A DNA stretch of 64,000 nt, taken from assembly GCA_965153355.1 (NCBI GenBank), contig OZ231126.1, positions 46,686,001 to 46,750,000 of the forward strand, written 5' to 3'. Positions within the stretch are counted from its first letter, which is position 1. Each line of letters starts with the position of its first letter. Below the pieces are notes generated by a model. It did not search any database and was not told where the DNA came from. It was given only the letters and a program-made list of their open reading frames with translations. Of the stretch, positions 1 to 64,000 are shown piece after piece. The DNA comes from Flaccisagitta enflata. Its lineage: Eukaryota. Made by a program: the position numbers and the translations under genes.

Positions 1-1
1 C

Positions 2-48
<47 letters not shown>
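1..48. repeat. (CAA)n microsatellite, truncated by the window edge
   Basis: 16 CAA units. Confidence 0.95.
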
Positions 49-1032
49 CTTTCCTTGTCATTGCCATATCACTCACAGGCAGCACTGACAACCAAAAAGA
101 ATCACTATGACGACCATTGAAGTCTCGAAACCGTAGAATCATTGATTGAGCCTTGAAGCCTCATCAAACAGCACGTCATAGAGGTCAAAGGACACCAACA
201 TCGGATTGCGGTATCGTATAGGGAAAATGCTCAGCTATACCTCTAGGGATTCAAGAGTGTTTGTAAGTGCCGGCAAAATGAGACAACTCCTTGGAGAGAT
301 GGGGGGAATGTCAACGATTCTGAGAGGGAAAATGCTTTACCACTAGGGACTCTAAAGAGTATTTCAAAGTGCCCTTCAGATGAAACAAGCCCATAAGGCC
401 AACAATCACGTGCTCCGTTTTACATGAAGGCCATATGCACTCCCCCAAATCGCGGATGGGAAGGCAGGAGCGGCATAGCGAAAAGACGCGCACATTTTGT
501 TTTAGTTACGGACGGACTGAATGACCGACCGATGGACCATCACAGCAAGTTCTAGAGTCGTATGTCCGCGACGAATTACACACACAACTATATAGATACC
601 TACTCCTTCCCTCCTTCCTTCCTTCCTTCCTTCCTTCCTTCCTTCCTTCCTTCCTTTAAGAAATGTGAGCGGCGGACTGACGGTCGACGGACCGATGTGT
701 AAAGTCGCGTGCACGGGACTAAATCAACCTTGCAATAAAGAGAGGGAGAAGGGGGGGGGTGTTTGGGAACGCCAACGAATCAGAAGTTGAATGAGTATTC
801 AAGTATTCCAGACGCGCGGCTGAGGCTTCCCCATCAAGTCAAAAGATTCTTTTTTTTTTTATTTTGCTCCCACTTGTCCAACAATAAGTCTTGCACGTAC
901 GTGACACTTGAAAGAGTTCCAGCGCTCTTTCATGTCCTCTTTTTTGTCTCTGCCTATCATTTTGCGTACAATTGTCTGTTTTTGTCTGTCTGTCTATCTG
1001 TTTATCTCGCTGTCTGTGTCCCTGTCTGTCTC

Positions 1033-1123
<91 letters not shown>

Positions 1124-3687
1124 AATTGTTTTTAACACACTCTATGCACCATGTTCTAGATGAAAATGGAACATGAAAATGAAAACGAACACAATATTTA
1201 TTCCCTTCATGGAGCAAAATTAGTACAATAGTCAATAGCCTTATCCGGGAGGGTGGGGGTTGCACTTAGGTCGAGAATTCCTACGGCGTTAATATCAAAA
1301 TTCAAAAAAGTTGGCGTGTCTGTGTTGAACAACGTGTTCAAGGCAATCCCCATAAAATAGTCAAACGATTAACAAAATGTAAAAGCGGAGAGCCACCAGT
1401 TACCGGTAATGATACCGCTAAAACGAGAAAAAAAGTGTCCATGATACATCTGAAGGACTCTGTTAAGAGTCATTGACACCCTCTCATACATACGCCAACT
1501 TAAATGAGATGAATGAGATGTTTTCGATTGTCTCGGGGAGATATTTTTGCTTGTATCAAATGGAATTAATGAAAGGTGAGTCGGTCGCTAGTGGCGCTTC
1601 GATATATCATCTATAAAAGCCAATAGTCGATCTGTTATCACATGTATAAAAACCAATAGTCGATATGTCATCCATAAAAGCAAATAGTCGATATGTCATC
1701 TGTAAAAAGCCAATAGTCATTTGATAGCAGTTCAGGCGAATGTCACAATCTCTTTTCGACGCGAGAACCCGACTTCCTATCGCTTCAACAGTGTTGCTGC
1801 TTTAGCTACAGCATCGTATGAAGTTTCAAAGGTTTGATGACACACCTAACTACTCTAGGTACCTTGTCAAACCATTTTTGGCGACCATCCCCACCCCAAG
1901 GGGGTTGAAAAATAGGGCCAAATGGGTCATTTTGGCTTGTCCGAGATTTGTCCGGACAAGCACAAGGCTAATAAAACCAATCAAAAATAGTCTAATCATA
2001 TCATTTTATAGCTTTCAATTAGTCACTGTCAATCCGTTGAGATGTGCAAGAAAAATCATCATGATCGGAAAATGCTAAGTTGTCTAAAAATGGTATCATA
2101 GTTAGATTTCTCTCCCCGCTGTTTTTCTGCGATTTCCTCCTCAAATCCAGGCGTTTCAACAAATATTTTTTAAAACCTCACTTACGTTTGTACTTAAGCG
2201 CTTTTCTGGGTATTGTCGAAAAGAGGATTACTTGGGGGACTTATGGTCCAAATTTCAGACATTTCTGACGCTCCATGCCCGCATAATGATGTTTTCTTTC
2301 AAGCGTGATTATTCCGCACACCCCCCCAGTTTTTCTGTCACGCTCCTGTCACACTCTAATTCTCTCATTATCGCACCTAAACAGTGCGGTTTAGTGAAAT
2401 TCTGTTTCAATACCGTGAAAGAGGGTGAAATTTGGGGTACAGAGAAAAAAAAATCAAGTCTTAACTCACATGCGTTTTGAAACAGCGAAAATAAAACTAT
2501 GGCCTGTCAAAAAAATGTTGCATAATAATCACGCTTTTGGCGACATCTGGGGCGCGGATGAATACATGATCGACGTGCGATGCATGGAGCTGAAAGATAG
2601 TAACCAATTACGCATTTCTGTACAACTGCTACGGCCAAAACATTAATTTTCGACATGCATACATTGTAGACTTTGTTTTTTTTTCTGATATAGCATGTTC
2701 AATAAGAAAACCTTACATTAAACCTCGATTAAAGCTTTGAATATCTGAAGAAGTCGAAACGCTGTAACAATGTAAACAGTGTAAACTGTTTCAAGCGACA
2801 TTTAATTACCTATTGGCAGTTAAGTACATCGACTTGGAAGGCCACCCCCTCCCCCGGGATTTGAGTAGGGATGCCGACATGAAAGCACGTCGAACAAATG
2901 CGTTACAGACAGACAGACCAACCAACGGACAGAGCCAGTTATAGAGGTGCTTTGTCGCACCTAAAAATATGATATTAAAAAACCATTTAACAATTTTCTT
3001 GATAAGGATGCAATGTCCTCCCCCTACTACTAGAACAAGCGACGCGGGGTCACAATGTCATTGCGGATGGGTGGGCAGGGGCGGCCAACCAACGTCCTTT
3101 CCCACAAACAAACACACAAAAAGCTTTTAATACGCCCATTTTCCTACTACTTGACTTGCGCTCATGGATGGACCAACGGACAGACAAAGCTTCTTTTAGA
3201 GTTACATGTCACAACTGAAACTAGCTGGTTACTAGGACTTGGCTCGAAGAGCATGTTGGCCTGAAAGGGCAGATTTGATTAAGGAAGGTACTCGGGAGGC
3301 TTTAATGGGCTTATTTGCGGTCCAAAAGCGCAAATTAGCAGCATAAGCGGGTAAGTATCAGTGCCACCATAGGCCAGACTGCTTTGCGACCTTTCTCTTG
3401 GCTGTTTTCCTAACATGAAGTCCCCACCTTTACTAGCTGTCGCCTGTTTGACCCGATGTCACGAAGCCATTGAGAATCTAACTAGGAACCTTGTGAATAA
3501 TCCTTATTAAAATAACATGAATTCGTGGTTGAAAATTTGAATTTCACTGAAATCACAGTATCAATCAAAGGCAGAATATTGCAGTAAATGTATATGCAGG
3601 AAAACCCTGTACAGTTACATCATGAAAAACCTGCGCAGTACTTTTTGTTTGACAACAATAGGCGCAAACGCTTTCAGAATTACATTT

Positions 3688-5405
3688 ACACCCCCCTCTG
3701 GATAGCCCCCCAAAGAAAAACCAAAGGTTTGATGACACACCTAACTACTCCAGGTACCTTGTCAAACCTTGTTAAGTTCTAGGGGCCCCAAGAACTATCA
3801 TCTAAGATGTCTTGGCTTCCCAAAAGAACATCAGACTAAATCATTTGAAAGCAAAATTTTGAAAAAAAGATTTTTTTCTCAAAAATCAAGTATTTTTTTA
3901 GTATATTTTGCATTTTTTTTTATATAGCTTCTCATTTCCGGTCGGTCCGTGGTCGGTCGGTCGGTCCGTCCGTCCGTCACAAAACTGTTTTAAAGGATTT
4001 TTAAAGTGTTTTCATTTCTCTGAGTGGTAGAGAAGGAACTTTGGGGTGTAAACAGCCATTTCAAATGTCTTTTTGAAAAAAGAATTGTTTGTCTGTCTGT
4101 CTGCCTGACTTTTTGAAAGTGCCGACGCACGCGACTTAGGTCTAATGACCTTGTTTCTCAAAAATCAAGTATTTTTTTAGTATATTTTGCATTTTTTTTT
4201 TATATAGCTTCTTAAACTTTAGAAAATACCTGAAAAGTGTAGGGATACCTGAAGTACAAAAGATTTTACCATTTCAAGCTAGTTTCTCCCCTACGTTTCA
4301 AAAAGTTGAATTACATAATTCGACTTTTTTCCAATAATGTATACATTCATACTTCTATAAAATAGTTTGAGGGTCTTTAAGACTCAAAAGCCTTATATTA
4401 CTAAAAAAACCCTTAATTTACTCTCATCATTTTTCAAACTTTTAAGTGATAGACATTTCATCAAACTTGCTAAAACTAATGAAACTATATGTAGTTCAAC
4501 TGTTCCCACACACTTTTTATAATTTAGAGGGTTTTTGAAGTAGCAAGAACAATTTCAGGCAAAAAAAATGTTAAACAAGTCATGCAAGGATCGCGCATGG
4601 TCAGCGGTACCCGATGCCCTGCTTGGAGTGATTAGCTGAAAAATTGGAGTGAGAGCAGGGCAGCGGCCCCAAAGGACCAATATCCTGTAGGAGACAGGGG
4701 TGAATTTCAAGACGTCCTGAGAGGGCATATTTGCGGCCTTGGTAGCAACTTTCCATGTTATTCAATAGAAATTTAGCATTTTTTTAATTTCTCGTCATTC
4801 TACCTTGTTATTCAATGGTAATTTTACATTTTTCTCAATTTTCATTAATTTTCTATGTTATTCAATGGGAATCATGCAATTTTTCATTTTTTTGTAAATT
4901 TTTTGTGTTATTCAATGGGAAACATGTATTTTGTCAATTTTCTATATTATTCAATGGGAATTTGAGGCTTGAGAAGCTTCCGGGGGGGACGTGCGGATGG
5001 ACTTACGGACGTCTGGAAATTCACCCTGTCCTACAGGACATCGGCCCTTTGGGGCCGCTGCCCAAAAAGGTATTAATCTGCTGTTTTTTTGCTATTTTTT
5101 TGCTCTAATCTTCATAATAGTAATCAAAACTAGCTTGAAATGGTAAAAGCAGTTGAATATCAAGTACCCCTACACTTTTTGGTTATTTTCAAAAGTTTAG
5201 GAAGTTAAAAAAAAACGGAAAAAGTGTCATATATGCTAAAAAAATACTTGATTTCTTTAAAAAAAATGACTTTTTTCAAAATTTTGCTTTCAAATGATTT
5301 AGTCTGATGTTCTTCTAAGTAACCAAGATATTCTAGATAATAATTCTTAAGGTCCCCAGAAACGTTTTTTTGGTTTTTCTTTGGGGGGCTATCCAGAGGG
5401 GGTGT
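3688..5405. mobile_element. TIR (fold-back) DNA element with nested HINE-like insertions
   Basis: ACACCCCCCTCTGGATAGCCCCCCAAAGAAAAACCAAA at left and its reverse complement at 5368-5405; further inner inverted similarity (3780-3920 vs 5230-5360). TSD not resolved. Confidence 0.75.
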
Positions 5406-6583
5406 TCATGTAACTAGAGATCTATAACAAAGCCAACAGGGCAGCACCAGTGTGCTACGTGACCACACGTCTTTCCTTTATACACAAAGTTGCGTAACTA
5501 CATTCTTCATGACCAAATACACAACTGACAAGGTCGTTTACACTTCCCCACCCCCCAATCATGGACGAGTGGGCACTGGGCAGGGGCAGAAAAGCAACAA
5601 AGTTACCGATGGGCCGAAGGACTGACAGACCAACCAACATTGCAAGTTTCAGAGAAGCATGTCTGCGACTCAAAATTCAAAAAACTATAACATTGTTAAT
5701 GAAATGTATTTAAATTATTCAGCTTCTCAGTTCCAGTCCACAAAACGGGATGGGCTTGGGCGGCGGTGTCAGCAGAAAGAATTCAGTCACCCAACGATAA
5801 CTTCGATTTCAAACATCTTCCGCCAATGTCCCTCTGAAAGAAAAGAAAAGTAAAGTTTCTTAAAATGCAAACTCGCATCTGAATAAGAACAGGTTAAAAA
5901 CGTTTGAGCCTCAAAATCAGCTAAAAATAAGAACGCTGAGCCTCACTTAAAAAGACTGTTATAAAAAATACAGCGTGTAGGGACTGACTGACTGTAAAGC
6001 CTTTCCTTTACTTAGTGATACACTGTAAAAGGTTGTGTCCGTCTGTAGGAAGAACGGTTTTTGATTACGTGAAACTGGCTGAAATGATTTAGGAGCGTAA
6101 CGGCCCCTGGCTAGTCGCATTTGGCCCACATAACAGCACTGCCCACGCACACATTGCCCTGGTCCACTCATATTTCTACCTAAAGTTGCCAACATGTTTT
6201 ACGGGGACATCTCGATCTGTTGCATTCATAACTGGTAAGATAGGTGGAACAACATCCCTCACTATACCCAAACTAAAATAAATGGAAGAGGGCCTTGTGA
6301 GCCCTCACTGACTAGTTACTCCGCGCATCACTCCTAGTTTTCCATAAAACAGGATTTGAATATCATTCCCTCTCACTCTAACCCAAAAGAAAACTACTTA
6401 CCAGAATAGTTAAGGGCTACGTCTATTACCTTTGTTACCATAGCTCACCTTTTGGTACTCCCACACTGCGGTTGATGCTAAACTGCCCGTTTTGGAAAGG
6501 GTTAGCGCAATGACGTTCATCCAAGACCAACGACCTAAAAGAGGGACATAGATAGAAAAACAATGAATAAAACTGTGATGGTT

Positions 6584-7496
6584 TGGTGCTTCACATAGCA
6601 AGAGTTAGGAATCTCCTTTCATCCTTTATATATCTAATGGCGCTAATCTTTTTCCTTTATTATTAATTTTTTTTTTTTTTTTGGTTTTTCAGTTTTCCAA
6701 ATATTGATTTTTAAGTAAGCTGTTTGATAGTTGATATTTTACTGTTTTTATCGATTTTTATGTATAATCTTTAAAAATAAAAAATTGTCTTATTATTAAA
6801 ATTATAACAGATTTTGAAAATTTTGAGGCTAAAATCAATAAAAAATGAAAAAAAATTGAAAAAACTTATATTTTCATTTTGGATTTTTTGCACTTTTGCA
6901 TTTTTTTTTCTTAAAAGAACCCAGTGTATAAGAACATCAAGGCTTAAAATTGTTCCAAAATTAAGAACATTGTAGTTATTTTATTAGTAGCTATCTCTAT
7001 CTCTTTTGAAAACTTGGAAAAAAATTGATATTCTTATAAAAAGAATAAAGTATACATTTTTTTCAACAAGAATGGAACTTTTTTTCAAAGTCTTAGTTTT
7101 GAGGCTAAATTAAGCCTTTATTGTTCTTGAAGCATCTTATGAACTATATAAACATAAGCAACCCTATAAATCATTATTCTTTAAATAATACATATTGTAT
7201 TTTTACTAATACCAATTAAAGAAAGCCAAATTATAACATTTAAGGATATCTTTTAAAGTATTTTTATCAAAATAGTGCAATATTGTCATTATCAGGCTAA
7301 ATCATGAAGTCTAATATTCTTTTTAATACTTTTTAAGTATTGCAGTAGACAATTTTTTTTTCATAATTTGAAGCCTTTATATGTTCTTAAAATTTTGATG
7401 TTGTTCAAAACCCTGATGTTCTTATAAACTATGTTCTTATAACAAATGTAAAAACCTATGAGAAGAGACTTCCAACTTCTACCATGTGAAGCACCC
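6584..7496. mobile_element. AT-rich TIR element, same family as 51239-51744 (Sola2-like)
   Basis: GGTGCTTCACATAGCAAGAGTT ... AACTTCTACCATGTGAAGCACCC, followed by AATT. Confidence 0.6.
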
Positions 7497-7645
7497 AATT
7501 TTAAAAGCAGTTTTGGGTTAGACATGCAGATTTGCCCGCAAGATTGGAGACACTAAATGCCTGTTCAAAGGACAGATTCACTGGCACATCTCAGGGCAGC
7601 GGCGTGACCCCTGGAAACCCCAACAGAACAAGGCCGGATACATGC

Positions 7646-7736
<91 letters not shown>

Positions 7737-8217
7737 CTTACCCTTGCACGACACTTGGTGTTGGTTCCTTTTCATGAACTCATTGGTGATCGAGAAAAGC
7801 GGAGGATTAAGTGCAAGTTGAAGATCTGTGAGACAGAAGAATGTGTAAAAGTACATCAATACTATGTTTCTCGTTAATTTACAACACAGCATTTGTTAAC
7901 TTATATCGGGGTACGTCTGGGGGATGAGGCTACCTTCCTCTTATTGTCCATTCGCACTTTGAGTACTCTCGCGCCCCCACCCCTACACCATACCCCACCC
8001 TTCACTAAACCCCTGACCACAACCCTAGCCAACCCCTGACCCCAACCCCCCACACTCCTAACCTAACAGTTACCATTAAGCCCTCCCTAACCACAATTTT
8101 ACCTTATGATGTAGCTACTTGCGCTTGCAAGCTTCACGTAGCATTTCGGGACTTGAATTACGCGAGTGACGGTTTCATATTAGGAATAATGACTGAGCTT
8201 TCGACTTCAAGTCATTA

Positions 8218-9079
8218 CAGCCGGAGACCCTAGAAAAGCTGATTTTTCAGCTTTTGCTTTTTTTTCAATTTTTCCTTAATTTCTCTTGGCTAAATGTGCT
8301 CATTGAGTGGGTTAATTTTTTTCTTGTTATGGATCCATGGTCTGTAGCTACATTGTGTGAAAAAATTGCGGTTAATAACTCAATTTTAGCATTTTTTCTC
8401 AAATCATGAAAAATATTAAGTTCAGATGGCAACTTTCAATTTTTTTCGTTTTTGGCTTACAGATAGATTTTGAGACAAGGAATTCATCTAGAATGTCACA
8501 TCCTTTAGCACTCATCAATAAATAGGTCAAAACGCGCTTTTAAATATCTAAAAGCCCAAAAGCTTAACACCCAAGTTGTTAGAGCTCAAAAAGCTCAGAG
8601 TTGAGCTTTTTGAGACTTACCTCCTCCTATACGCAAGTCTCAAAAAGCTCAACTCTGAGCTTTTGAAAAGCTCAGAATTGAGCTTTTTGAGCTCTAGCAA
8701 CTTGAGACTTAAGCTTTAGAGCTCAAAAAGCTGATTTCTGAGCTTTTAAATATTTAAAAGCGCGTTTTGACCTATTTATTGATGAGTGCTAAAGGATGTG
8801 ACATTCTAGATGAATTCCTTGTCTCAAAATCTATCTGTAAGCCAAAAATTAAAAAAATTGAAAGGTGCCATCTGAACCCAATTTTTTTCATGATTTCAGA
8901 AAAAATGCTAAAATTGAGTTAACAACCACAATTTTTTTACACAATGTAGCAACAGACCATAGGTCCACGACAAAAAAGAAGTTAGCCCACTCAATGAGCT
9001 CATTTAGCCAAGAGAAGTTAAGGAAAAATTGAAAAAAATGCAAAAGCTGAAAAATCAGCTTTTCTAGGGTCTCCGGCTG
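8218..9079. mobile_element. Fold-back MITE, almost entirely palindromic, 5-bp TSD CATTA
   Basis: CAGCCGGAGACCCTAGAAAAG...CTTTTCTAGGGTCTCCGGCTG. Arms pair inward to a short loop near 8620-8635. CATTA at 8213-8217 and 9080-9084. Confidence 0.9.
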
Positions 9080-9717
9080 CATTACGGTTTCTGCCGTTGT
9101 AGACAAACTTTCTTCTTATTCAAAAAAAAAAAAAAATAAATAAAAAAAATACGACTTTCTATTCAAAGCTAGGCAATCGACGTCTGCTAGATCGAAAAGG
9201 GGCGGGGCTTACGTTTGCTCGATGATTTTGTTTCGCATTCTTACTGGTTGATTACGCCGCTTAGCGTTGTTGTTCATTTGTCTCCTCCGATGTAGATGAA
9301 GTATTTCCTCTTTTACATATCATTTGATAGAAAATAGATTAGGAGATAAGTTATTCTAGCTATCTTACGATAATTCTGCCCAAGAACACTATCTATCAGG
9401 ATACCCATATGTCGCGTTTGTGTAGCGGTCCAATTGACTGGTTTTCCTGCAGGGCTGAAAAGAATTTGTGACACGAGCCTTCAGACTTCGCTGTGCTATT
9501 GACGTCTTCGCGCCGTTAAACGATGATGGCGTCGACTTTCTCGCTGACTTGGAAACATTTTAGATAAGAGATTCTAAATAAATGATTTATGTACGCCTCT
9601 GATGGTTAGAGGGGAGTGTCTGATATCAATGGGGAAATGACTAGTGTTTTTTTTTTCATTTACCAATAAAGGCGGCTAATCGCCGTAGGAAAAAAGTCGT
9701 AAATGCTGAGAGAAAGA

Positions 9718-10085
<368 letters not shown>

Positions 10086-10802
10086 AAACATGTAACACAG
10101 GGTATCAATATCATTGTGGACAGGGGCATCCAACCCCATCCGCACCCCAACCCCCACACACAAGTATCTAGACCGCTTGTTTTTCCACTTTTCACTCGGA
10201 CGGACAGACGGACCAACAGACCGATTGATGGACTCACAGACAAAGCCTCTCATAGAGTCTGGAGGTGAAGTGAGAGAGAAACTGTGCTGCCAGGATGCAC
10301 AATTATCACCAAAGACATTGCAGAGTTCAAACAGACTTCAACTAACTTGATTCCTTGTTTTTTGGGAAAACGCGAAAAATGCAGAAAAATAAAAAAAGAT
10401 TCAAAAATTCATAGCTCCAAAATTATTGATCGCACAGAATTCTGCTTGGCGTCATCTGAAAGAGGAGAATTAGCTCTTTCTTAGCTGTTAATTTCATGCG
10501 TAGTCCCATTCGGCCCGAAAAAAGCATCAACTTTCCCAAAAAACTCACGGGAAAAATGGAAAACCCAATTCCTCCGCAGGTCTCAAAAAGCCGAAGGTAT
10601 TCTTCGACTTTTTTCCAAATGATATCGATCCATCCGTCCTAAATACTACTATCCTTACGAAAGAAACGCAGCAGTTAGTAAATACTAAATAGGTTTAAAA
10701 GGAAGCTCAAAAATAACAAACCAATGCCAATATGTTTTTAGTCGCGTGCACGCGACTCTACAACTCGCTTTGTCCGTTGGTCGGTCGGTCACACTTTACT
10801 TT

Positions 10803-11309
10803 TGTAGTGCCGCGCGTTTCCCCTTCTTACCCTCTCTGATATCTGGGTTGGGTCCTTCCCTTTCCCTTGCCGGCTTTGCCCTACCTTCTCCTTCTCTCTC
10901 TGGCTATTGCCTTGGGACCTCCTCTTCCGTGGCTTCATCTTCCCCACTTTGGCCTACTTAAGGGAGGTGTGGCTGCAGTCTGGGAGAGGCCACTCCCCTT
11001 CCCCTGGCGTCTTATTCTCCCTGAGCAAGATGTCCATTTGGATATCACCTCTGTCCCCTTAGGATTGACTTCATTCTTAGGACCCCCCCCCTCTTAGGCT
11101 AGTTATGCAGAGATGACAGATTCATTAGGTCTTAGGGTCTTGTTAAGGGCTATATCACATATTATTTGCCTAGTTTGGTTCTTTCTCAGTACATTCTCCC
11201 CGCGGGCTCTTAGGGATCTTCTTTAGGAGTTTTTGGCAGGCACCCCATCTTTGAGCATTCTACCCCTGGACCCTGACGATAGCATCCTTCCGCCTACCCC
11301 GGCATATCA
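10803..11309 (+). repeat. 5' LTR (507 bp)
   Basis: By-eye comparison with 23723-24229 shows one substitution (G10962 vs C23882); TG...CA termini. Confidence 0.95.
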
Positions 11310-11310
11310 G

Positions 11311-11328
11311 TGGTGCTTTCGGCCGGTT
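11311..11328 (+). promoter_or_regulatory. Putative primer-binding site (TGGTGCTTTCGGCCGGTT); cognate tRNA not assigned
   Basis: Begins 1 nt after the 5' LTR with TGG (complement of tRNA CCA); loosely resembles the complement of tRNA-Val or tRNA-Gly 3' ends as I recall them. Confidence 0.7.
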
Positions 11329-12742
11329 CTGGCACCCTAGCTAGCTGAGAATAGGACCCATCTAGGAAGATTGTTTTCTTTTATATTGGCCATGGGACCC
11401 TCGGTCACTTTTGAAGACTGGGCACTGCAGGCTCTTTTGGTGAAAGGCACAAGTCTGAGTTACTTTACCCCTCCCCCTGTCTTGACTATGCTCTTATCTC
11501 TTGAGGAAGTGAGGATATTTTGCCCATCTTACCCCTTTTGGCACATGCTTTCCCGTAATGCCGTAGTATAGATGGGCTCTAAGAGGTGAACGCTGGTTAC
11601 ACCGAGTTTGATCGGACAGCCAATAACCCGAGTCATAGTGTAGGCCGTGCTGTAGTAGCTGGGGTCCCATCAAGGGCCGCTGTCGAAACCGTCGGCTAGT
11701 TCAATTCCCCCTTAGGACTTTGGGCAGACTCCTACAGTCATTGGCTGGGACGCAGATCCAAACCCCCCACTGTTGGAGCAAGAGTCTCCGGGCCAAATGG
11801 TGGAAGGTGGCATGGCCTCAAGAATAAGATGCTCTGGCACTTATCATCACTCCGCCCTCTGACTTGTTCATGGCCATTTTTGAGACCTATCAAGACGCTG
11901 ATTACCCTCTTGTCTCAGCTCGTCTCTTCATCTCAACTCACTTCTACTCCAAAGCTACAATCATCTAACCGCAAGGTCATCTTATCATGCTATCACCTAA
12001 CTACCATATCGTCTTACCATGTCATCGATCCTCATGGAATATCATCTGATTGTCCGCACCCGTTTGGACAAATGGCGGAATCCTTCTTGGACAAGTGCAC
12101 AATACACCTGTCCAACAGAATCACAAAAGCGTCTCAGGAACATCGTTTGTGGACTGAGACTATACCTGTGTCAAAACAACCCTCTACTGGCAGAACCCAA
12201 TCAAAGCAGCAACTTAAATCAAGACACCGGTCCTTGCTGGCAGTTGTACACTGGTACAAAAAGAGAAGATGTACGGACATTGGTACACATGCGACCAGTT
12301 TCGATAAATGAGAGGACAATGGTATCAAAACACTCCTACCACGCTGTGTGGGATGGGGTGTATCCATTTGTTTCTCTTGGACAATGGCAAAGACGGTGGC
12401 ATAGTGCCATAGACGACGGTAAAGACGACGGCAAAGACAAATGCAAAAAAGACGGCAAAGACAATGGAAGGTGGCAGTGGCGACTATGGACAGGCGCATG
12501 CTTGGAGATACTGACTCGTCTTTACGACTAATGACAAATTTGTGATTTTGTGAACCCGTTGCCGAAGGTTATCAAAAAAAAAAGAGAAAAAAAAAGAAAA
12601 AAAGAAAGAAAATAAAGACGAATGCAAAAGTGCACAAAAAAGAAAAAAGCGGAAGAAAGAAAAAGAATAGAATACAAAAAAAAGAAAGTAGAAAAAAATT
12701 CGGGGAGAATTACGGATAAAGGAAAAGCCGCGCATAGTGCAC

Positions 12743-12779
<37 letters not shown>

Positions 12780-13200
12780 ACAAGGTAACGAGGTTCTATT
12801 TCTTATCCCCTTGTTTTTTTTATCTCCTAACATGCTCATTGTCTTTATTACGCCCAACCGTTGCGTCTTTTCCCGTTATTGTTACTTTCCGTCGCATGAA
12901 TTACCTCGCGTGGATAATCTCAAGGCTGATTCTTCTGTGTTTTGTTTTCTCCCTGCTCGATTGCTTATTGTTTTTGTCACGTCGATATGTTACATCTGCT
13001 GCCGTCATTGTAAGTGTCTCGTAAACTTTCCTTTTCTTGCGCGAACGATCAATCTCAACCGGCGCCTGAATTATTTTTTTTTTCGAACTCCGACATCGAA
13101 CAACGTCCTAGGCCGACCACTGTGGGGAAAGGCTTAGATTACGTGTCAGTTTTTTTTTTCTTTTTTGCTTTATTATGTCTCTCCGTCCGTCAATCTATCT

Positions 13201-13527
13201 CGTTTGTCCTACCTCGTTTGTCCTACCTCGTTTGTCCTACCTCGTTTGTCCTACCTCGTTTGTCCTACCTCGTTTGTCCTACCTCGTTTGTTCTATCTCG
13301 TTTGTCCTATCGCGTTTGTCCTATCGCGTTTGTCCTATCGCGTTTGTCCTATCGCGTTTGTCCTATCGCGTTTGTCCTATCGCGTTTGTCCTATCGCGTT
13401 TGTCCTATCGCGTTTGTCCTATCGCGTTTGTCCTATCGCGTTTGTCCTATCGCGTTGGTCCTATCGCGTTTGTCCTATCGCGTTTGTCCTATCGCGTTTG
13501 TCCTATCGCGTTTGTCCTTTCGCGTTT
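13201..13527. repeat. 14-bp minisatellite, about 23 copies (CGTTTGTCCTACCT then CGTTTGTCCTATCG)
   Basis: Directly visible tandem array with two variant blocks. Confidence 0.95.
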
Positions 13528-14220
13528 GAACTATTTCTGATCAGTTTGTCTATCCATGGTTTGTCTGTCATTCCTTTTTAGTTGCGGACACGCAACTCTA
13601 TAAGAGGCTTTGTCCGTCCGTCCGTTCGCTCTGTCCGTCCGTCCGTGGACACGAGTCGAAAAGTGGGAAAACGCGCATATCCGCCCCTGCCCACACGTCC
13701 GCAACTTGTATTGGCCGTGTATCCGGCCTTGTTCTTTTATTGCAAACTTCACCCGACGCTTAGTCGCGTGGTCTGTAAACTCACTCCTGCCATGCTGTTT
13801 GGACCGGGGTGTATCCACGTCCCTTGTCATTTTTTTCCCCTTTTGACAACGTCTTGCGGGTAAGTTACTGTAAGGTACTAGTTAGCTTCTAGGATGCGTG
13901 GTAACGCAACCTTCATCAAAACACACTCCTGCCATTGTTTGGACCGGGGTGTATCCTTGTGGTAATTGCCGGAGATGGTGACTTCTGACGGACAGACGGG
14001 CACGCGGGCCGCTATTGTTATTCATTTGTCTTTGGTCCCTGCTCGTTCCCCTTTCCTTCTTTATTTCGTTTCTTATTATGTATTGGTTACCATCATTTTC
14101 TCGATGACACCCCCCCCCCCCCCTTGTATTTTGTTTCGGTTATGTCTTGTGTTACGCCTAATTTTACTTATCTTTTTCGCCTTAACTTGGCTTGTTTTAC
14201 TTTTCACCCTGGTTCTTAGT

Positions 14221-14368
14221 TTTTTTTTAGTCGCGTGCACGCGACTCTAAAACCCGCTCCGTCCGTCTGTTGGTCCGTCCGTCCGTCGGTTTGTCGGTCA
14301 TGCTTAGCTTTTTTCGCCGCCCCTGCCCACCCGCACGCGACTAAGGTAGCCGTGTATCCGGCCTTGTT
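14221..14368 (+). mobile_element. HINE/DINE-1-like non-autonomous Helentron, family 1, compact reference copy. Other copies approximately at 10735-10802 joined to 24230-24348, 13575-13733, 20469-20617, 25978-26272, 30465-30688, 31932-32127(-), 37335-37510, 40408-40590, 41396-41651, 42972-43150(-), 53173-53414, 53583-53778(-), 58278-58427(-), 62571-62783
   Basis: T-run, palindromic 5' subTIR AGTCGCGTGCACGCGACT, (GTCC/GTCG)n microsatellite, 3' subTIR GCACGCGACT, terminal stem-loop GCCG-TGTATC-CGGC, then CTTGTT. No TSD; insertion into T-runs. This matches the described HINE/DINE-1 architecture. Confidence 0.8.
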
Positions 14369-15639
14369 TACTTTTTTTTATTATTATTGTGTCTTTTTAT
14401 GTTTTGTTATGATTTATATTTGCCCCCTCTCCCTGCGTTTCTTTTACACCGCGCACCTGTCTTAATATTCCCCCTACCCCTTATTGCACCTTGTTTATTT
14501 TGGTTTTGCATGTTTCTCTTTCCTCTCAGAACCCACTAAGTTGAATCTGACGCAAACACGGCGCATGAGTCCGTTTCAGTTGTCCATATGGACAGATTTT
14601 GGAACTCTTACGCCGTTGCGCTGCTTTTGACGTGTCCGTAAGTTCTGCATTTGTCCCCCCACCCCCCTCTTTTTGTATGTTTTTTTTTTCGTTCCCTGTT
14701 AGCTTCGCCCACATTTTTTCCCCTCGCGCTTTATTTCTCTTTACTTTACTATTCTCTTTCTCTTGCTCTTTTCTTTTGTCCTTGGACGTTTTTCCCTACT
14801 TTTTTTTCCCCTTGATTTGGCGCCTGGTAACAGGATTCTCGCTCATATTGGTTGCCCCCTTCGACGTTGTTTTTATTCCTCGATCTCTCCCCACTGTTTC
14901 CCGTCTCGTCAATTTCATTTTCCCCTTACCTAAAGCTCCCCGTTCACTTCAATGATTCGTTTCTTTGTATATTTACCTTTGTTTGGACATTCATTCCCCT
15001 TACTCGATTCCCGATTTAGTAATTCCCCTCACATTGGCGTTTTGAATTCATTCTTTTATTTGGTTGAGTTTTTCCCCGTCAAATTCGCTAGGTTAAACCT
15101 GGCGTGGACGTGACGTTTGGGTATGTATCAGTTGCCCATATGGGCAGATTTTGAAGACTAATCGGCACCGCGCTATTTTTGACAAGATCGTGGGCTGCAG
15201 GTGGATAACAGTTGCCCACTTGGGCAGAATTCTGGACCCTTTCGTCAACACGCTGGCTGTAGGCTCTTTTGTTCGTCTGTCCGTTAGGTTGTTACCTTGA
15301 TTTGGGAGAAATGATGGGGGCTACGCGTTCGGGCATCTTAGTTTAGGTGAAAACAATAACAGATGAGTGTTCCTGCCATTCTGTTTGGACCGGGATGCTA
15401 AACGTGTTTTGTTTGCCCGAGTTGGGTTTGTTTGTTCGTAAGTGTACACTGTACACGGTCTCTGCTGTCTGCACGAGTCGCTGATGTCAAGATGCATGGG
15501 TCACTGGTTCGGTTTGTCTTAAAAAGGACCACCGCCTCCAAACGAACTCGCATGTGTGTCCTCTGCTCGAGCTTAAACTTCCACCCATTTGACCTTTTTA
15601 ACCATCCCCGACCCCCCCCCCCATGATTATCATTATTTC

Positions 15640-15965
15640 TGTCACTTATTATTCTTATTTTAATATTACTATTGATATTATTAAAAATATTATTATTAAT
15701 ATAATTATAATCATTATTATTATTGTTATTATTATTATTATTATTTTTTTATCGGTATCATTATTGTCATTTGTTGTTGTTATCGTGATCGTTATTATTG
15801 TTACTATTGTTATTGTTGTTATTATCATTTTTGTTGTTATTTCTGTTATCGTTATTCCTGTTTTTGTGGTTTTTATTTTTATTGTTGTAATTTTTGTTCT
15901 TGTTGCTCTCATTGTTGTTGTTGTGGTTGTTGTTATTGTTATGGTTGTTGTTGCTGTCGTTGCTT
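15640..15965. repeat. Degenerate (ATT/GTT)n trinucleotide tract
   Basis: Directly visible low-complexity region inside the LTR element. Confidence 0.85.
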
Positions 15966-18070
15966 CTTTGTCTCGGTTTGTTTGTCTGGTTTTTTTGTTT
16001 GTTTTTTTGGTCCTTACGTTTTGGCATTTTTGTTTGTTTTTGTTTCGCTTCATTTTTTTTTTTCGCGGTCGTTGTTTCTTGCCCTTGTTTTTTTTCTTGT
16101 TTTTGTTGTGTTTTTTTTCCTTGCTCTCGTTTCTGTTTGTTTTTTTTTTTCCTGTTTTGTTTGTCTCGGATTTACATGGTCACCATGTATTCTCTCCCCG
16201 CGGATTGCGTCATATTTAGTTGCCTATGTAGGCAAAATTTTCTGGCCGTTGCCGCGCGTGCTTTAACCGTGTCATGACCTGATAAGCTTGTTCACTCAAT
16301 CATGTGATTGCTTGTTTTGCTCGCTATTTTGTGGTCGACCATTTATTCATTCACATGCTTGCTCATTCCCTTATTTGCGTCCTCGTTCAGCAGGTCAAGA
16401 CACGGCATTGTAGATGGATACCTCGTTGAGCCTGCTGTTGCAACCAAGTGGAAGAACGGAAGAAAACGATGGGAAAAATCGAGCGGCGACTGTGCGACGC
16501 AGCTTTGGAAGCGCGCCCTTGTTCTCGAATTTTCAAGGATTGGGTTTGGCCACATGTTGGACAGGAAATGACCAGGTTTGCTCGCTCGCTCGTTTGCCCG
16601 CTTGTTCTGTGCTTGTTGCTTCACTTGTCCACATATGCTCGCTCATTTGCGCGCACTCATTTGGCGTTCGTCGGTTGGTATGTCTGCGTTTGTTCTCAAG
16701 TTTGTTCATTTGTTCGCTGTTTGTTCACATGTTTGTTCACATGTTTGTTCGTTGATGTGCCCGTCTGTGCTTTTGTTCCAGAACTGATCTGGTCATGCCA
16801 TGTCCAAGTCAATACATGCTAAATCAGCGTTTATGTCAGTACACGCATTGGTAGCCAGGGGGAGTGAAAATCTAAATATCGGCAAAAAGTTTCGTTCTTG
16901 GTCCTAATGTATATTTATATGTTTGGTAAGATTATTTAACAAAGATTTGACCCATTGGCTGGCCTTAGAGGGGCGCAAACATCATCAAATTTAGCCCTAG
17001 TCGACATGAAAAGTTTTGTCAGCTGATCTTTTCCATTCAAACGATTATAGCCAAGTCATTTTTTGATGGATTTATAAAAAATCGGTGACCAAAATGTAGA
17101 GTTTTTCAAGGGGCGTCCATCCTTTTTTTGCGCGACCAAATCGGTCAAACCGTTCAAAAGTTATGACCGCTCAAAGATAGGTGAGCGAGAAAAAAATCCG
17201 TAAAAATATGAAAAATCTCATTTCTATTCACAATTTTTGGTACTTTAAGTGCTCCGATTTTGATGAAATTTAATATGGAGGTAGTCCATAATGTGGAGTA
17301 CCTCCAGTAAAAAATTTGTTTAAATCGGTCAACTTTTAGGGGGGCAACGGCATTTTTTTTTTTAAAAATCGCGAAATAGCCGTTTTTTCAAAATTAAGGT
17401 ACATCAAAATTTTCAAAAACTAAAATTTTTTTAACAAAAAAAGCATCAGTAGGGTCTTATACATGTGCTTTTGAAATTTCAGGGCCATATTTCAACTTTT
17501 CTTAGGTTACAGGTTGAAAGAAGGCCAAAAATTGGCCATTTTCGCGTTTTTTGGTTTTACGGTCTTCGCTAAATTGTTATTTGACACCCAAAAAAGGCTC
17601 TCAGGGCCGCCAAATTTTTTTTGGGCATCACCAAGAGTCTTCTAAAGGAATTTTGGCCCATGGTTCATAGGTGCCTGCCATATTATGGCAATGTCTCAGG
17701 CTCAAAGACGATTTTTGGGGTTTTTTGTCAGAATTTTGGATTTTCGAACGCAATTCTTGGTACTTTATTTTGATGAAATTTCACATGGAGGTAGTCCATA
17801 ATGTGAAGTACCTCCAGTAAAAATTTTGTCCAAATCGGTCAACTTTTAGGGGGGTAACGACATTTTTTTTCTTTAAAAAAATCGCGAAAAAGCTGTTTTT
17901 TCAAAATTTAGGTACCTTAGAATTTTTACAGCCTCATAATTTTTTACATACAGCTTAATTTGGCTCCAACACATGTGCATGTCAAATTTCAAAGCTTATT
18001 TCCAAGTTTAAGATGGGCTCTTATAGAGTTGCGTGTCCGCAACTTAAAAGAGTTTATGTGCCATCTTATG

Positions 18071-18107
<37 letters not shown>

Positions 18108-18946
18108 CCTCCCTCGCGACTTTGTACATATTTACGAACAATTGAGCGTTCGTGAAACGTGCAGTGAGTTAAACCAAGTTTAGGTCGATTTTGAATATTT
18201 TGTGATGTCATCTGTTCAACCTACACAATAACACTTTAGTCGTTAATCAAGTTAGCCGTTAATCAAGTCATTGTCACCACTGTTTTTGTTTCTAATGAAA
18301 ATTTTATGTCCCACAGTACACCACATGACTTAAGTCGGGGTGCAAAAAAGGCAAAATTTTGGTTTCAGTCTATTTTCATAACTGTATTTTTTGATGAAAT
18401 TTGTCATTTTCTATTGAATATCAATCGGGGGGGGGGTGAATCTTAATTCCCCTTAGTTAAATATTATGTTATTAGTAAAAGAAACCCTAGTAAAGAAACC
18501 CTGGTGAAGGCTTTGTTTAATTGACACAGACCAAGAAATATTGACTGGAAATAATAGATTCCTTACAAGTAGAAGAGCAAAAATTCAAAACCTGCGATGG
18601 ATAAATTCTAAGACTTGTCACTTGAACAAATTGAACAATTTTGCGTTGTTGTTGTTGTTGTTGTTGTTGTTGCTGTCGTTAACAAAGTTGTCATCGCTGC
18701 TGTAATTGTCAATGATACATGATATGATGCCAAAACAAATATACTGGATTCTGATTGAGAGAGAGAAGAGAGAAGAGAGAAGAGAGAAGAGAGAAGAGAG
18801 AAGAGAGAAGAGAGAAGAGAGAAGAGAGAGTTCTTGACCAATCAAATCGACCGAAAAAAAAAATCCTGACTTGTTCCGAATTCGGTTCAGAGAAAAAAGC
18901 TTTCGTTGCGCGTGTGTGTGTGTTTGTGTTTGTGTTTGTGTTTGTG

Positions 18947-18994
<48 letters not shown>

Positions 18995-21011
18995 CCGGCC
19001 GGAAGTCTGTTGATCCATTTGTGGTGATCAAGTGAAACAAGGCCGGATACACGGCAAGACAGTCGCAGATGGTTAGGCAGGAGCAGTAATGCGAAAACTG
19101 CCCGGAATTCAAATATGTGATGGACCGACGGACCGACAGAAAATAGCAAGTAAAACAAATAAAAAAATGTCTTATCATATGATATTATGAGTTTTCATTG
19201 ACCATTATCAATCCCACAGTATACACAAAAAATTTCAACTCATTACTCAAACAAAAGGTTATCAAAAAATGGTGTGAATATCAAATTTTCCCCTCCTTTT
19301 TTCTCTCAAAGCTGAACATTATGACAATTATTTTTTTTAAACTCATTTTGCTTAAACATTAAGCATATTTTCTTTTGCCATTCGATGGACAACTACTTGA
19401 GGGACATTCCTCTCCATTTTCGTGTTAATGGATGGATCCTAAGCAGAGAAATAAAATTTTTCTTGGAGCGTATCAATTCGCGAACACCCCCAAATTGGTT
19501 CCTAACGCATACCTAACGCTCAAGATATGCCACTATGGTGTGAAAATGACACAATGTACATAAAATCTGATTACACCACGTGAAAGAGCGTGAAATTTTG
19601 AGTCTACACTGAAAATTTGAAGTCTTAACTCCCAGGCGTTCAGTCACAATGAAATTTCATATTTTTTTGGTCCTGAAAGTGTTGCAGAATTAATACGCTC
19701 ATCGGACGATCATCGTAGTTATTTTCTTCTCAGCAGAAGTCAAGATTTTGCGGACTTTGAAGAAAAAAAATACAATTTGTCCAATTTACAAAAATGCCCA
19801 TATCTCAGGAACCCTTCGAGCTACACCCATGATTTATTGCGGGAAAACAGACTTTACCAAGAGAGATCAGGAGAAAAAATTTGGTCTTCTGAAGATGAGT
19901 CCGACCAGCCCAACCAGCCCAACCAACCTACTAGATGAAAAATGAAAAGTGGCATAACTTTTTAATGAGTCGGCCAATTTGGCTGAAATTTTGCATGAAA
20001 GTTGATTAAGAGTATCTACATAAGTAGTATGAAGAAGAGCTTGGCGGAACAAATTCTTACCACACTGCCCAACCAACCAAAAATGGTGCTTACTGAGATT
20101 TTTTGAAAATTCATCATATTTTAATTTTTTTCCATGAAAAATCCTCACACAATTGCGTTTAAACATTATTTAGGTAAAAAATATTCTCATATTGATTTAT
20201 TTGCTACGATATGCTTTATTTTGTATTGTTTTGTGTACAAAATCTGTCTAATTAAGCTTAATTTGCATGAAAAATGTGCTCAGTAAACAAAATTCTTCTA
20301 TGCATTTTTTAATGTTACTTCATCAGCTATACAGTGATATATAGTTTTGTTGAATTTGAATCATTAAAAGAATGGCTAGTTCTACCCCTGCCCACTTGAC
20401 GTTTCTTGACATTCGCCTGCAGTCTTCGGTTTTGAGTCTGCGGTAGTATTTTTGAGTCCAGTTTCAATTTTTAGTCGCGGACACGCGACTGTATAAGCCA
20501 CTTTTTGGTCCATCAGTCCGGCGGTCTGTCTGTCCGTCCGTCACAAATCACTTTTTTAGGTTTTCCACTCCTGCCCACCCGACCGCGACTAATGCTGCCG
20601 TGTAAACGGCCTTGTTTTCAGTCTGTTGTCTTGATTTTCAAGTCGCGCTTTTCAAGTCCGTTCGCGATTTTTGAGTCTGTGTTTGCAATACGCAGTCTGT
20701 GGTCATGACATTAGAGTCTGGGCGCAATTTTCGAGTCTGTTGTTGCAATTTCCGAGTCTGTGGTCGCAATTTTTGGTCTGTGTGTGTCAGTGCTCGTGTG
20801 TGTGTGTGTGTGTGTGTGTGTGCGAATGTGTGTGTGTGTGTGTGCGAATGTGTGTGTGTGTGCGAATGTGTGTGTGTGCGAATGTGTCCACTGACGTGAA
20901 TGTTGAGAGGTGGAAAAAGAACATTCGAAGGAAGTTACGAAGCGAAGAAGCCCCGTTTATCTGCTCTCTCATCTGACTCATTTCGGAATCTGAGTATGAG
21001 AATTACAACAG

Positions 21012-21048
<37 letters not shown>

Positions 21049-21239
21049 TTCATCTTTTTAGTTGTGGACACGCAACTCCATAAGAGGCCGTCAGTCCGTC
21101 GGTCCGTGTGTGGGGGTTTGGGTGTGGATGCAGGTTGGATGCCCGCTATGTTTGTTAGCTCACTCGCTTTTGCAGCGGTCTGCTTGGCTACACTCGCTTT
21201 GCTCCCTCGCTCCATTCACCGGCTCGCTTGCTCACTCAA

Positions 21240-22540
21240 TATCCGAGTCTGTGGTCTTGATTTCCGAGTCTGTCGTCTTGATTTCCGAGTCTCTGGTCTC
21301 AATTTCCGAGTCTGTGTTCTCGATTTCCGAGTCTGTGGTCTCAAATTCCCAGTCTGTGGTCTCGATTTCCCAGTCTGTGGTCTCAAACTCCCGATTTCCC
21401 AGTCTGTGGTCTCGATTTCCCAGTCTGTGGTCTCGATTTCCCAGTCTGTGGTCTCAATTTCCCAGTCTGTGGTCTCGATTTCCCAGTCTGTGGTCTCAAT
21501 TTCCCAGTCTATGGTCTCAATTTCCCAGTCTGTGGCCTCGATTTCCCAGTCTGTGGCCTCGATTTCCCAGTCTGTGGTCTCAATTTCCCAGTTTGTGGTC
21601 TTGATTTCCCAGTCTGTGGTCTTGATTTCCCAGTCTGTGGTCTCGATTTCCCAGTCTGTGGTCTCGATTTCCCAGTCTGTGGTCTCGATTTCCCAGTCTG
21701 TGGTCTCAATTTCCCAGTCTGTGGTCTCAATTTCCCAGTCTGTGGTCTCAATTTCCGAGTCTGTGGTCTCAATTTCCGAGTCTGTGGTCTCAATTTCCGA
21801 GTCTGTGGTCTCGATTTCCGAGTCTGTGGTCTCGATTTCCGAGTCTGTAGTTTCGATTTCCGAGTCTGTAGTCTCGATTTCCGAGTCTGTAGTCTCGATT
21901 TCCGAGTCTGTGGTCTCGATTTCCGAGTCTGTGGTCTCAATTTCCGAGTCTGTGGTCTCAATTTCCGAGTCTGTGGTCTCAATTTCCGAGTCTGTGGTCT
22001 CGATTTCCGAGTCTGTGGTCTCGATTTCCGAGTCTGTGGTCTCGATTTCCGAGTCTGTGGTCTCGATTTCCGAGTCTGTGGTCTCGATTTCCGAGTCTGT
22101 GGTCTCGATTTCCGAGTCTGTGGTCTCGATTTTCGAGTCTGTGGTCTCGATTTTCGAGTGTGTGGTCTCGATTTTCGAGTCTGTGGTCTCAACTTCCCAG
22201 TCTGTGGTCTAGATTTCCTTATCTGTGGTCTGGATTTCCGAGTCTGTGGTCTGGATTTCCGAGTCTGTGGTCTGGATTTCCCAGTCTGTTGTGTCGATTT
22301 CCCAGTCTGTTGTGTCAATTTCCCAGTCTGTTGGGGCGATTACCGAGTCTGTGGGGGCAATTACCGAGTCTGTGGGGGCAATTACCGAGTCTGTGGGCGC
22401 GATTACTGAGTCTGGGGGCGCAATTTCCCAGTCTGTGGGGGCGATTTCCCAGTCTGTGGGGGCGATTTCCATATCTGTGGTTGCAAGTTTCAAGTTTATG
22501 ATCAAGTCTGTGGTCAAGGTTTTCGAGTCTGTGGTCACAA
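21240..22540. repeat. 21-bp minisatellite, about 60 copies ((G/C)AGTCTGTGGTCTC(G/A)ATTTCC)
   Basis: Directly visible; degenerate units also at 20430-20780; explains the SISESVV/SRPQTRK pseudo-ORFs. Confidence 0.95.
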
Positions 22541-23707
22541 CAGCCACAGCTTTTTGAGAAAATAATATCCATTATAATTTTCATATTCTTCATGAAAAGA
22601 GGATTCGAATGATATGCTGAAACATATACTTTATCAGTTACTATCTTAAAAAATTGTGCAGGAAGGAAAAATCTTCTTCTGATCAGTATTCGTAACAGCC
22701 GCAATTTCGCGGCGCCTAAACCAGACAACAACCTTGATGATTTTTTTTCGATTAAATTTTTTTAACTTATGCGAGGCTGGCGGCGCCGATCGGGTGAGCC
22801 GATTTGGACGCGGCCAACGGCGTTTGATCACAAATTTTACAAAGTTTTTCCTATAAAAAGTTATAAATCATAACGCCATATTAAGAGGCGTTTTTATTTG
22901 TTCGTAATTATCTAAATATGATGAAATTGGCATAGCTGATATATACTGTTTGAACACCGCTATTTCACGATAGTTATTGACCTCTCCGTGATCTATATGA
23001 ATAGATACTAATTGATATAGGATAATTTAATCATATATATGTCACTAACCAATTATTTTGTGTTCCATATACATAAGAAAATATAAAACTAAGCGATTTT
23101 TGACAAAAAATAAATTTGACGTTGTCGGTTTCACTCTCCCTCGCTAGCATTGGCGCGCCTACAAATTAATGGCCAGGACGAACGAATTGCAATGACGCGG
23201 CAAGGAGAGTGCGCTTCAGAACCGATCTTAGGATTCCTCTCTTCGACGAAATTTGATACATTGGACGACCTCGCTAGCATCTTTTCACGGTTTCTGATTG
23301 TAAATGTATTCTCGCTTGGGACATGAGTGATACTTCGCCGTTTGTATGTTTATAGGCATACCCACATTGTACTACTGTTACGTGGTATTGCTTTTTCACT
23401 ATTTTCCTATCCATTATTGATGACGTCATTTGGAGACATCGCATTGTCGGTCGTGATTATTATTTCTCATGTTGGCTGATTTGTAATTGCGTTTTATTTT
23501 GTGCCGCATAACACACATTGCATAGTTGGATGTGATTATTGCTCTTTGCGTTGATTTATTGTTGATTACGTGGTGCAGCGCGGACTCTTCAGCACACATG
23601 TGCTGGTATCATTATTTACGGTTACGTACATATTTTTGGTGAAAGGATGGGGGTCTCTTTGTCTTAGGATAAGCTACTCATTTTGACGCTGGGGACATCG
23701 TCTCGGC

Positions 23708-23718
23708 GAGAGGGGGAG
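23708..23718 (+). promoter_or_regulatory. Polypurine tract (GAGAGGGGGAG)
   Basis: All-purine run 4 nt upstream of the 3' LTR. Confidence 0.75.
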
Positions 23719-23722
23719 CAAC

Positions 23723-24229
23723 TGTAGTGCCGCGCGTTTCCCCTTCTTACCCTCTCTGATATCTGGGTTGGGTCCTTCCCTTTCCCTTGCCGGCTTTGCC
23801 CTACCTTCTCCTTCTCTCTCTGGCTATTGCCTTGGGACCTCCTCTTCCGTGGCTTCATCTTCCCCACTTTGGCCTACTTAACGGAGGTGTGGCTGCAGTC
23901 TGGGAGAGGCCACTCCCCTTCCCCTGGCGTCTTATTCTCCCTGAGCAAGATGTCCATTTGGATATCACCTCTGTCCCCTTAGGATTGACTTCATTCTTAG
24001 GACCCCCCCCCTCTTAGGCTAGTTATGCAGAGATGACAGATTCATTAGGTCTTAGGGTCTTGTTAAGGGCTATATCACATATTATTTGCCTAGTTTGGTT
24101 CTTTCTCAGTACATTCTCCCCGCGGGCTCTTAGGGATCTTCTTTAGGAGTTTTTGGCAGGCACCCCATCTTTGAGCATTCTACCCCTGGACCCTGACGAT
24201 AGCATCCTTCCGCCTACCCCGGCATATCA
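23723..24229 (+). repeat. 3' LTR (507 bp)
   Basis: Direct copy of 10803-11309; preceded by purine tract, followed by CTTT. Confidence 0.95.
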
Positions 24230-24976
24230 CTTTTTTTTATGATTTTATTACTTTGACCTCCCTGCTCCCGCCCAAATGGTCTGGTGACCTCAAAAATGGC
24301 CCCTGCCCACCCGCACGCGACTTCGGTAGCCGTGTATCCGGCCTTGTTTAATTAGTGAGGGCTCCTCCAGCATCAATAATGGCTTGTGTTCGATGTGGCA
24401 TGGATTGGAAGAGGTGCTGCAAGTTTTTTGGTGTAATTGTTCGCCAAAACTTTCCTGCGATTTTTTTTTCAGGTTAATTACTCTGACAATCACCCTTATT
24501 TTGCTTGTAACTTAAAAACAAATTAAACTAGAAATGCCAGGTTGGTCCCATTTTAAAGATCTCTTCAGGACCTTTCCAACTGTCACCAATTTTTTTGTGA
24601 ATCCGTTCAAAAATTAGTGAGTTCTAACATGTAAAACATGAGCTTTTTTTTATGGGGATAACATTTTTTTTTCACTTTTCTGAAATGAAACTCTTTCTTT
24701 AATCTACTCTCAGACTACTTTTGGACTTAGTGAGATGCGGATTGCAGGGCTAGATAGATCTTTTGCTCTAGTTTTTTTCAGTCATGAATTCTAATTGAAT
24801 CCGACTTTGCAAAGGCGCTCAATTGAGTAAAACAACTGCTGCGTTTATTTCGGCAAAGATAGGAACAAACGCCTATTTGCAACGATGCATCGGTGTAATG
24901 ATACTATTTCTCATTTCTCAATTCTTTTAGGCGCAACTCTATATCAAAGTCGATGCTTCTTTTACATCAGGATATA

Positions 24977-25574
24977 CAGTGCGATGGGAACAAAGACGAC
25001 CTAGACTGGAGGATAGATTTTAGGTATCTTAATTTTATTTCATATATAGAAAAATTGAGATCTATGCTAATTAAAGATTGCTCTATTGCTTGAATATATT
25101 GGTTTCTGTTATTCTTCAACTTATGACTTGACTTCATCAGGACTTCATTTTTCAATGTTCTAACCTAGGTCATCGGATAGGGCAGAAAATTCTATATAAT
25201 CTTTTAAAAAAATCAGCTCAATCCAACCATTTTTACAGGTTTTATACCTGTTTTAAGTTTTGCCCAAATATTAATTTACATGATTATTCTTCTTGAAAAA
25301 TAGCTGTAAAACCTGTAAAAATAATCTGATTGAGCTGATTTTTTTTCTCATGATCATATAGAATTTTTAGCCCAATCTGATGGGCTAGGTTAGAATATTA
25401 AAAAAGGAAATCCTGATGAAGTCATATCACAAGTTGGAGAATGAAAAAAGCTAATACATTCAAGCAATAGAGCAACCTTTAATCAGCATAGATCTAAATT
25501 TTTTAAAATCAAATGAAATTAAAATACTTAAAATCTATCCTCCAGTATAGGTCGTCTTTGCTCCCATCGTACTG
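24977..25574. mobile_element. Tc1/mariner-type fold-back MITE
   Basis: TA|CAGTGCGATGGGAACAAAGACGACC ... GGTCGTCTTTGCTCCCATCGTACTG|TA, with long diverged inverted arms. Confidence 0.85.
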
Positions 25575-26304
25575 TATCTATATTGACAGATTGATAAGAA
25601 TGTTGGTGATTTTACTAACTAATATATTCGACAAAAAACTGCCTCCAAAAAGAATCACATTTTATCCTCTTTACTGCCCAAATTCTGATACCATATTACG
25701 CGCTTGGGTAACGGTTATCGGCTTCCGAAGAATCGCTTATTTTTAGCTCGGTGGTCAAAAAAATCTCAGGCTGGGTATCGATTTCCCATGGGCACGGCAA
25801 GAGCAGCGAAGTATGAATATACTCGGGTGTGGATGTTGGGTCTTAAAAATAGCGCGAGTGGTTGAACTGTAAATTGGCGCCGATGTGGACAACGATGTGG
25901 GCGTCAGTTTGGGTGCCGATGTCACGCGGGGTAGCAATATCCTCGCGGAAAAGGGAACATCGGCGAAAAATGTGTGTTTTTAGATGCGTCCGTCAGGAAC
26001 GCATCTGTATAAGAGGGTCTGTCCGTCCGTCGGTCCGTCCGTCGGTCCGTCCGTCGGTACGTCGGTCCGTATGTCCGTCCGTTACGCGTTTCTCGGCTGT
26101 TTTTGACCACGATGAGATCCTAAACTGACTCAAATGATCGACAAACATGTTTTGAGAGCCTTATTAACTACTTTAGTCGTTTCATCTGCCTGTTTGTCCA
26201 TGCTTCTCTCCATATATGTCACATGTTCAATACACGCAGAAACACAGGCTGGACGCATCGTTGCCTGGTCGTGCTTTCCTCATGCTACATGCAAAATACA
26301 GAAG

Positions 26305-27266
26305 ACACAAGGCCGACACCTATAAGTCGCGTGCGGGACTTAGATTATTACTTGATTACCAAAAATTACTTATGATTACATGACCTATAACTACCTACAG
26401 TGAGTTGTAATTACCTATACCTATGATAACCTATAATTCCCTTTAAGATGATTATTATTTCCAATAATTACCTATCATTATCTATAATTGAACCTACGAC
26501 CTAAACTTGATTAACATTAGATATTGACCTATAAGAATCAATGAATACCTATTATGACCTATGATTACCTATATTTACGTATAACTGTCTGTACCTAATG
26601 ATCTATTGTTACCTATGACCTTTGGTTATCTTTTACATGATAACCTATAATTACCAATAATGACTTGATAAGACAAACTAGACTATAATGACCAAAATAA
26701 TAAAATCATAATCACCTAAATGACTTAATTTGACTCAAATTGACTGAAATTGACTTATTATGACTTCAAATGACTTCAATGACTAAAGTGAGTAAAATGA
26801 CTTTCATTGAACTTAATTGACTAAAAATAACTTAAAATGACTTCATTTGACTTATGTGGGCTAAATTGGCTTGAATTGACCTAAAATGACTAAAATGCCT
26901 TAAGTGACTGAAATGACTTAAATTGACTTACCATGACTTGAAATGACGTGAAATGACTTAAAGTGACTTAAATTGACTTAAATTGACTTAAAATGACCTG
27001 AATTGACGTGACTTTAATTGACATGAATTGACTTAAATTGACCTAAAATGACCTAAAATGACTAAAATGACTAAAATGGCTTAAATTGACTAATAATGAC
27101 TTGAATACTTAAAGTGACCTGATTTGACTTAAAATGACTTGATTGACTTAAAATGAGTTAGAAGGAATAAAATGAATAAAATTAAGTAAAATGTGACCAA
27201 CCAACCAACCAACCAACCGGCTGACCGACCGACGGACAAAGCGGGGTATAGAGTAGCGTAGCACAC
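26305..27266 (-). mobile_element. Family-1 HINE-like copy expanded by a degenerate 9-10-bp array (ATTACCTATA then AA(A/T)TGACTTA)
   Basis: ACAAGGCCG...AGTCGCGTGCGGG at left, (CCAA/CCGA)n plus CAAAGCGGGGTATAGAGTAGCGTAGCAC at right, array in between. Confidence 0.7.
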
Positions 27267-28840
27267 CCTTTACCCCTGCAACCGAAAAGCAACACAGCCG
27301 GACAAGTCAGTCCAGAATCGGGCATTCTATCTTGAGGCTTAGCGCGGTTTCTTTTTAAGTGTTTTTTTTTTTCAATCGGGTTGTTAATTATGGTAAGTGT
27401 GGTTAGCGGGTTAGGGGTGGGGATAGAGTTAGGGATGGAATTGGGGATGGGTTTTAACTTTTATGTATTACAGCCCGAGTCTGCTCGAAATAAAGCTTTG
27501 CCCTCGCGGAATTTTCGAGAAAAAAAACAAAACAAAACAAATGTGTAAAAATTTTCCTGAGTCCCGCTACCGCTAATTTCAGAGGTCCCTAGACATGAGA
27601 TAGAAACAGCAAGGCCGCGTGAGATAGCTTTTCGTCAGTGGTAGTAATACAAAAGTAATACGGCAGTGTTACGAATGGGAAAAACGATACCGAATTCTTC
27701 TTCGCTGTTGAATGCGAAAAGAAACCTTTTTTCGCGCTAAGCGAAGTCTCACGATCTCACTTTTACGCCAAAATCGCGAAGAGAAAGAAAAAGCTTGTCA
27801 CTTATCAGATTTTGCGCCCCAACACACCCTCATGATTTGTCATGATTTTGTGTAGCTGGCCCATGACAGAAATGGAAAGGAAGCGGAAGTGAAGCGAGGT
27901 CACAACATCGTTGCGGACGGGTGGGCAGGGGCATCCAACCCCCATCCACATCCCCATCCCAACCCCACACTCAAACATACACTAAAAGTACAGTATGATT
28001 GTTTTCGTTTGCAACATTTCGTGACAATATAATTCAAGAAGTTCACAAGATGATTGAATTCTGAAAAAAGTTCCTGAAAAGTCATGAAATTACATTTCAT
28101 AATATGCAACTCCTAGGATTTTTCAACTACAGGGTGTCACAAAATTTTTTGCTTCCTACGAGCAAAATTTCTCCAACTGTGTCTTCCTACTGAAAATGCG
28201 TATGATTATCGCAGTTCAGGATGCTCTTAGAATAGTATTAGTAAGTGAAGGGATGAGATGGTGAGGGGAGCAGCAGCCCCAGAAGGACCAATGACCTATG
28301 CATGTGCTGATGAGGAATTATAGAATTTGAAGAATTTTTTTACCTTTATGAAAGCACAGGTCTTGGGCTCAAATATGAGCCTTAAGACCTACATTTGAGC
28401 CCAAATGCTTGTGTTGATTGTCTAGACTGGCATTTGAGACTTATCACTGCCCCTTTTAACCCCCACGCGACTTTGGTAGCCCTGTATACGGCCTTGTTTT
28501 GATAAGTAACAGATAAGAGACATCATGATGAAATTTGTGGAAAAAAAAATGTAGTATTTAAAGTCACTTACACACAGTTTCACACCCTGCTCTGTCGGTC
28601 GGTCTGTCAGTAAGTTAGTACGTACATAGCTACATAATTTTTCTGAAATTTGGTTTTTTTAGTCCTTTGTAAGGAAAGGAAGGAAGGAAGGGAGGGAGGA
28701 AGGAAGGAAGCAATGGTAGGAAGGATGGTTTTTGAAGAAGGTAGGAAAGTGGACAAAAAGGGAGGAAGGAATAAGACGAAAAGAAAAGAAGGCAGGAAGG
28801 ATAGAAAGAAGGGAGGAAGGAGGGAAAGGATGAAGGAAGA

Positions 28841-29575
28841 AACAGGTCGCCCAAGGGCAATAAGTGGTCAGCGATACCCGTTGCCCTGCTTTGAGTGATT
28901 GTGAATTGGAGTGAGGGGAAGCAGGGCAGCGGCCCCGAAGGGGACGAAGTCCTGTAGAACACAGGGGGACTTTCGTTCGTCCTGCCTGAAGAAGAGGATG
29001 AGATGCGATAGAGGGCTGACTGAAGGCCTTCAAGAGCCTAAACTGAGGTCTAAGAAGGCTGATGTAAGGCCTGAGAATGCCAATTGGAAGCTTGAGAGGG
29101 CTGACTTGAGGCTTAAGAGAGCTGGATTAAGGCTTGATAGGTCAGAGGACTGATTTGAAGCCTGAGAGCAATAAATTGAGGCTTAGATAGCGGATTTGAG
29201 GCCTGAGAGGCCAGGCTTGAGGCCTGAGGATTTGGATTTGAGGCCTACGAAGCCTAATTTGAGGCCTGAGAGGCCAGGTTTGAGGCCCGAGAGGTTGGAT
29301 TTGAGGCCTGAGAGGCTGGATTTGAGGCCTGAGAGGCTGGATTTGAGGCCTGAGAAGCCAGATTTGAGGCCTGAGAGGCCAGATTTAAGGCCTGAGAGGC
29401 TGGATTTGAGGCCTGAGAGGCCAGATTTGAGGTCTAAGAGGCCAGATTTGAGGCCTGAGGAGCCTGATGGGGGGGACGAACGGACGAACGAACGAACGGA
29501 CGGACGGACGGACGAACGAAAGTCCCCCTGTGTTCTACAGGACTTCGTCCCCTTCGGGGTCGCTGCCCAAAAAAG
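28841..29575 (-). mobile_element. HINE-like family 2 with central tandem repeats. Other copies approximately at 4574-5068(-), 32385-33330(-, interrupted), 35303-35810(-), 39112-39690(+), 44485-45165(-), 52195-52602(+), 56437-56924(-), 57087-57614(+)
   Basis: subTIR GGGCAGCGGCCCC(G/A)AAGGG near both ends in inverted orientation, (GTCC/GTTC)n tract, internal 21-bp repeats (GATTTGAGGCCTGAGAGGCCA-like), conserved tail ...GGGCA..GGGTA.CGCTGACCA.... Confidence 0.75.
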
Positions 29576-31100
29576 GAAGGAAGGAAGGGAGGAAAGAGGA
29601 AGAGGCTAAAAAAAGACAAAAAAAAGAAAAAAAGTTTGTTTTCCTTCTGTATATCAAGCTCCTGCAATTGTTTTTTTGTTTTTCTCAGTACACAGTACAC
29701 CTACTACATAATTTTTTAAAAAGATTTTCAGAGAAGGATTAAGCCATGAGAAATAATACAGTGGTAGTTGTTTTACTGATAACTACCTCTCTTATTTCCT
29801 CCCTTCCTTCCCTTCTTCTTTCTAGGAAGGAAGGAAGGAAGGAAGGAAAGAAACAAGGAAGGAAGGAAAAAAAGGGAGGTGGAAAAGAATGGGAAGAAAA
29901 TAAAAGAAGGTTGAAGGGAAGGAAAGAAAGAAGAGGGGAAGGAAGGGAGGAAAGAAGAGAGGTAGTGATGGCTATCAGTAAAACAACTACCACCATATTA
30001 TTAGGCTACTAAAACGCGCCAACTCAGAGAAATTGAGAGAGAGAAAAAAGTTGTCAGAAATTTTAATGTCCCTCAACCCTAGCGTATCTGCTACAAAATT
30101 TAAGAAAATATCATTATTTTTATCAGACTTTGCTTGATTTATCACAGAGTCAGACCACAGTACTTTTTTTGGCGATGAAAATAGTGATGATTAACAGAAA
30201 TTAAAAAAATGCTAAGAAAATTTCGTTTTGACTGAAATCAGAGAACTGTGTGGCCATGTTCGCCCATACGCCTTGTAGATCAGGCTTTGCTGATTCTAAA
30301 TCTGTTTTTAAAAATCTCGTGCGATATGGCGGGAAATGGCGAGAGGTGAAACCGTGAACCCTTTTCATTAGAGGTAGGAGCATAAATATTGTCATAGAAT
30401 CGACGCGTAAAACTGACGCAGACGATTCATGCGTTGTTCCCGTTGCAACGTAATTTCATTTTTGTTTTTAGTCACGTGTTTCGCGACTCTACACCCCGCT
30501 TTGTCGGCCCGTCTGTCCATTGGTCCGTCTGTTGGTCCATTCGTCCGTCCATCACACTTTACTTTTTTTGTTTGTTTTTTTTTTGCGATTTTGGGCCTCA
30601 CTGCTCCTGCCAAAATGATGGAGTGACCTTAATTATGGCCCCTGCCCACCCGCACACGACTGGGGTAGCCGTGTATCCGGCCTTGTTCTTAAACTCTTTA
30701 TTGTAAGTTTGAAACAAAAAATAAGATATAGGCTCAGTACAATATCAATGGAACTGACTTTTATGGGGATTGCCAACGACAAGTTGTCCAAAGGAAGCAC
30801 GCCGATTTTTAGTTGCATGCTGGGCCGAGCGTGACACTGCGGTAAACCTCTATCCTGTGGACGTTGCAACAACGCCATTTTCCGCCACGTGGCGTAACGA
30901 TGCAATTCATTTCAATATCGTGTCGGGGACGGTACGGTATGGGACGGGTTCTCAATCATCATAAGTATCTGTATTTACTCATCTGTGGTTACAACTTCAA
31001 AAATACGCTAGACAACCTCACATTTTTAAGGAGGACATATCACTGATGGACAGATGGACTGATGGACTGATGGACAGACAGACAAGGAGATATAAGCAGG

Positions 31101-31180
<80 letters not shown>

Positions 31181-31598
31181 ATTCTACTTCTTTTCCCTCT
31201 TTTATTTCTTTTATTTCTTCTTTTTATTTCTTTTTTTCTTCCTTTTTTCTTCCTTTTTCATTTTTTTTAGTCATATGGTGGAGTAAGCTAGGTGCGCGTG
31301 AACCGTTATCGTACACAGACCGCTGCCCTCAGTCTTTGAAAGCAAATGCCCTCAAAGGTGCAGAAATGAACATCAAAAATCACGATCAATCATAAAACCA
31401 TTGAAAAAGATTTACAAAATGTCATGTGAATTAGGTGATTAAACACAGTTTTGGTTTTCTTATTGCAATAATGAATTTTTTTTCCAATGTTATATATTTC
31501 GTGGGGCAAAATAGAAATTGAAGTGAATTTACTCTTTCACCTACAGCGACGTCTTATTTTCTTTCAGACAGTCAGTTACCGCCCCTGCCCACCTGTAC

Positions 31599-33483
31599 TA
31601 GGTTGGACGAAGATCCACGATTTCGGAAATCTGTCTAGCTTATATCAGTGATGAGTTCAGAATCACGTACTAAGAGCTACTATCAAGTGTTAAGACCATG
31701 GAGTGGAAAAAATTGTGGTCGTGCCACCCTCCCCCCTTCACTCTTAGGCCCACCTTCTACCATGTGAATTTTCTCAATTTCTGATTGAATAATCTCCCGA
31801 AAAAGGGTCTAATACACTTGTCCCCTCCATCTCCTTGCGATACAAACACAGGGGTACCAGGGAAAGGATATGGAGTTGAAATAATGGGAGAAAGAGAACC
31901 CAAGCAGCCCTTAATAGGGCCCAAAAACCTCAACAAGGCCGGATACACGGCTACCCCAGTCGCGTGCGTGTGGGCAGGGGCCATAATTGAGGTCACTCCA
32001 TCATTTTGGCAGGAGCAGTGAGGCCAAAAACCGCAAAACCCCAAAAAAAGTAAAGTGTGACGGACGGACCGACGGACGGACGGACCGACAAAGCGGGGTG
32101 TAGAGTCGCGTAGCACGCGACTAAAAATTGAATTGAAGATGTTTAAAATGAGCAATATTCTTTTTTTCTGTTCTGTGGTACCTTAGCACTACATTTACTG
32201 ATCAGTTCTTTTCAGCAATTGTTGGGGTGCGTTTCTAAGAGCCTCTCATAGGGCCTTGAAACTAAAAAAAATGGATTCTCCATGCAATTTTGTGCAGGAA
32301 TGGCTTTTTGTGGGCACCTTCAATGATTTTTTTAACTAGCTTTCTCAAATCTTGCGTGTCAAGGGTAAGAACAAGTAAGAATGAGAACAGGTCGCCCAAG
32401 GGTGGTCAGCGATACCCGTTGCCCTGCTTCGCATGATTGTGAATTGGAGTGAGGGGAAGCAGGGCAGCGGCCCCGAAGGGGACTTAGGGCTAGCATAACA
32501 AGAGTTCATGCAAAGTCATAGGAAAGTTCTCTATCAGAGGGATATGACTCAAAATCATGTACATACTACATAGATAAACCAACACAAAAATTTGACCCTG
32601 GGACCTCTAAAAATTACCGCCGCCACCCCCCCTCATTTCCCATAGAAAATGTACAGGAAGGATTTTTACCTATGTTTTATTATGGGAAAGGGGGCAGGTG
32701 ACGGCGCCAATTTTTAGGGAATCTAAGACTAAATTTTTTTCATAGACCATCTTTAAACATGATTTTGGGCCATATCCCTCTGATAGAGAACTTTTCCATG
32801 AAATCTCATTAATTGTTGTTATGCTACTTAGGGCGTGTTTCTACTGAAGATGAAAAACGCGTTCGTTCCAATTGAACGTGTTTACAGCGTGAACACACAT
32901 TCAAGAATTTCAACTGTCCCACAAGGGAGTGAGTGAAGTGAGTGAGCGAGATTGTGAACGGAGCAAGCGAGCGAAGCAAAGCAGAGCGCTGTGGAGCGAG
33001 TGAGCGGAGTGGGTGGTGCGAGCGAACAAACGAAAGTAGAGAACAAACAGCCCATTAAAAACGCGATTGTCTCTTACTAGAAATGCCCCTAAAGTCCTTT
33101 AGAATATTGGGGACTTTCATTGGTCCGTCTGTTTGTTCATTTGTCCATCTGTCCGTCTGTCTGTCTGTCCGTCCATCTCCCCAGGCCCTCTCAGGCCTGA
33201 AATCTGATCTCTCAGGGCTGAAATCTACCTCAGGCCTGAAATCTGCCCTTTCATGCCGTGAATCTAAGAAGGCAGATCTAAGGCTGGAGAGGGCCTGAGA
33301 GAGCAGATTTCAGACCTGAGAGAGCATATTTTCTGGTTTCTAGAGAAGGGGGGGGTGGCACGACCACAGTTCTTCTTACTCTGTGGCCCTAAAACTTTAT
33401 AGAATTTCCTTGTACACGTCCCTGAACGCCTCACTTACACAAGCAAGACAGATTTCCGAGATCGTGGTTCTTCGTCCAACCTA
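31599..33483. mobile_element. hAT-like non-autonomous element, 8-bp TSD (ACCTGTAC/ACCCGTAC)
   Basis: TAGGTTGGACGAAGA ... TCTTCGTCCAACCTA with about 140 bp of inverted similarity; TSD has one mismatch. Confidence 0.8.
32491..32826. mobile_element. hAT-like fold-back MITE, perfect 8-bp TSD CTTAGGGC
   Basis: TAGCATAACAA ... TTGTTATGCTA; CTTAGGGC at 32483-32490 and 32827-32834. Confidence 0.85.
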
Positions 33484-36400
33484 ACCCGTACATGACAATA
33501 TTTGCTGTTTATTTGGCCCTAATGCAGAGTTTAAACGCGCCCCTATAAAGGGTTCAATTAAGTCTCGGTCAGTGTCTGTTTTGTGTCTCTGTCTGTCTCT
33601 GCCTGTCTGTCTGTGTCTGTCTATCTGTGTTTGTTTGTCCTTAACTGTCTGTCTCTGACTGTCTGTCTCTGACTGTCTGTCTCTCTCTGTCTCTCTTTCT
33701 CTCTCTGATGAAGCATGTTTTGACCTATCAAAAGACGTTTTAGATTTCGTGCAAAATGAGACCATTACACTCATGTTTCGACTCTCTAGCAATCTCACTC
33801 GTGCCAGCGTGTCAGCCAGTATCGTAATTAGTCACCTGGCATGATTTTACTGTGCGGGCGCTCATATTAACGCATTTTGAAACTCGGTATGGCCTAATTT
33901 TTTCGAGGAAAAAAAAGTGCCAGAAAACCATTGGTGGATTCCAGTCACATTCAGTTACATAGGGGCCATGAAAATTATCCAAAGTGTCATTGATGGTTCT
34001 AATTATCAAAATACATGTAATTACGAGTCAATCCATGTGCGCATAAGGATTTTTGACCATTTTAGCCGTTTTCGATTGAGTACCCTAATATTATTTCTCA
34101 TGGCTCATTCTTCCTCTGAAAATCTTTTAAAAAACTTGTGTAGTAGGTGTACTGTGTACTGAGAAAAACAAAAAACAGTTGCAGGAGCTTGATATACAAA
34201 AGGAAAACAAACTTTTTTTTGTCTTTTTTCTAGCCTCTTCCTCTTTATCTTCCTTTCATCCCTCCTTCCTTCCTTCCTTCCTTCCCCCTCTCTTTCTCTT
34301 TCTTCCTTCCTTTCTTCCTTCCTTCCTTCCTTTCTTCCTTTATTCCTTCTTTCCTTCCTTCTTCCTTTTCCTTTTTCTCTCCCTTCTCCTTCCCTTCCTA
34401 CCAGCCTAGCTAGCTTCCTACGAGCGCCGCTCGCGTGCTCGGGCACTTTGTGACACCCTGCAATTTCAAGGAAATTTAACCTTCTTATACTTAAGGAACT
34501 GTAAAACAAGCCTTATGTCATAGGTAATTTCATCATGAAATATTTGGATAGTTTTTCTTTAAATTGCTCTCGTTCCCAAAGGGTTTGATCTACAGATGCC
34601 AAGTTGGTCTCAAGTGAACAATGGTTAGATGTAGTTTTAGAAAATGAATAGAAGGAAACATTTCTTTCTAAAAAAGAATTCAAAACAATGCAGCAATTTG
34701 AATTTTAAATGAAATTTTGCTTTATACTTCTTCACATATCAGAGGGTTTCAATTTTTCAAAAAAAAAAAAAATTCTGGGAGTTATTTGTCATAAAATGTA
34801 ATTTCTTAATCTTTCAGGAACTTTTTTTGGAATTCAATTATCTTGATAACTTTTTGAATTACATCGTCATGAAATGTTGCAAACAAAAACAATCATACTG
34901 TATCCAAAACGATCATTTTTCCACTTTTCGACTCGATCATCACAGACCGACGGACCAACGGACCAATGGACCGACGGACGGACAAAGCCTCTTATAGAGT
35001 TGCGTGTCCGCAATTAGGAAATGGCAAAGAAAGGAACAATCCTAATCGGGCAACTTGATGCCTCATCCACGTAGCGTTCTATAGAAGGTGATGATGGGGT
35101 AAAATGGGTTACCTGGGGTAAAATGGGTCACCCATTTATTCATATTTTGCAAAGTTTCTGTTTTCATCAATACCTAGACACGCTAAACCTTCCTTAACTA
35201 TCATGATCGGCAATAATTTTCTCAGATTCTGCTACAAAAAGTGTATGACCCATTTTACCCCACTCTACCCTATGCTTCAAGTCACTGTTGCGGTCAAAAC
35301 TCAACAAGTCATCTAAGGATCGCACATGGTCAGCGGTACCCGATGCCCTGCTTGGAGTGATTGGCTGAAGAAGTGGAGTGAGAGCAGGGCAGCGGCCTCA
35401 AAGGATCGATGTCCTGTAGGACACAGGGGTGAACTTCCATACGTCCTGAGAGGGCATATTTGAGGCCTTAGTAGCAATTTTCCATGATATTCAATGGGAA
35501 TTTTGCATTTTTTCTAATTTCTTGTCAATTTGCCATGTTATTCAATGGAAATTTTACATTTTTCTTAGTTTTCATCAATATTCCATGTTATTCAATGGGA
35601 TACATGCATTTTTTTGCTTTTTTGTAAATTTTCCATGTTATTCAATGGGAAGTTTGCATTTTGACAATTTCCCATGTTATCCGATGGGAATTTGAGGCTT
35701 GGAAAACTTCGGGGGGGGGGGGAGGGGGATGGGAGGACGGATGGACGGACGTATGGATATTCACCACTGTGTCCTACAGGACATCGGCCCTTTGGGGCCG
35801 CTGCCCAGCAAAGCATACACCTACACATCTTTTGAAAACAAAGCCGGATACACGAGCCTGGTGTCATTAATTCTTAGACCTATCCTAAGTTCTAACGGAC
35901 CTAACCGTAGATGGATATGATTTTACGATAACCGACCGACAGACAGAGCCTCTAATGTAAAGGCCTCTCATAGACGTCTCACGTCTATCATCCAAAAATT
36001 AAAGTTGCCTTTCCTAATTTGTTCCGCGTATGGCCATGGGAAGGAGAAAAAAAGGCATAAAACTAAATGGGGTAAAAATTACGGTAAATGGTCGCGTTGA
36101 GTCTTCGCGCGGGCGGAAAATCGAATCTTGAGTCCACTGAGTCGTTGCTTTACGCCCTACTTCACTTCAAAGACTCCTTTTTCGCTCTGAAAGAAAATAA
36201 CTGACCTTAACTTAGCCATCCACCTCGATTTTATACGTTTCCATACCTACTTCCCAGTGCAGTGTCTACGTCTATACGCCCTACGCCAATCGCAATCGCA
36301 ATCGCAATCCAAGCTCAGCCTCTCCCCCTGCTTTTTACATGTAACGCACGTTCTCCTTAGCCCCATGGTAACTCTCCCCCCCCTATATCAAATACTCAAT

Positions 36401-36666
36401 AAACCCAATCCATCCCTCTAAGAATAAGTCTTATTACTTAACCTCACACTCTTCTTTTTACTTGAAACTTCAACACCAAGTTCATTTTCCCCATCCTAAT
36501 CTCAATCACTAAATCAACCCTTGTCCTTGTCCTCAACCATCAATGGCCATCGCCCCTGCAAAGATGGAAGCTTTTTTCCTTTTTTCAAATCAGACAACCT
36601 GCCGTTTTTTATGCTATGCCTACGCACGCTTGACTGCCACTCGTCATTAGCTGACAAGCGTGTATA

Positions 36667-36980
36667 CAGTCAGTGGAAATAACATAATAGGTATATATAT
36701 ATATATCATATCAGCTTTGATCCAATTTACTGAAGATAAACAAAATCTTGTATGCAACAACTGGTTGTTGAAATTACAGCCGGCAGTAATCTTACAAAAT
36801 TGGAGCATTACAGCCGGCTGTAATTCAAACAACCAATTATTCTAAACAAGATTTAGTTCTTTACAGCCGGCTGTTATTTCAACATTTGATTGTTGCTAAT
36901 GATATTTTGTTTATGAACAGTAAGTTAGTTAAAAGTCAACGATATGATATATATACCTATTATGTTTTGTCCATTGACTG
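36667..36980. mobile_element. Tc1/mariner-type MITE with internal TACAGCCGGCTGTA palindromes
   Basis: TA|CAGTCAGTGGA...TCCATTGACTG|TA; ACAGCCGGC motif near 36776, 36810 and 36863. Confidence 0.8.
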
Positions 36981-37033
36981 TATAGCACTGAAAAAGTGCT
37001 GCACACTTAGAGATTCTCCCGTTGTTTTTTCAG

Positions 37034-37206
37034 GACGTTGCTCTCTTATGGAACGCTGCGCTGCTTTCAGTTCCTGTGCAGCACATGAGGGCCCTTCAGT
37101 TTATCAGTCGGTCTTCCTCTTATTCATTTGCTCATTTTCCAGGGCCGTGCGTTGGACGATTGTTCGATCGGTCACGCATTCGCTCGGCGCACGTTTTGGC
37201 ATATTG
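37034..37206 (+). CDS. Candidate coding exon, product unknown
   Basis: Non-repetitive, higher-GC island with acceptor gttgttttttcag and donor TG|gtaatt; open in two frames; a second acceptor at 37143. Confidence 0.3.
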
Positions 37207-38152
37207 GTAATTTTTTTCAAACAAATTTGACAGCTTTTGTTATGTTGCCAAAACAGTGCCATAACAGTTGTCAGGACTGACAGGAAGTGCTGTTTTAGGG
37301 AAAAAGGGATCTCATGCATTTCCGCAATTTCTGCTTTTTAGTTGCGGACACGCAACTGTGTAAGAGGCTTGGTCCGTCCGTCCCTCGGTCCGTCAGCACG
37401 AGTCGAAAAGTGGAAAAACAAGCGTTTTAGAACATTCTTAGTTGCGGACAGTTGCATTTCCGCCCCTGCCCACCCGTCCGCAACTGATGGCCGTGTATCC
37501 GGCCTCGTTGTATTAAGAGTGACCCAGGAATGAATAAAGCAGAAATCCACGAGGCAATTTTTTTTTGCGTTCTCTATTGTGATGCACCAGATTTGCAATT
37601 GGCAATTTTTTTGTCGGCCGAAAATGCAAACGCGGTGAAAAAAGAAGGTCGCGAAAACACCGCCTGGCTTTATCTGCTTGTCGCTGTTCCCGTTTCTGCC
37701 TCCGTCTTACGGTCTTCTCTCTCTCTCTCTCTCTCTCTGTAACAATACTTTTCTATAAATCAAACTTTCTTCTTTGTCACTTCCTATACCCCGTGAATAA
37801 GTATTGACAAAGGGAAAATCAACTTTTAGTCACGACGGGGCTCGGCTTTGCTCTCATTTTCCCCACAGGCTATTGTACTGAGAATCCGACCGCGCCCCCA
37901 TTCCGCCGCGGCCGTGATGTTGTCATTCGTATCGAGGCAACGCGTGGGCTTACGCGTAATCCAGACCCAGTCACGCCCGTGGGACATAAAACTTAATTCA
38001 CATTCACAATTTTATTCTGTACACAAAATTCTGATGACGGTGAAGAATTAAATTACGCATAACAAAAGGGGAGATGATGTTTGTCGGCTATGGATGGGCA
38101 AGACGCTCTACATTGAACAACTCCCGCCCCCTCCCACCAAGTGCCCCCACAT

Positions 38153-38972
38153 TCGGATGTGTCAATATGCAAAAGTATTTTAGATCATATCATGGACATC
38201 AGGGAATGTAAACAAAAGAATTCTTAGACTTTTAGCGTTTTTGTTTTTTTCAGATTTCATTCATCTTCCGTTTTTTTTAGCGCAAGAAAAGATTGACAAA
38301 AATATACATACTTCCAGCATCCGCACCTAGATGTGGTGAAAGTAAGACACATACCGTATTTTTTCTAAAAAGCGCCCCGGGCGCTTTTGAAATTGAAATA
38401 AAGCTTGGCTTGGCTCCAATTATCGCCCCCTTTATATTGTAGATGACTGTCATTCAGTCTATCTTTCTCATGAAAGGCTACCAAAATGCTAGATTTGACT
38501 CAAAATAGAGATATTCCTTGAACATATCGGTTTGAAAATCTTTGAAACTCGCTTATTGTGTTGTTTTACTTTTTTTTGAAAAGTATAACACTAAGAAAAA
38601 AAGAGGGGGGCGCTTTTTGGAGGGGCGGGGTGCTTTATAGAAAAAAAAACGGTAGTTTCTACAGAAAAGATTAGTTTTTGTCTTTTTCTATAGATTTCGT
38701 GGTAAATGAACAACATTATCTTAGTTATAACTAGAGTAAGCACTAACATATATATATGTGAAAACCTGATTATATTCCTGAGCAATAATGCTGATACAGA
38801 ATCATCAACACAACAATATACAAATTAGCAGCTAGAAAGGGGTTTTGAAAAAAAATGGAAGATAAATGAAATTTGACAAAATAAAAACATTAAAGGTCTT
38901 AAAATTTACTACCTAATGCTGTCTGATGTTGATGGTCTCATTAAAAAACCTTTTGTGTATTGACACACCCGA
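38153..38972. mobile_element. Mutator/MULE-like MITE, perfect 9-bp TSD CCCCCACAT
   Basis: TCGGATGTGTCAATA ... TATTGACACACCCGA; CCCCCACAT at 38144-38152 and 38973-38981. Confidence 0.8.
38354..38652. mobile_element. Tc1/mariner (pogo-like) MITE nested in the MULE-like element
   Basis: TA|CCGTATTTTTTCTA ... TAGAAAAAAAAACGG|TA. Confidence 0.75.
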
Positions 38973-40987
38973 CCCCCACATCCGTCTTCCTCTTCCTGCC
39001 TACAATGCACCATCACTTCCGTTTGTCGCCCCTTTAAACCTTTCCAGGAACCGTCTCTTTTTTTCGTTTCCGCTTTAGACCTTGAATGGAAAACGAAATT
39101 CTTTTAATTCTTTTTTGGGACAGCTGCCCCGTAGGGCCGATGACCTATGCATTCACATACATGGGAGATTTTTTTTCTTCTCCCTCTACTTTTTTCTTCT
39201 TCTTCTTCTTCTTCTTCTTCTTCATCTTCTGCTTCTTCTTAGTGCCCCCTTGAGGCTCAAATCCCATCCTTGAGGCTCAGATTCCCGCCTTGTGGCGCAA
39301 AACCAAGCCTCAAGTTTCTAGTCCAAGCCTGGAAGCTCAAATTCCAACTTCGCAGCTCAAATCCCAGCCTAGAGGCTCAAATTCCTGCCTTGAGGTTCAA
39401 ATCTATGACTTGGGGGTGAAATCACAGCTCCAAAGCTCAAATCTCAGCCTGCTCAAATCTCAGGCGCATGGCCCTATTTCAAACTTTGAGGCCCAAAACC
39501 CAGTCTTGAGGCCCAAATCTCAGCCTTTTGGTCAAAATTAAAGCCCAAAGGCCCTCAGACTACGGGCTTTTACATAAGCCTAGAAGTATAGATCATCGAA
39601 TCTTTCGGAGCCGCTGCCCCTTTCACATTCTTTTTCCAACATTCATCAATATAATAATGGGACATCGGGTACCGTGGACCATCTGTGCCTTTTGCGAACA
39701 TCATTTCTTTCAAATTTAGGCTCAGTTGGCAATTATTACTATCTATTATTACACCTCCCAGATTGGTCCCATTTTAAAGATTTAAAGGAGGGTTTTAAAA
39801 TGGGACCAATCTGGGGTCTGTAGCTTTACTCGTTTAGCCTTAAGGAGCAACACTCTTCCAAAGTTGATGCTATTTCTAAAACTGCTGCGTTTCTTTCGGC
39901 ATTTCAATTCCATTTTCCTTAAAAAAAATCGATGCTGACTTGCAAATGCTATTTTGAATGAATATATAGAGTTATAGATTTATCTTTGCATCACTACATC
40001 AAAATCTTTTGTAGTTTTTACGCTTTTACGATTATTTATGAATGAAAGGCTTTTGGGGTTTTTGCATTGGGAAAAATGATCGAGATATTACATAACATAG
40101 GGATAACACGCCCAATGCGAAATACCCTTTTAACAATCAATGAAAAATTGAATGTAGTTTCAACGACAGCCAACCAACATTCATGCTTTCCACCCAGTCT
40201 CCTCAGTTCATCCCACTGTCCATACAGTCATGCCGCAGCCAAATATAGAGTATTTATGTCATGACAATAAAGCCTCGTTGCGTCTTGGAAATGTTAGCTT
40301 TTCCTAGTGACCGTTTTGTCAATTTTGACATCCGCATGGATAGTCGATGACACTTTACCCATTTTTCATCCGATTCATTGCGTTCAAATACGGTTTTTTT
40401 CCTTTCTTTTTTAGTCGCGTACTACACGACTCTTCATCCAGATTCGTCCGTCCGTCCGTATCCGTCGGTTGGTCGGTTGGTTGGTCCATCACGTTTTACT
40501 TTCTTTTTGTTTTTGCGGTCTTTGACCTGACTGCCCCTGCCCAAATACGCCCTGCCCACATGCACGCGATTGGGGTAACCGTGTATCCGTGTACAAGACC
40601 CTTAGAAATTCTTTCTTGTGTTTTTATTTAGGATAAGGGGCCTGAATAGACGGTGTAGTCAAAACGAATGTCAAGTCAACAACACTCACTGTACACAAAC
40701 TGACAGGAAAATGAACACATGTTTTTGTTCCTTTATGCGAAACCACGGAAAGTTCATTGCGCAAATGAAGAAAAAGATATTTCCAGTGTTTTCCGCCTTT
40801 TTCTTTATTTCTATCTGTTAACTCTGTTTGTTTTCGTCTCTATCTCCTTCAGTTTGTTTATTTTTGTATTTTATATGTCATGTTGATGAATCACTTTATT
40901 TTTTTTCTCTATGTCTTTGTCTTCGCCTTTGACTCTGTTTAGTCATCCTGCACTCTGTCTGTCTGTCTCTCAATTTCTGTCTGTCTA

Positions 40988-41063
<76 letters not shown>

Positions 41064-41894
41064 TTCTTCAGCTGATGTCTCAAAGGAGTCATAGGAGTTC
41101 CTCTTGTCTCTGAGTCAACATCGCTTTGTCTCTTTCTCTCTCCCTCCACATGAAGGCTACTTTAACCCATTTTGTCGATCCGTCGGTCCGTCCGGTGATC
41201 TGTCTATCTTTGACACTTTTTTTTTGTGTCTGTGAGCGTTTTTTACATTACCGCCCCTGCCCAACCGCACACGACATAGCCGTGTATCCGGCTTTGTTCT
41301 GCGAAGTCTATGGTCTATCGCTTTTATGTCCCGTCAGTCGCGGTCCAACCTACTCCAACATACGGTCTGCGTGCCATTTGTCTCTATTTCTCTCATTTTT
41401 AGTCGCGTGCTACGCGACTCTACACCCCGCTTTGTCGGTCCGTCCGTCCGTCCGTCCGTCCGTCCGTCCGTCCGTCGTCCGTCTGTCTGTCTGTCTGTTC
41501 GTCTGTCGTCGTCTGTCCGTCATCACACTTTACTTTTTTGGCGTTAATGGGGTTTTTGGCTTTATTGCTCCTGCCTAAATGTTCCACTGACCTAAATCAT
41601 GGCCCCTGCCCACCCGCACGCGACTGGGGTAGCCGTGTATCCGGCCTTGTTGCCATGTCTATATGTCTGGTTTTCTGTCTGTCTGTCTATTTGTTTGCTT
41701 TACTACCTGTCTGTTTTTTCAGCACCTGGTCTGCATCTAAGTCTGTTTGTTTTGCTCTCTGCGTCTCTGTCTATCTGGCAGTGAACTCATCAATTTCTGT
41801 CTCTTCCTATATCAGGCTGTCCCAATTTTTTTTCTTCCTCTTTCTGTCTGTCTGTCTGTCTGTCTCAGTCTGCCTGCCTGCCTGTCTGCCTGCC

Positions 41895-41969
<75 letters not shown>

Positions 41970-41996
41970 ACATGTAGCATCTGTTGTTCGTTTCAG

Positions 41997-42145
41997 GACA
42001 TCTCACAACCCTTCCGCCGGGAGATGGGCCGGCAGCCTCAGACAGATCTGCCTCGGCAACTCAATTAGATCCCGCATCGACGCCGACAACTTCAGAATCT
42101 CAATTGATCCTGGCACCACTGAACAGAACCAATGAAAAAAGTTAG
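41997..42145 (+). CDS. Candidate terminal coding exon, product unknown
   Basis: Acceptor tgttgttcgtttcag after a long CT tract; GC-rich unique sequence open for 45 or 48 codons (stops at 42135 or 42145) depending on phase. Confidence 0.3.
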
Positions 42146-43529
42146 CCCCCTCGAAACTGTCTCAAGACACACCCCACCCCTCGCCCGTTTCGGAAATTTC
42201 GCGGTCGTAACCGTTACATTCGATAATACGGTTAATACCGGATCTCAAGGGGCTGACGACCGCTTTTCATGTGTCATTGACCTTTCGGTGGATTTCCATG
42301 TAATCCCAAAGACAAAGTAAGAACCAAGAAGAAATAACTAAAGATTTATGTCCATTATATGGGTGGATTTGCGCAACTTTGGGATCCGTTAAAACAAACA
42401 TCAATATGGGAGGAGCTCTGCTACCAGACGAATGGACGAATGACGCTGCGGCAACCAGATTGGTCTCATTGGAAATAGTTTAAACTCTTTTATTTCCAAT
42501 CTGGTTTCACATTTAAGTTCCTCATTTAGTTGCGGACACGCAATTCTTAAGAGGCTTTGTTCATCTGTTAGTCCGTCCGTTGGTCCATCGATTTGTCGGT
42601 CCGTCCATCCATGGTGATCGAGTCAAAAAGTGTGAAATTACGCATTCATGATGCTGCAGTTATGATTTTGTCTGAATGAGCATGGGGTGGGGGAGGATAT
42701 GGATGAGGATTGTGTGCCCCTGCGAACCCCACAATTTGACGATCAAGTGGCGACCAAAGCATGCAAGCTTAATTTAAGTACTTGATCGTTCCAACCACTT
42801 TATTCTCGTGGACAATTTAATTTTGTGGCCAAGACATCAATGGACGGACTGATGCGTAGATGGATGAGGAAACGAACTATAACTGTATCTGCGAGGACAA
42901 TGAACCTCGAAAAAGATAGAAAATAATCTTGTTCACAAAATTGCAAACCTCAACCCCGACGAGGAAAAATAAAGCCGGCTAAGTCGCGTGCAGGTGGGTA
43001 GGGGTAGGGATGAAATAGACCGACCAAGCAGTTGGGCAGGAGCAGTAAGGCAAAAACCGCCCGTAAACCCCCCAAAAAGCAAAGTGTGATTGACCAACGG
43101 ATCGACGTACCGACGGACAAAGCGGGAGAAAGAGTCGCGTGCATTTGATTAAAAATGCCATGACAGTCGGTGCAATTCAATTTAGATGCCAAATCCAGAT
43201 GAAAAGACACCAACCGCGTCAATGAGACTGCCTCTGACATGCACTCGGCGAGTGGTTTTTTATATGTTTTTTTTTCTCTTTTTCAACTCTTTCATACTCA
43301 GTTAATGGGGAGGTTGGCCGTTCTAACGGCATCATTATCCAGGGACTAACCACTGACGATCCAGGTCTTACAAACTAGATACGATCTACTGCACGATCAA
43401 AGTGATTCTCGTCTCCAATAGATACGAGAAGAGATAGCTATGAATCGATTATTAGATATAGCTAGATATCAATTTCCGATACGATTCAACATTTTTTTCA
43501 TAGTTAACGTATTATTAATAAATGTTTAC

Positions 43530-43593
<64 letters not shown>

Positions 43594-45435
43594 CCACTTA
43601 GAAGTTCTGATAGGTCGCTTATCATAGTAAATCCAAATTGAACATACAGTAGAGTCGCTTTCCTTGTATCTGTTATCAATTTGGAGAAATCTATTTTTGA
43701 AATCGTTTTTTTTCCAATGGAGAACGATCTTTGATAAAAATTGGAAAAATTTCGAATTTGAGACAGGATACTTGACATTTGTAACTGTTTAAAAGAAAAC
43801 CAGTCGGTATGAAACTGTTTTTTTAATTTCAGACATGAATAATTCGTCCATGGCATGAATTAATATCGAATGAAAGACATTGTAAATGTAAGAAAGCATG
43901 AGCATGAGCCAGTCATTCAACCTCTTTTGTCTGCTCTTTTACTGTTATCAATTTTGGGCGATTGCTCACCCAAATCTGACTGAAAGAATCGAACCTCGAA
44001 TCTCAATCTCTCTCTCTCTCTCTCTCTCTCACCACTTCCATTTTTCTCTCCATTGTCTCTCCTCGACCTCTCCCTCTCTTCTCCTTACTAATCCCCTGTC
44101 TGTCTGTCTGCCTGTCTGTCTGTCTGTCTGTCTGTCTCGTCGGTCTGTCTCGGTGTTGCACACCGGATATCGGTTCACGATGCAGGAAGGAGTCTCGGTC
44201 AGTCTGTCCGATGCGGGTCGATTTTTGCGGAGATTACCAGGGACTCATAGCGCTCAGTATTGACAATCCATTTTTGACCCGCCACGTGTTCGGCTAACAC
44301 GCGACTAACATGTCCGTGAGTACAGCAATTTGTTTTCAATTTAAAATTGCATGGACCAACCGACTGACCGAAAGATCGAAAAGTGAATAGTATTATGAGT
44401 CGCGTTGTCCGACACTAAAAACCAGTCAGCCAAAGATTACACATGGTTGGTCGAAGCGATCAGCTGAATAATTGAAGTGAGTGCAAGGCAGCGGCTACCA
44501 AGGGCCGATGTTCTTTTAGAACCCTGGGATGAATTTCCAGATATCCTGGAAAGCAATATTTAAGGGCTGGTTTGAGATCTAGAGGGGCAGATTTTAGGGC
44601 CCGACAAGGCAGATTCAAAGCCAGAGAGGGCCGAATTGAAGCCCTGGACCCAGAGGGCTGATTTAGGGCCTGAGGGGTTGGATTAGGGTGAGGTCACACA
44701 AAAAGCAAATAAATAAATATTCTAACATGTCTCTAGTCCACAGTGTCCCAAATTTCAAAAAAAAAAAAAAAAAAAAAATCTTACGTTCCTTTATTTCTTT
44801 GTAGCTTATCCTTATGTTTGATGGCTCATCACTTGAAAAAGGTAAGAAATAGCATTCAGCAATTTTTACTCTTGAAAGAATCCAATATTATGTGTTTATG
44901 CTGAAAATTTCTGTTCTGCCATCATGCTTTAGTCTTAATGAGATCAGATATCAGCAGTTTAAAAAAGTTCAATTAGAGCACATTTTGGCATTCGCTGTGG
45001 CGTGGTTCTCACTGGATGGGGGCTTGATAGACGGAGCGGGGGGGGGGAACATACGTACATAAAATGGGGTTGAATAGTAACGTTGTTCAACTTTCATAAG
45101 AATGTCTGTAAAAACACTCTTGTGTTCTACAGGACATCGGCCCTTTAGGCCACTGCACAAAAAAAAATTGGAAGTGATGGTTTCGGTTGGATGACATCTG
45201 TCTGAAACTCTAAATGGTGACAAGAGACTTTCGATCTAACCGGAGGTTTGGGCGTAGGCGCGTGACAGAGTAAGAGGGGGCCACGAAAGGTCATCGATAT
45301 GGTTTTATAGGCCGCGGAGTATCAGGGCAGGGGAAGAGGGCCGAAGGGGGCAGGGGACCGGAGGGGGCAGGGGACCGGGGTAAGGAAAGTCGAAAGTGAT
45401 TACGCTTTTCTTTTATTCTGCGGTTCAAAAAATGC

Positions 45436-45595
<160 letters not shown>

Positions 45596-45771
45596 GAGGA
45601 TTCAATTGATAGTGAATTAATATGATCAGCCAGTATATCTTTCGCGTAAGTATTGAATAACGAGTCAACGGGTTAGTCAGAGCCATTGGGCACATTAAAT
45701 CGTGACGTTTAAAGAATTTGATTTCCTCTACACAAATGCCATCAAAAACAAGTACACTGACACACATTTCG

Positions 45772-46067
<296 letters not shown>

Positions 46068-46434
46068 GTGCATAACAATTCTTACAGTTACACACAGTTA
46101 CACACATCAATGACATCATGCGCTAAGCAAAAAAAAATCAACAGAAAAAAAAACAACTCATGCATCTCATTGTCGCCAAAATTAAAGAAAGAAAAGAAAA
46201 AGAAATAGGAAGGAGGGCTTGGAAACGGAAATGAACACAAATTCTCAGTTCATTACCATTTCTTTGATTCCGTCTTGGATCCTTCCCCATTGTTCCTCCT
46301 TTCTTTTGTTGCTACGCGCTACGTATTATCTCTGTGACTCCCGGTGGATTTTGGCCCATTTTGTGCCTCGATCTATACAAGACTTTCTCTATGTGTCGGT
46401 AAGTCTGTAACTGTCTGTCCGTCTCTATCTGTCA

Positions 46435-46479
<45 letters not shown>

Positions 46480-46649
46480 GGTCCGCGTCTTTGCCTCATT
46501 CCAATTTCCGTCCCTTCATTTTTTTTTCTCTCACGTTTTACTTAAGTAACAAATTTGTAATTATGGTCAATAAGAGCCAGAAAAAAAAGTACGAAGGTAT
46601 ATTACAGATGACTGGACCTTTTCACGAATGAATGAGTTGATGTAGAAAT

Positions 46650-46865
46650 ACATGAATGAATGAATAAATGAATGAATGAATGAATGAATGAATGAATGAA
46701 TGAATGAATGAATGAATGAATGAAAGAATGAATGAATGAATGAATGAATGAATGAATGAATGAATGAATGAAAGAATGAAAGAATGAATTAATAAATGAA
46801 TGAATGAATGAATGAATGAATGAATGAATGAATGAATGAATGAATGAATGAATTAATGAATGAAC
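46650..46865. repeat. (GAAT)n microsatellite
   Basis: Directly visible. Confidence 0.95.
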
Positions 46866-47523
46866 AAATAGATGAAGGAATAAATCATAGGTAAAAAAAT
46901 GCGCCAACGATCAAATGAATGAGTTGAAAAGTGATTCATTGGATATCTTTCACTGTTACAGCTTCATGACTGAATGAATGGTTGAAGAGAAATCCTCTGG
47001 ACTAGCACTTTTAATTTTCTACCATACAGAATACTATTCTTATTCTATTTGAAAAAAAATTGATATAACCTTTTGTAATGCTGAAGAGCAAAAAAAAAGG
47101 AAAAGAAATGCAATGATTTCTATCCACGAAATAATCAAGTTATCAACATTCTGCGCGTTTGTGCCTGATTTGATTAAGAAATTAAATCTAACATTTCAGC
47201 TTTTTTCCTCCCTCTCATCTCCTTGTTCAAAGAAAGTTGAAACTTGCAGATCTTTTTTTTTCTCAAGACCTTCCAGTTCTTTTTGCCTGAGGGGTAACAA
47301 TAGGCGCGAGGAAAACCGAGACTTACACACGCCTACTCTTCTTTCACCACTTATGTGTGGTGACATCTCGTCTGGCTTCCATTTCCCGCATGCCCAACAG
47401 GGGGTATTATCACATTAGGGTAGACTTAAACTCATAGATATTTGTGAACAGAACATAAACACGAATATGTAACCGTGTCAGGTAAAGAGTCGAGCGAGAG
47501 AGAGCAAGAGCGAGAGCGACACA

Positions 47524-47612
<89 letters not shown>

Positions 47613-47613
47613 A

Positions 47614-47716
<103 letters not shown>

Positions 47717-47719
47717 GCA

Positions 47720-47818
<99 letters not shown>

Positions 47819-48622
47819 GTGCGGGCGCGCACAGTGATAATAGTAGAAAAACCAAACCAAATTGAAAAGACTAATAATTTGATCTTAATCATCATGTAGC
47901 ACAAAAATCGAAAACAGAAGTTTGAAAGCAATGAATTTCACATCACCAAATCACTGTCGTCAATCATGTCCCTAAAAATTTCTCTGCTTTTTTTTCACAT
48001 CACAGCAAATGAGTTTGTTAATCTGAACAAGACCAAGTAGGCCAATAGGTGCGCCGGGTGGATTATTAAACGTTTGCGTGACGGATGGACAGACCGACCA
48101 ACGGACAGACACGACCGGTTATAGAACAAGTGCTCCATCATGAGCAATAACACACAATCTGAAAAGAGATGGAGTATTGCAAATCAGATTCCATATAGAT
48201 CTCGTACTTCAATAGTTCATTCTAAAGAATTATGAAAATATTCCCACTTGTTTTCAGTCGACAGAATTCCAAAGTCAAATAAAAATCTTATTTCTATTTC
48301 TTTTTTTTTTCCTTTATACTTTATCCTATGTTTAAAGACCCAACACTTGAAAATCATAAGAGATGCAATTTTTATCCATAAGACCATCTAATATAGCTTA
48401 TCTCTACTAAAAATTTCATACTGTCATCTTGCTTTAGTGATGAGATATTTGCTGTGAAAAAGTGGTAAGTTAGGCATTCGCTGTGGCGAGATTTTCCCCA
48501 AAGGGATGAACCCTCCCGACTGATGTCTGATAAGATTAAGGCCATGCAACTGGGCACCACTTCTTTGTTATTGTCTTTTTCCAGAATTGGATAAAAAGAT
48601 AGTTTCAGGCTCTGTGCCCTCT

Positions 48623-49437
48623 CACGGCGTCCAGGAACAAACCATAGGTGGAAAAAAATGGTCAAGACTCCTGACCTGGGAAAATGTCTTTTTTGATGCA
48701 TAAGCTATCAATTTATGGCAAAAATTGAAAAATCGACTTGGAAATATAGAATTTAAAGCCTAGAGATAGCAAAAATGAAGCATTTTTACATATTTTTAAT
48801 ATTGGAAGTTAAGATTTTAGCTTCCAGCTGTTTAAAAAATATCTGAAAAGTGTGGCAATAGTTGCTGCAAAAATGCTTTTACCTATTTGGTGAGTTTAAA
48901 GGGTTATTTCACAGATATGAGCTGAAAAAACTAGTTTAAACTAGCAAATTTATTTTTTTTTCAGCTTTTTTTTACAAATACTTCTATAAAATTCTTGAAA
49001 ATTATGAAAGTGTATAAATATTGTTGAGATACACATGCTGGAATATAAATCAGCTAGTTTTAAGAAATATCTAATGGATTAGAGCTCTAAAAAAGCAAAA
49101 AACAGTGAAAAATAGTCATTTTACAGTAGTTTTTGGCGATTTTTTTTCTTGATTTGTGAAAAATCACTCTGAACAAACTGAAGTAGGTAAAAGCATTAGT
49201 GCAGCCACTGTGGCAAAACTTTTTACACATTTTTTCATATTTTTAGAAGCCATGAATATGATTTTTAATCTAAAAAATGCTTAAAAATGCCTTTTTTTGA
49301 CTGTCAATTCAATATTTCTAAGCCAATTTTTTTATTTTCACTATTTTTTTGTAGCAAATACATCAAAAAAGACATTTCTCTAGGTCAGGAGTCTTGACCA
49401 TTTTTTTTTTACCTATGGTTTGTTCCTGGACGCCGTG
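48623..49437. mobile_element. CMC/Chapaev-like fold-back MITE, 4-bp TSD CTCT
   Basis: CACGGCGTCCAGGAACAAACCATAGG ... CCTATGGTTTGTTCCTGGACGCCGTG; CTCT on both flanks; CAC...GTG termini. A second left arm starts at 61449. Confidence 0.8.
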
Positions 49438-50587
49438 CTCTAGCCTGATGTAACCGAAATTAGCTTGTTGCTTTTGCATGGTCAGCGTTCGAAACTTGAG
49501 GAATTCAGCTGCACAGTCAGTCCCAATTCCGCATTCATCCATATGCCCATATCTCATCATGTTACGAGACAAAGCAACTTTGGTTATTTGGGCATATTTC
49601 GATATATCGAAATATGACTTTCGTCTTTCCCTTTTTGCTATGCCCCTCAAAACGGAGAAGCAAAGCAATTTCCAAGATCTGATCTTATTTACTTTGCTTT
49701 TTCGTGTCAAATCTCAGTCGCGGACGGGTGGGCAGGGGCGGAAATGCGTGTTTTCCCACTTTTCGACTTGATCACCACGGACCAACCGACCAACGGACGG
49801 ACGGACAAAGCCTCTTATAGAGTCGCTAGTCCGCGACTAATAAGGCCATATTTGAGGTCAGTGGAGCATTTGGGCAGGCGCAGCATGCCCAAAAACCCCA
49901 CAACCGCCAAAAAAAAGTCAAGCGTGATGGACGAACGGATTAAAAACTTATGAAAAAGTTGTAACCAGGAACAAGGGTCGTTTGTGCGCTTTGGGTACAT
50001 AGGGATGTTGAAATAGACTTCTTTCATGTCGCTTCCGCCCCTTCCGCCTCTGCTTTCAGTTTTTAGTTCAAATACTAGTAGCTATCCCACCCACCAAATT
50101 GGAGGCAGACAGCCGCTTTCACTTCCCTACTCGGGTGTACCTCTGTTACGCAAAAAGCATGGGTCCGAAGATCTGTTTATGTGGTACTCGAACTAATGAC
50201 TCTCACTAATTTTAAATCTTACCTTATAGCTTAAGTGGGAAGTGATCCGTAAATGCCCATTTACAGGAATCGTTTTTCCCCTCTTTGTTTCGTTTTTTTG
50301 TTGACAATTAACCGAATAGGGAATAATAAAATCGATATCTTTTAATTTTCTAGAGCGAGGAAAATACAGCATTCCTTTTTCTCTTATTTTTCTGTATTTA
50401 AAATCTCTCTCTTTCGATGATGGGAAATGAAAAAAACTGGCGTCAGAAAAGGAAGAAAAAGGCGCCACTCGCGTTAAGGCGTTACTTTTATACGCGCGCG
50501 GCGCCGTTTCTTAGTTTTCTTTTTTTCTTTTTCCATTTCCGTGACATCTCGTTCTTCTTCGTCGTCGTTTTCTACGATGGAATCAAC

Positions 50588-50712
50588 CCTGATGACGATG
50601 ACGACGAAAAAGGAGACGATGACGACGAAAAAGGAGACGATGACGACGAAAAAGGAGACGATGACGACGAAAAAGGAGACGATGACGACGGAAAAGGAGA
50701 CGATGACGGCGA
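50588..50712. repeat. 21-bp repeat GACGATGACGACGAAAAAGGA, 5-6 copies, within a GAC/GTC-rich island (50550-51050)
   Basis: Directly visible tandem copies. Confidence 0.9.
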
Positions 50713-51238
50713 AAGCGACTTTGAAGACGACGACGGAAGTGACTATGGCGCCGATGATGGCGACGACAATGACGAAAGCGATGATAACGACGACAATGAT
50801 GACGACGACAACGATCGTACCAAAGACAATGACACACGTCCAACGACATCGAGCGTAACGATGACGGAGAAAGAGCGCCAAAAGACGCGACGCCGTCGTC
50901 ACCGTCGTCCTCTTAGTCACCGTCGTCGCCTTCATCGACGTCGTCACTGTCGCCGCCTTCGTCACCGTCGCCGCCTTCGTCGTCACCGTCGCCGCCTTCG
51001 TCGTCGCCGTCGTCTGTCGTCCCCTTCATCGACGTCGTCATCAATTTCGGCGTCGAATCGAAAGGTTGAAACGATAACTCTTCATTCTTGAGTCTTCTCT
51101 TTTGTTGCCTCACCTTCTTCCAAAGCGAGCGGATTCCAATGGGCATCCATTTCTAAGCATTGTTTTGATGTCATTATATATGCCAAAGATTCGCGTGTAC
51201 ATGATAACCATCCCCAGCTGTGATGGCGTGAATCAATT

Positions 51239-51744
51239 GGGTGCTTCACATAGCAAAAGTTAGTTAATTTTTCACCCTCTTTACCCAATATGGAGTGGCC
51301 AACTTTAAGACTTTTATCATTTTTTTTTCAAAGATCGTTGCTCTTCTGTTTTTTAGTAATTTTATTTTGAGAACCTAATTTATATAATGCAGTGGGATAA
51401 ATCAATAGCCTTACAATCTTTGAATTACCTATTAGTAATTTCTTCTGTTTATAGAATTGTTAATATACTTCTTAAGTAAGCTCTTTTAATGTTTATGTTC
51501 TGATATTTTAGTCTTTTCTCACAAATACCATAATTTCTTAAAATAAATAATTGTCCTTTTAGTAACAAAACTACACAGGATTTTGCTGATCTCTGGGGTT
51601 TTTGTGGAATCTTTAAGCTAAAACAAAAACAGAAGATGAAGGAATTTAAAAAAAAGGAAAACGGTCATCTTCATGATTTTTGCTCCTTTATATTACCCAA
51701 GTAGGGTGAAGGTATACTCCAAACTTTTGCTATGTGAAGCACTC
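51239..51744. mobile_element. MITE with GGG...CTC termini and imperfect 4-bp TSD (AATT/AAGT), Sola2-like
   Basis: GGGTGCTTCACATAGCAAAAGTT ... AACTTTTGCTATGTGAAGCACTC; GRG termini with a 4-bp TSD are Sola2 hallmarks. Confidence 0.65.
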
Positions 51745-54240
51745 AAGTGAATCAATCAGTCCGTTGGTGAGTCAAGTCATGAAAGAGGGATTTCACGGAG
51801 AAGCAATACTAGTCTAGATCTAGAGCTTAAATGCAAAGGCCTCTGACCGACCGGCCCATCCCATTCCTCTTTCTTTCGTCCATCCCTGTCCCCTTCCTAT
51901 TCCTTACTACTCCTCTTCTTTCTTCCCTAACCTCCCTCCTTCATTACTTCACGCAACTCTATAAGAGGCTTTGTCCGTCTGTTGGTCCGTCCGCGAGCAC
52001 AAGTCGAAAAGTGGAAAAACGAGCGTTTGAAGGCTTTTTGTGAATGTGTCTGTGTTGGAAAGGGTGTTGGATGGGGTGTTGGGTGTGGATGGGGGTTGGA
52101 TGCCCCTGCCCACCCGTCCGCAACAATATTGTGACCCCGCGTCACTTGTTTTCTTTCCTTGCTTGCTTGCTTGCTTTGCTCCATCCTTCCTTCCTTTTTA
52201 GGCAGCGGCCCCGAAGGGGTCGATGACCAATGCTTTCACACATATGGGGAATTTTCTCCTTCTCCATCCCCCCCCTCAAATACCAGTCTTGAGGTCCAAA
52301 TCCCAGTGATGAGGCCCAAATCCTAGCCTCGAGGCCCAAATCTTAGCCTAAAGGCCAAAATACTGGGCCTGGAGGCCCAGATTCCAGCCTTGAGGCCCAA
52401 ATTTCTACCTCGAGGTTGAAATCTCAGCCAAGAGGCACAATCCCAGGAGGAGGAGGGGGAGAAAGAGAAAACTCCCCATATGTGTGAAAGCATAGGTTAT
52501 CGACCCCTTCGGGGCCGCTGCCCTGTTCTCCCTCAACTTCAAGCACAACCTACTCAGGCAGGGCACGGGTACTGCTGACCATCTGACGCTTTTGCGCCTA
52601 TTTCTATTTTTCTTTTTTTCTTTCTTTATTTCTTCCTTCCCTCTTTTCTCTCTTTCTTTCTATCCCTTCATGTCTTCTTTTCGTTTCTTCTATTCCTTTC
52701 TTCCTCCCCTCTACAAAAACCTGATAATATTGGCAAACATGTAACACCGAAAAGAAATAACGCTTGTAGTTTCTATTTTCGTTTTCCCAAAATGATATTT
52801 TACTTTAAGAATAAAAGCGAAATAAGAGATACTCAACAGGATGGAAACACGACAAACATCAATTTATTGAAGGCGAGTTACATCCAATTTTCCATCTCGT
52901 GGACATTGATCTTTTTTATGGTTATATAAATTTATTGAATAATCGTGGTTCAGCGACCTCTTTATCGGTCGCTACCAAGGTCAACGTAACTCGCTAAAAA
53001 TTTGATAGAAGTTATTAGTTAATGCTTGATGAACTTTACATTATACATATCGCATTGATGAAATGAGCTTTATAACGAACTGGTGGGCGGGGATATGTTA
53101 AATCCAGATGTTACTCAACATTTTGGCGCAACGAAATGGAATATCATTGAAAATGTCCAGGAACGAGTCATATTTTTAGTGGCGTGCACGCGACTCTACA
53201 ACCCGCTCTATCCGTCGGTCGGTCGGTCGGTCGGTCGGTCGGTCGGTCAGTCCGTCGGTCAGTCCGTCGGTCCGTCACGCTTAGCTTTTTTCGGCGTTTA
53301 CGGGCGGTTTTGGGGTTACTGCCTCTGCCCAACTGCTTAGTTGATCAATTTCATCACTGCCCCTGCCCACCCGCACGCGACTAGGGTAGCCATGTATAGT
53401 ATACGGCCTTGTTTCCCGTTTGCACGACCATCCATTCCCACCTACAACACCGCAAGCAAATTGTTTGAAAGGGCGGAGGGGGGTGGGGGCACACTGGGTA
53501 AGTCAAGCCATGACATTTACTTGTCCGTCACAACCTTTGCCAAATTTTGTTGCCACAATTTATGTAATTACGTGAATGAAAAAAAGGCCAGATACACGGC
53601 TACCCAAGTCGCGTGCGGGTGGGCAGGAGGAGTGATGAATTAGACCAGCTATGCAGTTGCGCAGGAGCTGTAACCCAAAAACTGGCCATAAACGCCGTAA
53701 AAGCAAAGTGTTACCAACGGACGGAGGGACCGACCGACGGACAGAAAGGGTTGTAGAGTCGCGTGCACGCTACTCAAAAAGATGAAAAAATGGTATGTTG
53801 TCAATTTTGCGCAGAGCGCACTCATGCGAGACATACTTAGAAAGTATACACACCCCTTAAAAATGTAAAAAAAAAAATTTTTTGCATCATGTGTGCCATG
53901 AAAAAGTTGTTTAGAATTGGAATCATAATATTTTCACATGACACCCCTGTCGCAAAACAAATATAGGTGACACTTTATCATATGTGAAATGGACTACATT
54001 ACTACCAAACCAAACTAAAATGAGGACAAGAGCCTTAGGAGCTCTAATATGTTCGACTGTGCGTAGACACCTGTTTAAATGAGAATAGCAGAAGATAACA
54101 CAAGAAAATTTAAACGAGTGGTAGGTACAAACATCTAGCACACTTTCACTCAAATAACGAACAAGTGGGCTGTCAGTCCGCTGTCTCTGTCTCCCAGTAT
54201 TCCTGTTTTTGTCTATGACTCTCTCTCTTTCTCTTTCTCT

Positions 54241-54305
<65 letters not shown>

Positions 54306-54383
54306 TTCTCTTTCTCTTCTCTCTCCTCTCTCTCTTCTCTCTCCTCTCTCTCTTCTCTCTCTTCTCTCTCTCTCTCTTCTCTC

Positions 54384-55541
<1,158 letters not shown>

Positions 55542-58500
55542 CTAGATATATGTATATACGGAGAAAGTGGGGAATAGGCTTAGATGCCATCGACCAAAGT
55601 CAAGGCACCGCTCATCGCAGTATGCCAGAATGTGCATATATGTGTGGCAGAGGTCTAGGGAAAAAGTTTCATATGCATCAGAGACCTCAAACCATCAGCA
55701 GCGAGCATATTTATGATAAAAATTACAAGTGAATACTAACTTGGGTTAGCCTTTTCATCACTGCCCCTGCCCACCCACACGCAACTTCGGTGGCTGTGTA
55801 TCCGGGCTTGTTAGTTGCGGACATGCAACTATATAAAAGACTTTGTCCGTCCAAAGGTCTGTCAGTCCGTTTACGTATCGGTCCGTAACGCACAACACAA
55901 AAAGTCGGAAAATGAATGTTTTAGATGCTCTTTGGGTGTGTGTATTGGTTGGAAGGGAGTAGGCGCGGGGTGTTGATGGGGGTTGGATGCCGATAATAAT
56001 GTGACCCCACGTCACTCGGTTACTGCTTTGAAGAACTTCATGGCTGAAATTAGCAAGAAATGACAAGGGAAAAGGGTGTTCTCCACGTTTTGACCTATAT
56101 AAGCCCGCTGCCGATGGTTTTTGGTCACTGAAGGTTATGAAACTTCGCATCTTGTTTTCATTCACACATATGAACATGCGCTCATACTGCGATTGGGGGT
56201 CTGACAACTTTGGTCGATTCCTGGGGAAGAGGGGGCTGTTTATAGTAGGATAGGATAGGTTGGTTAAGAAAGGGTTGATGGAAGTTGGACGGTCGTACAA
56301 GTCCGTAGTTTACTTGAGACCAGTGGGAGGGGAGGGAAAGGGATGCAGATAAAAAAGAAGTAATGGGAGGAGCGTAATAGGCGAAGATATAGATAAAGTC
56401 CATACATGTAACCTCACTTGACTATTACGTTTATGAATAGTCGCAAAAGCGTCAGATGGTCAGCGGTACCCGTGCCCTGCTTGAGAAGGTTGTGCTTGAA
56501 GTTGAGGAGGGGAGCAGGGCAGCGGCCCCAACGGAGTCGATGACCTATGCTTTCACACATATGCACATATGGCGAATTTTCTCCTCCTCCTCCTCCTCCT
56601 CCTCCTCCTCCTCCTCCTCCTCCTCCTCCTCCTCCTCCTCCTCCTGGGATAGGGCCTTTTGGCTGGGATTTGGACCTCAAGGCTGAGATTTGGGTCTTAA
56701 GGTTAGGATCTGGGCATCCAGACTAGGATTTTGGCCCCTAGGCTAGGATTTGGGCCTCAAGGTTAGGATTTGGGCCTAGAGACTGGAATTTGGGCATCGA
56801 GACTGGGATTTGAGGAGGGGGGGGGGATGGAGAAGGAGAAGTAGGAGGAGGAGGAGAAGAAGAAAATTCCCCATATGTGTGAAAGCATAGGTCATTGACC
56901 CCTTCGGGGCCGCTGCCCAAAAAGGGGGTAAAGGCCATAAAAGCAAAGAATATGCCAAATGGAGTCCTGAAAGTGATGAAAGTAGAAGACCAAAGGTTAA
57001 ATTCAGCTGGGTGGTTGCTCCTCAGTAAAAAAATCTATGATCATTTTGAGGCCCTCAATAACCTAAGATTGAGGCCCTCAAAAACCCTTTTGGGCAGCGG
57101 CCCCAAAGGGCCAATGTCCTGTAGAACACAGGGGGGAATTTCGAGACGTCCGTACGTCCTTCCGTCCTTCCGTCCTTCCGTCCGTCCCCCCCCCCCGTTG
57201 ACCATCAAGGCCTCAAATTGGCCCTCCCAGGACTCAATTTAGCCCTCCAGGCCTAAAATCAGCCCTCTTGGCTTCAAATCAGCCCCCCTCCCATGCCCTA
57301 AATCTGCCTCTCAGACCTCAAATCTGCCCTCCAGACCTTCAATCAGCCCTCCCAGCTTATAACCAGCCCGCCAAACCTCAAATCTGCTCTCCAAGCCTTG
57401 ATTATGCCCTCCAACCCTCAGATATGCCTTCAGTGGCATAAATCAGTCATCTAGAGCCCCCTCAGGACGGACAGACATCTCGAAATTCCCCCCTGTGTTC
57501 TACAGGACATCGGCCCTTTGGGGCCGCTGCCCTGCTCTCACTCCACTTCTTCACTGGATCACTCAGCAGGGCATCGGGAACCGCTGACCATGTGCGATCC
57601 TTGGATGACTAGTTAAGGGCTCCTTTTGGGCCCCTCAGGGACCCTATCTCCCTTAACGGTATTGTTTTATGTTCTCTGAGTATTGAGTAAATAACATTCA
57701 AATGAAACCATTATTAAGTTTTTTGAGCAATCAGTTCAAAATTTCCATGATTTGGGGTCCTTTGGTGTCCTCTTAATCCCTTTTTGGGGCCCCTTTGGGC
57801 TCTTCTTGGGACCCCAACATCCATATAAGTAAAGTTTCATGTTCTCCATGTAAATATCTTTCAATTGAGACCGATTCCAGCTATTTTCAACAATCATTCT
57901 AGAAGGGAAATTGCTCAAAATTCAGAGGCCACCACCTTCTGAGGGGGGATGGGGGGTGGCGGTTAAAATTTCCTGATGCCACAGGTCACTTTTGAAGGCA
58001 GAACATACAGGTCACTTTTGAAGGCAGAACATCAACACTACATCGATTTTGAGCCAAAGTGCAAATAACAAGAAGGATTGGACGATTTTTGGGTCAGAAC
58101 CCCTGTCCTATAGGGTAAGGCTTCAAGACGTTGAACACGCGAGCTAACTCGAGACTAAGTGACTAAGGGTAAGGGTCACGAGCAAATATGACAGCGGATC
58201 TCGTCTGAAAAAAAGAAGCGCTCTCAGCCTCCCACGCCCGCCGCGGTGCCGCCAAACGTCGAGGCAAAAAGACAAAGAAACAAGGCCGGATACACGGCAA
58301 TCCAGTCGCGGACGGTTGGGCAGGAGTAGTAATGCGAAAACTGCTCGGAATTCAAAACCGACCGATGGAGGGACGGACATACCGACCGACACGGCAAGGT
58401 GTAGAGTCGCGTGTCTGCGACTAAAAACCTCTATGTACGTCGAAAAATCTAAGTGTTACAAACTGACAGACCAACCAACTGACAAACAGGCCGACGGACG

Positions 58501-58602
58501 GACGGGAAGACCGACATGAAGTCTCGTAGTGCGCGACTAAAGAGGTACCCACACGCGGTCGAACATATGTGACGCGTAGATACTAGGCGAATGACGTTCG
58601 AT

Positions 58603-58681
<79 letters not shown>

Positions 58682-58850
58682 CAGAGAGAGGGAAAGAGAA
58701 AACGAAATTTCGTATCACCAAGCTGATGTAAGACACGACAAGAAGCTCAAAGAAAAAAAAATCTTTGACAATGCAAGTTAAATCATTCACAATAAAAGTC
58801 TGTACAAGAGTTCTTAATAAAATCTTAAGTCACTGAGACTGAATGAAAGA

Positions 58851-58887
<37 letters not shown>

Positions 58888-60019
58888 CAGAAGTAGCAAG
58901 ATGACCGACGAACCGACCTAAGTACCAACCAATGGACCGACCGACCGGAAGACCAAAAATGGCACAACAGACGGATGAACCAACATCCATTGGAACATGC
59001 ACGCACTCACGGAAGTACGAATAACGTTTCTGAAAAAAAGTGTCATCCAATCCTTAAAATATTGAAAACAGCTATGCAATGCAAATAACCACGTTTTACT
59101 GAAAGATGAGAACATAAAAATCATAAAATCAGAAGAAAAATACGGCAAGTCAATTCCTGAATAAAAACAAATAAACAAACAAACAAAGCCTCTAAATCTA
59201 AATTTAGCTGTTTGCATCATTTCTATTCACTTTCCATTCGATTCTCATCCTCTCTAGCCTAACCCTTGACCCCCGCCCCCTCAAAAAGACAACACACATT
59301 CCCATTTTTAGATTTTGTCCTTCCGTCCGTCGGTCCGTTGGTCCATCCATAGGTCTGTCGGTCTGTTATATGATCAAGTTGAAAAGTTGGAAAATGAGCA
59401 TTATAGATGCATTTTGTGTGTGGGGGGGGCTAGGGTGTGGATGGGGGTTGGACGCCCCTGCCCATTTATCCGCAACGATATTGTGACCCCGCGTCACTTT
59501 TTTCACATAAAAGGAGGAAATAGGACGTGCAGACCAAAATGAACATGACTGGCGAATTCAAGTCAATGGATATGGACATTGGACAGGAAGAGATACAAAA
59601 TCGTCTTCTGCGATCACGCACGTCTACAATCAACTCAGATCAAGTCTCCAGAACAGAAGGTCGAGAAAGTCGAGATAAAAAGATAGGGTTGGACATGGTG
59701 CAAGGTGCAAGGTGCAAGGTTCAATGCACCTGCTGCATGGTGCTTAGTGGGATGAAGTGAGAATTTGATAAAGGATTCTATGGTAGGTCAAAGGTGGTGT
59801 AGGGAGATTGTGTTGTATTGATGGTTGTGTGGAAATTTTAGTGACTGAAAAGCCAGCGTAATGGGTAATGGGTAATGGGTAATGGTGGGATGATGGGGAT
59901 GTTGTAAACATTCTTTACATGGGAAACGACTTGCGCTTGTGCTGACCTCTTACAGTCTACCACTGTATTACTGTGGTAACTAATAAGGATGTGGAGCTCC
60001 CATTTTGGTGGGTGGGATA

Positions 60020-60508
60020 CACGCACTTGGCTGAGTAACAACGGGTTATTTTTTTCTGAGGCTCAATGTTGTTATTTAAAAGACGATATGAGGCTCAAAC
60101 CGTTGCTAAACTGTTGTTATTTTTTTCGCATCAATCTTCTAATATAGCGATTGATTAGGATGTCTGTACCATCATTCCTTTTGCTGCTTTCTCTTGAATG
60201 ACAGGGATCTAGAGAAGGAATGAATTAAAGGAGAACAACCATTCAAAATCAGGAACAAAATATTGTTATCACTAAAATACAGTAGAAAAAGCCACCTCTT
60301 TTATGAAACCGCTGCATGTTACAATTGAATGCAACAAGAACTATAGCAAATCTAAGAGAAAAGTTGTTATTGGTTGGATTTGAGGCTGAAATGTTATCAT
60401 ATTTTAAATTTTCTAAGGCTGACGATGTTGCTAGAAATGTGCTTATTTTTTTTACAATTTGAGCCTCAACGTTGTTATAAAGAAGGTTGTTACTCAGCCA
60501 AGTGCGTG
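60020..60508. mobile_element. MITE in the AFMID-like intron
   Basis: TA|CACGCACTTGGCTGAGTAACAAC ... GTTGTTACTCAGCCAAGTGCGTG|TT. Confidence 0.75.
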
Positions 60509-60664
60509 TTGCTACTAATGTTTAAACACCAAAATGGTAGTGGAAGTGGAAGCGGAAGCGGTGGAAGTCGCATGAAAATCGCAACCATCAACTTTCTCCG
60601 TCAACTACACCTCTCCCCATCAGACCATCAAAACCAAACAGCCACGTCCTTGCCCAATGCTCAC

Positions 60665-60801
60665 CGTTTTCCCGCAGAGTCTATCAAGAAGTCGGTTTGG
60701 ACTGTTGGCCTCGGCCTCCCATTGGTCCATTCCCAAAGCGTCATTGACCGAAGTCCGTAGCAGCGGAAGGAGATCGTAAACGCCGCTTATTGGGAAAATA
60801 C
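60665..60801 (-). CDS. AFMID: Internal coding exon of kynurenine formamidase-like alpha/beta hydrolase: (G)IFPISGVYDLLPLLRTSVNDALGMDQWEAEANSPNRLLDRLCGKT
   Basis: Acceptor ctttgcag after a CT tract and donor ACG|gtgagc; 137 nt, phase 1 in and phase 0 out. The SGVYDLxPL...N..L.....A..NSP motif is typical of arylformamidases. Confidence 0.8.
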
Positions 60802-61277
60802 CTGCAAAGCGCGTCATTGAGAGAGAGAGAGAGAGAGAGAGAACGGTAAAAGAGAGAAATAAAAGAACAGGGAGAAAAAGAAAAAAGAGAGGTAGGAAAA
60901 AGGAAATCATTGGGCGGAAACCCAACCTCAACCGAGTTGGAAAAAAAAGGTCATAGGTCAAACTTTTTTGTTCTTTCGGTTCTTTTTATTTTGATCTTTT
61001 TTTCTTCGTCTTCGTCTTCCTCTTCTTCGTCTTCTTCATCTTTCTCGTCTTCTTCGTCTTCGTCATCGACTTGTTTCTTATTTTTCTTCTTATTTCGCTA
61101 CCTTTGTTCTCTTGCTTTCAATTTCGTTTTCTTGATTCCCCTTCCTTACAAGCTCCTTTCTTTTCTTTTGCTTTCTTTCGTTTTCCCTCTTTTTCTCTAC
61201 CTTTCCTTCCCTATCTTACCCTTCCTTCCCATTTCCTCCCCTTTCTATCCCTTTCTTTCCCTTTCTCCTTTTCTTCG

Positions 61278-61432
<155 letters not shown>

Positions 61433-63007
61433 GTCTAGCAAGTGATCACACGGCGTCCAGGAACAAACCATAGGTCTAAAAAAATGCTCAAGAATCCTGA
61501 CCTGGGAAAAAGTCTTTTTTGATGCATTAGCTATCAATTTACAGCAAAAATTAAAAAATCGGCTTGGAAATATAGAATTGATGGTCAAATAATAGCCAAA
61601 AAAGGCATTTTTAAGCATACAGTTAAGCTTCACTAGAAGGCGTCTCAAGGGACCGGTTGATTTCATACCTTCTAGGCGGGGTGCCTTATAGCCAAGCATG
61701 TATATTTCTGCACCACACAGAATACATAAGGTTCAAATATGCTTTAAAATTCTATCTTTTGGTTTGATACACAATCAAATAGGTATAGATGGATGCTAGG
61801 AAGTGGCAACAAAAAGAATATGGATCTTTCTTTACTTTTTGCAAAAAGTAAACAGTCTCGCTGTTCATCATTTATTAACCAGCTTGCCACCTGATTCACC
61901 ATGAATGAGACCGAAAAGTGACTGCAGTGGTTAAAAAATGACACAAACTCATGATAGGTATCGTATTTCTTTCCATGAAAGACTTTGTTGAAGATGACAG
62001 AGTGAAAAGATTTAAACGGATGTAAGACTGTGTCACTTTCATTGCTTTTGAAATTAGCATGGTAGCAACCATTCTTAGACCCTAAATTCTTAGACTCTAA
62101 AGGCATGAAGTGGTTTATTGGCTTGGATCCATCGGCTAATCGACTTATCGCTCCTCTTCTTCATCATCTCCCTCCTCTCCCTTTCATTTCACTTTGTCTG
62201 TTTAATTCACTTCCTCTTCATCATCTTCATCAGTGCTCCTCTTCATCATCGGTATACCTCTTCATTGTCATTGGTATTCCCAGGGTCCGACAAAATTTTT
62301 CGCTGCCTACGAGCAAAAAATTTATACTGGTCGCTGCTTACAAATTTTGCGTATGATTTTTGCATGATTGCAATAGCAGAAAAATTTCATAGTAATATGC
62401 AGTACATCAACCGAATGAATTTTGTGGGCAGGAATGAGGAGTCTATAAAAAAACTCATTATTTCTTTCACTTGACCTTGTTGAGGTAGGATTAAATGAAA
62501 ACCTTGTATGAAATAAACTATACGCTGAAGATGATTTACATCAGCAATTATACATCTATATATCATTTGCTTTTTTAGTTGCATGCTACGCGACTCTACA
62601 CCCCGCTTTGTCGGTCCGTCCGTCCGTCCATCTGTCCTTCAGTCCGTCCGTCCGTCACACTTTACTTTTTCGGCGTTTATGGGGTTTTTGGCTATACCGC
62701 TCCTGCCCAAATGCTCCACTGACCTAAAATATGGCCCCTGGCCACCCGCACGCGACTGGGGTAGCCGTGTATCCGGCCTTGTTTTCTTACCATGAACTTT
62801 AAAGGAAAAACTTTGTAGGCAGCAACTAATCAAATTTCATAACGCATGAAATCTGCATTCTGAAGTACCAGATGTTCTAGCTATACAATCCTTAATTTTC
62901 AAGTCATTTCTTTCCTTTTCAATATTCTTTTTCTTTGTTGCTCTCTTTCTTTTTGATCCTTTTTTTTTTACTTCCTTTTCTCTCTCCTTTTTTTTTCTTT
63001 TTTCCTT

Positions 63008-63948
63008 CTTTTTAGTCGCGTGCACGCGACTCTACAACCCGCTCCGTCGGTCCGTCGGTCCGTCGGTCCGTCGGTCCGTCGGTCCATCCGTCCGTAACAC
63101 TTTGCTTTTTTGCGTCGTTTTTTGTCGTTTTAGGTCGTCTGGAGTTATTTTGAATCATTTTTTTGGTGTTTTTGAGAATTATTGGTTGTTTTTGGTCATT
63201 TTTTATCATTTTTGGTCATTTTTGGTTATTTTGGTCATTTCGGTCATTTTGGCCACTTTGGTCATTTTGGTCATTTTTGATCATTTTTGATCATTTATGA
63301 TCATTTTTGATCATTTTTGATCATTTTTGGTCATTTTTGGTCATTTTTGGTTATTTTGGTCATTGTTCATTTCAGTCATTTCGGTCATTTTTGGTCATTT
63401 TTGGTCATGTTTGGTCATTTTTGATCATTTTGGTCATTTTGGTCATTTTTGATCATTTTTTAGTCTGCTGGTATAAGTCTGCTGGTTTAAGTCTGCTGGT
63501 TTAAGCCTGCTGGTTTAGGTCTGCTGGTTTAAGTCTGCTGGTTTAAGTCTGCTGGTTTAAGTCCGCTGGTTCAAGTCTGCTGCTTTAAGTATGGTGGTTT
63601 AAATCCACTGGTTTAAGTCGGCTGGTTTAATTCTGCTGGTTTAAGTCGGCTGGTTTAAGTCTGCTGGTTTTAGTCTGCTGGTTTAAGTCTGCTGGTTTAA
63701 GTCTGCTGGTTTAGGTCTGCTGGTTTAGGTCTGCTGGTTTAGGTCTGCTGGTTTAAGTCTGCTTGTTTAAGTCTGCTGGTTTAGGTCTGCTGGTTTAAGT
63801 CTGCTGGTTTAAGTCTGCTGGTTTAAGTCTGCTGGTTTGGGTCTGGTTTTGGTCTGGTTTAAGTCTGGTTTAAGTCAGATCTAAGTCTGGTTTATGTATG
63901 GTTTAGTCTGGTTTAAGTCTGGTTTGAGTCTGGTTTGAGTCTGGTTTA
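63008..63948 (+). repeat. HINE-like 5' end followed by successive arrays: TTTTGGTCAT (9-10 bp), GTCTGCTGGTTTAA (14 bp), GTCTGGTTTAA (10-11 bp)
   Basis: TTTTTAGTCGCGTGCACGCGACTCT + (CCGTCGGT)n, then arrays at about 63140-63460, 63463-63838 and 63841-63948. Confidence 0.85.
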
Positions 63949-64000
63949 GAGATCATCGACATTAGCTAAAAACCATTTGGTTATCAAAACTTTCGTTTCC

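What the first reader, a model, noticed from the sequence alone, without database searches (positions are those of the whole stretch)
10803..24229. Very young 13.4-kb non-coding LTR element carrying genome-like cargo
Seen: 507-bp LTRs with a single mismatch, TG...CA ends, CTTT TSD, PBS-like and PPT-like sites, and flanks that rejoin into one host repeat. The 12.4-kb interior has no long non-repetitive ORF and no RT, integrase or zinc-knuckle motif that I can find. It does contain at least five HINE-like copies, DNA-transposon-like fragments, microsatellites and two minisatellite arrays. Known: LTRs are identical at insertion, 4-bp TSDs are typical of Ty3/Gypsy integrases, and large non-coding LTR elements (LARDs) are described mainly from plants. 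Inference: many decayed repeats are unlikely to have accumulated after so recent an insertion. They probably travelled inside the element's RNA, making it a trans-mobilised shuttle for non-coding DNA, satellites and Helentrons in an animal genome.
Basis: partly seen in the sequence, partly recalled or inferred. Interest (0 to 1): 0.85.

Follow-up and report, generated by a model that had tools for sequence, protein, structure and literature searches.

The report
Young non-coding LTR element, repeat-rich interior
This is a well-formed, recently inserted LTR retrotransposon copy that has lost all its genes and carries about 10 kb of ordinary repeat-rich host-like DNA, a known kind of parasite-of-a-parasite element (LARD type) that is rarely documented this cleanly in an animal.

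Summary
Two 507-bp LTRs (10803-11309, 23723-24229) differ at one base. They have TG..CA ends, a CTTT target duplication, a TGG site after the 5' LTR and a purine tract before the 3' LTR. The flanks rejoin seamlessly into one HINE-like host repeat. The 12.4-kb interior has no Pfam-detectable gag or pol, either in ORFs or in six read-through frames.

Contigs of three public DNA runs show that the LTR and the first 1.25 kb of interior belong to a multi-copy family. Relatives of that stretch in metagenome proteins switch frames, so it is non-coding.

The middle ~10 kb matches the surrounding genome in GC, tandem-repeat load, HINE-like density and HINE-like divergence. It most likely rode in the template RNA and did not accumulate after insertion.

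Best reading: a LARD-type non-autonomous LTR retrotransposon mobilised in trans.

Not shown:
- a second copy with the same cargo;
- the autonomous partner;
- read-level contiguity;
- RNA.

No genome was held, and every scan for other copies failed. The wider "shuttle" claim is therefore plausible but untested.

Verdict: a new member of a known kind, of moderate interest.

The parts
10799..10802 (+). Target-site duplication CTTT, left copy, inside a HINE-like host repeat (about 10735-10802 plus 24234-24348)
10803..11309 (+). 5' LTR, 507 bp, TG..CA, GC 51.9%
   Evidence: Multi-copy in runs X1, X2 and X5. One X5 contig starts to fit exactly at 10803.
11311..11324 (+). PBS-like site beginning TGG, one base after the LTR; the priming tRNA is not identified
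   Evidence: no tRNA gene in the window
11310..12560 (+). Family-specific 5' internal non-coding domain (GC 48.2%, 4% tandem repeats). It holds stop-free frames 11700-12311 and 12001-12531 that are not conserved as frames.
12574..12777 (+). A-rich tract ending in A34 (12744-12777), at the border between the family-specific domain and the genome-like cargo
12561..22549 (.). Genome-like cargo, about 10 kb: GC 41.8%, 27.9% tandem repeats (interior without the 21-bp array: 14.3%; outside the element 16.6%)
13195..13528 (+). 14-bp minisatellite, about 24 units, directly upstream of a HINE-like copy
13573..13739 (+). HINE-like copy (head and tail)
14224..14382 (+). HINE-like copy (head and tail)
17231..17991 (+). 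Two copies of a ~250-nt unit (17231-17481, 17751-17991), 79% alike
18012..18051 (-). HINE-like head only
19034..19133 (-). HINE-like tail fragment
19870..20169 (-). Piece of another dispersed repeat. Its translation has 13 relatives in the representative library (4 at E<=1e-10; best identity 77-88%).
20463..20617 (+). HINE-like copy (head and tail), followed by degenerate 21-bp units and (TG)n
21053..21092 (+). HINE-like head (variant), about 140 bp upstream of the 21-bp array
21235..22481 (+). 21-bp minisatellite, about 52-60 units
22550..23707 (+). 3' internal segment, AT-rich (GC 38.0%), no tandem repeats. Conservation in other copies is not shown.
23708..23718 (+). Polypurine tract GAGAGGGGGAG
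23723..24229 (+). 3' LTR, 506 of 507 identical to the 5' LTR (mismatch at 23882)
24230..24233 (+). Target-site duplication CTTT, right copy

Best explanation
The stretch is one copy of a multi-copy, non-autonomous LTR retrotransposon of the LARD type.

Shown by calls:
- a complete set of cis-structures: LTRs, TG..CA ends, a TGG site, a polypurine tract and a 4-bp TSD;
- a single integration event into a HINE-like host repeat;
- no gag or pol;
- a family-specific, GC-rich 5' internal domain that recurs in other copies;
- a middle ~10 kb that looks like ordinary genome.

Inferred:
- The copy was made by reverse transcription of a ~12.9-kb RNA transcribed from a source copy that already held this interior.
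- It was packaged and integrated by proteins of an unidentified autonomous LTR element.
- The source copy arose when host DNA became enclosed between a 5' LTR-PBS end and a PPT-3' LTR end. Alternatively, a long-lived non-coding lineage collected nested insertions between cycles. Each cycle resets the LTRs to identity while the interior keeps its old repeats.
- With one difference in 507 bp, the integration is recent. At substitution rates of about 1-5e-9 per site per year it falls at roughly 0.2-1 million years, with a wide Poisson interval. The rate is assumed, not measured.
For: Structure.

Single event: the flanks rejoin into one repeat copy. 6 of 30 hits span the join, and the alignment has no gap there.

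Non-coding: 0 of 68 ORFs and 0 of 6 read-through frames reach a Pfam cut-off. No Rfam family is found, so there is no hammerhead.

Family:
- Contigs of X1, X2 and the metagenome X5 cover the LTR. Mean summed word depth is about 36,600 / 15,200 / 103.
- They cover 11324-12560 at about 2,900 / 2,500 / 6.5.
- One 300-nt contig (11538-11837, 2 differences) is present in both X1 and X5.
- Contigs break at the LTR edges 10803 and 11309.

Relatives: 6 relatives among 143 candidates of the frame 11700-12308, at 66-88% identity. They switch between the window's two frames, so this is a conserved non-coding sequence.

The copy is young rather than merely homogenised:
- Both LTRs share about 6-7 minority states against the family's majority. 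These are 10906, 10972, 11013, 11053, 11083 and 11223, with 11209 at half. That is about 1.3% from the majority.
- The 5' interior differs from the majority at roughly 5-10 of 1,250 sites.

The cargo is old and genome-like:
- GC is 41.8% against 41.4% outside. The LTR is 51.9% and the 5' domain 48.2%.
- HINE-like tails: 4 in 12.4 kb inside against 12 in 50.6 kb outside.
- Their mismatches to a local consensus are 6-15 of 58 inside against 5-11 of 58 outside, with one outlier at 26.

The concept is in print (passage in PMC6431247).
Against: - No other copy with this cargo was seen. No genome is held, and all six scans for related loci found nothing.
- A mid-cargo frame (16346-16642) has no relatives. 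Neither does a 3' internal frame that was meant as the positive control, so that comparison is uninformative.
- Another individual's run (X2) holds only 0.30 of the sampled words of 10400-20399, against 0.64 in X1. This could mean that the cargo is rare or private. It could equally reflect polymorphism.
- The LTR-to-interior depth ratio is about 6-16, not 2. Most LTRs of the family therefore stand alone or bound a different interior. The tool warns that summed depth is not a copy number.
- A 12.4-kb interior exceeds the ~10 kb that the review calls rarely exceeded.
- The PBS could not be matched to a tRNA.
- Contiguity of the assembly is not checked at read level. The contigs laid are 75-365 nt.
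Confidence: 0.6

Rival explanations
1. Old insertion made to look young. A shorter family member integrated long ago and its interior was filled in place by HINE-like and other insertions and by repeat expansion. The two LTRs were later homogenised by gene conversion.
For: The interior equals the surrounding genome in composition, repeat density and repeat divergence. No second copy with the cargo is known. The family-specific parts are confined to the two ends.
Against: Conversion would have to cover all 507 bp. Both LTRs lie only about 1.3% from the family's majority. The 5' internal domain is not subject to LTR-LTR conversion, yet it is under about 1% from the majority contigs. The TSD is perfect.
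Confidence: 0.13
2. Assembly artefact. The two junctions are real, but part of the interior was joined in falsely through shared repeats in a very repeat-rich genome.
For: Flanking repeats reach summed depths in the millions. The laid contigs are 75-365 nt, and none bridges from the family-specific ends into the cargo.
Against: Two compensating false joins would be needed to leave and re-enter the same element. The PBS and PPT sit exactly where they should. The window has no N. Both LTRs carry the same minority haplotype, not a polished family consensus.
Confidence: 0.1
3. The cargo was acquired in the very retrotransposition that made this copy, for example by template switching of reverse transcriptase onto a co-packaged host transcript. 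On this reading no stable cargo-bearing lineage exists.
For: An A-rich tract ending in A34 lies exactly at the border of the family-specific domain, on the element's sense strand. No other copy with the cargo is known.
Against: 10 kb of intergenic-type DNA with HINE-like copies in both orientations is an unusual single RNA. Two precise switches would be needed. Nothing tested here bears directly on this reading.
Confidence: 0.1
4. Host DNA lying between two independent solo LTRs or two recombined elements.
For: None beyond the genome-like interior.
Against: Identical 4-bp duplications, and flanks that rejoin without a gap into one repeat copy. A PBS-like and a PPT-like site sit at the inner LTR edges. 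The LTRs are 506 of 507 identical.
Confidence: 0.03

Closest known systems
LARD (large retrotransposon derivative; Kalendar et al. 2004, cited in PMC6431247, passage read)
   Same: It is bounded by LTRs and longer than 4 kb. It has no coding capacity and a non-coding internal domain shared among copies. Mobilisation in trans is presumed.
   Different: It is found in a marine animal, not a grass. The interior is 12.4 kb, where the review says interiors rarely exceed 10 kb. Only the 5' 1.25 kb is shown to be shared, and the rest looks like captured genome. No partner is identified.
Dasheng/RIRE2-type pairs of non-autonomous and autonomous LTR elements in rice (PMC1940013, search listing and abstract only; details recalled)
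   Same: A non-autonomous element that would depend on a partner sharing its LTR, PBS and PPT.
   Different: No partner was seen here. The LTR-to-interior depth excess only hints at other elements with the same LTR.
TRIM, e.g. PbTRIM of the harvester ant (PMC3532108, abstract in the listing)
   Same: A non-autonomous LTR element in an animal.
   Different: TRIMs are miniature (size recalled as under about 1 kb). This element is 13.4 kb.
Tandem-repeat-bearing LTR elements such as Ogre (PMC7004042, abstract in the listing)
   Same: Tandem arrays inside an LTR element, which could be spread by retrotransposition.
   Different: Those are autonomous plant elements with arrays in their own untranslated region. 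Here the arrays sit next to HINE-like copies inside the cargo.
HINE / non-autonomous Helentrons carrying satellite-like arrays (PMC4067079, passages; PMC7492417, abstract)
   Same: The host repeat and the cargo repeats have a palindromic subterminal repeat at both ends, a central microsatellite, T-rich borders and adjacent tandem arrays.
   Different: The 3' hairpin is not supported by folding (z = +0.2). No Rep/helicase partner is in the window.

Membership tests
LTR retrotransposon (structural definition) | Two direct long terminal repeats with TG..CA ends | tested here: met
   507 bp, 506 of 507 identical, TGTAG...ATATCA
LTR retrotransposon (structural definition) | Target-site duplication of 4-6 bp, and an uninterrupted target once the element is removed | tested here: met
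   CTTT on both sides. The rebuilt site aligns without a gap to 6 other repeat copies.
LTR retrotransposon (structural definition) | Primer-binding site complementary to a tRNA 3' end next to the 5' LTR | tested here: inconclusive
   TGG begins one base after the LTR. No tRNA gene lies in the window, so no complementarity could be tested.
LTR retrotransposon (structural definition) | Polypurine tract next to the 3' LTR | tested here: met
   An 11-nt purine run at 23708-23718, 4 nt before the LTR
LARD | Large size (over about 4 kb; threshold recalled) and no gag or pol | tested here: met
   13,427 bp. 0 of 68 ORFs and 0 of 6 read-through frames reach a Pfam cut-off.
LARD | Conserved non-coding internal domain shared by family members | tested here: inconclusive
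   Shown for 11310-12560. Not shown for 12561-23722 (no other copies could be fetched).
LARD | Mobilised in trans by an autonomous partner sharing the cis-signals | not testable with these tools
   No genome is held. Scans of other collections were empty.
Ty3/Gypsy superfamily | RT/integrase phylogeny and domain order | not testable with these tools
   No pol remnant is present. A 4-bp TSD is not diagnostic (recalled).
TRIM | Miniature size (recalled: under about 1 kb in total) | tested here: not met
   13.4 kb
Retrozyme | Hammerhead ribozymes in the terminal repeats | tested here: not met
   No Rfam family at gathering score anywhere in the window
HINE (non-autonomous Helentron), for the host repeat and cargo repeats | Palindromic subterminal inverted repeats near both ends (PMC4067079) | tested here: met
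   AGTCGCGTGCACGCGACT follows the 5' T-run, and GCACGCGACT lies about 26 nt before the 3' end. The head hairpin has z = -3.6 and -3.8 in two copies.
HINE (non-autonomous Helentron), for the host repeat and cargo repeats | Short palindrome or stem-loop near the 3' end | tested here: not met
   The 3' tails of two copies fold no better than shuffles (z = +0.21 and +0.19).
HINE (non-autonomous Helentron), for the host repeat and cargo repeats | Autonomous Helentron with Rep/helicase/endonuclease sharing the ends | not tested
   None in the window: 0 of 25 long ORFs outside the element reach a Pfam cut-off.

The most novel reading that the evidence does not exclude
An active lineage of giant non-coding LTR elements in a marine planktonic animal repeatedly retro-copies ~10-kb blocks of host DNA. 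These blocks include non-autonomous rolling-circle transposons and their minisatellite arrays. DNA transposons and satellites would then be dispersed through an RNA intermediate, seeding new arrays at unlinked sites.
Probability: 0.18. Interest if true: 0.6.

Novelty: new member of a known kind. Interest (0 to 1): 0.36.

Why it matters
If several copies with the same cargo exist at different sites, this element would be a clean animal example of retrotransposition moving large blocks of non-coding host DNA, other transposons and satellite arrays. That would bear on how very repeat-rich marine invertebrate genomes grow and how satellites become dispersed. As it stands, it is a well-documented single copy of a LARD-type element. 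It is useful as a seed for annotating the family and for finding its autonomous partner.

Tried and rejected
- Whole-genome search: no genome is held.
- Earlier findings of this scan: nothing by place, by sequence (two queries) or by words.
- Fetching other copies failed everywhere. The viral-contig scans with the 24-mer and with two frames found nothing. The genome-contig scan with the 24-mer found nothing.
Only 9900-12560 could be laid. The cargo, the 3' junction and an empty-site joint therefore remain unexamined.
- RNA: in the polyA RNA run X24, 0 of about 12.2 million records read lay on 9900-12560. The tool itself calls this 'no test'.
They say nothing about expression.
- Cargo versus family comparison by protein search: the mid-cargo frame 16346-16642 had no relatives. 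The 3' internal frame 23134-23349, meant as the positive control, had none either. The comparison is therefore uninformative.
- The difference in word share between X1 (0.64) and X2 (0.30) was considered as evidence that the cargo is private. It was set aside because polymorphism alone could produce it.
- Hypotheses rejected: two independent solo LTRs, a retrozyme, a TRIM (size) and a hidden autonomous element.
- tRNA assignment of the PBS: not possible, because no tRNA gene is in the window.
- Papers: a search for LARD plus crustacean found 0 papers.
- Supplements of PMC4067079, which hold the subTIR tables, are PDFs and were not seen. They could bear on the HINE label.

Full report
OBSERVATION

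The two repeats at 10803-11309 and 23723-24229 are real. blastn gives 99.803% identity over 507 nt, and the LTR matches nothing else in the 64-kb window. The single difference is 10962 G against 23882 C.

The ends read TGTAG...ATATCA. CTTT stands directly before the first repeat (10799-10802) and directly after the second (24230-24233). One base after the 5' repeat comes TGGTGCTTTCGGCC. Four bases before the 3' repeat lies an 11-nt purine run, GAGAGGGGGAG.

I rebuilt the site as it would look without the element and one TSD copy. Of its 30 blast hits in the window, 6 run across the join by at least 15 nt on each side. The best is 79% over 196 nt. A multiple alignment with other copies of the same ~200-bp repeat shows no gap at the join. 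The 13,427 bp therefore entered as one unit into one copy of a host repeat. This excludes two independent solo LTRs and recombinant elements from different sites.

CODING CAPACITY

The interior has 116 stop-to-stop frames of 50 aa or more. I scanned the 68 with entropy of at least 3.6 and left out the 48 low-complexity ones. None of the 68 reaches a Pfam cut-off. The best is 17 bits against a cut-off of 22.9.

I then read the whole interior through in all six frames with X at the stops. None of the 6 frames has a family at its cut-off. The only row is Laminin_II at 18 bits against 33, on the translated minisatellite.

There are no tRNA genes in the window and no Rfam family, so it is not a retrozyme.

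Frames of 203 and 176 aa lie open at 11700-12531. The 203-aa frame has 6 relatives among 143 candidates, at 66-88% identity, from assembled contigs of 659-1466 nt. Their sequences jump between the window's two overlapping frames. The copies therefore differ by frame-shifting indels. This is a conserved non-coding sequence, not a gag.

A MULTI-COPY FAMILY

No genome is held, so I used public runs. The stretch 10400-20399 is held by two runs of one coded organism: X1 holds 0.64 of the sampled words and X2 holds 0.30. Marine metagenomes of several studies hold 0.17-0.25. The host is therefore a marine, probably planktonic, animal.

The part 9900-12560 could. All runs laid as contigs cover the LTR and the 5' interior. 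Mean summed word depths are:

| Run | LTR bins | 11324-12560 |
|---|---|---|
| X1 | about 36,600 | about 2,900 |
| X2 | about 15,200 | about 2,500 |
| X5 (metagenome) | about 103 | about 6.5 |

- One 300-nt contig (11538-11837, 2 differences) occurs in both X1 and X5.
- Contigs break at the LTR edges. One X5 contig begins to fit exactly at 10803 and carries 18 further letters that do not fit. Contigs of X1 and X5 end at 11309 and 11308.
- The tool warns that summed depth is not a copy number, and I have no single-copy baseline. I therefore claim only 'multi-copy'.
- The LTR-to-interior ratio of about 6-16, instead of 2, suggests many solo LTRs or other elements sharing the LTR.

At six LTR positions the family's majority letter differs from this copy: 10906, 10972, 11013, 11053, 11083 and 11223. 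Position 11209 is split about evenly. Both LTRs of this copy share the minority letters. So the copy is about 1.3% from the family majority. Its LTR identity is a property of the copy, not a product of polishing towards a consensus. The 5' interior differs from the majority at roughly 5-10 of 1,250 sites.

THE CARGO

Composition splits the element into parts:

| Part | GC | Tandem repeats |
|---|---|---|
| LTR | 51.9% | - |
| 11310-12560 | 48.2% | 4% |
| 12561-22549 | 41.8% | 27.9% |
| 22550-23722 | 38.0% | none |
| Window outside the element | 41.4% | 16.6% (12-20% in windows of equal size) |

The interior without the 21-bp array has 14.3% tandem repeats.

The ~200-bp host repeat recurs inside the cargo. 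Three copies have both head and tail, two are lone heads and one is a lone tail.

- Tails occur 4 times in 12.4 kb inside and 12 times in 50.6 kb outside, that is 0.32 against 0.24 per kb. One outside hit is probably spurious.
- Against a local consensus of 58 columns, the inside tails differ at 6, 11, 13 and 15 positions. The outside tails differ at 5-11, with the spurious one at 26. This is a short and crude measure, and subfamilies are not separated.
- Another cargo piece (19870-20169) belongs to a further dispersed repeat, with 13 relatives of its translation, 4 of them at E<=1e-10.
- The two minisatellites sit beside HINE-like heads.

If these repeats had entered after integration, the whole genome's load of them would have to be as young as the LTR pair (0.2% divergence). 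Yet the copies differ from one another by 10-25%. The cargo therefore predates the integration, unless the LTR identity is secondary.

MECHANISM

The best reading (0.6) is a LARD-type non-autonomous LTR retrotransposon. A source copy already holding this interior was transcribed from LTR to LTR, and proteins of an autonomous element reverse-transcribed and integrated the RNA. Every cycle regenerates identical LTRs while the unconstrained interior keeps whatever it had collected or enclosed. [quoted passage not shown] The same passage says such interiors rarely exceed 10 kb, and this one is 12.4 kb.

The structure, the single integration, the lack of genes and the multi-copy status of the family are shown by calls. 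The RNA route, the partner and the origin of the cargo are inferred.

RIVALS

- An old insertion with LTRs homogenised by conversion (0.13). Against it stand the closeness of both the LTR and the 5' interior to the family majority.
- An assembly chimera within the interior (0.10). This is not excluded, because no read spans it.
- Cargo acquired in this very retrotransposition by template switching (0.10). The A-rich tract ending in A34 at the border, 12574-12777, is a hint.
- Two independent LTRs (0.03). This is contradicted by the TSD and the flank rejoin.

WHAT REMAINS OPEN

I could not fetch any other copy. The scans of metagenome, viral and prokaryote contigs were all empty. A mid-cargo frame had no relatives, but neither did the 3' internal frame chosen as the positive control. 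The lower word share in X2 may mean that the cargo is rare, or only that the species is polymorphic. The polyA RNA run gave no reads even on the hyper-abundant flank repeats, which the tool rates as no test.

COMPARISON AND NOVELTY

Structurally the element meets the LTR-retrotransposon criteria, except that the PBS could not be matched to a tRNA. It meets the LARD criteria of size and lack of genes. The conserved internal domain is shown only for the first 1.25 kb. The superfamily cannot be assigned without pol.

The label 'HINE-like' for the host and cargo repeat is supported by a palindromic subterminal repeat at both ends (head hairpin z = -3.6 and -3.8), a central microsatellite and T-rich borders. 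The 3' hairpin named in PMC4067079 (passages) is not supported by folding (z = +0.2).

LARD is a routine class in animal genome annotations (7 papers listed, seen as listing only). TRIMs are described in an ant (abstract). Tandem arrays inside plant LTR elements and satellite-carrying Helentron derivatives in an oyster are in print (abstracts).

This is therefore a new member of a known kind. It is notable for its size, its youth, and its cargo of rolling-circle-type repeats with minisatellites. Interest is 0.36. It would rise to about 0.6 if several copies with the same cargo were found at different sites.

Noticed in passing
window 10078-10790 and copies across the window (e.g. 30500-30700, 31920-32140, 53570-53790, 62610-62800): The HINE-like ~200-bp repeat and neighbouring repeats are extraordinarily abundant. 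Summed contig depth reaches 8.4 million in X1 and 207,000 in a marine metagenome, about 200-2000 times the LTR. The window holds 16 tail matches and about 14 head sites in 64 kb.
   Followed up: partly
window 1-64000: No protein-coding gene is evident. 0 of 25 stop-free frames of 130 aa or more outside the element reach a Pfam cut-off. Most long frames are translated microsatellites.
   Followed up: partly
window 54384-55541, minus strand: A 385-aa open frame holds very long polyQ and polyS runs. Its non-repetitive ends (e.g. the last ~45 aa) recall, from memory only, the C-terminus of an alpha/beta-hydrolase such as arylformamidase. No Pfam match was found. It may be a gene exon invaded by CAG/AGC repeats.
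   Followed up: no
window 19870-20169, minus strand: The translation of this cargo piece has relatives down to 40% identity with a recurring pattern, in 13 representative clusters. This suggests an old, widespread short dispersed repeat with a conserved core. Its family is unknown.
   Followed up: partly
window 17231-17481 and 17751-17991: Two copies of a ~250-nt unit, 79% alike and 510-520 nt apart, with no match elsewhere in the window.
   Followed up: no
window 9645-10337: An AG/CT-rich tandem region is open in all six frames. It was the first repeat that blocked the laying of reads.
   Followed up: no
window 12574-12777: An A-rich tract ending in a pure A34 run lies on the element's sense strand, exactly where the GC-rich family-specific domain gives way to genome-like DNA. 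It may be the tail of a retroposed sequence or a trace of how the cargo was joined.
   Followed up: no
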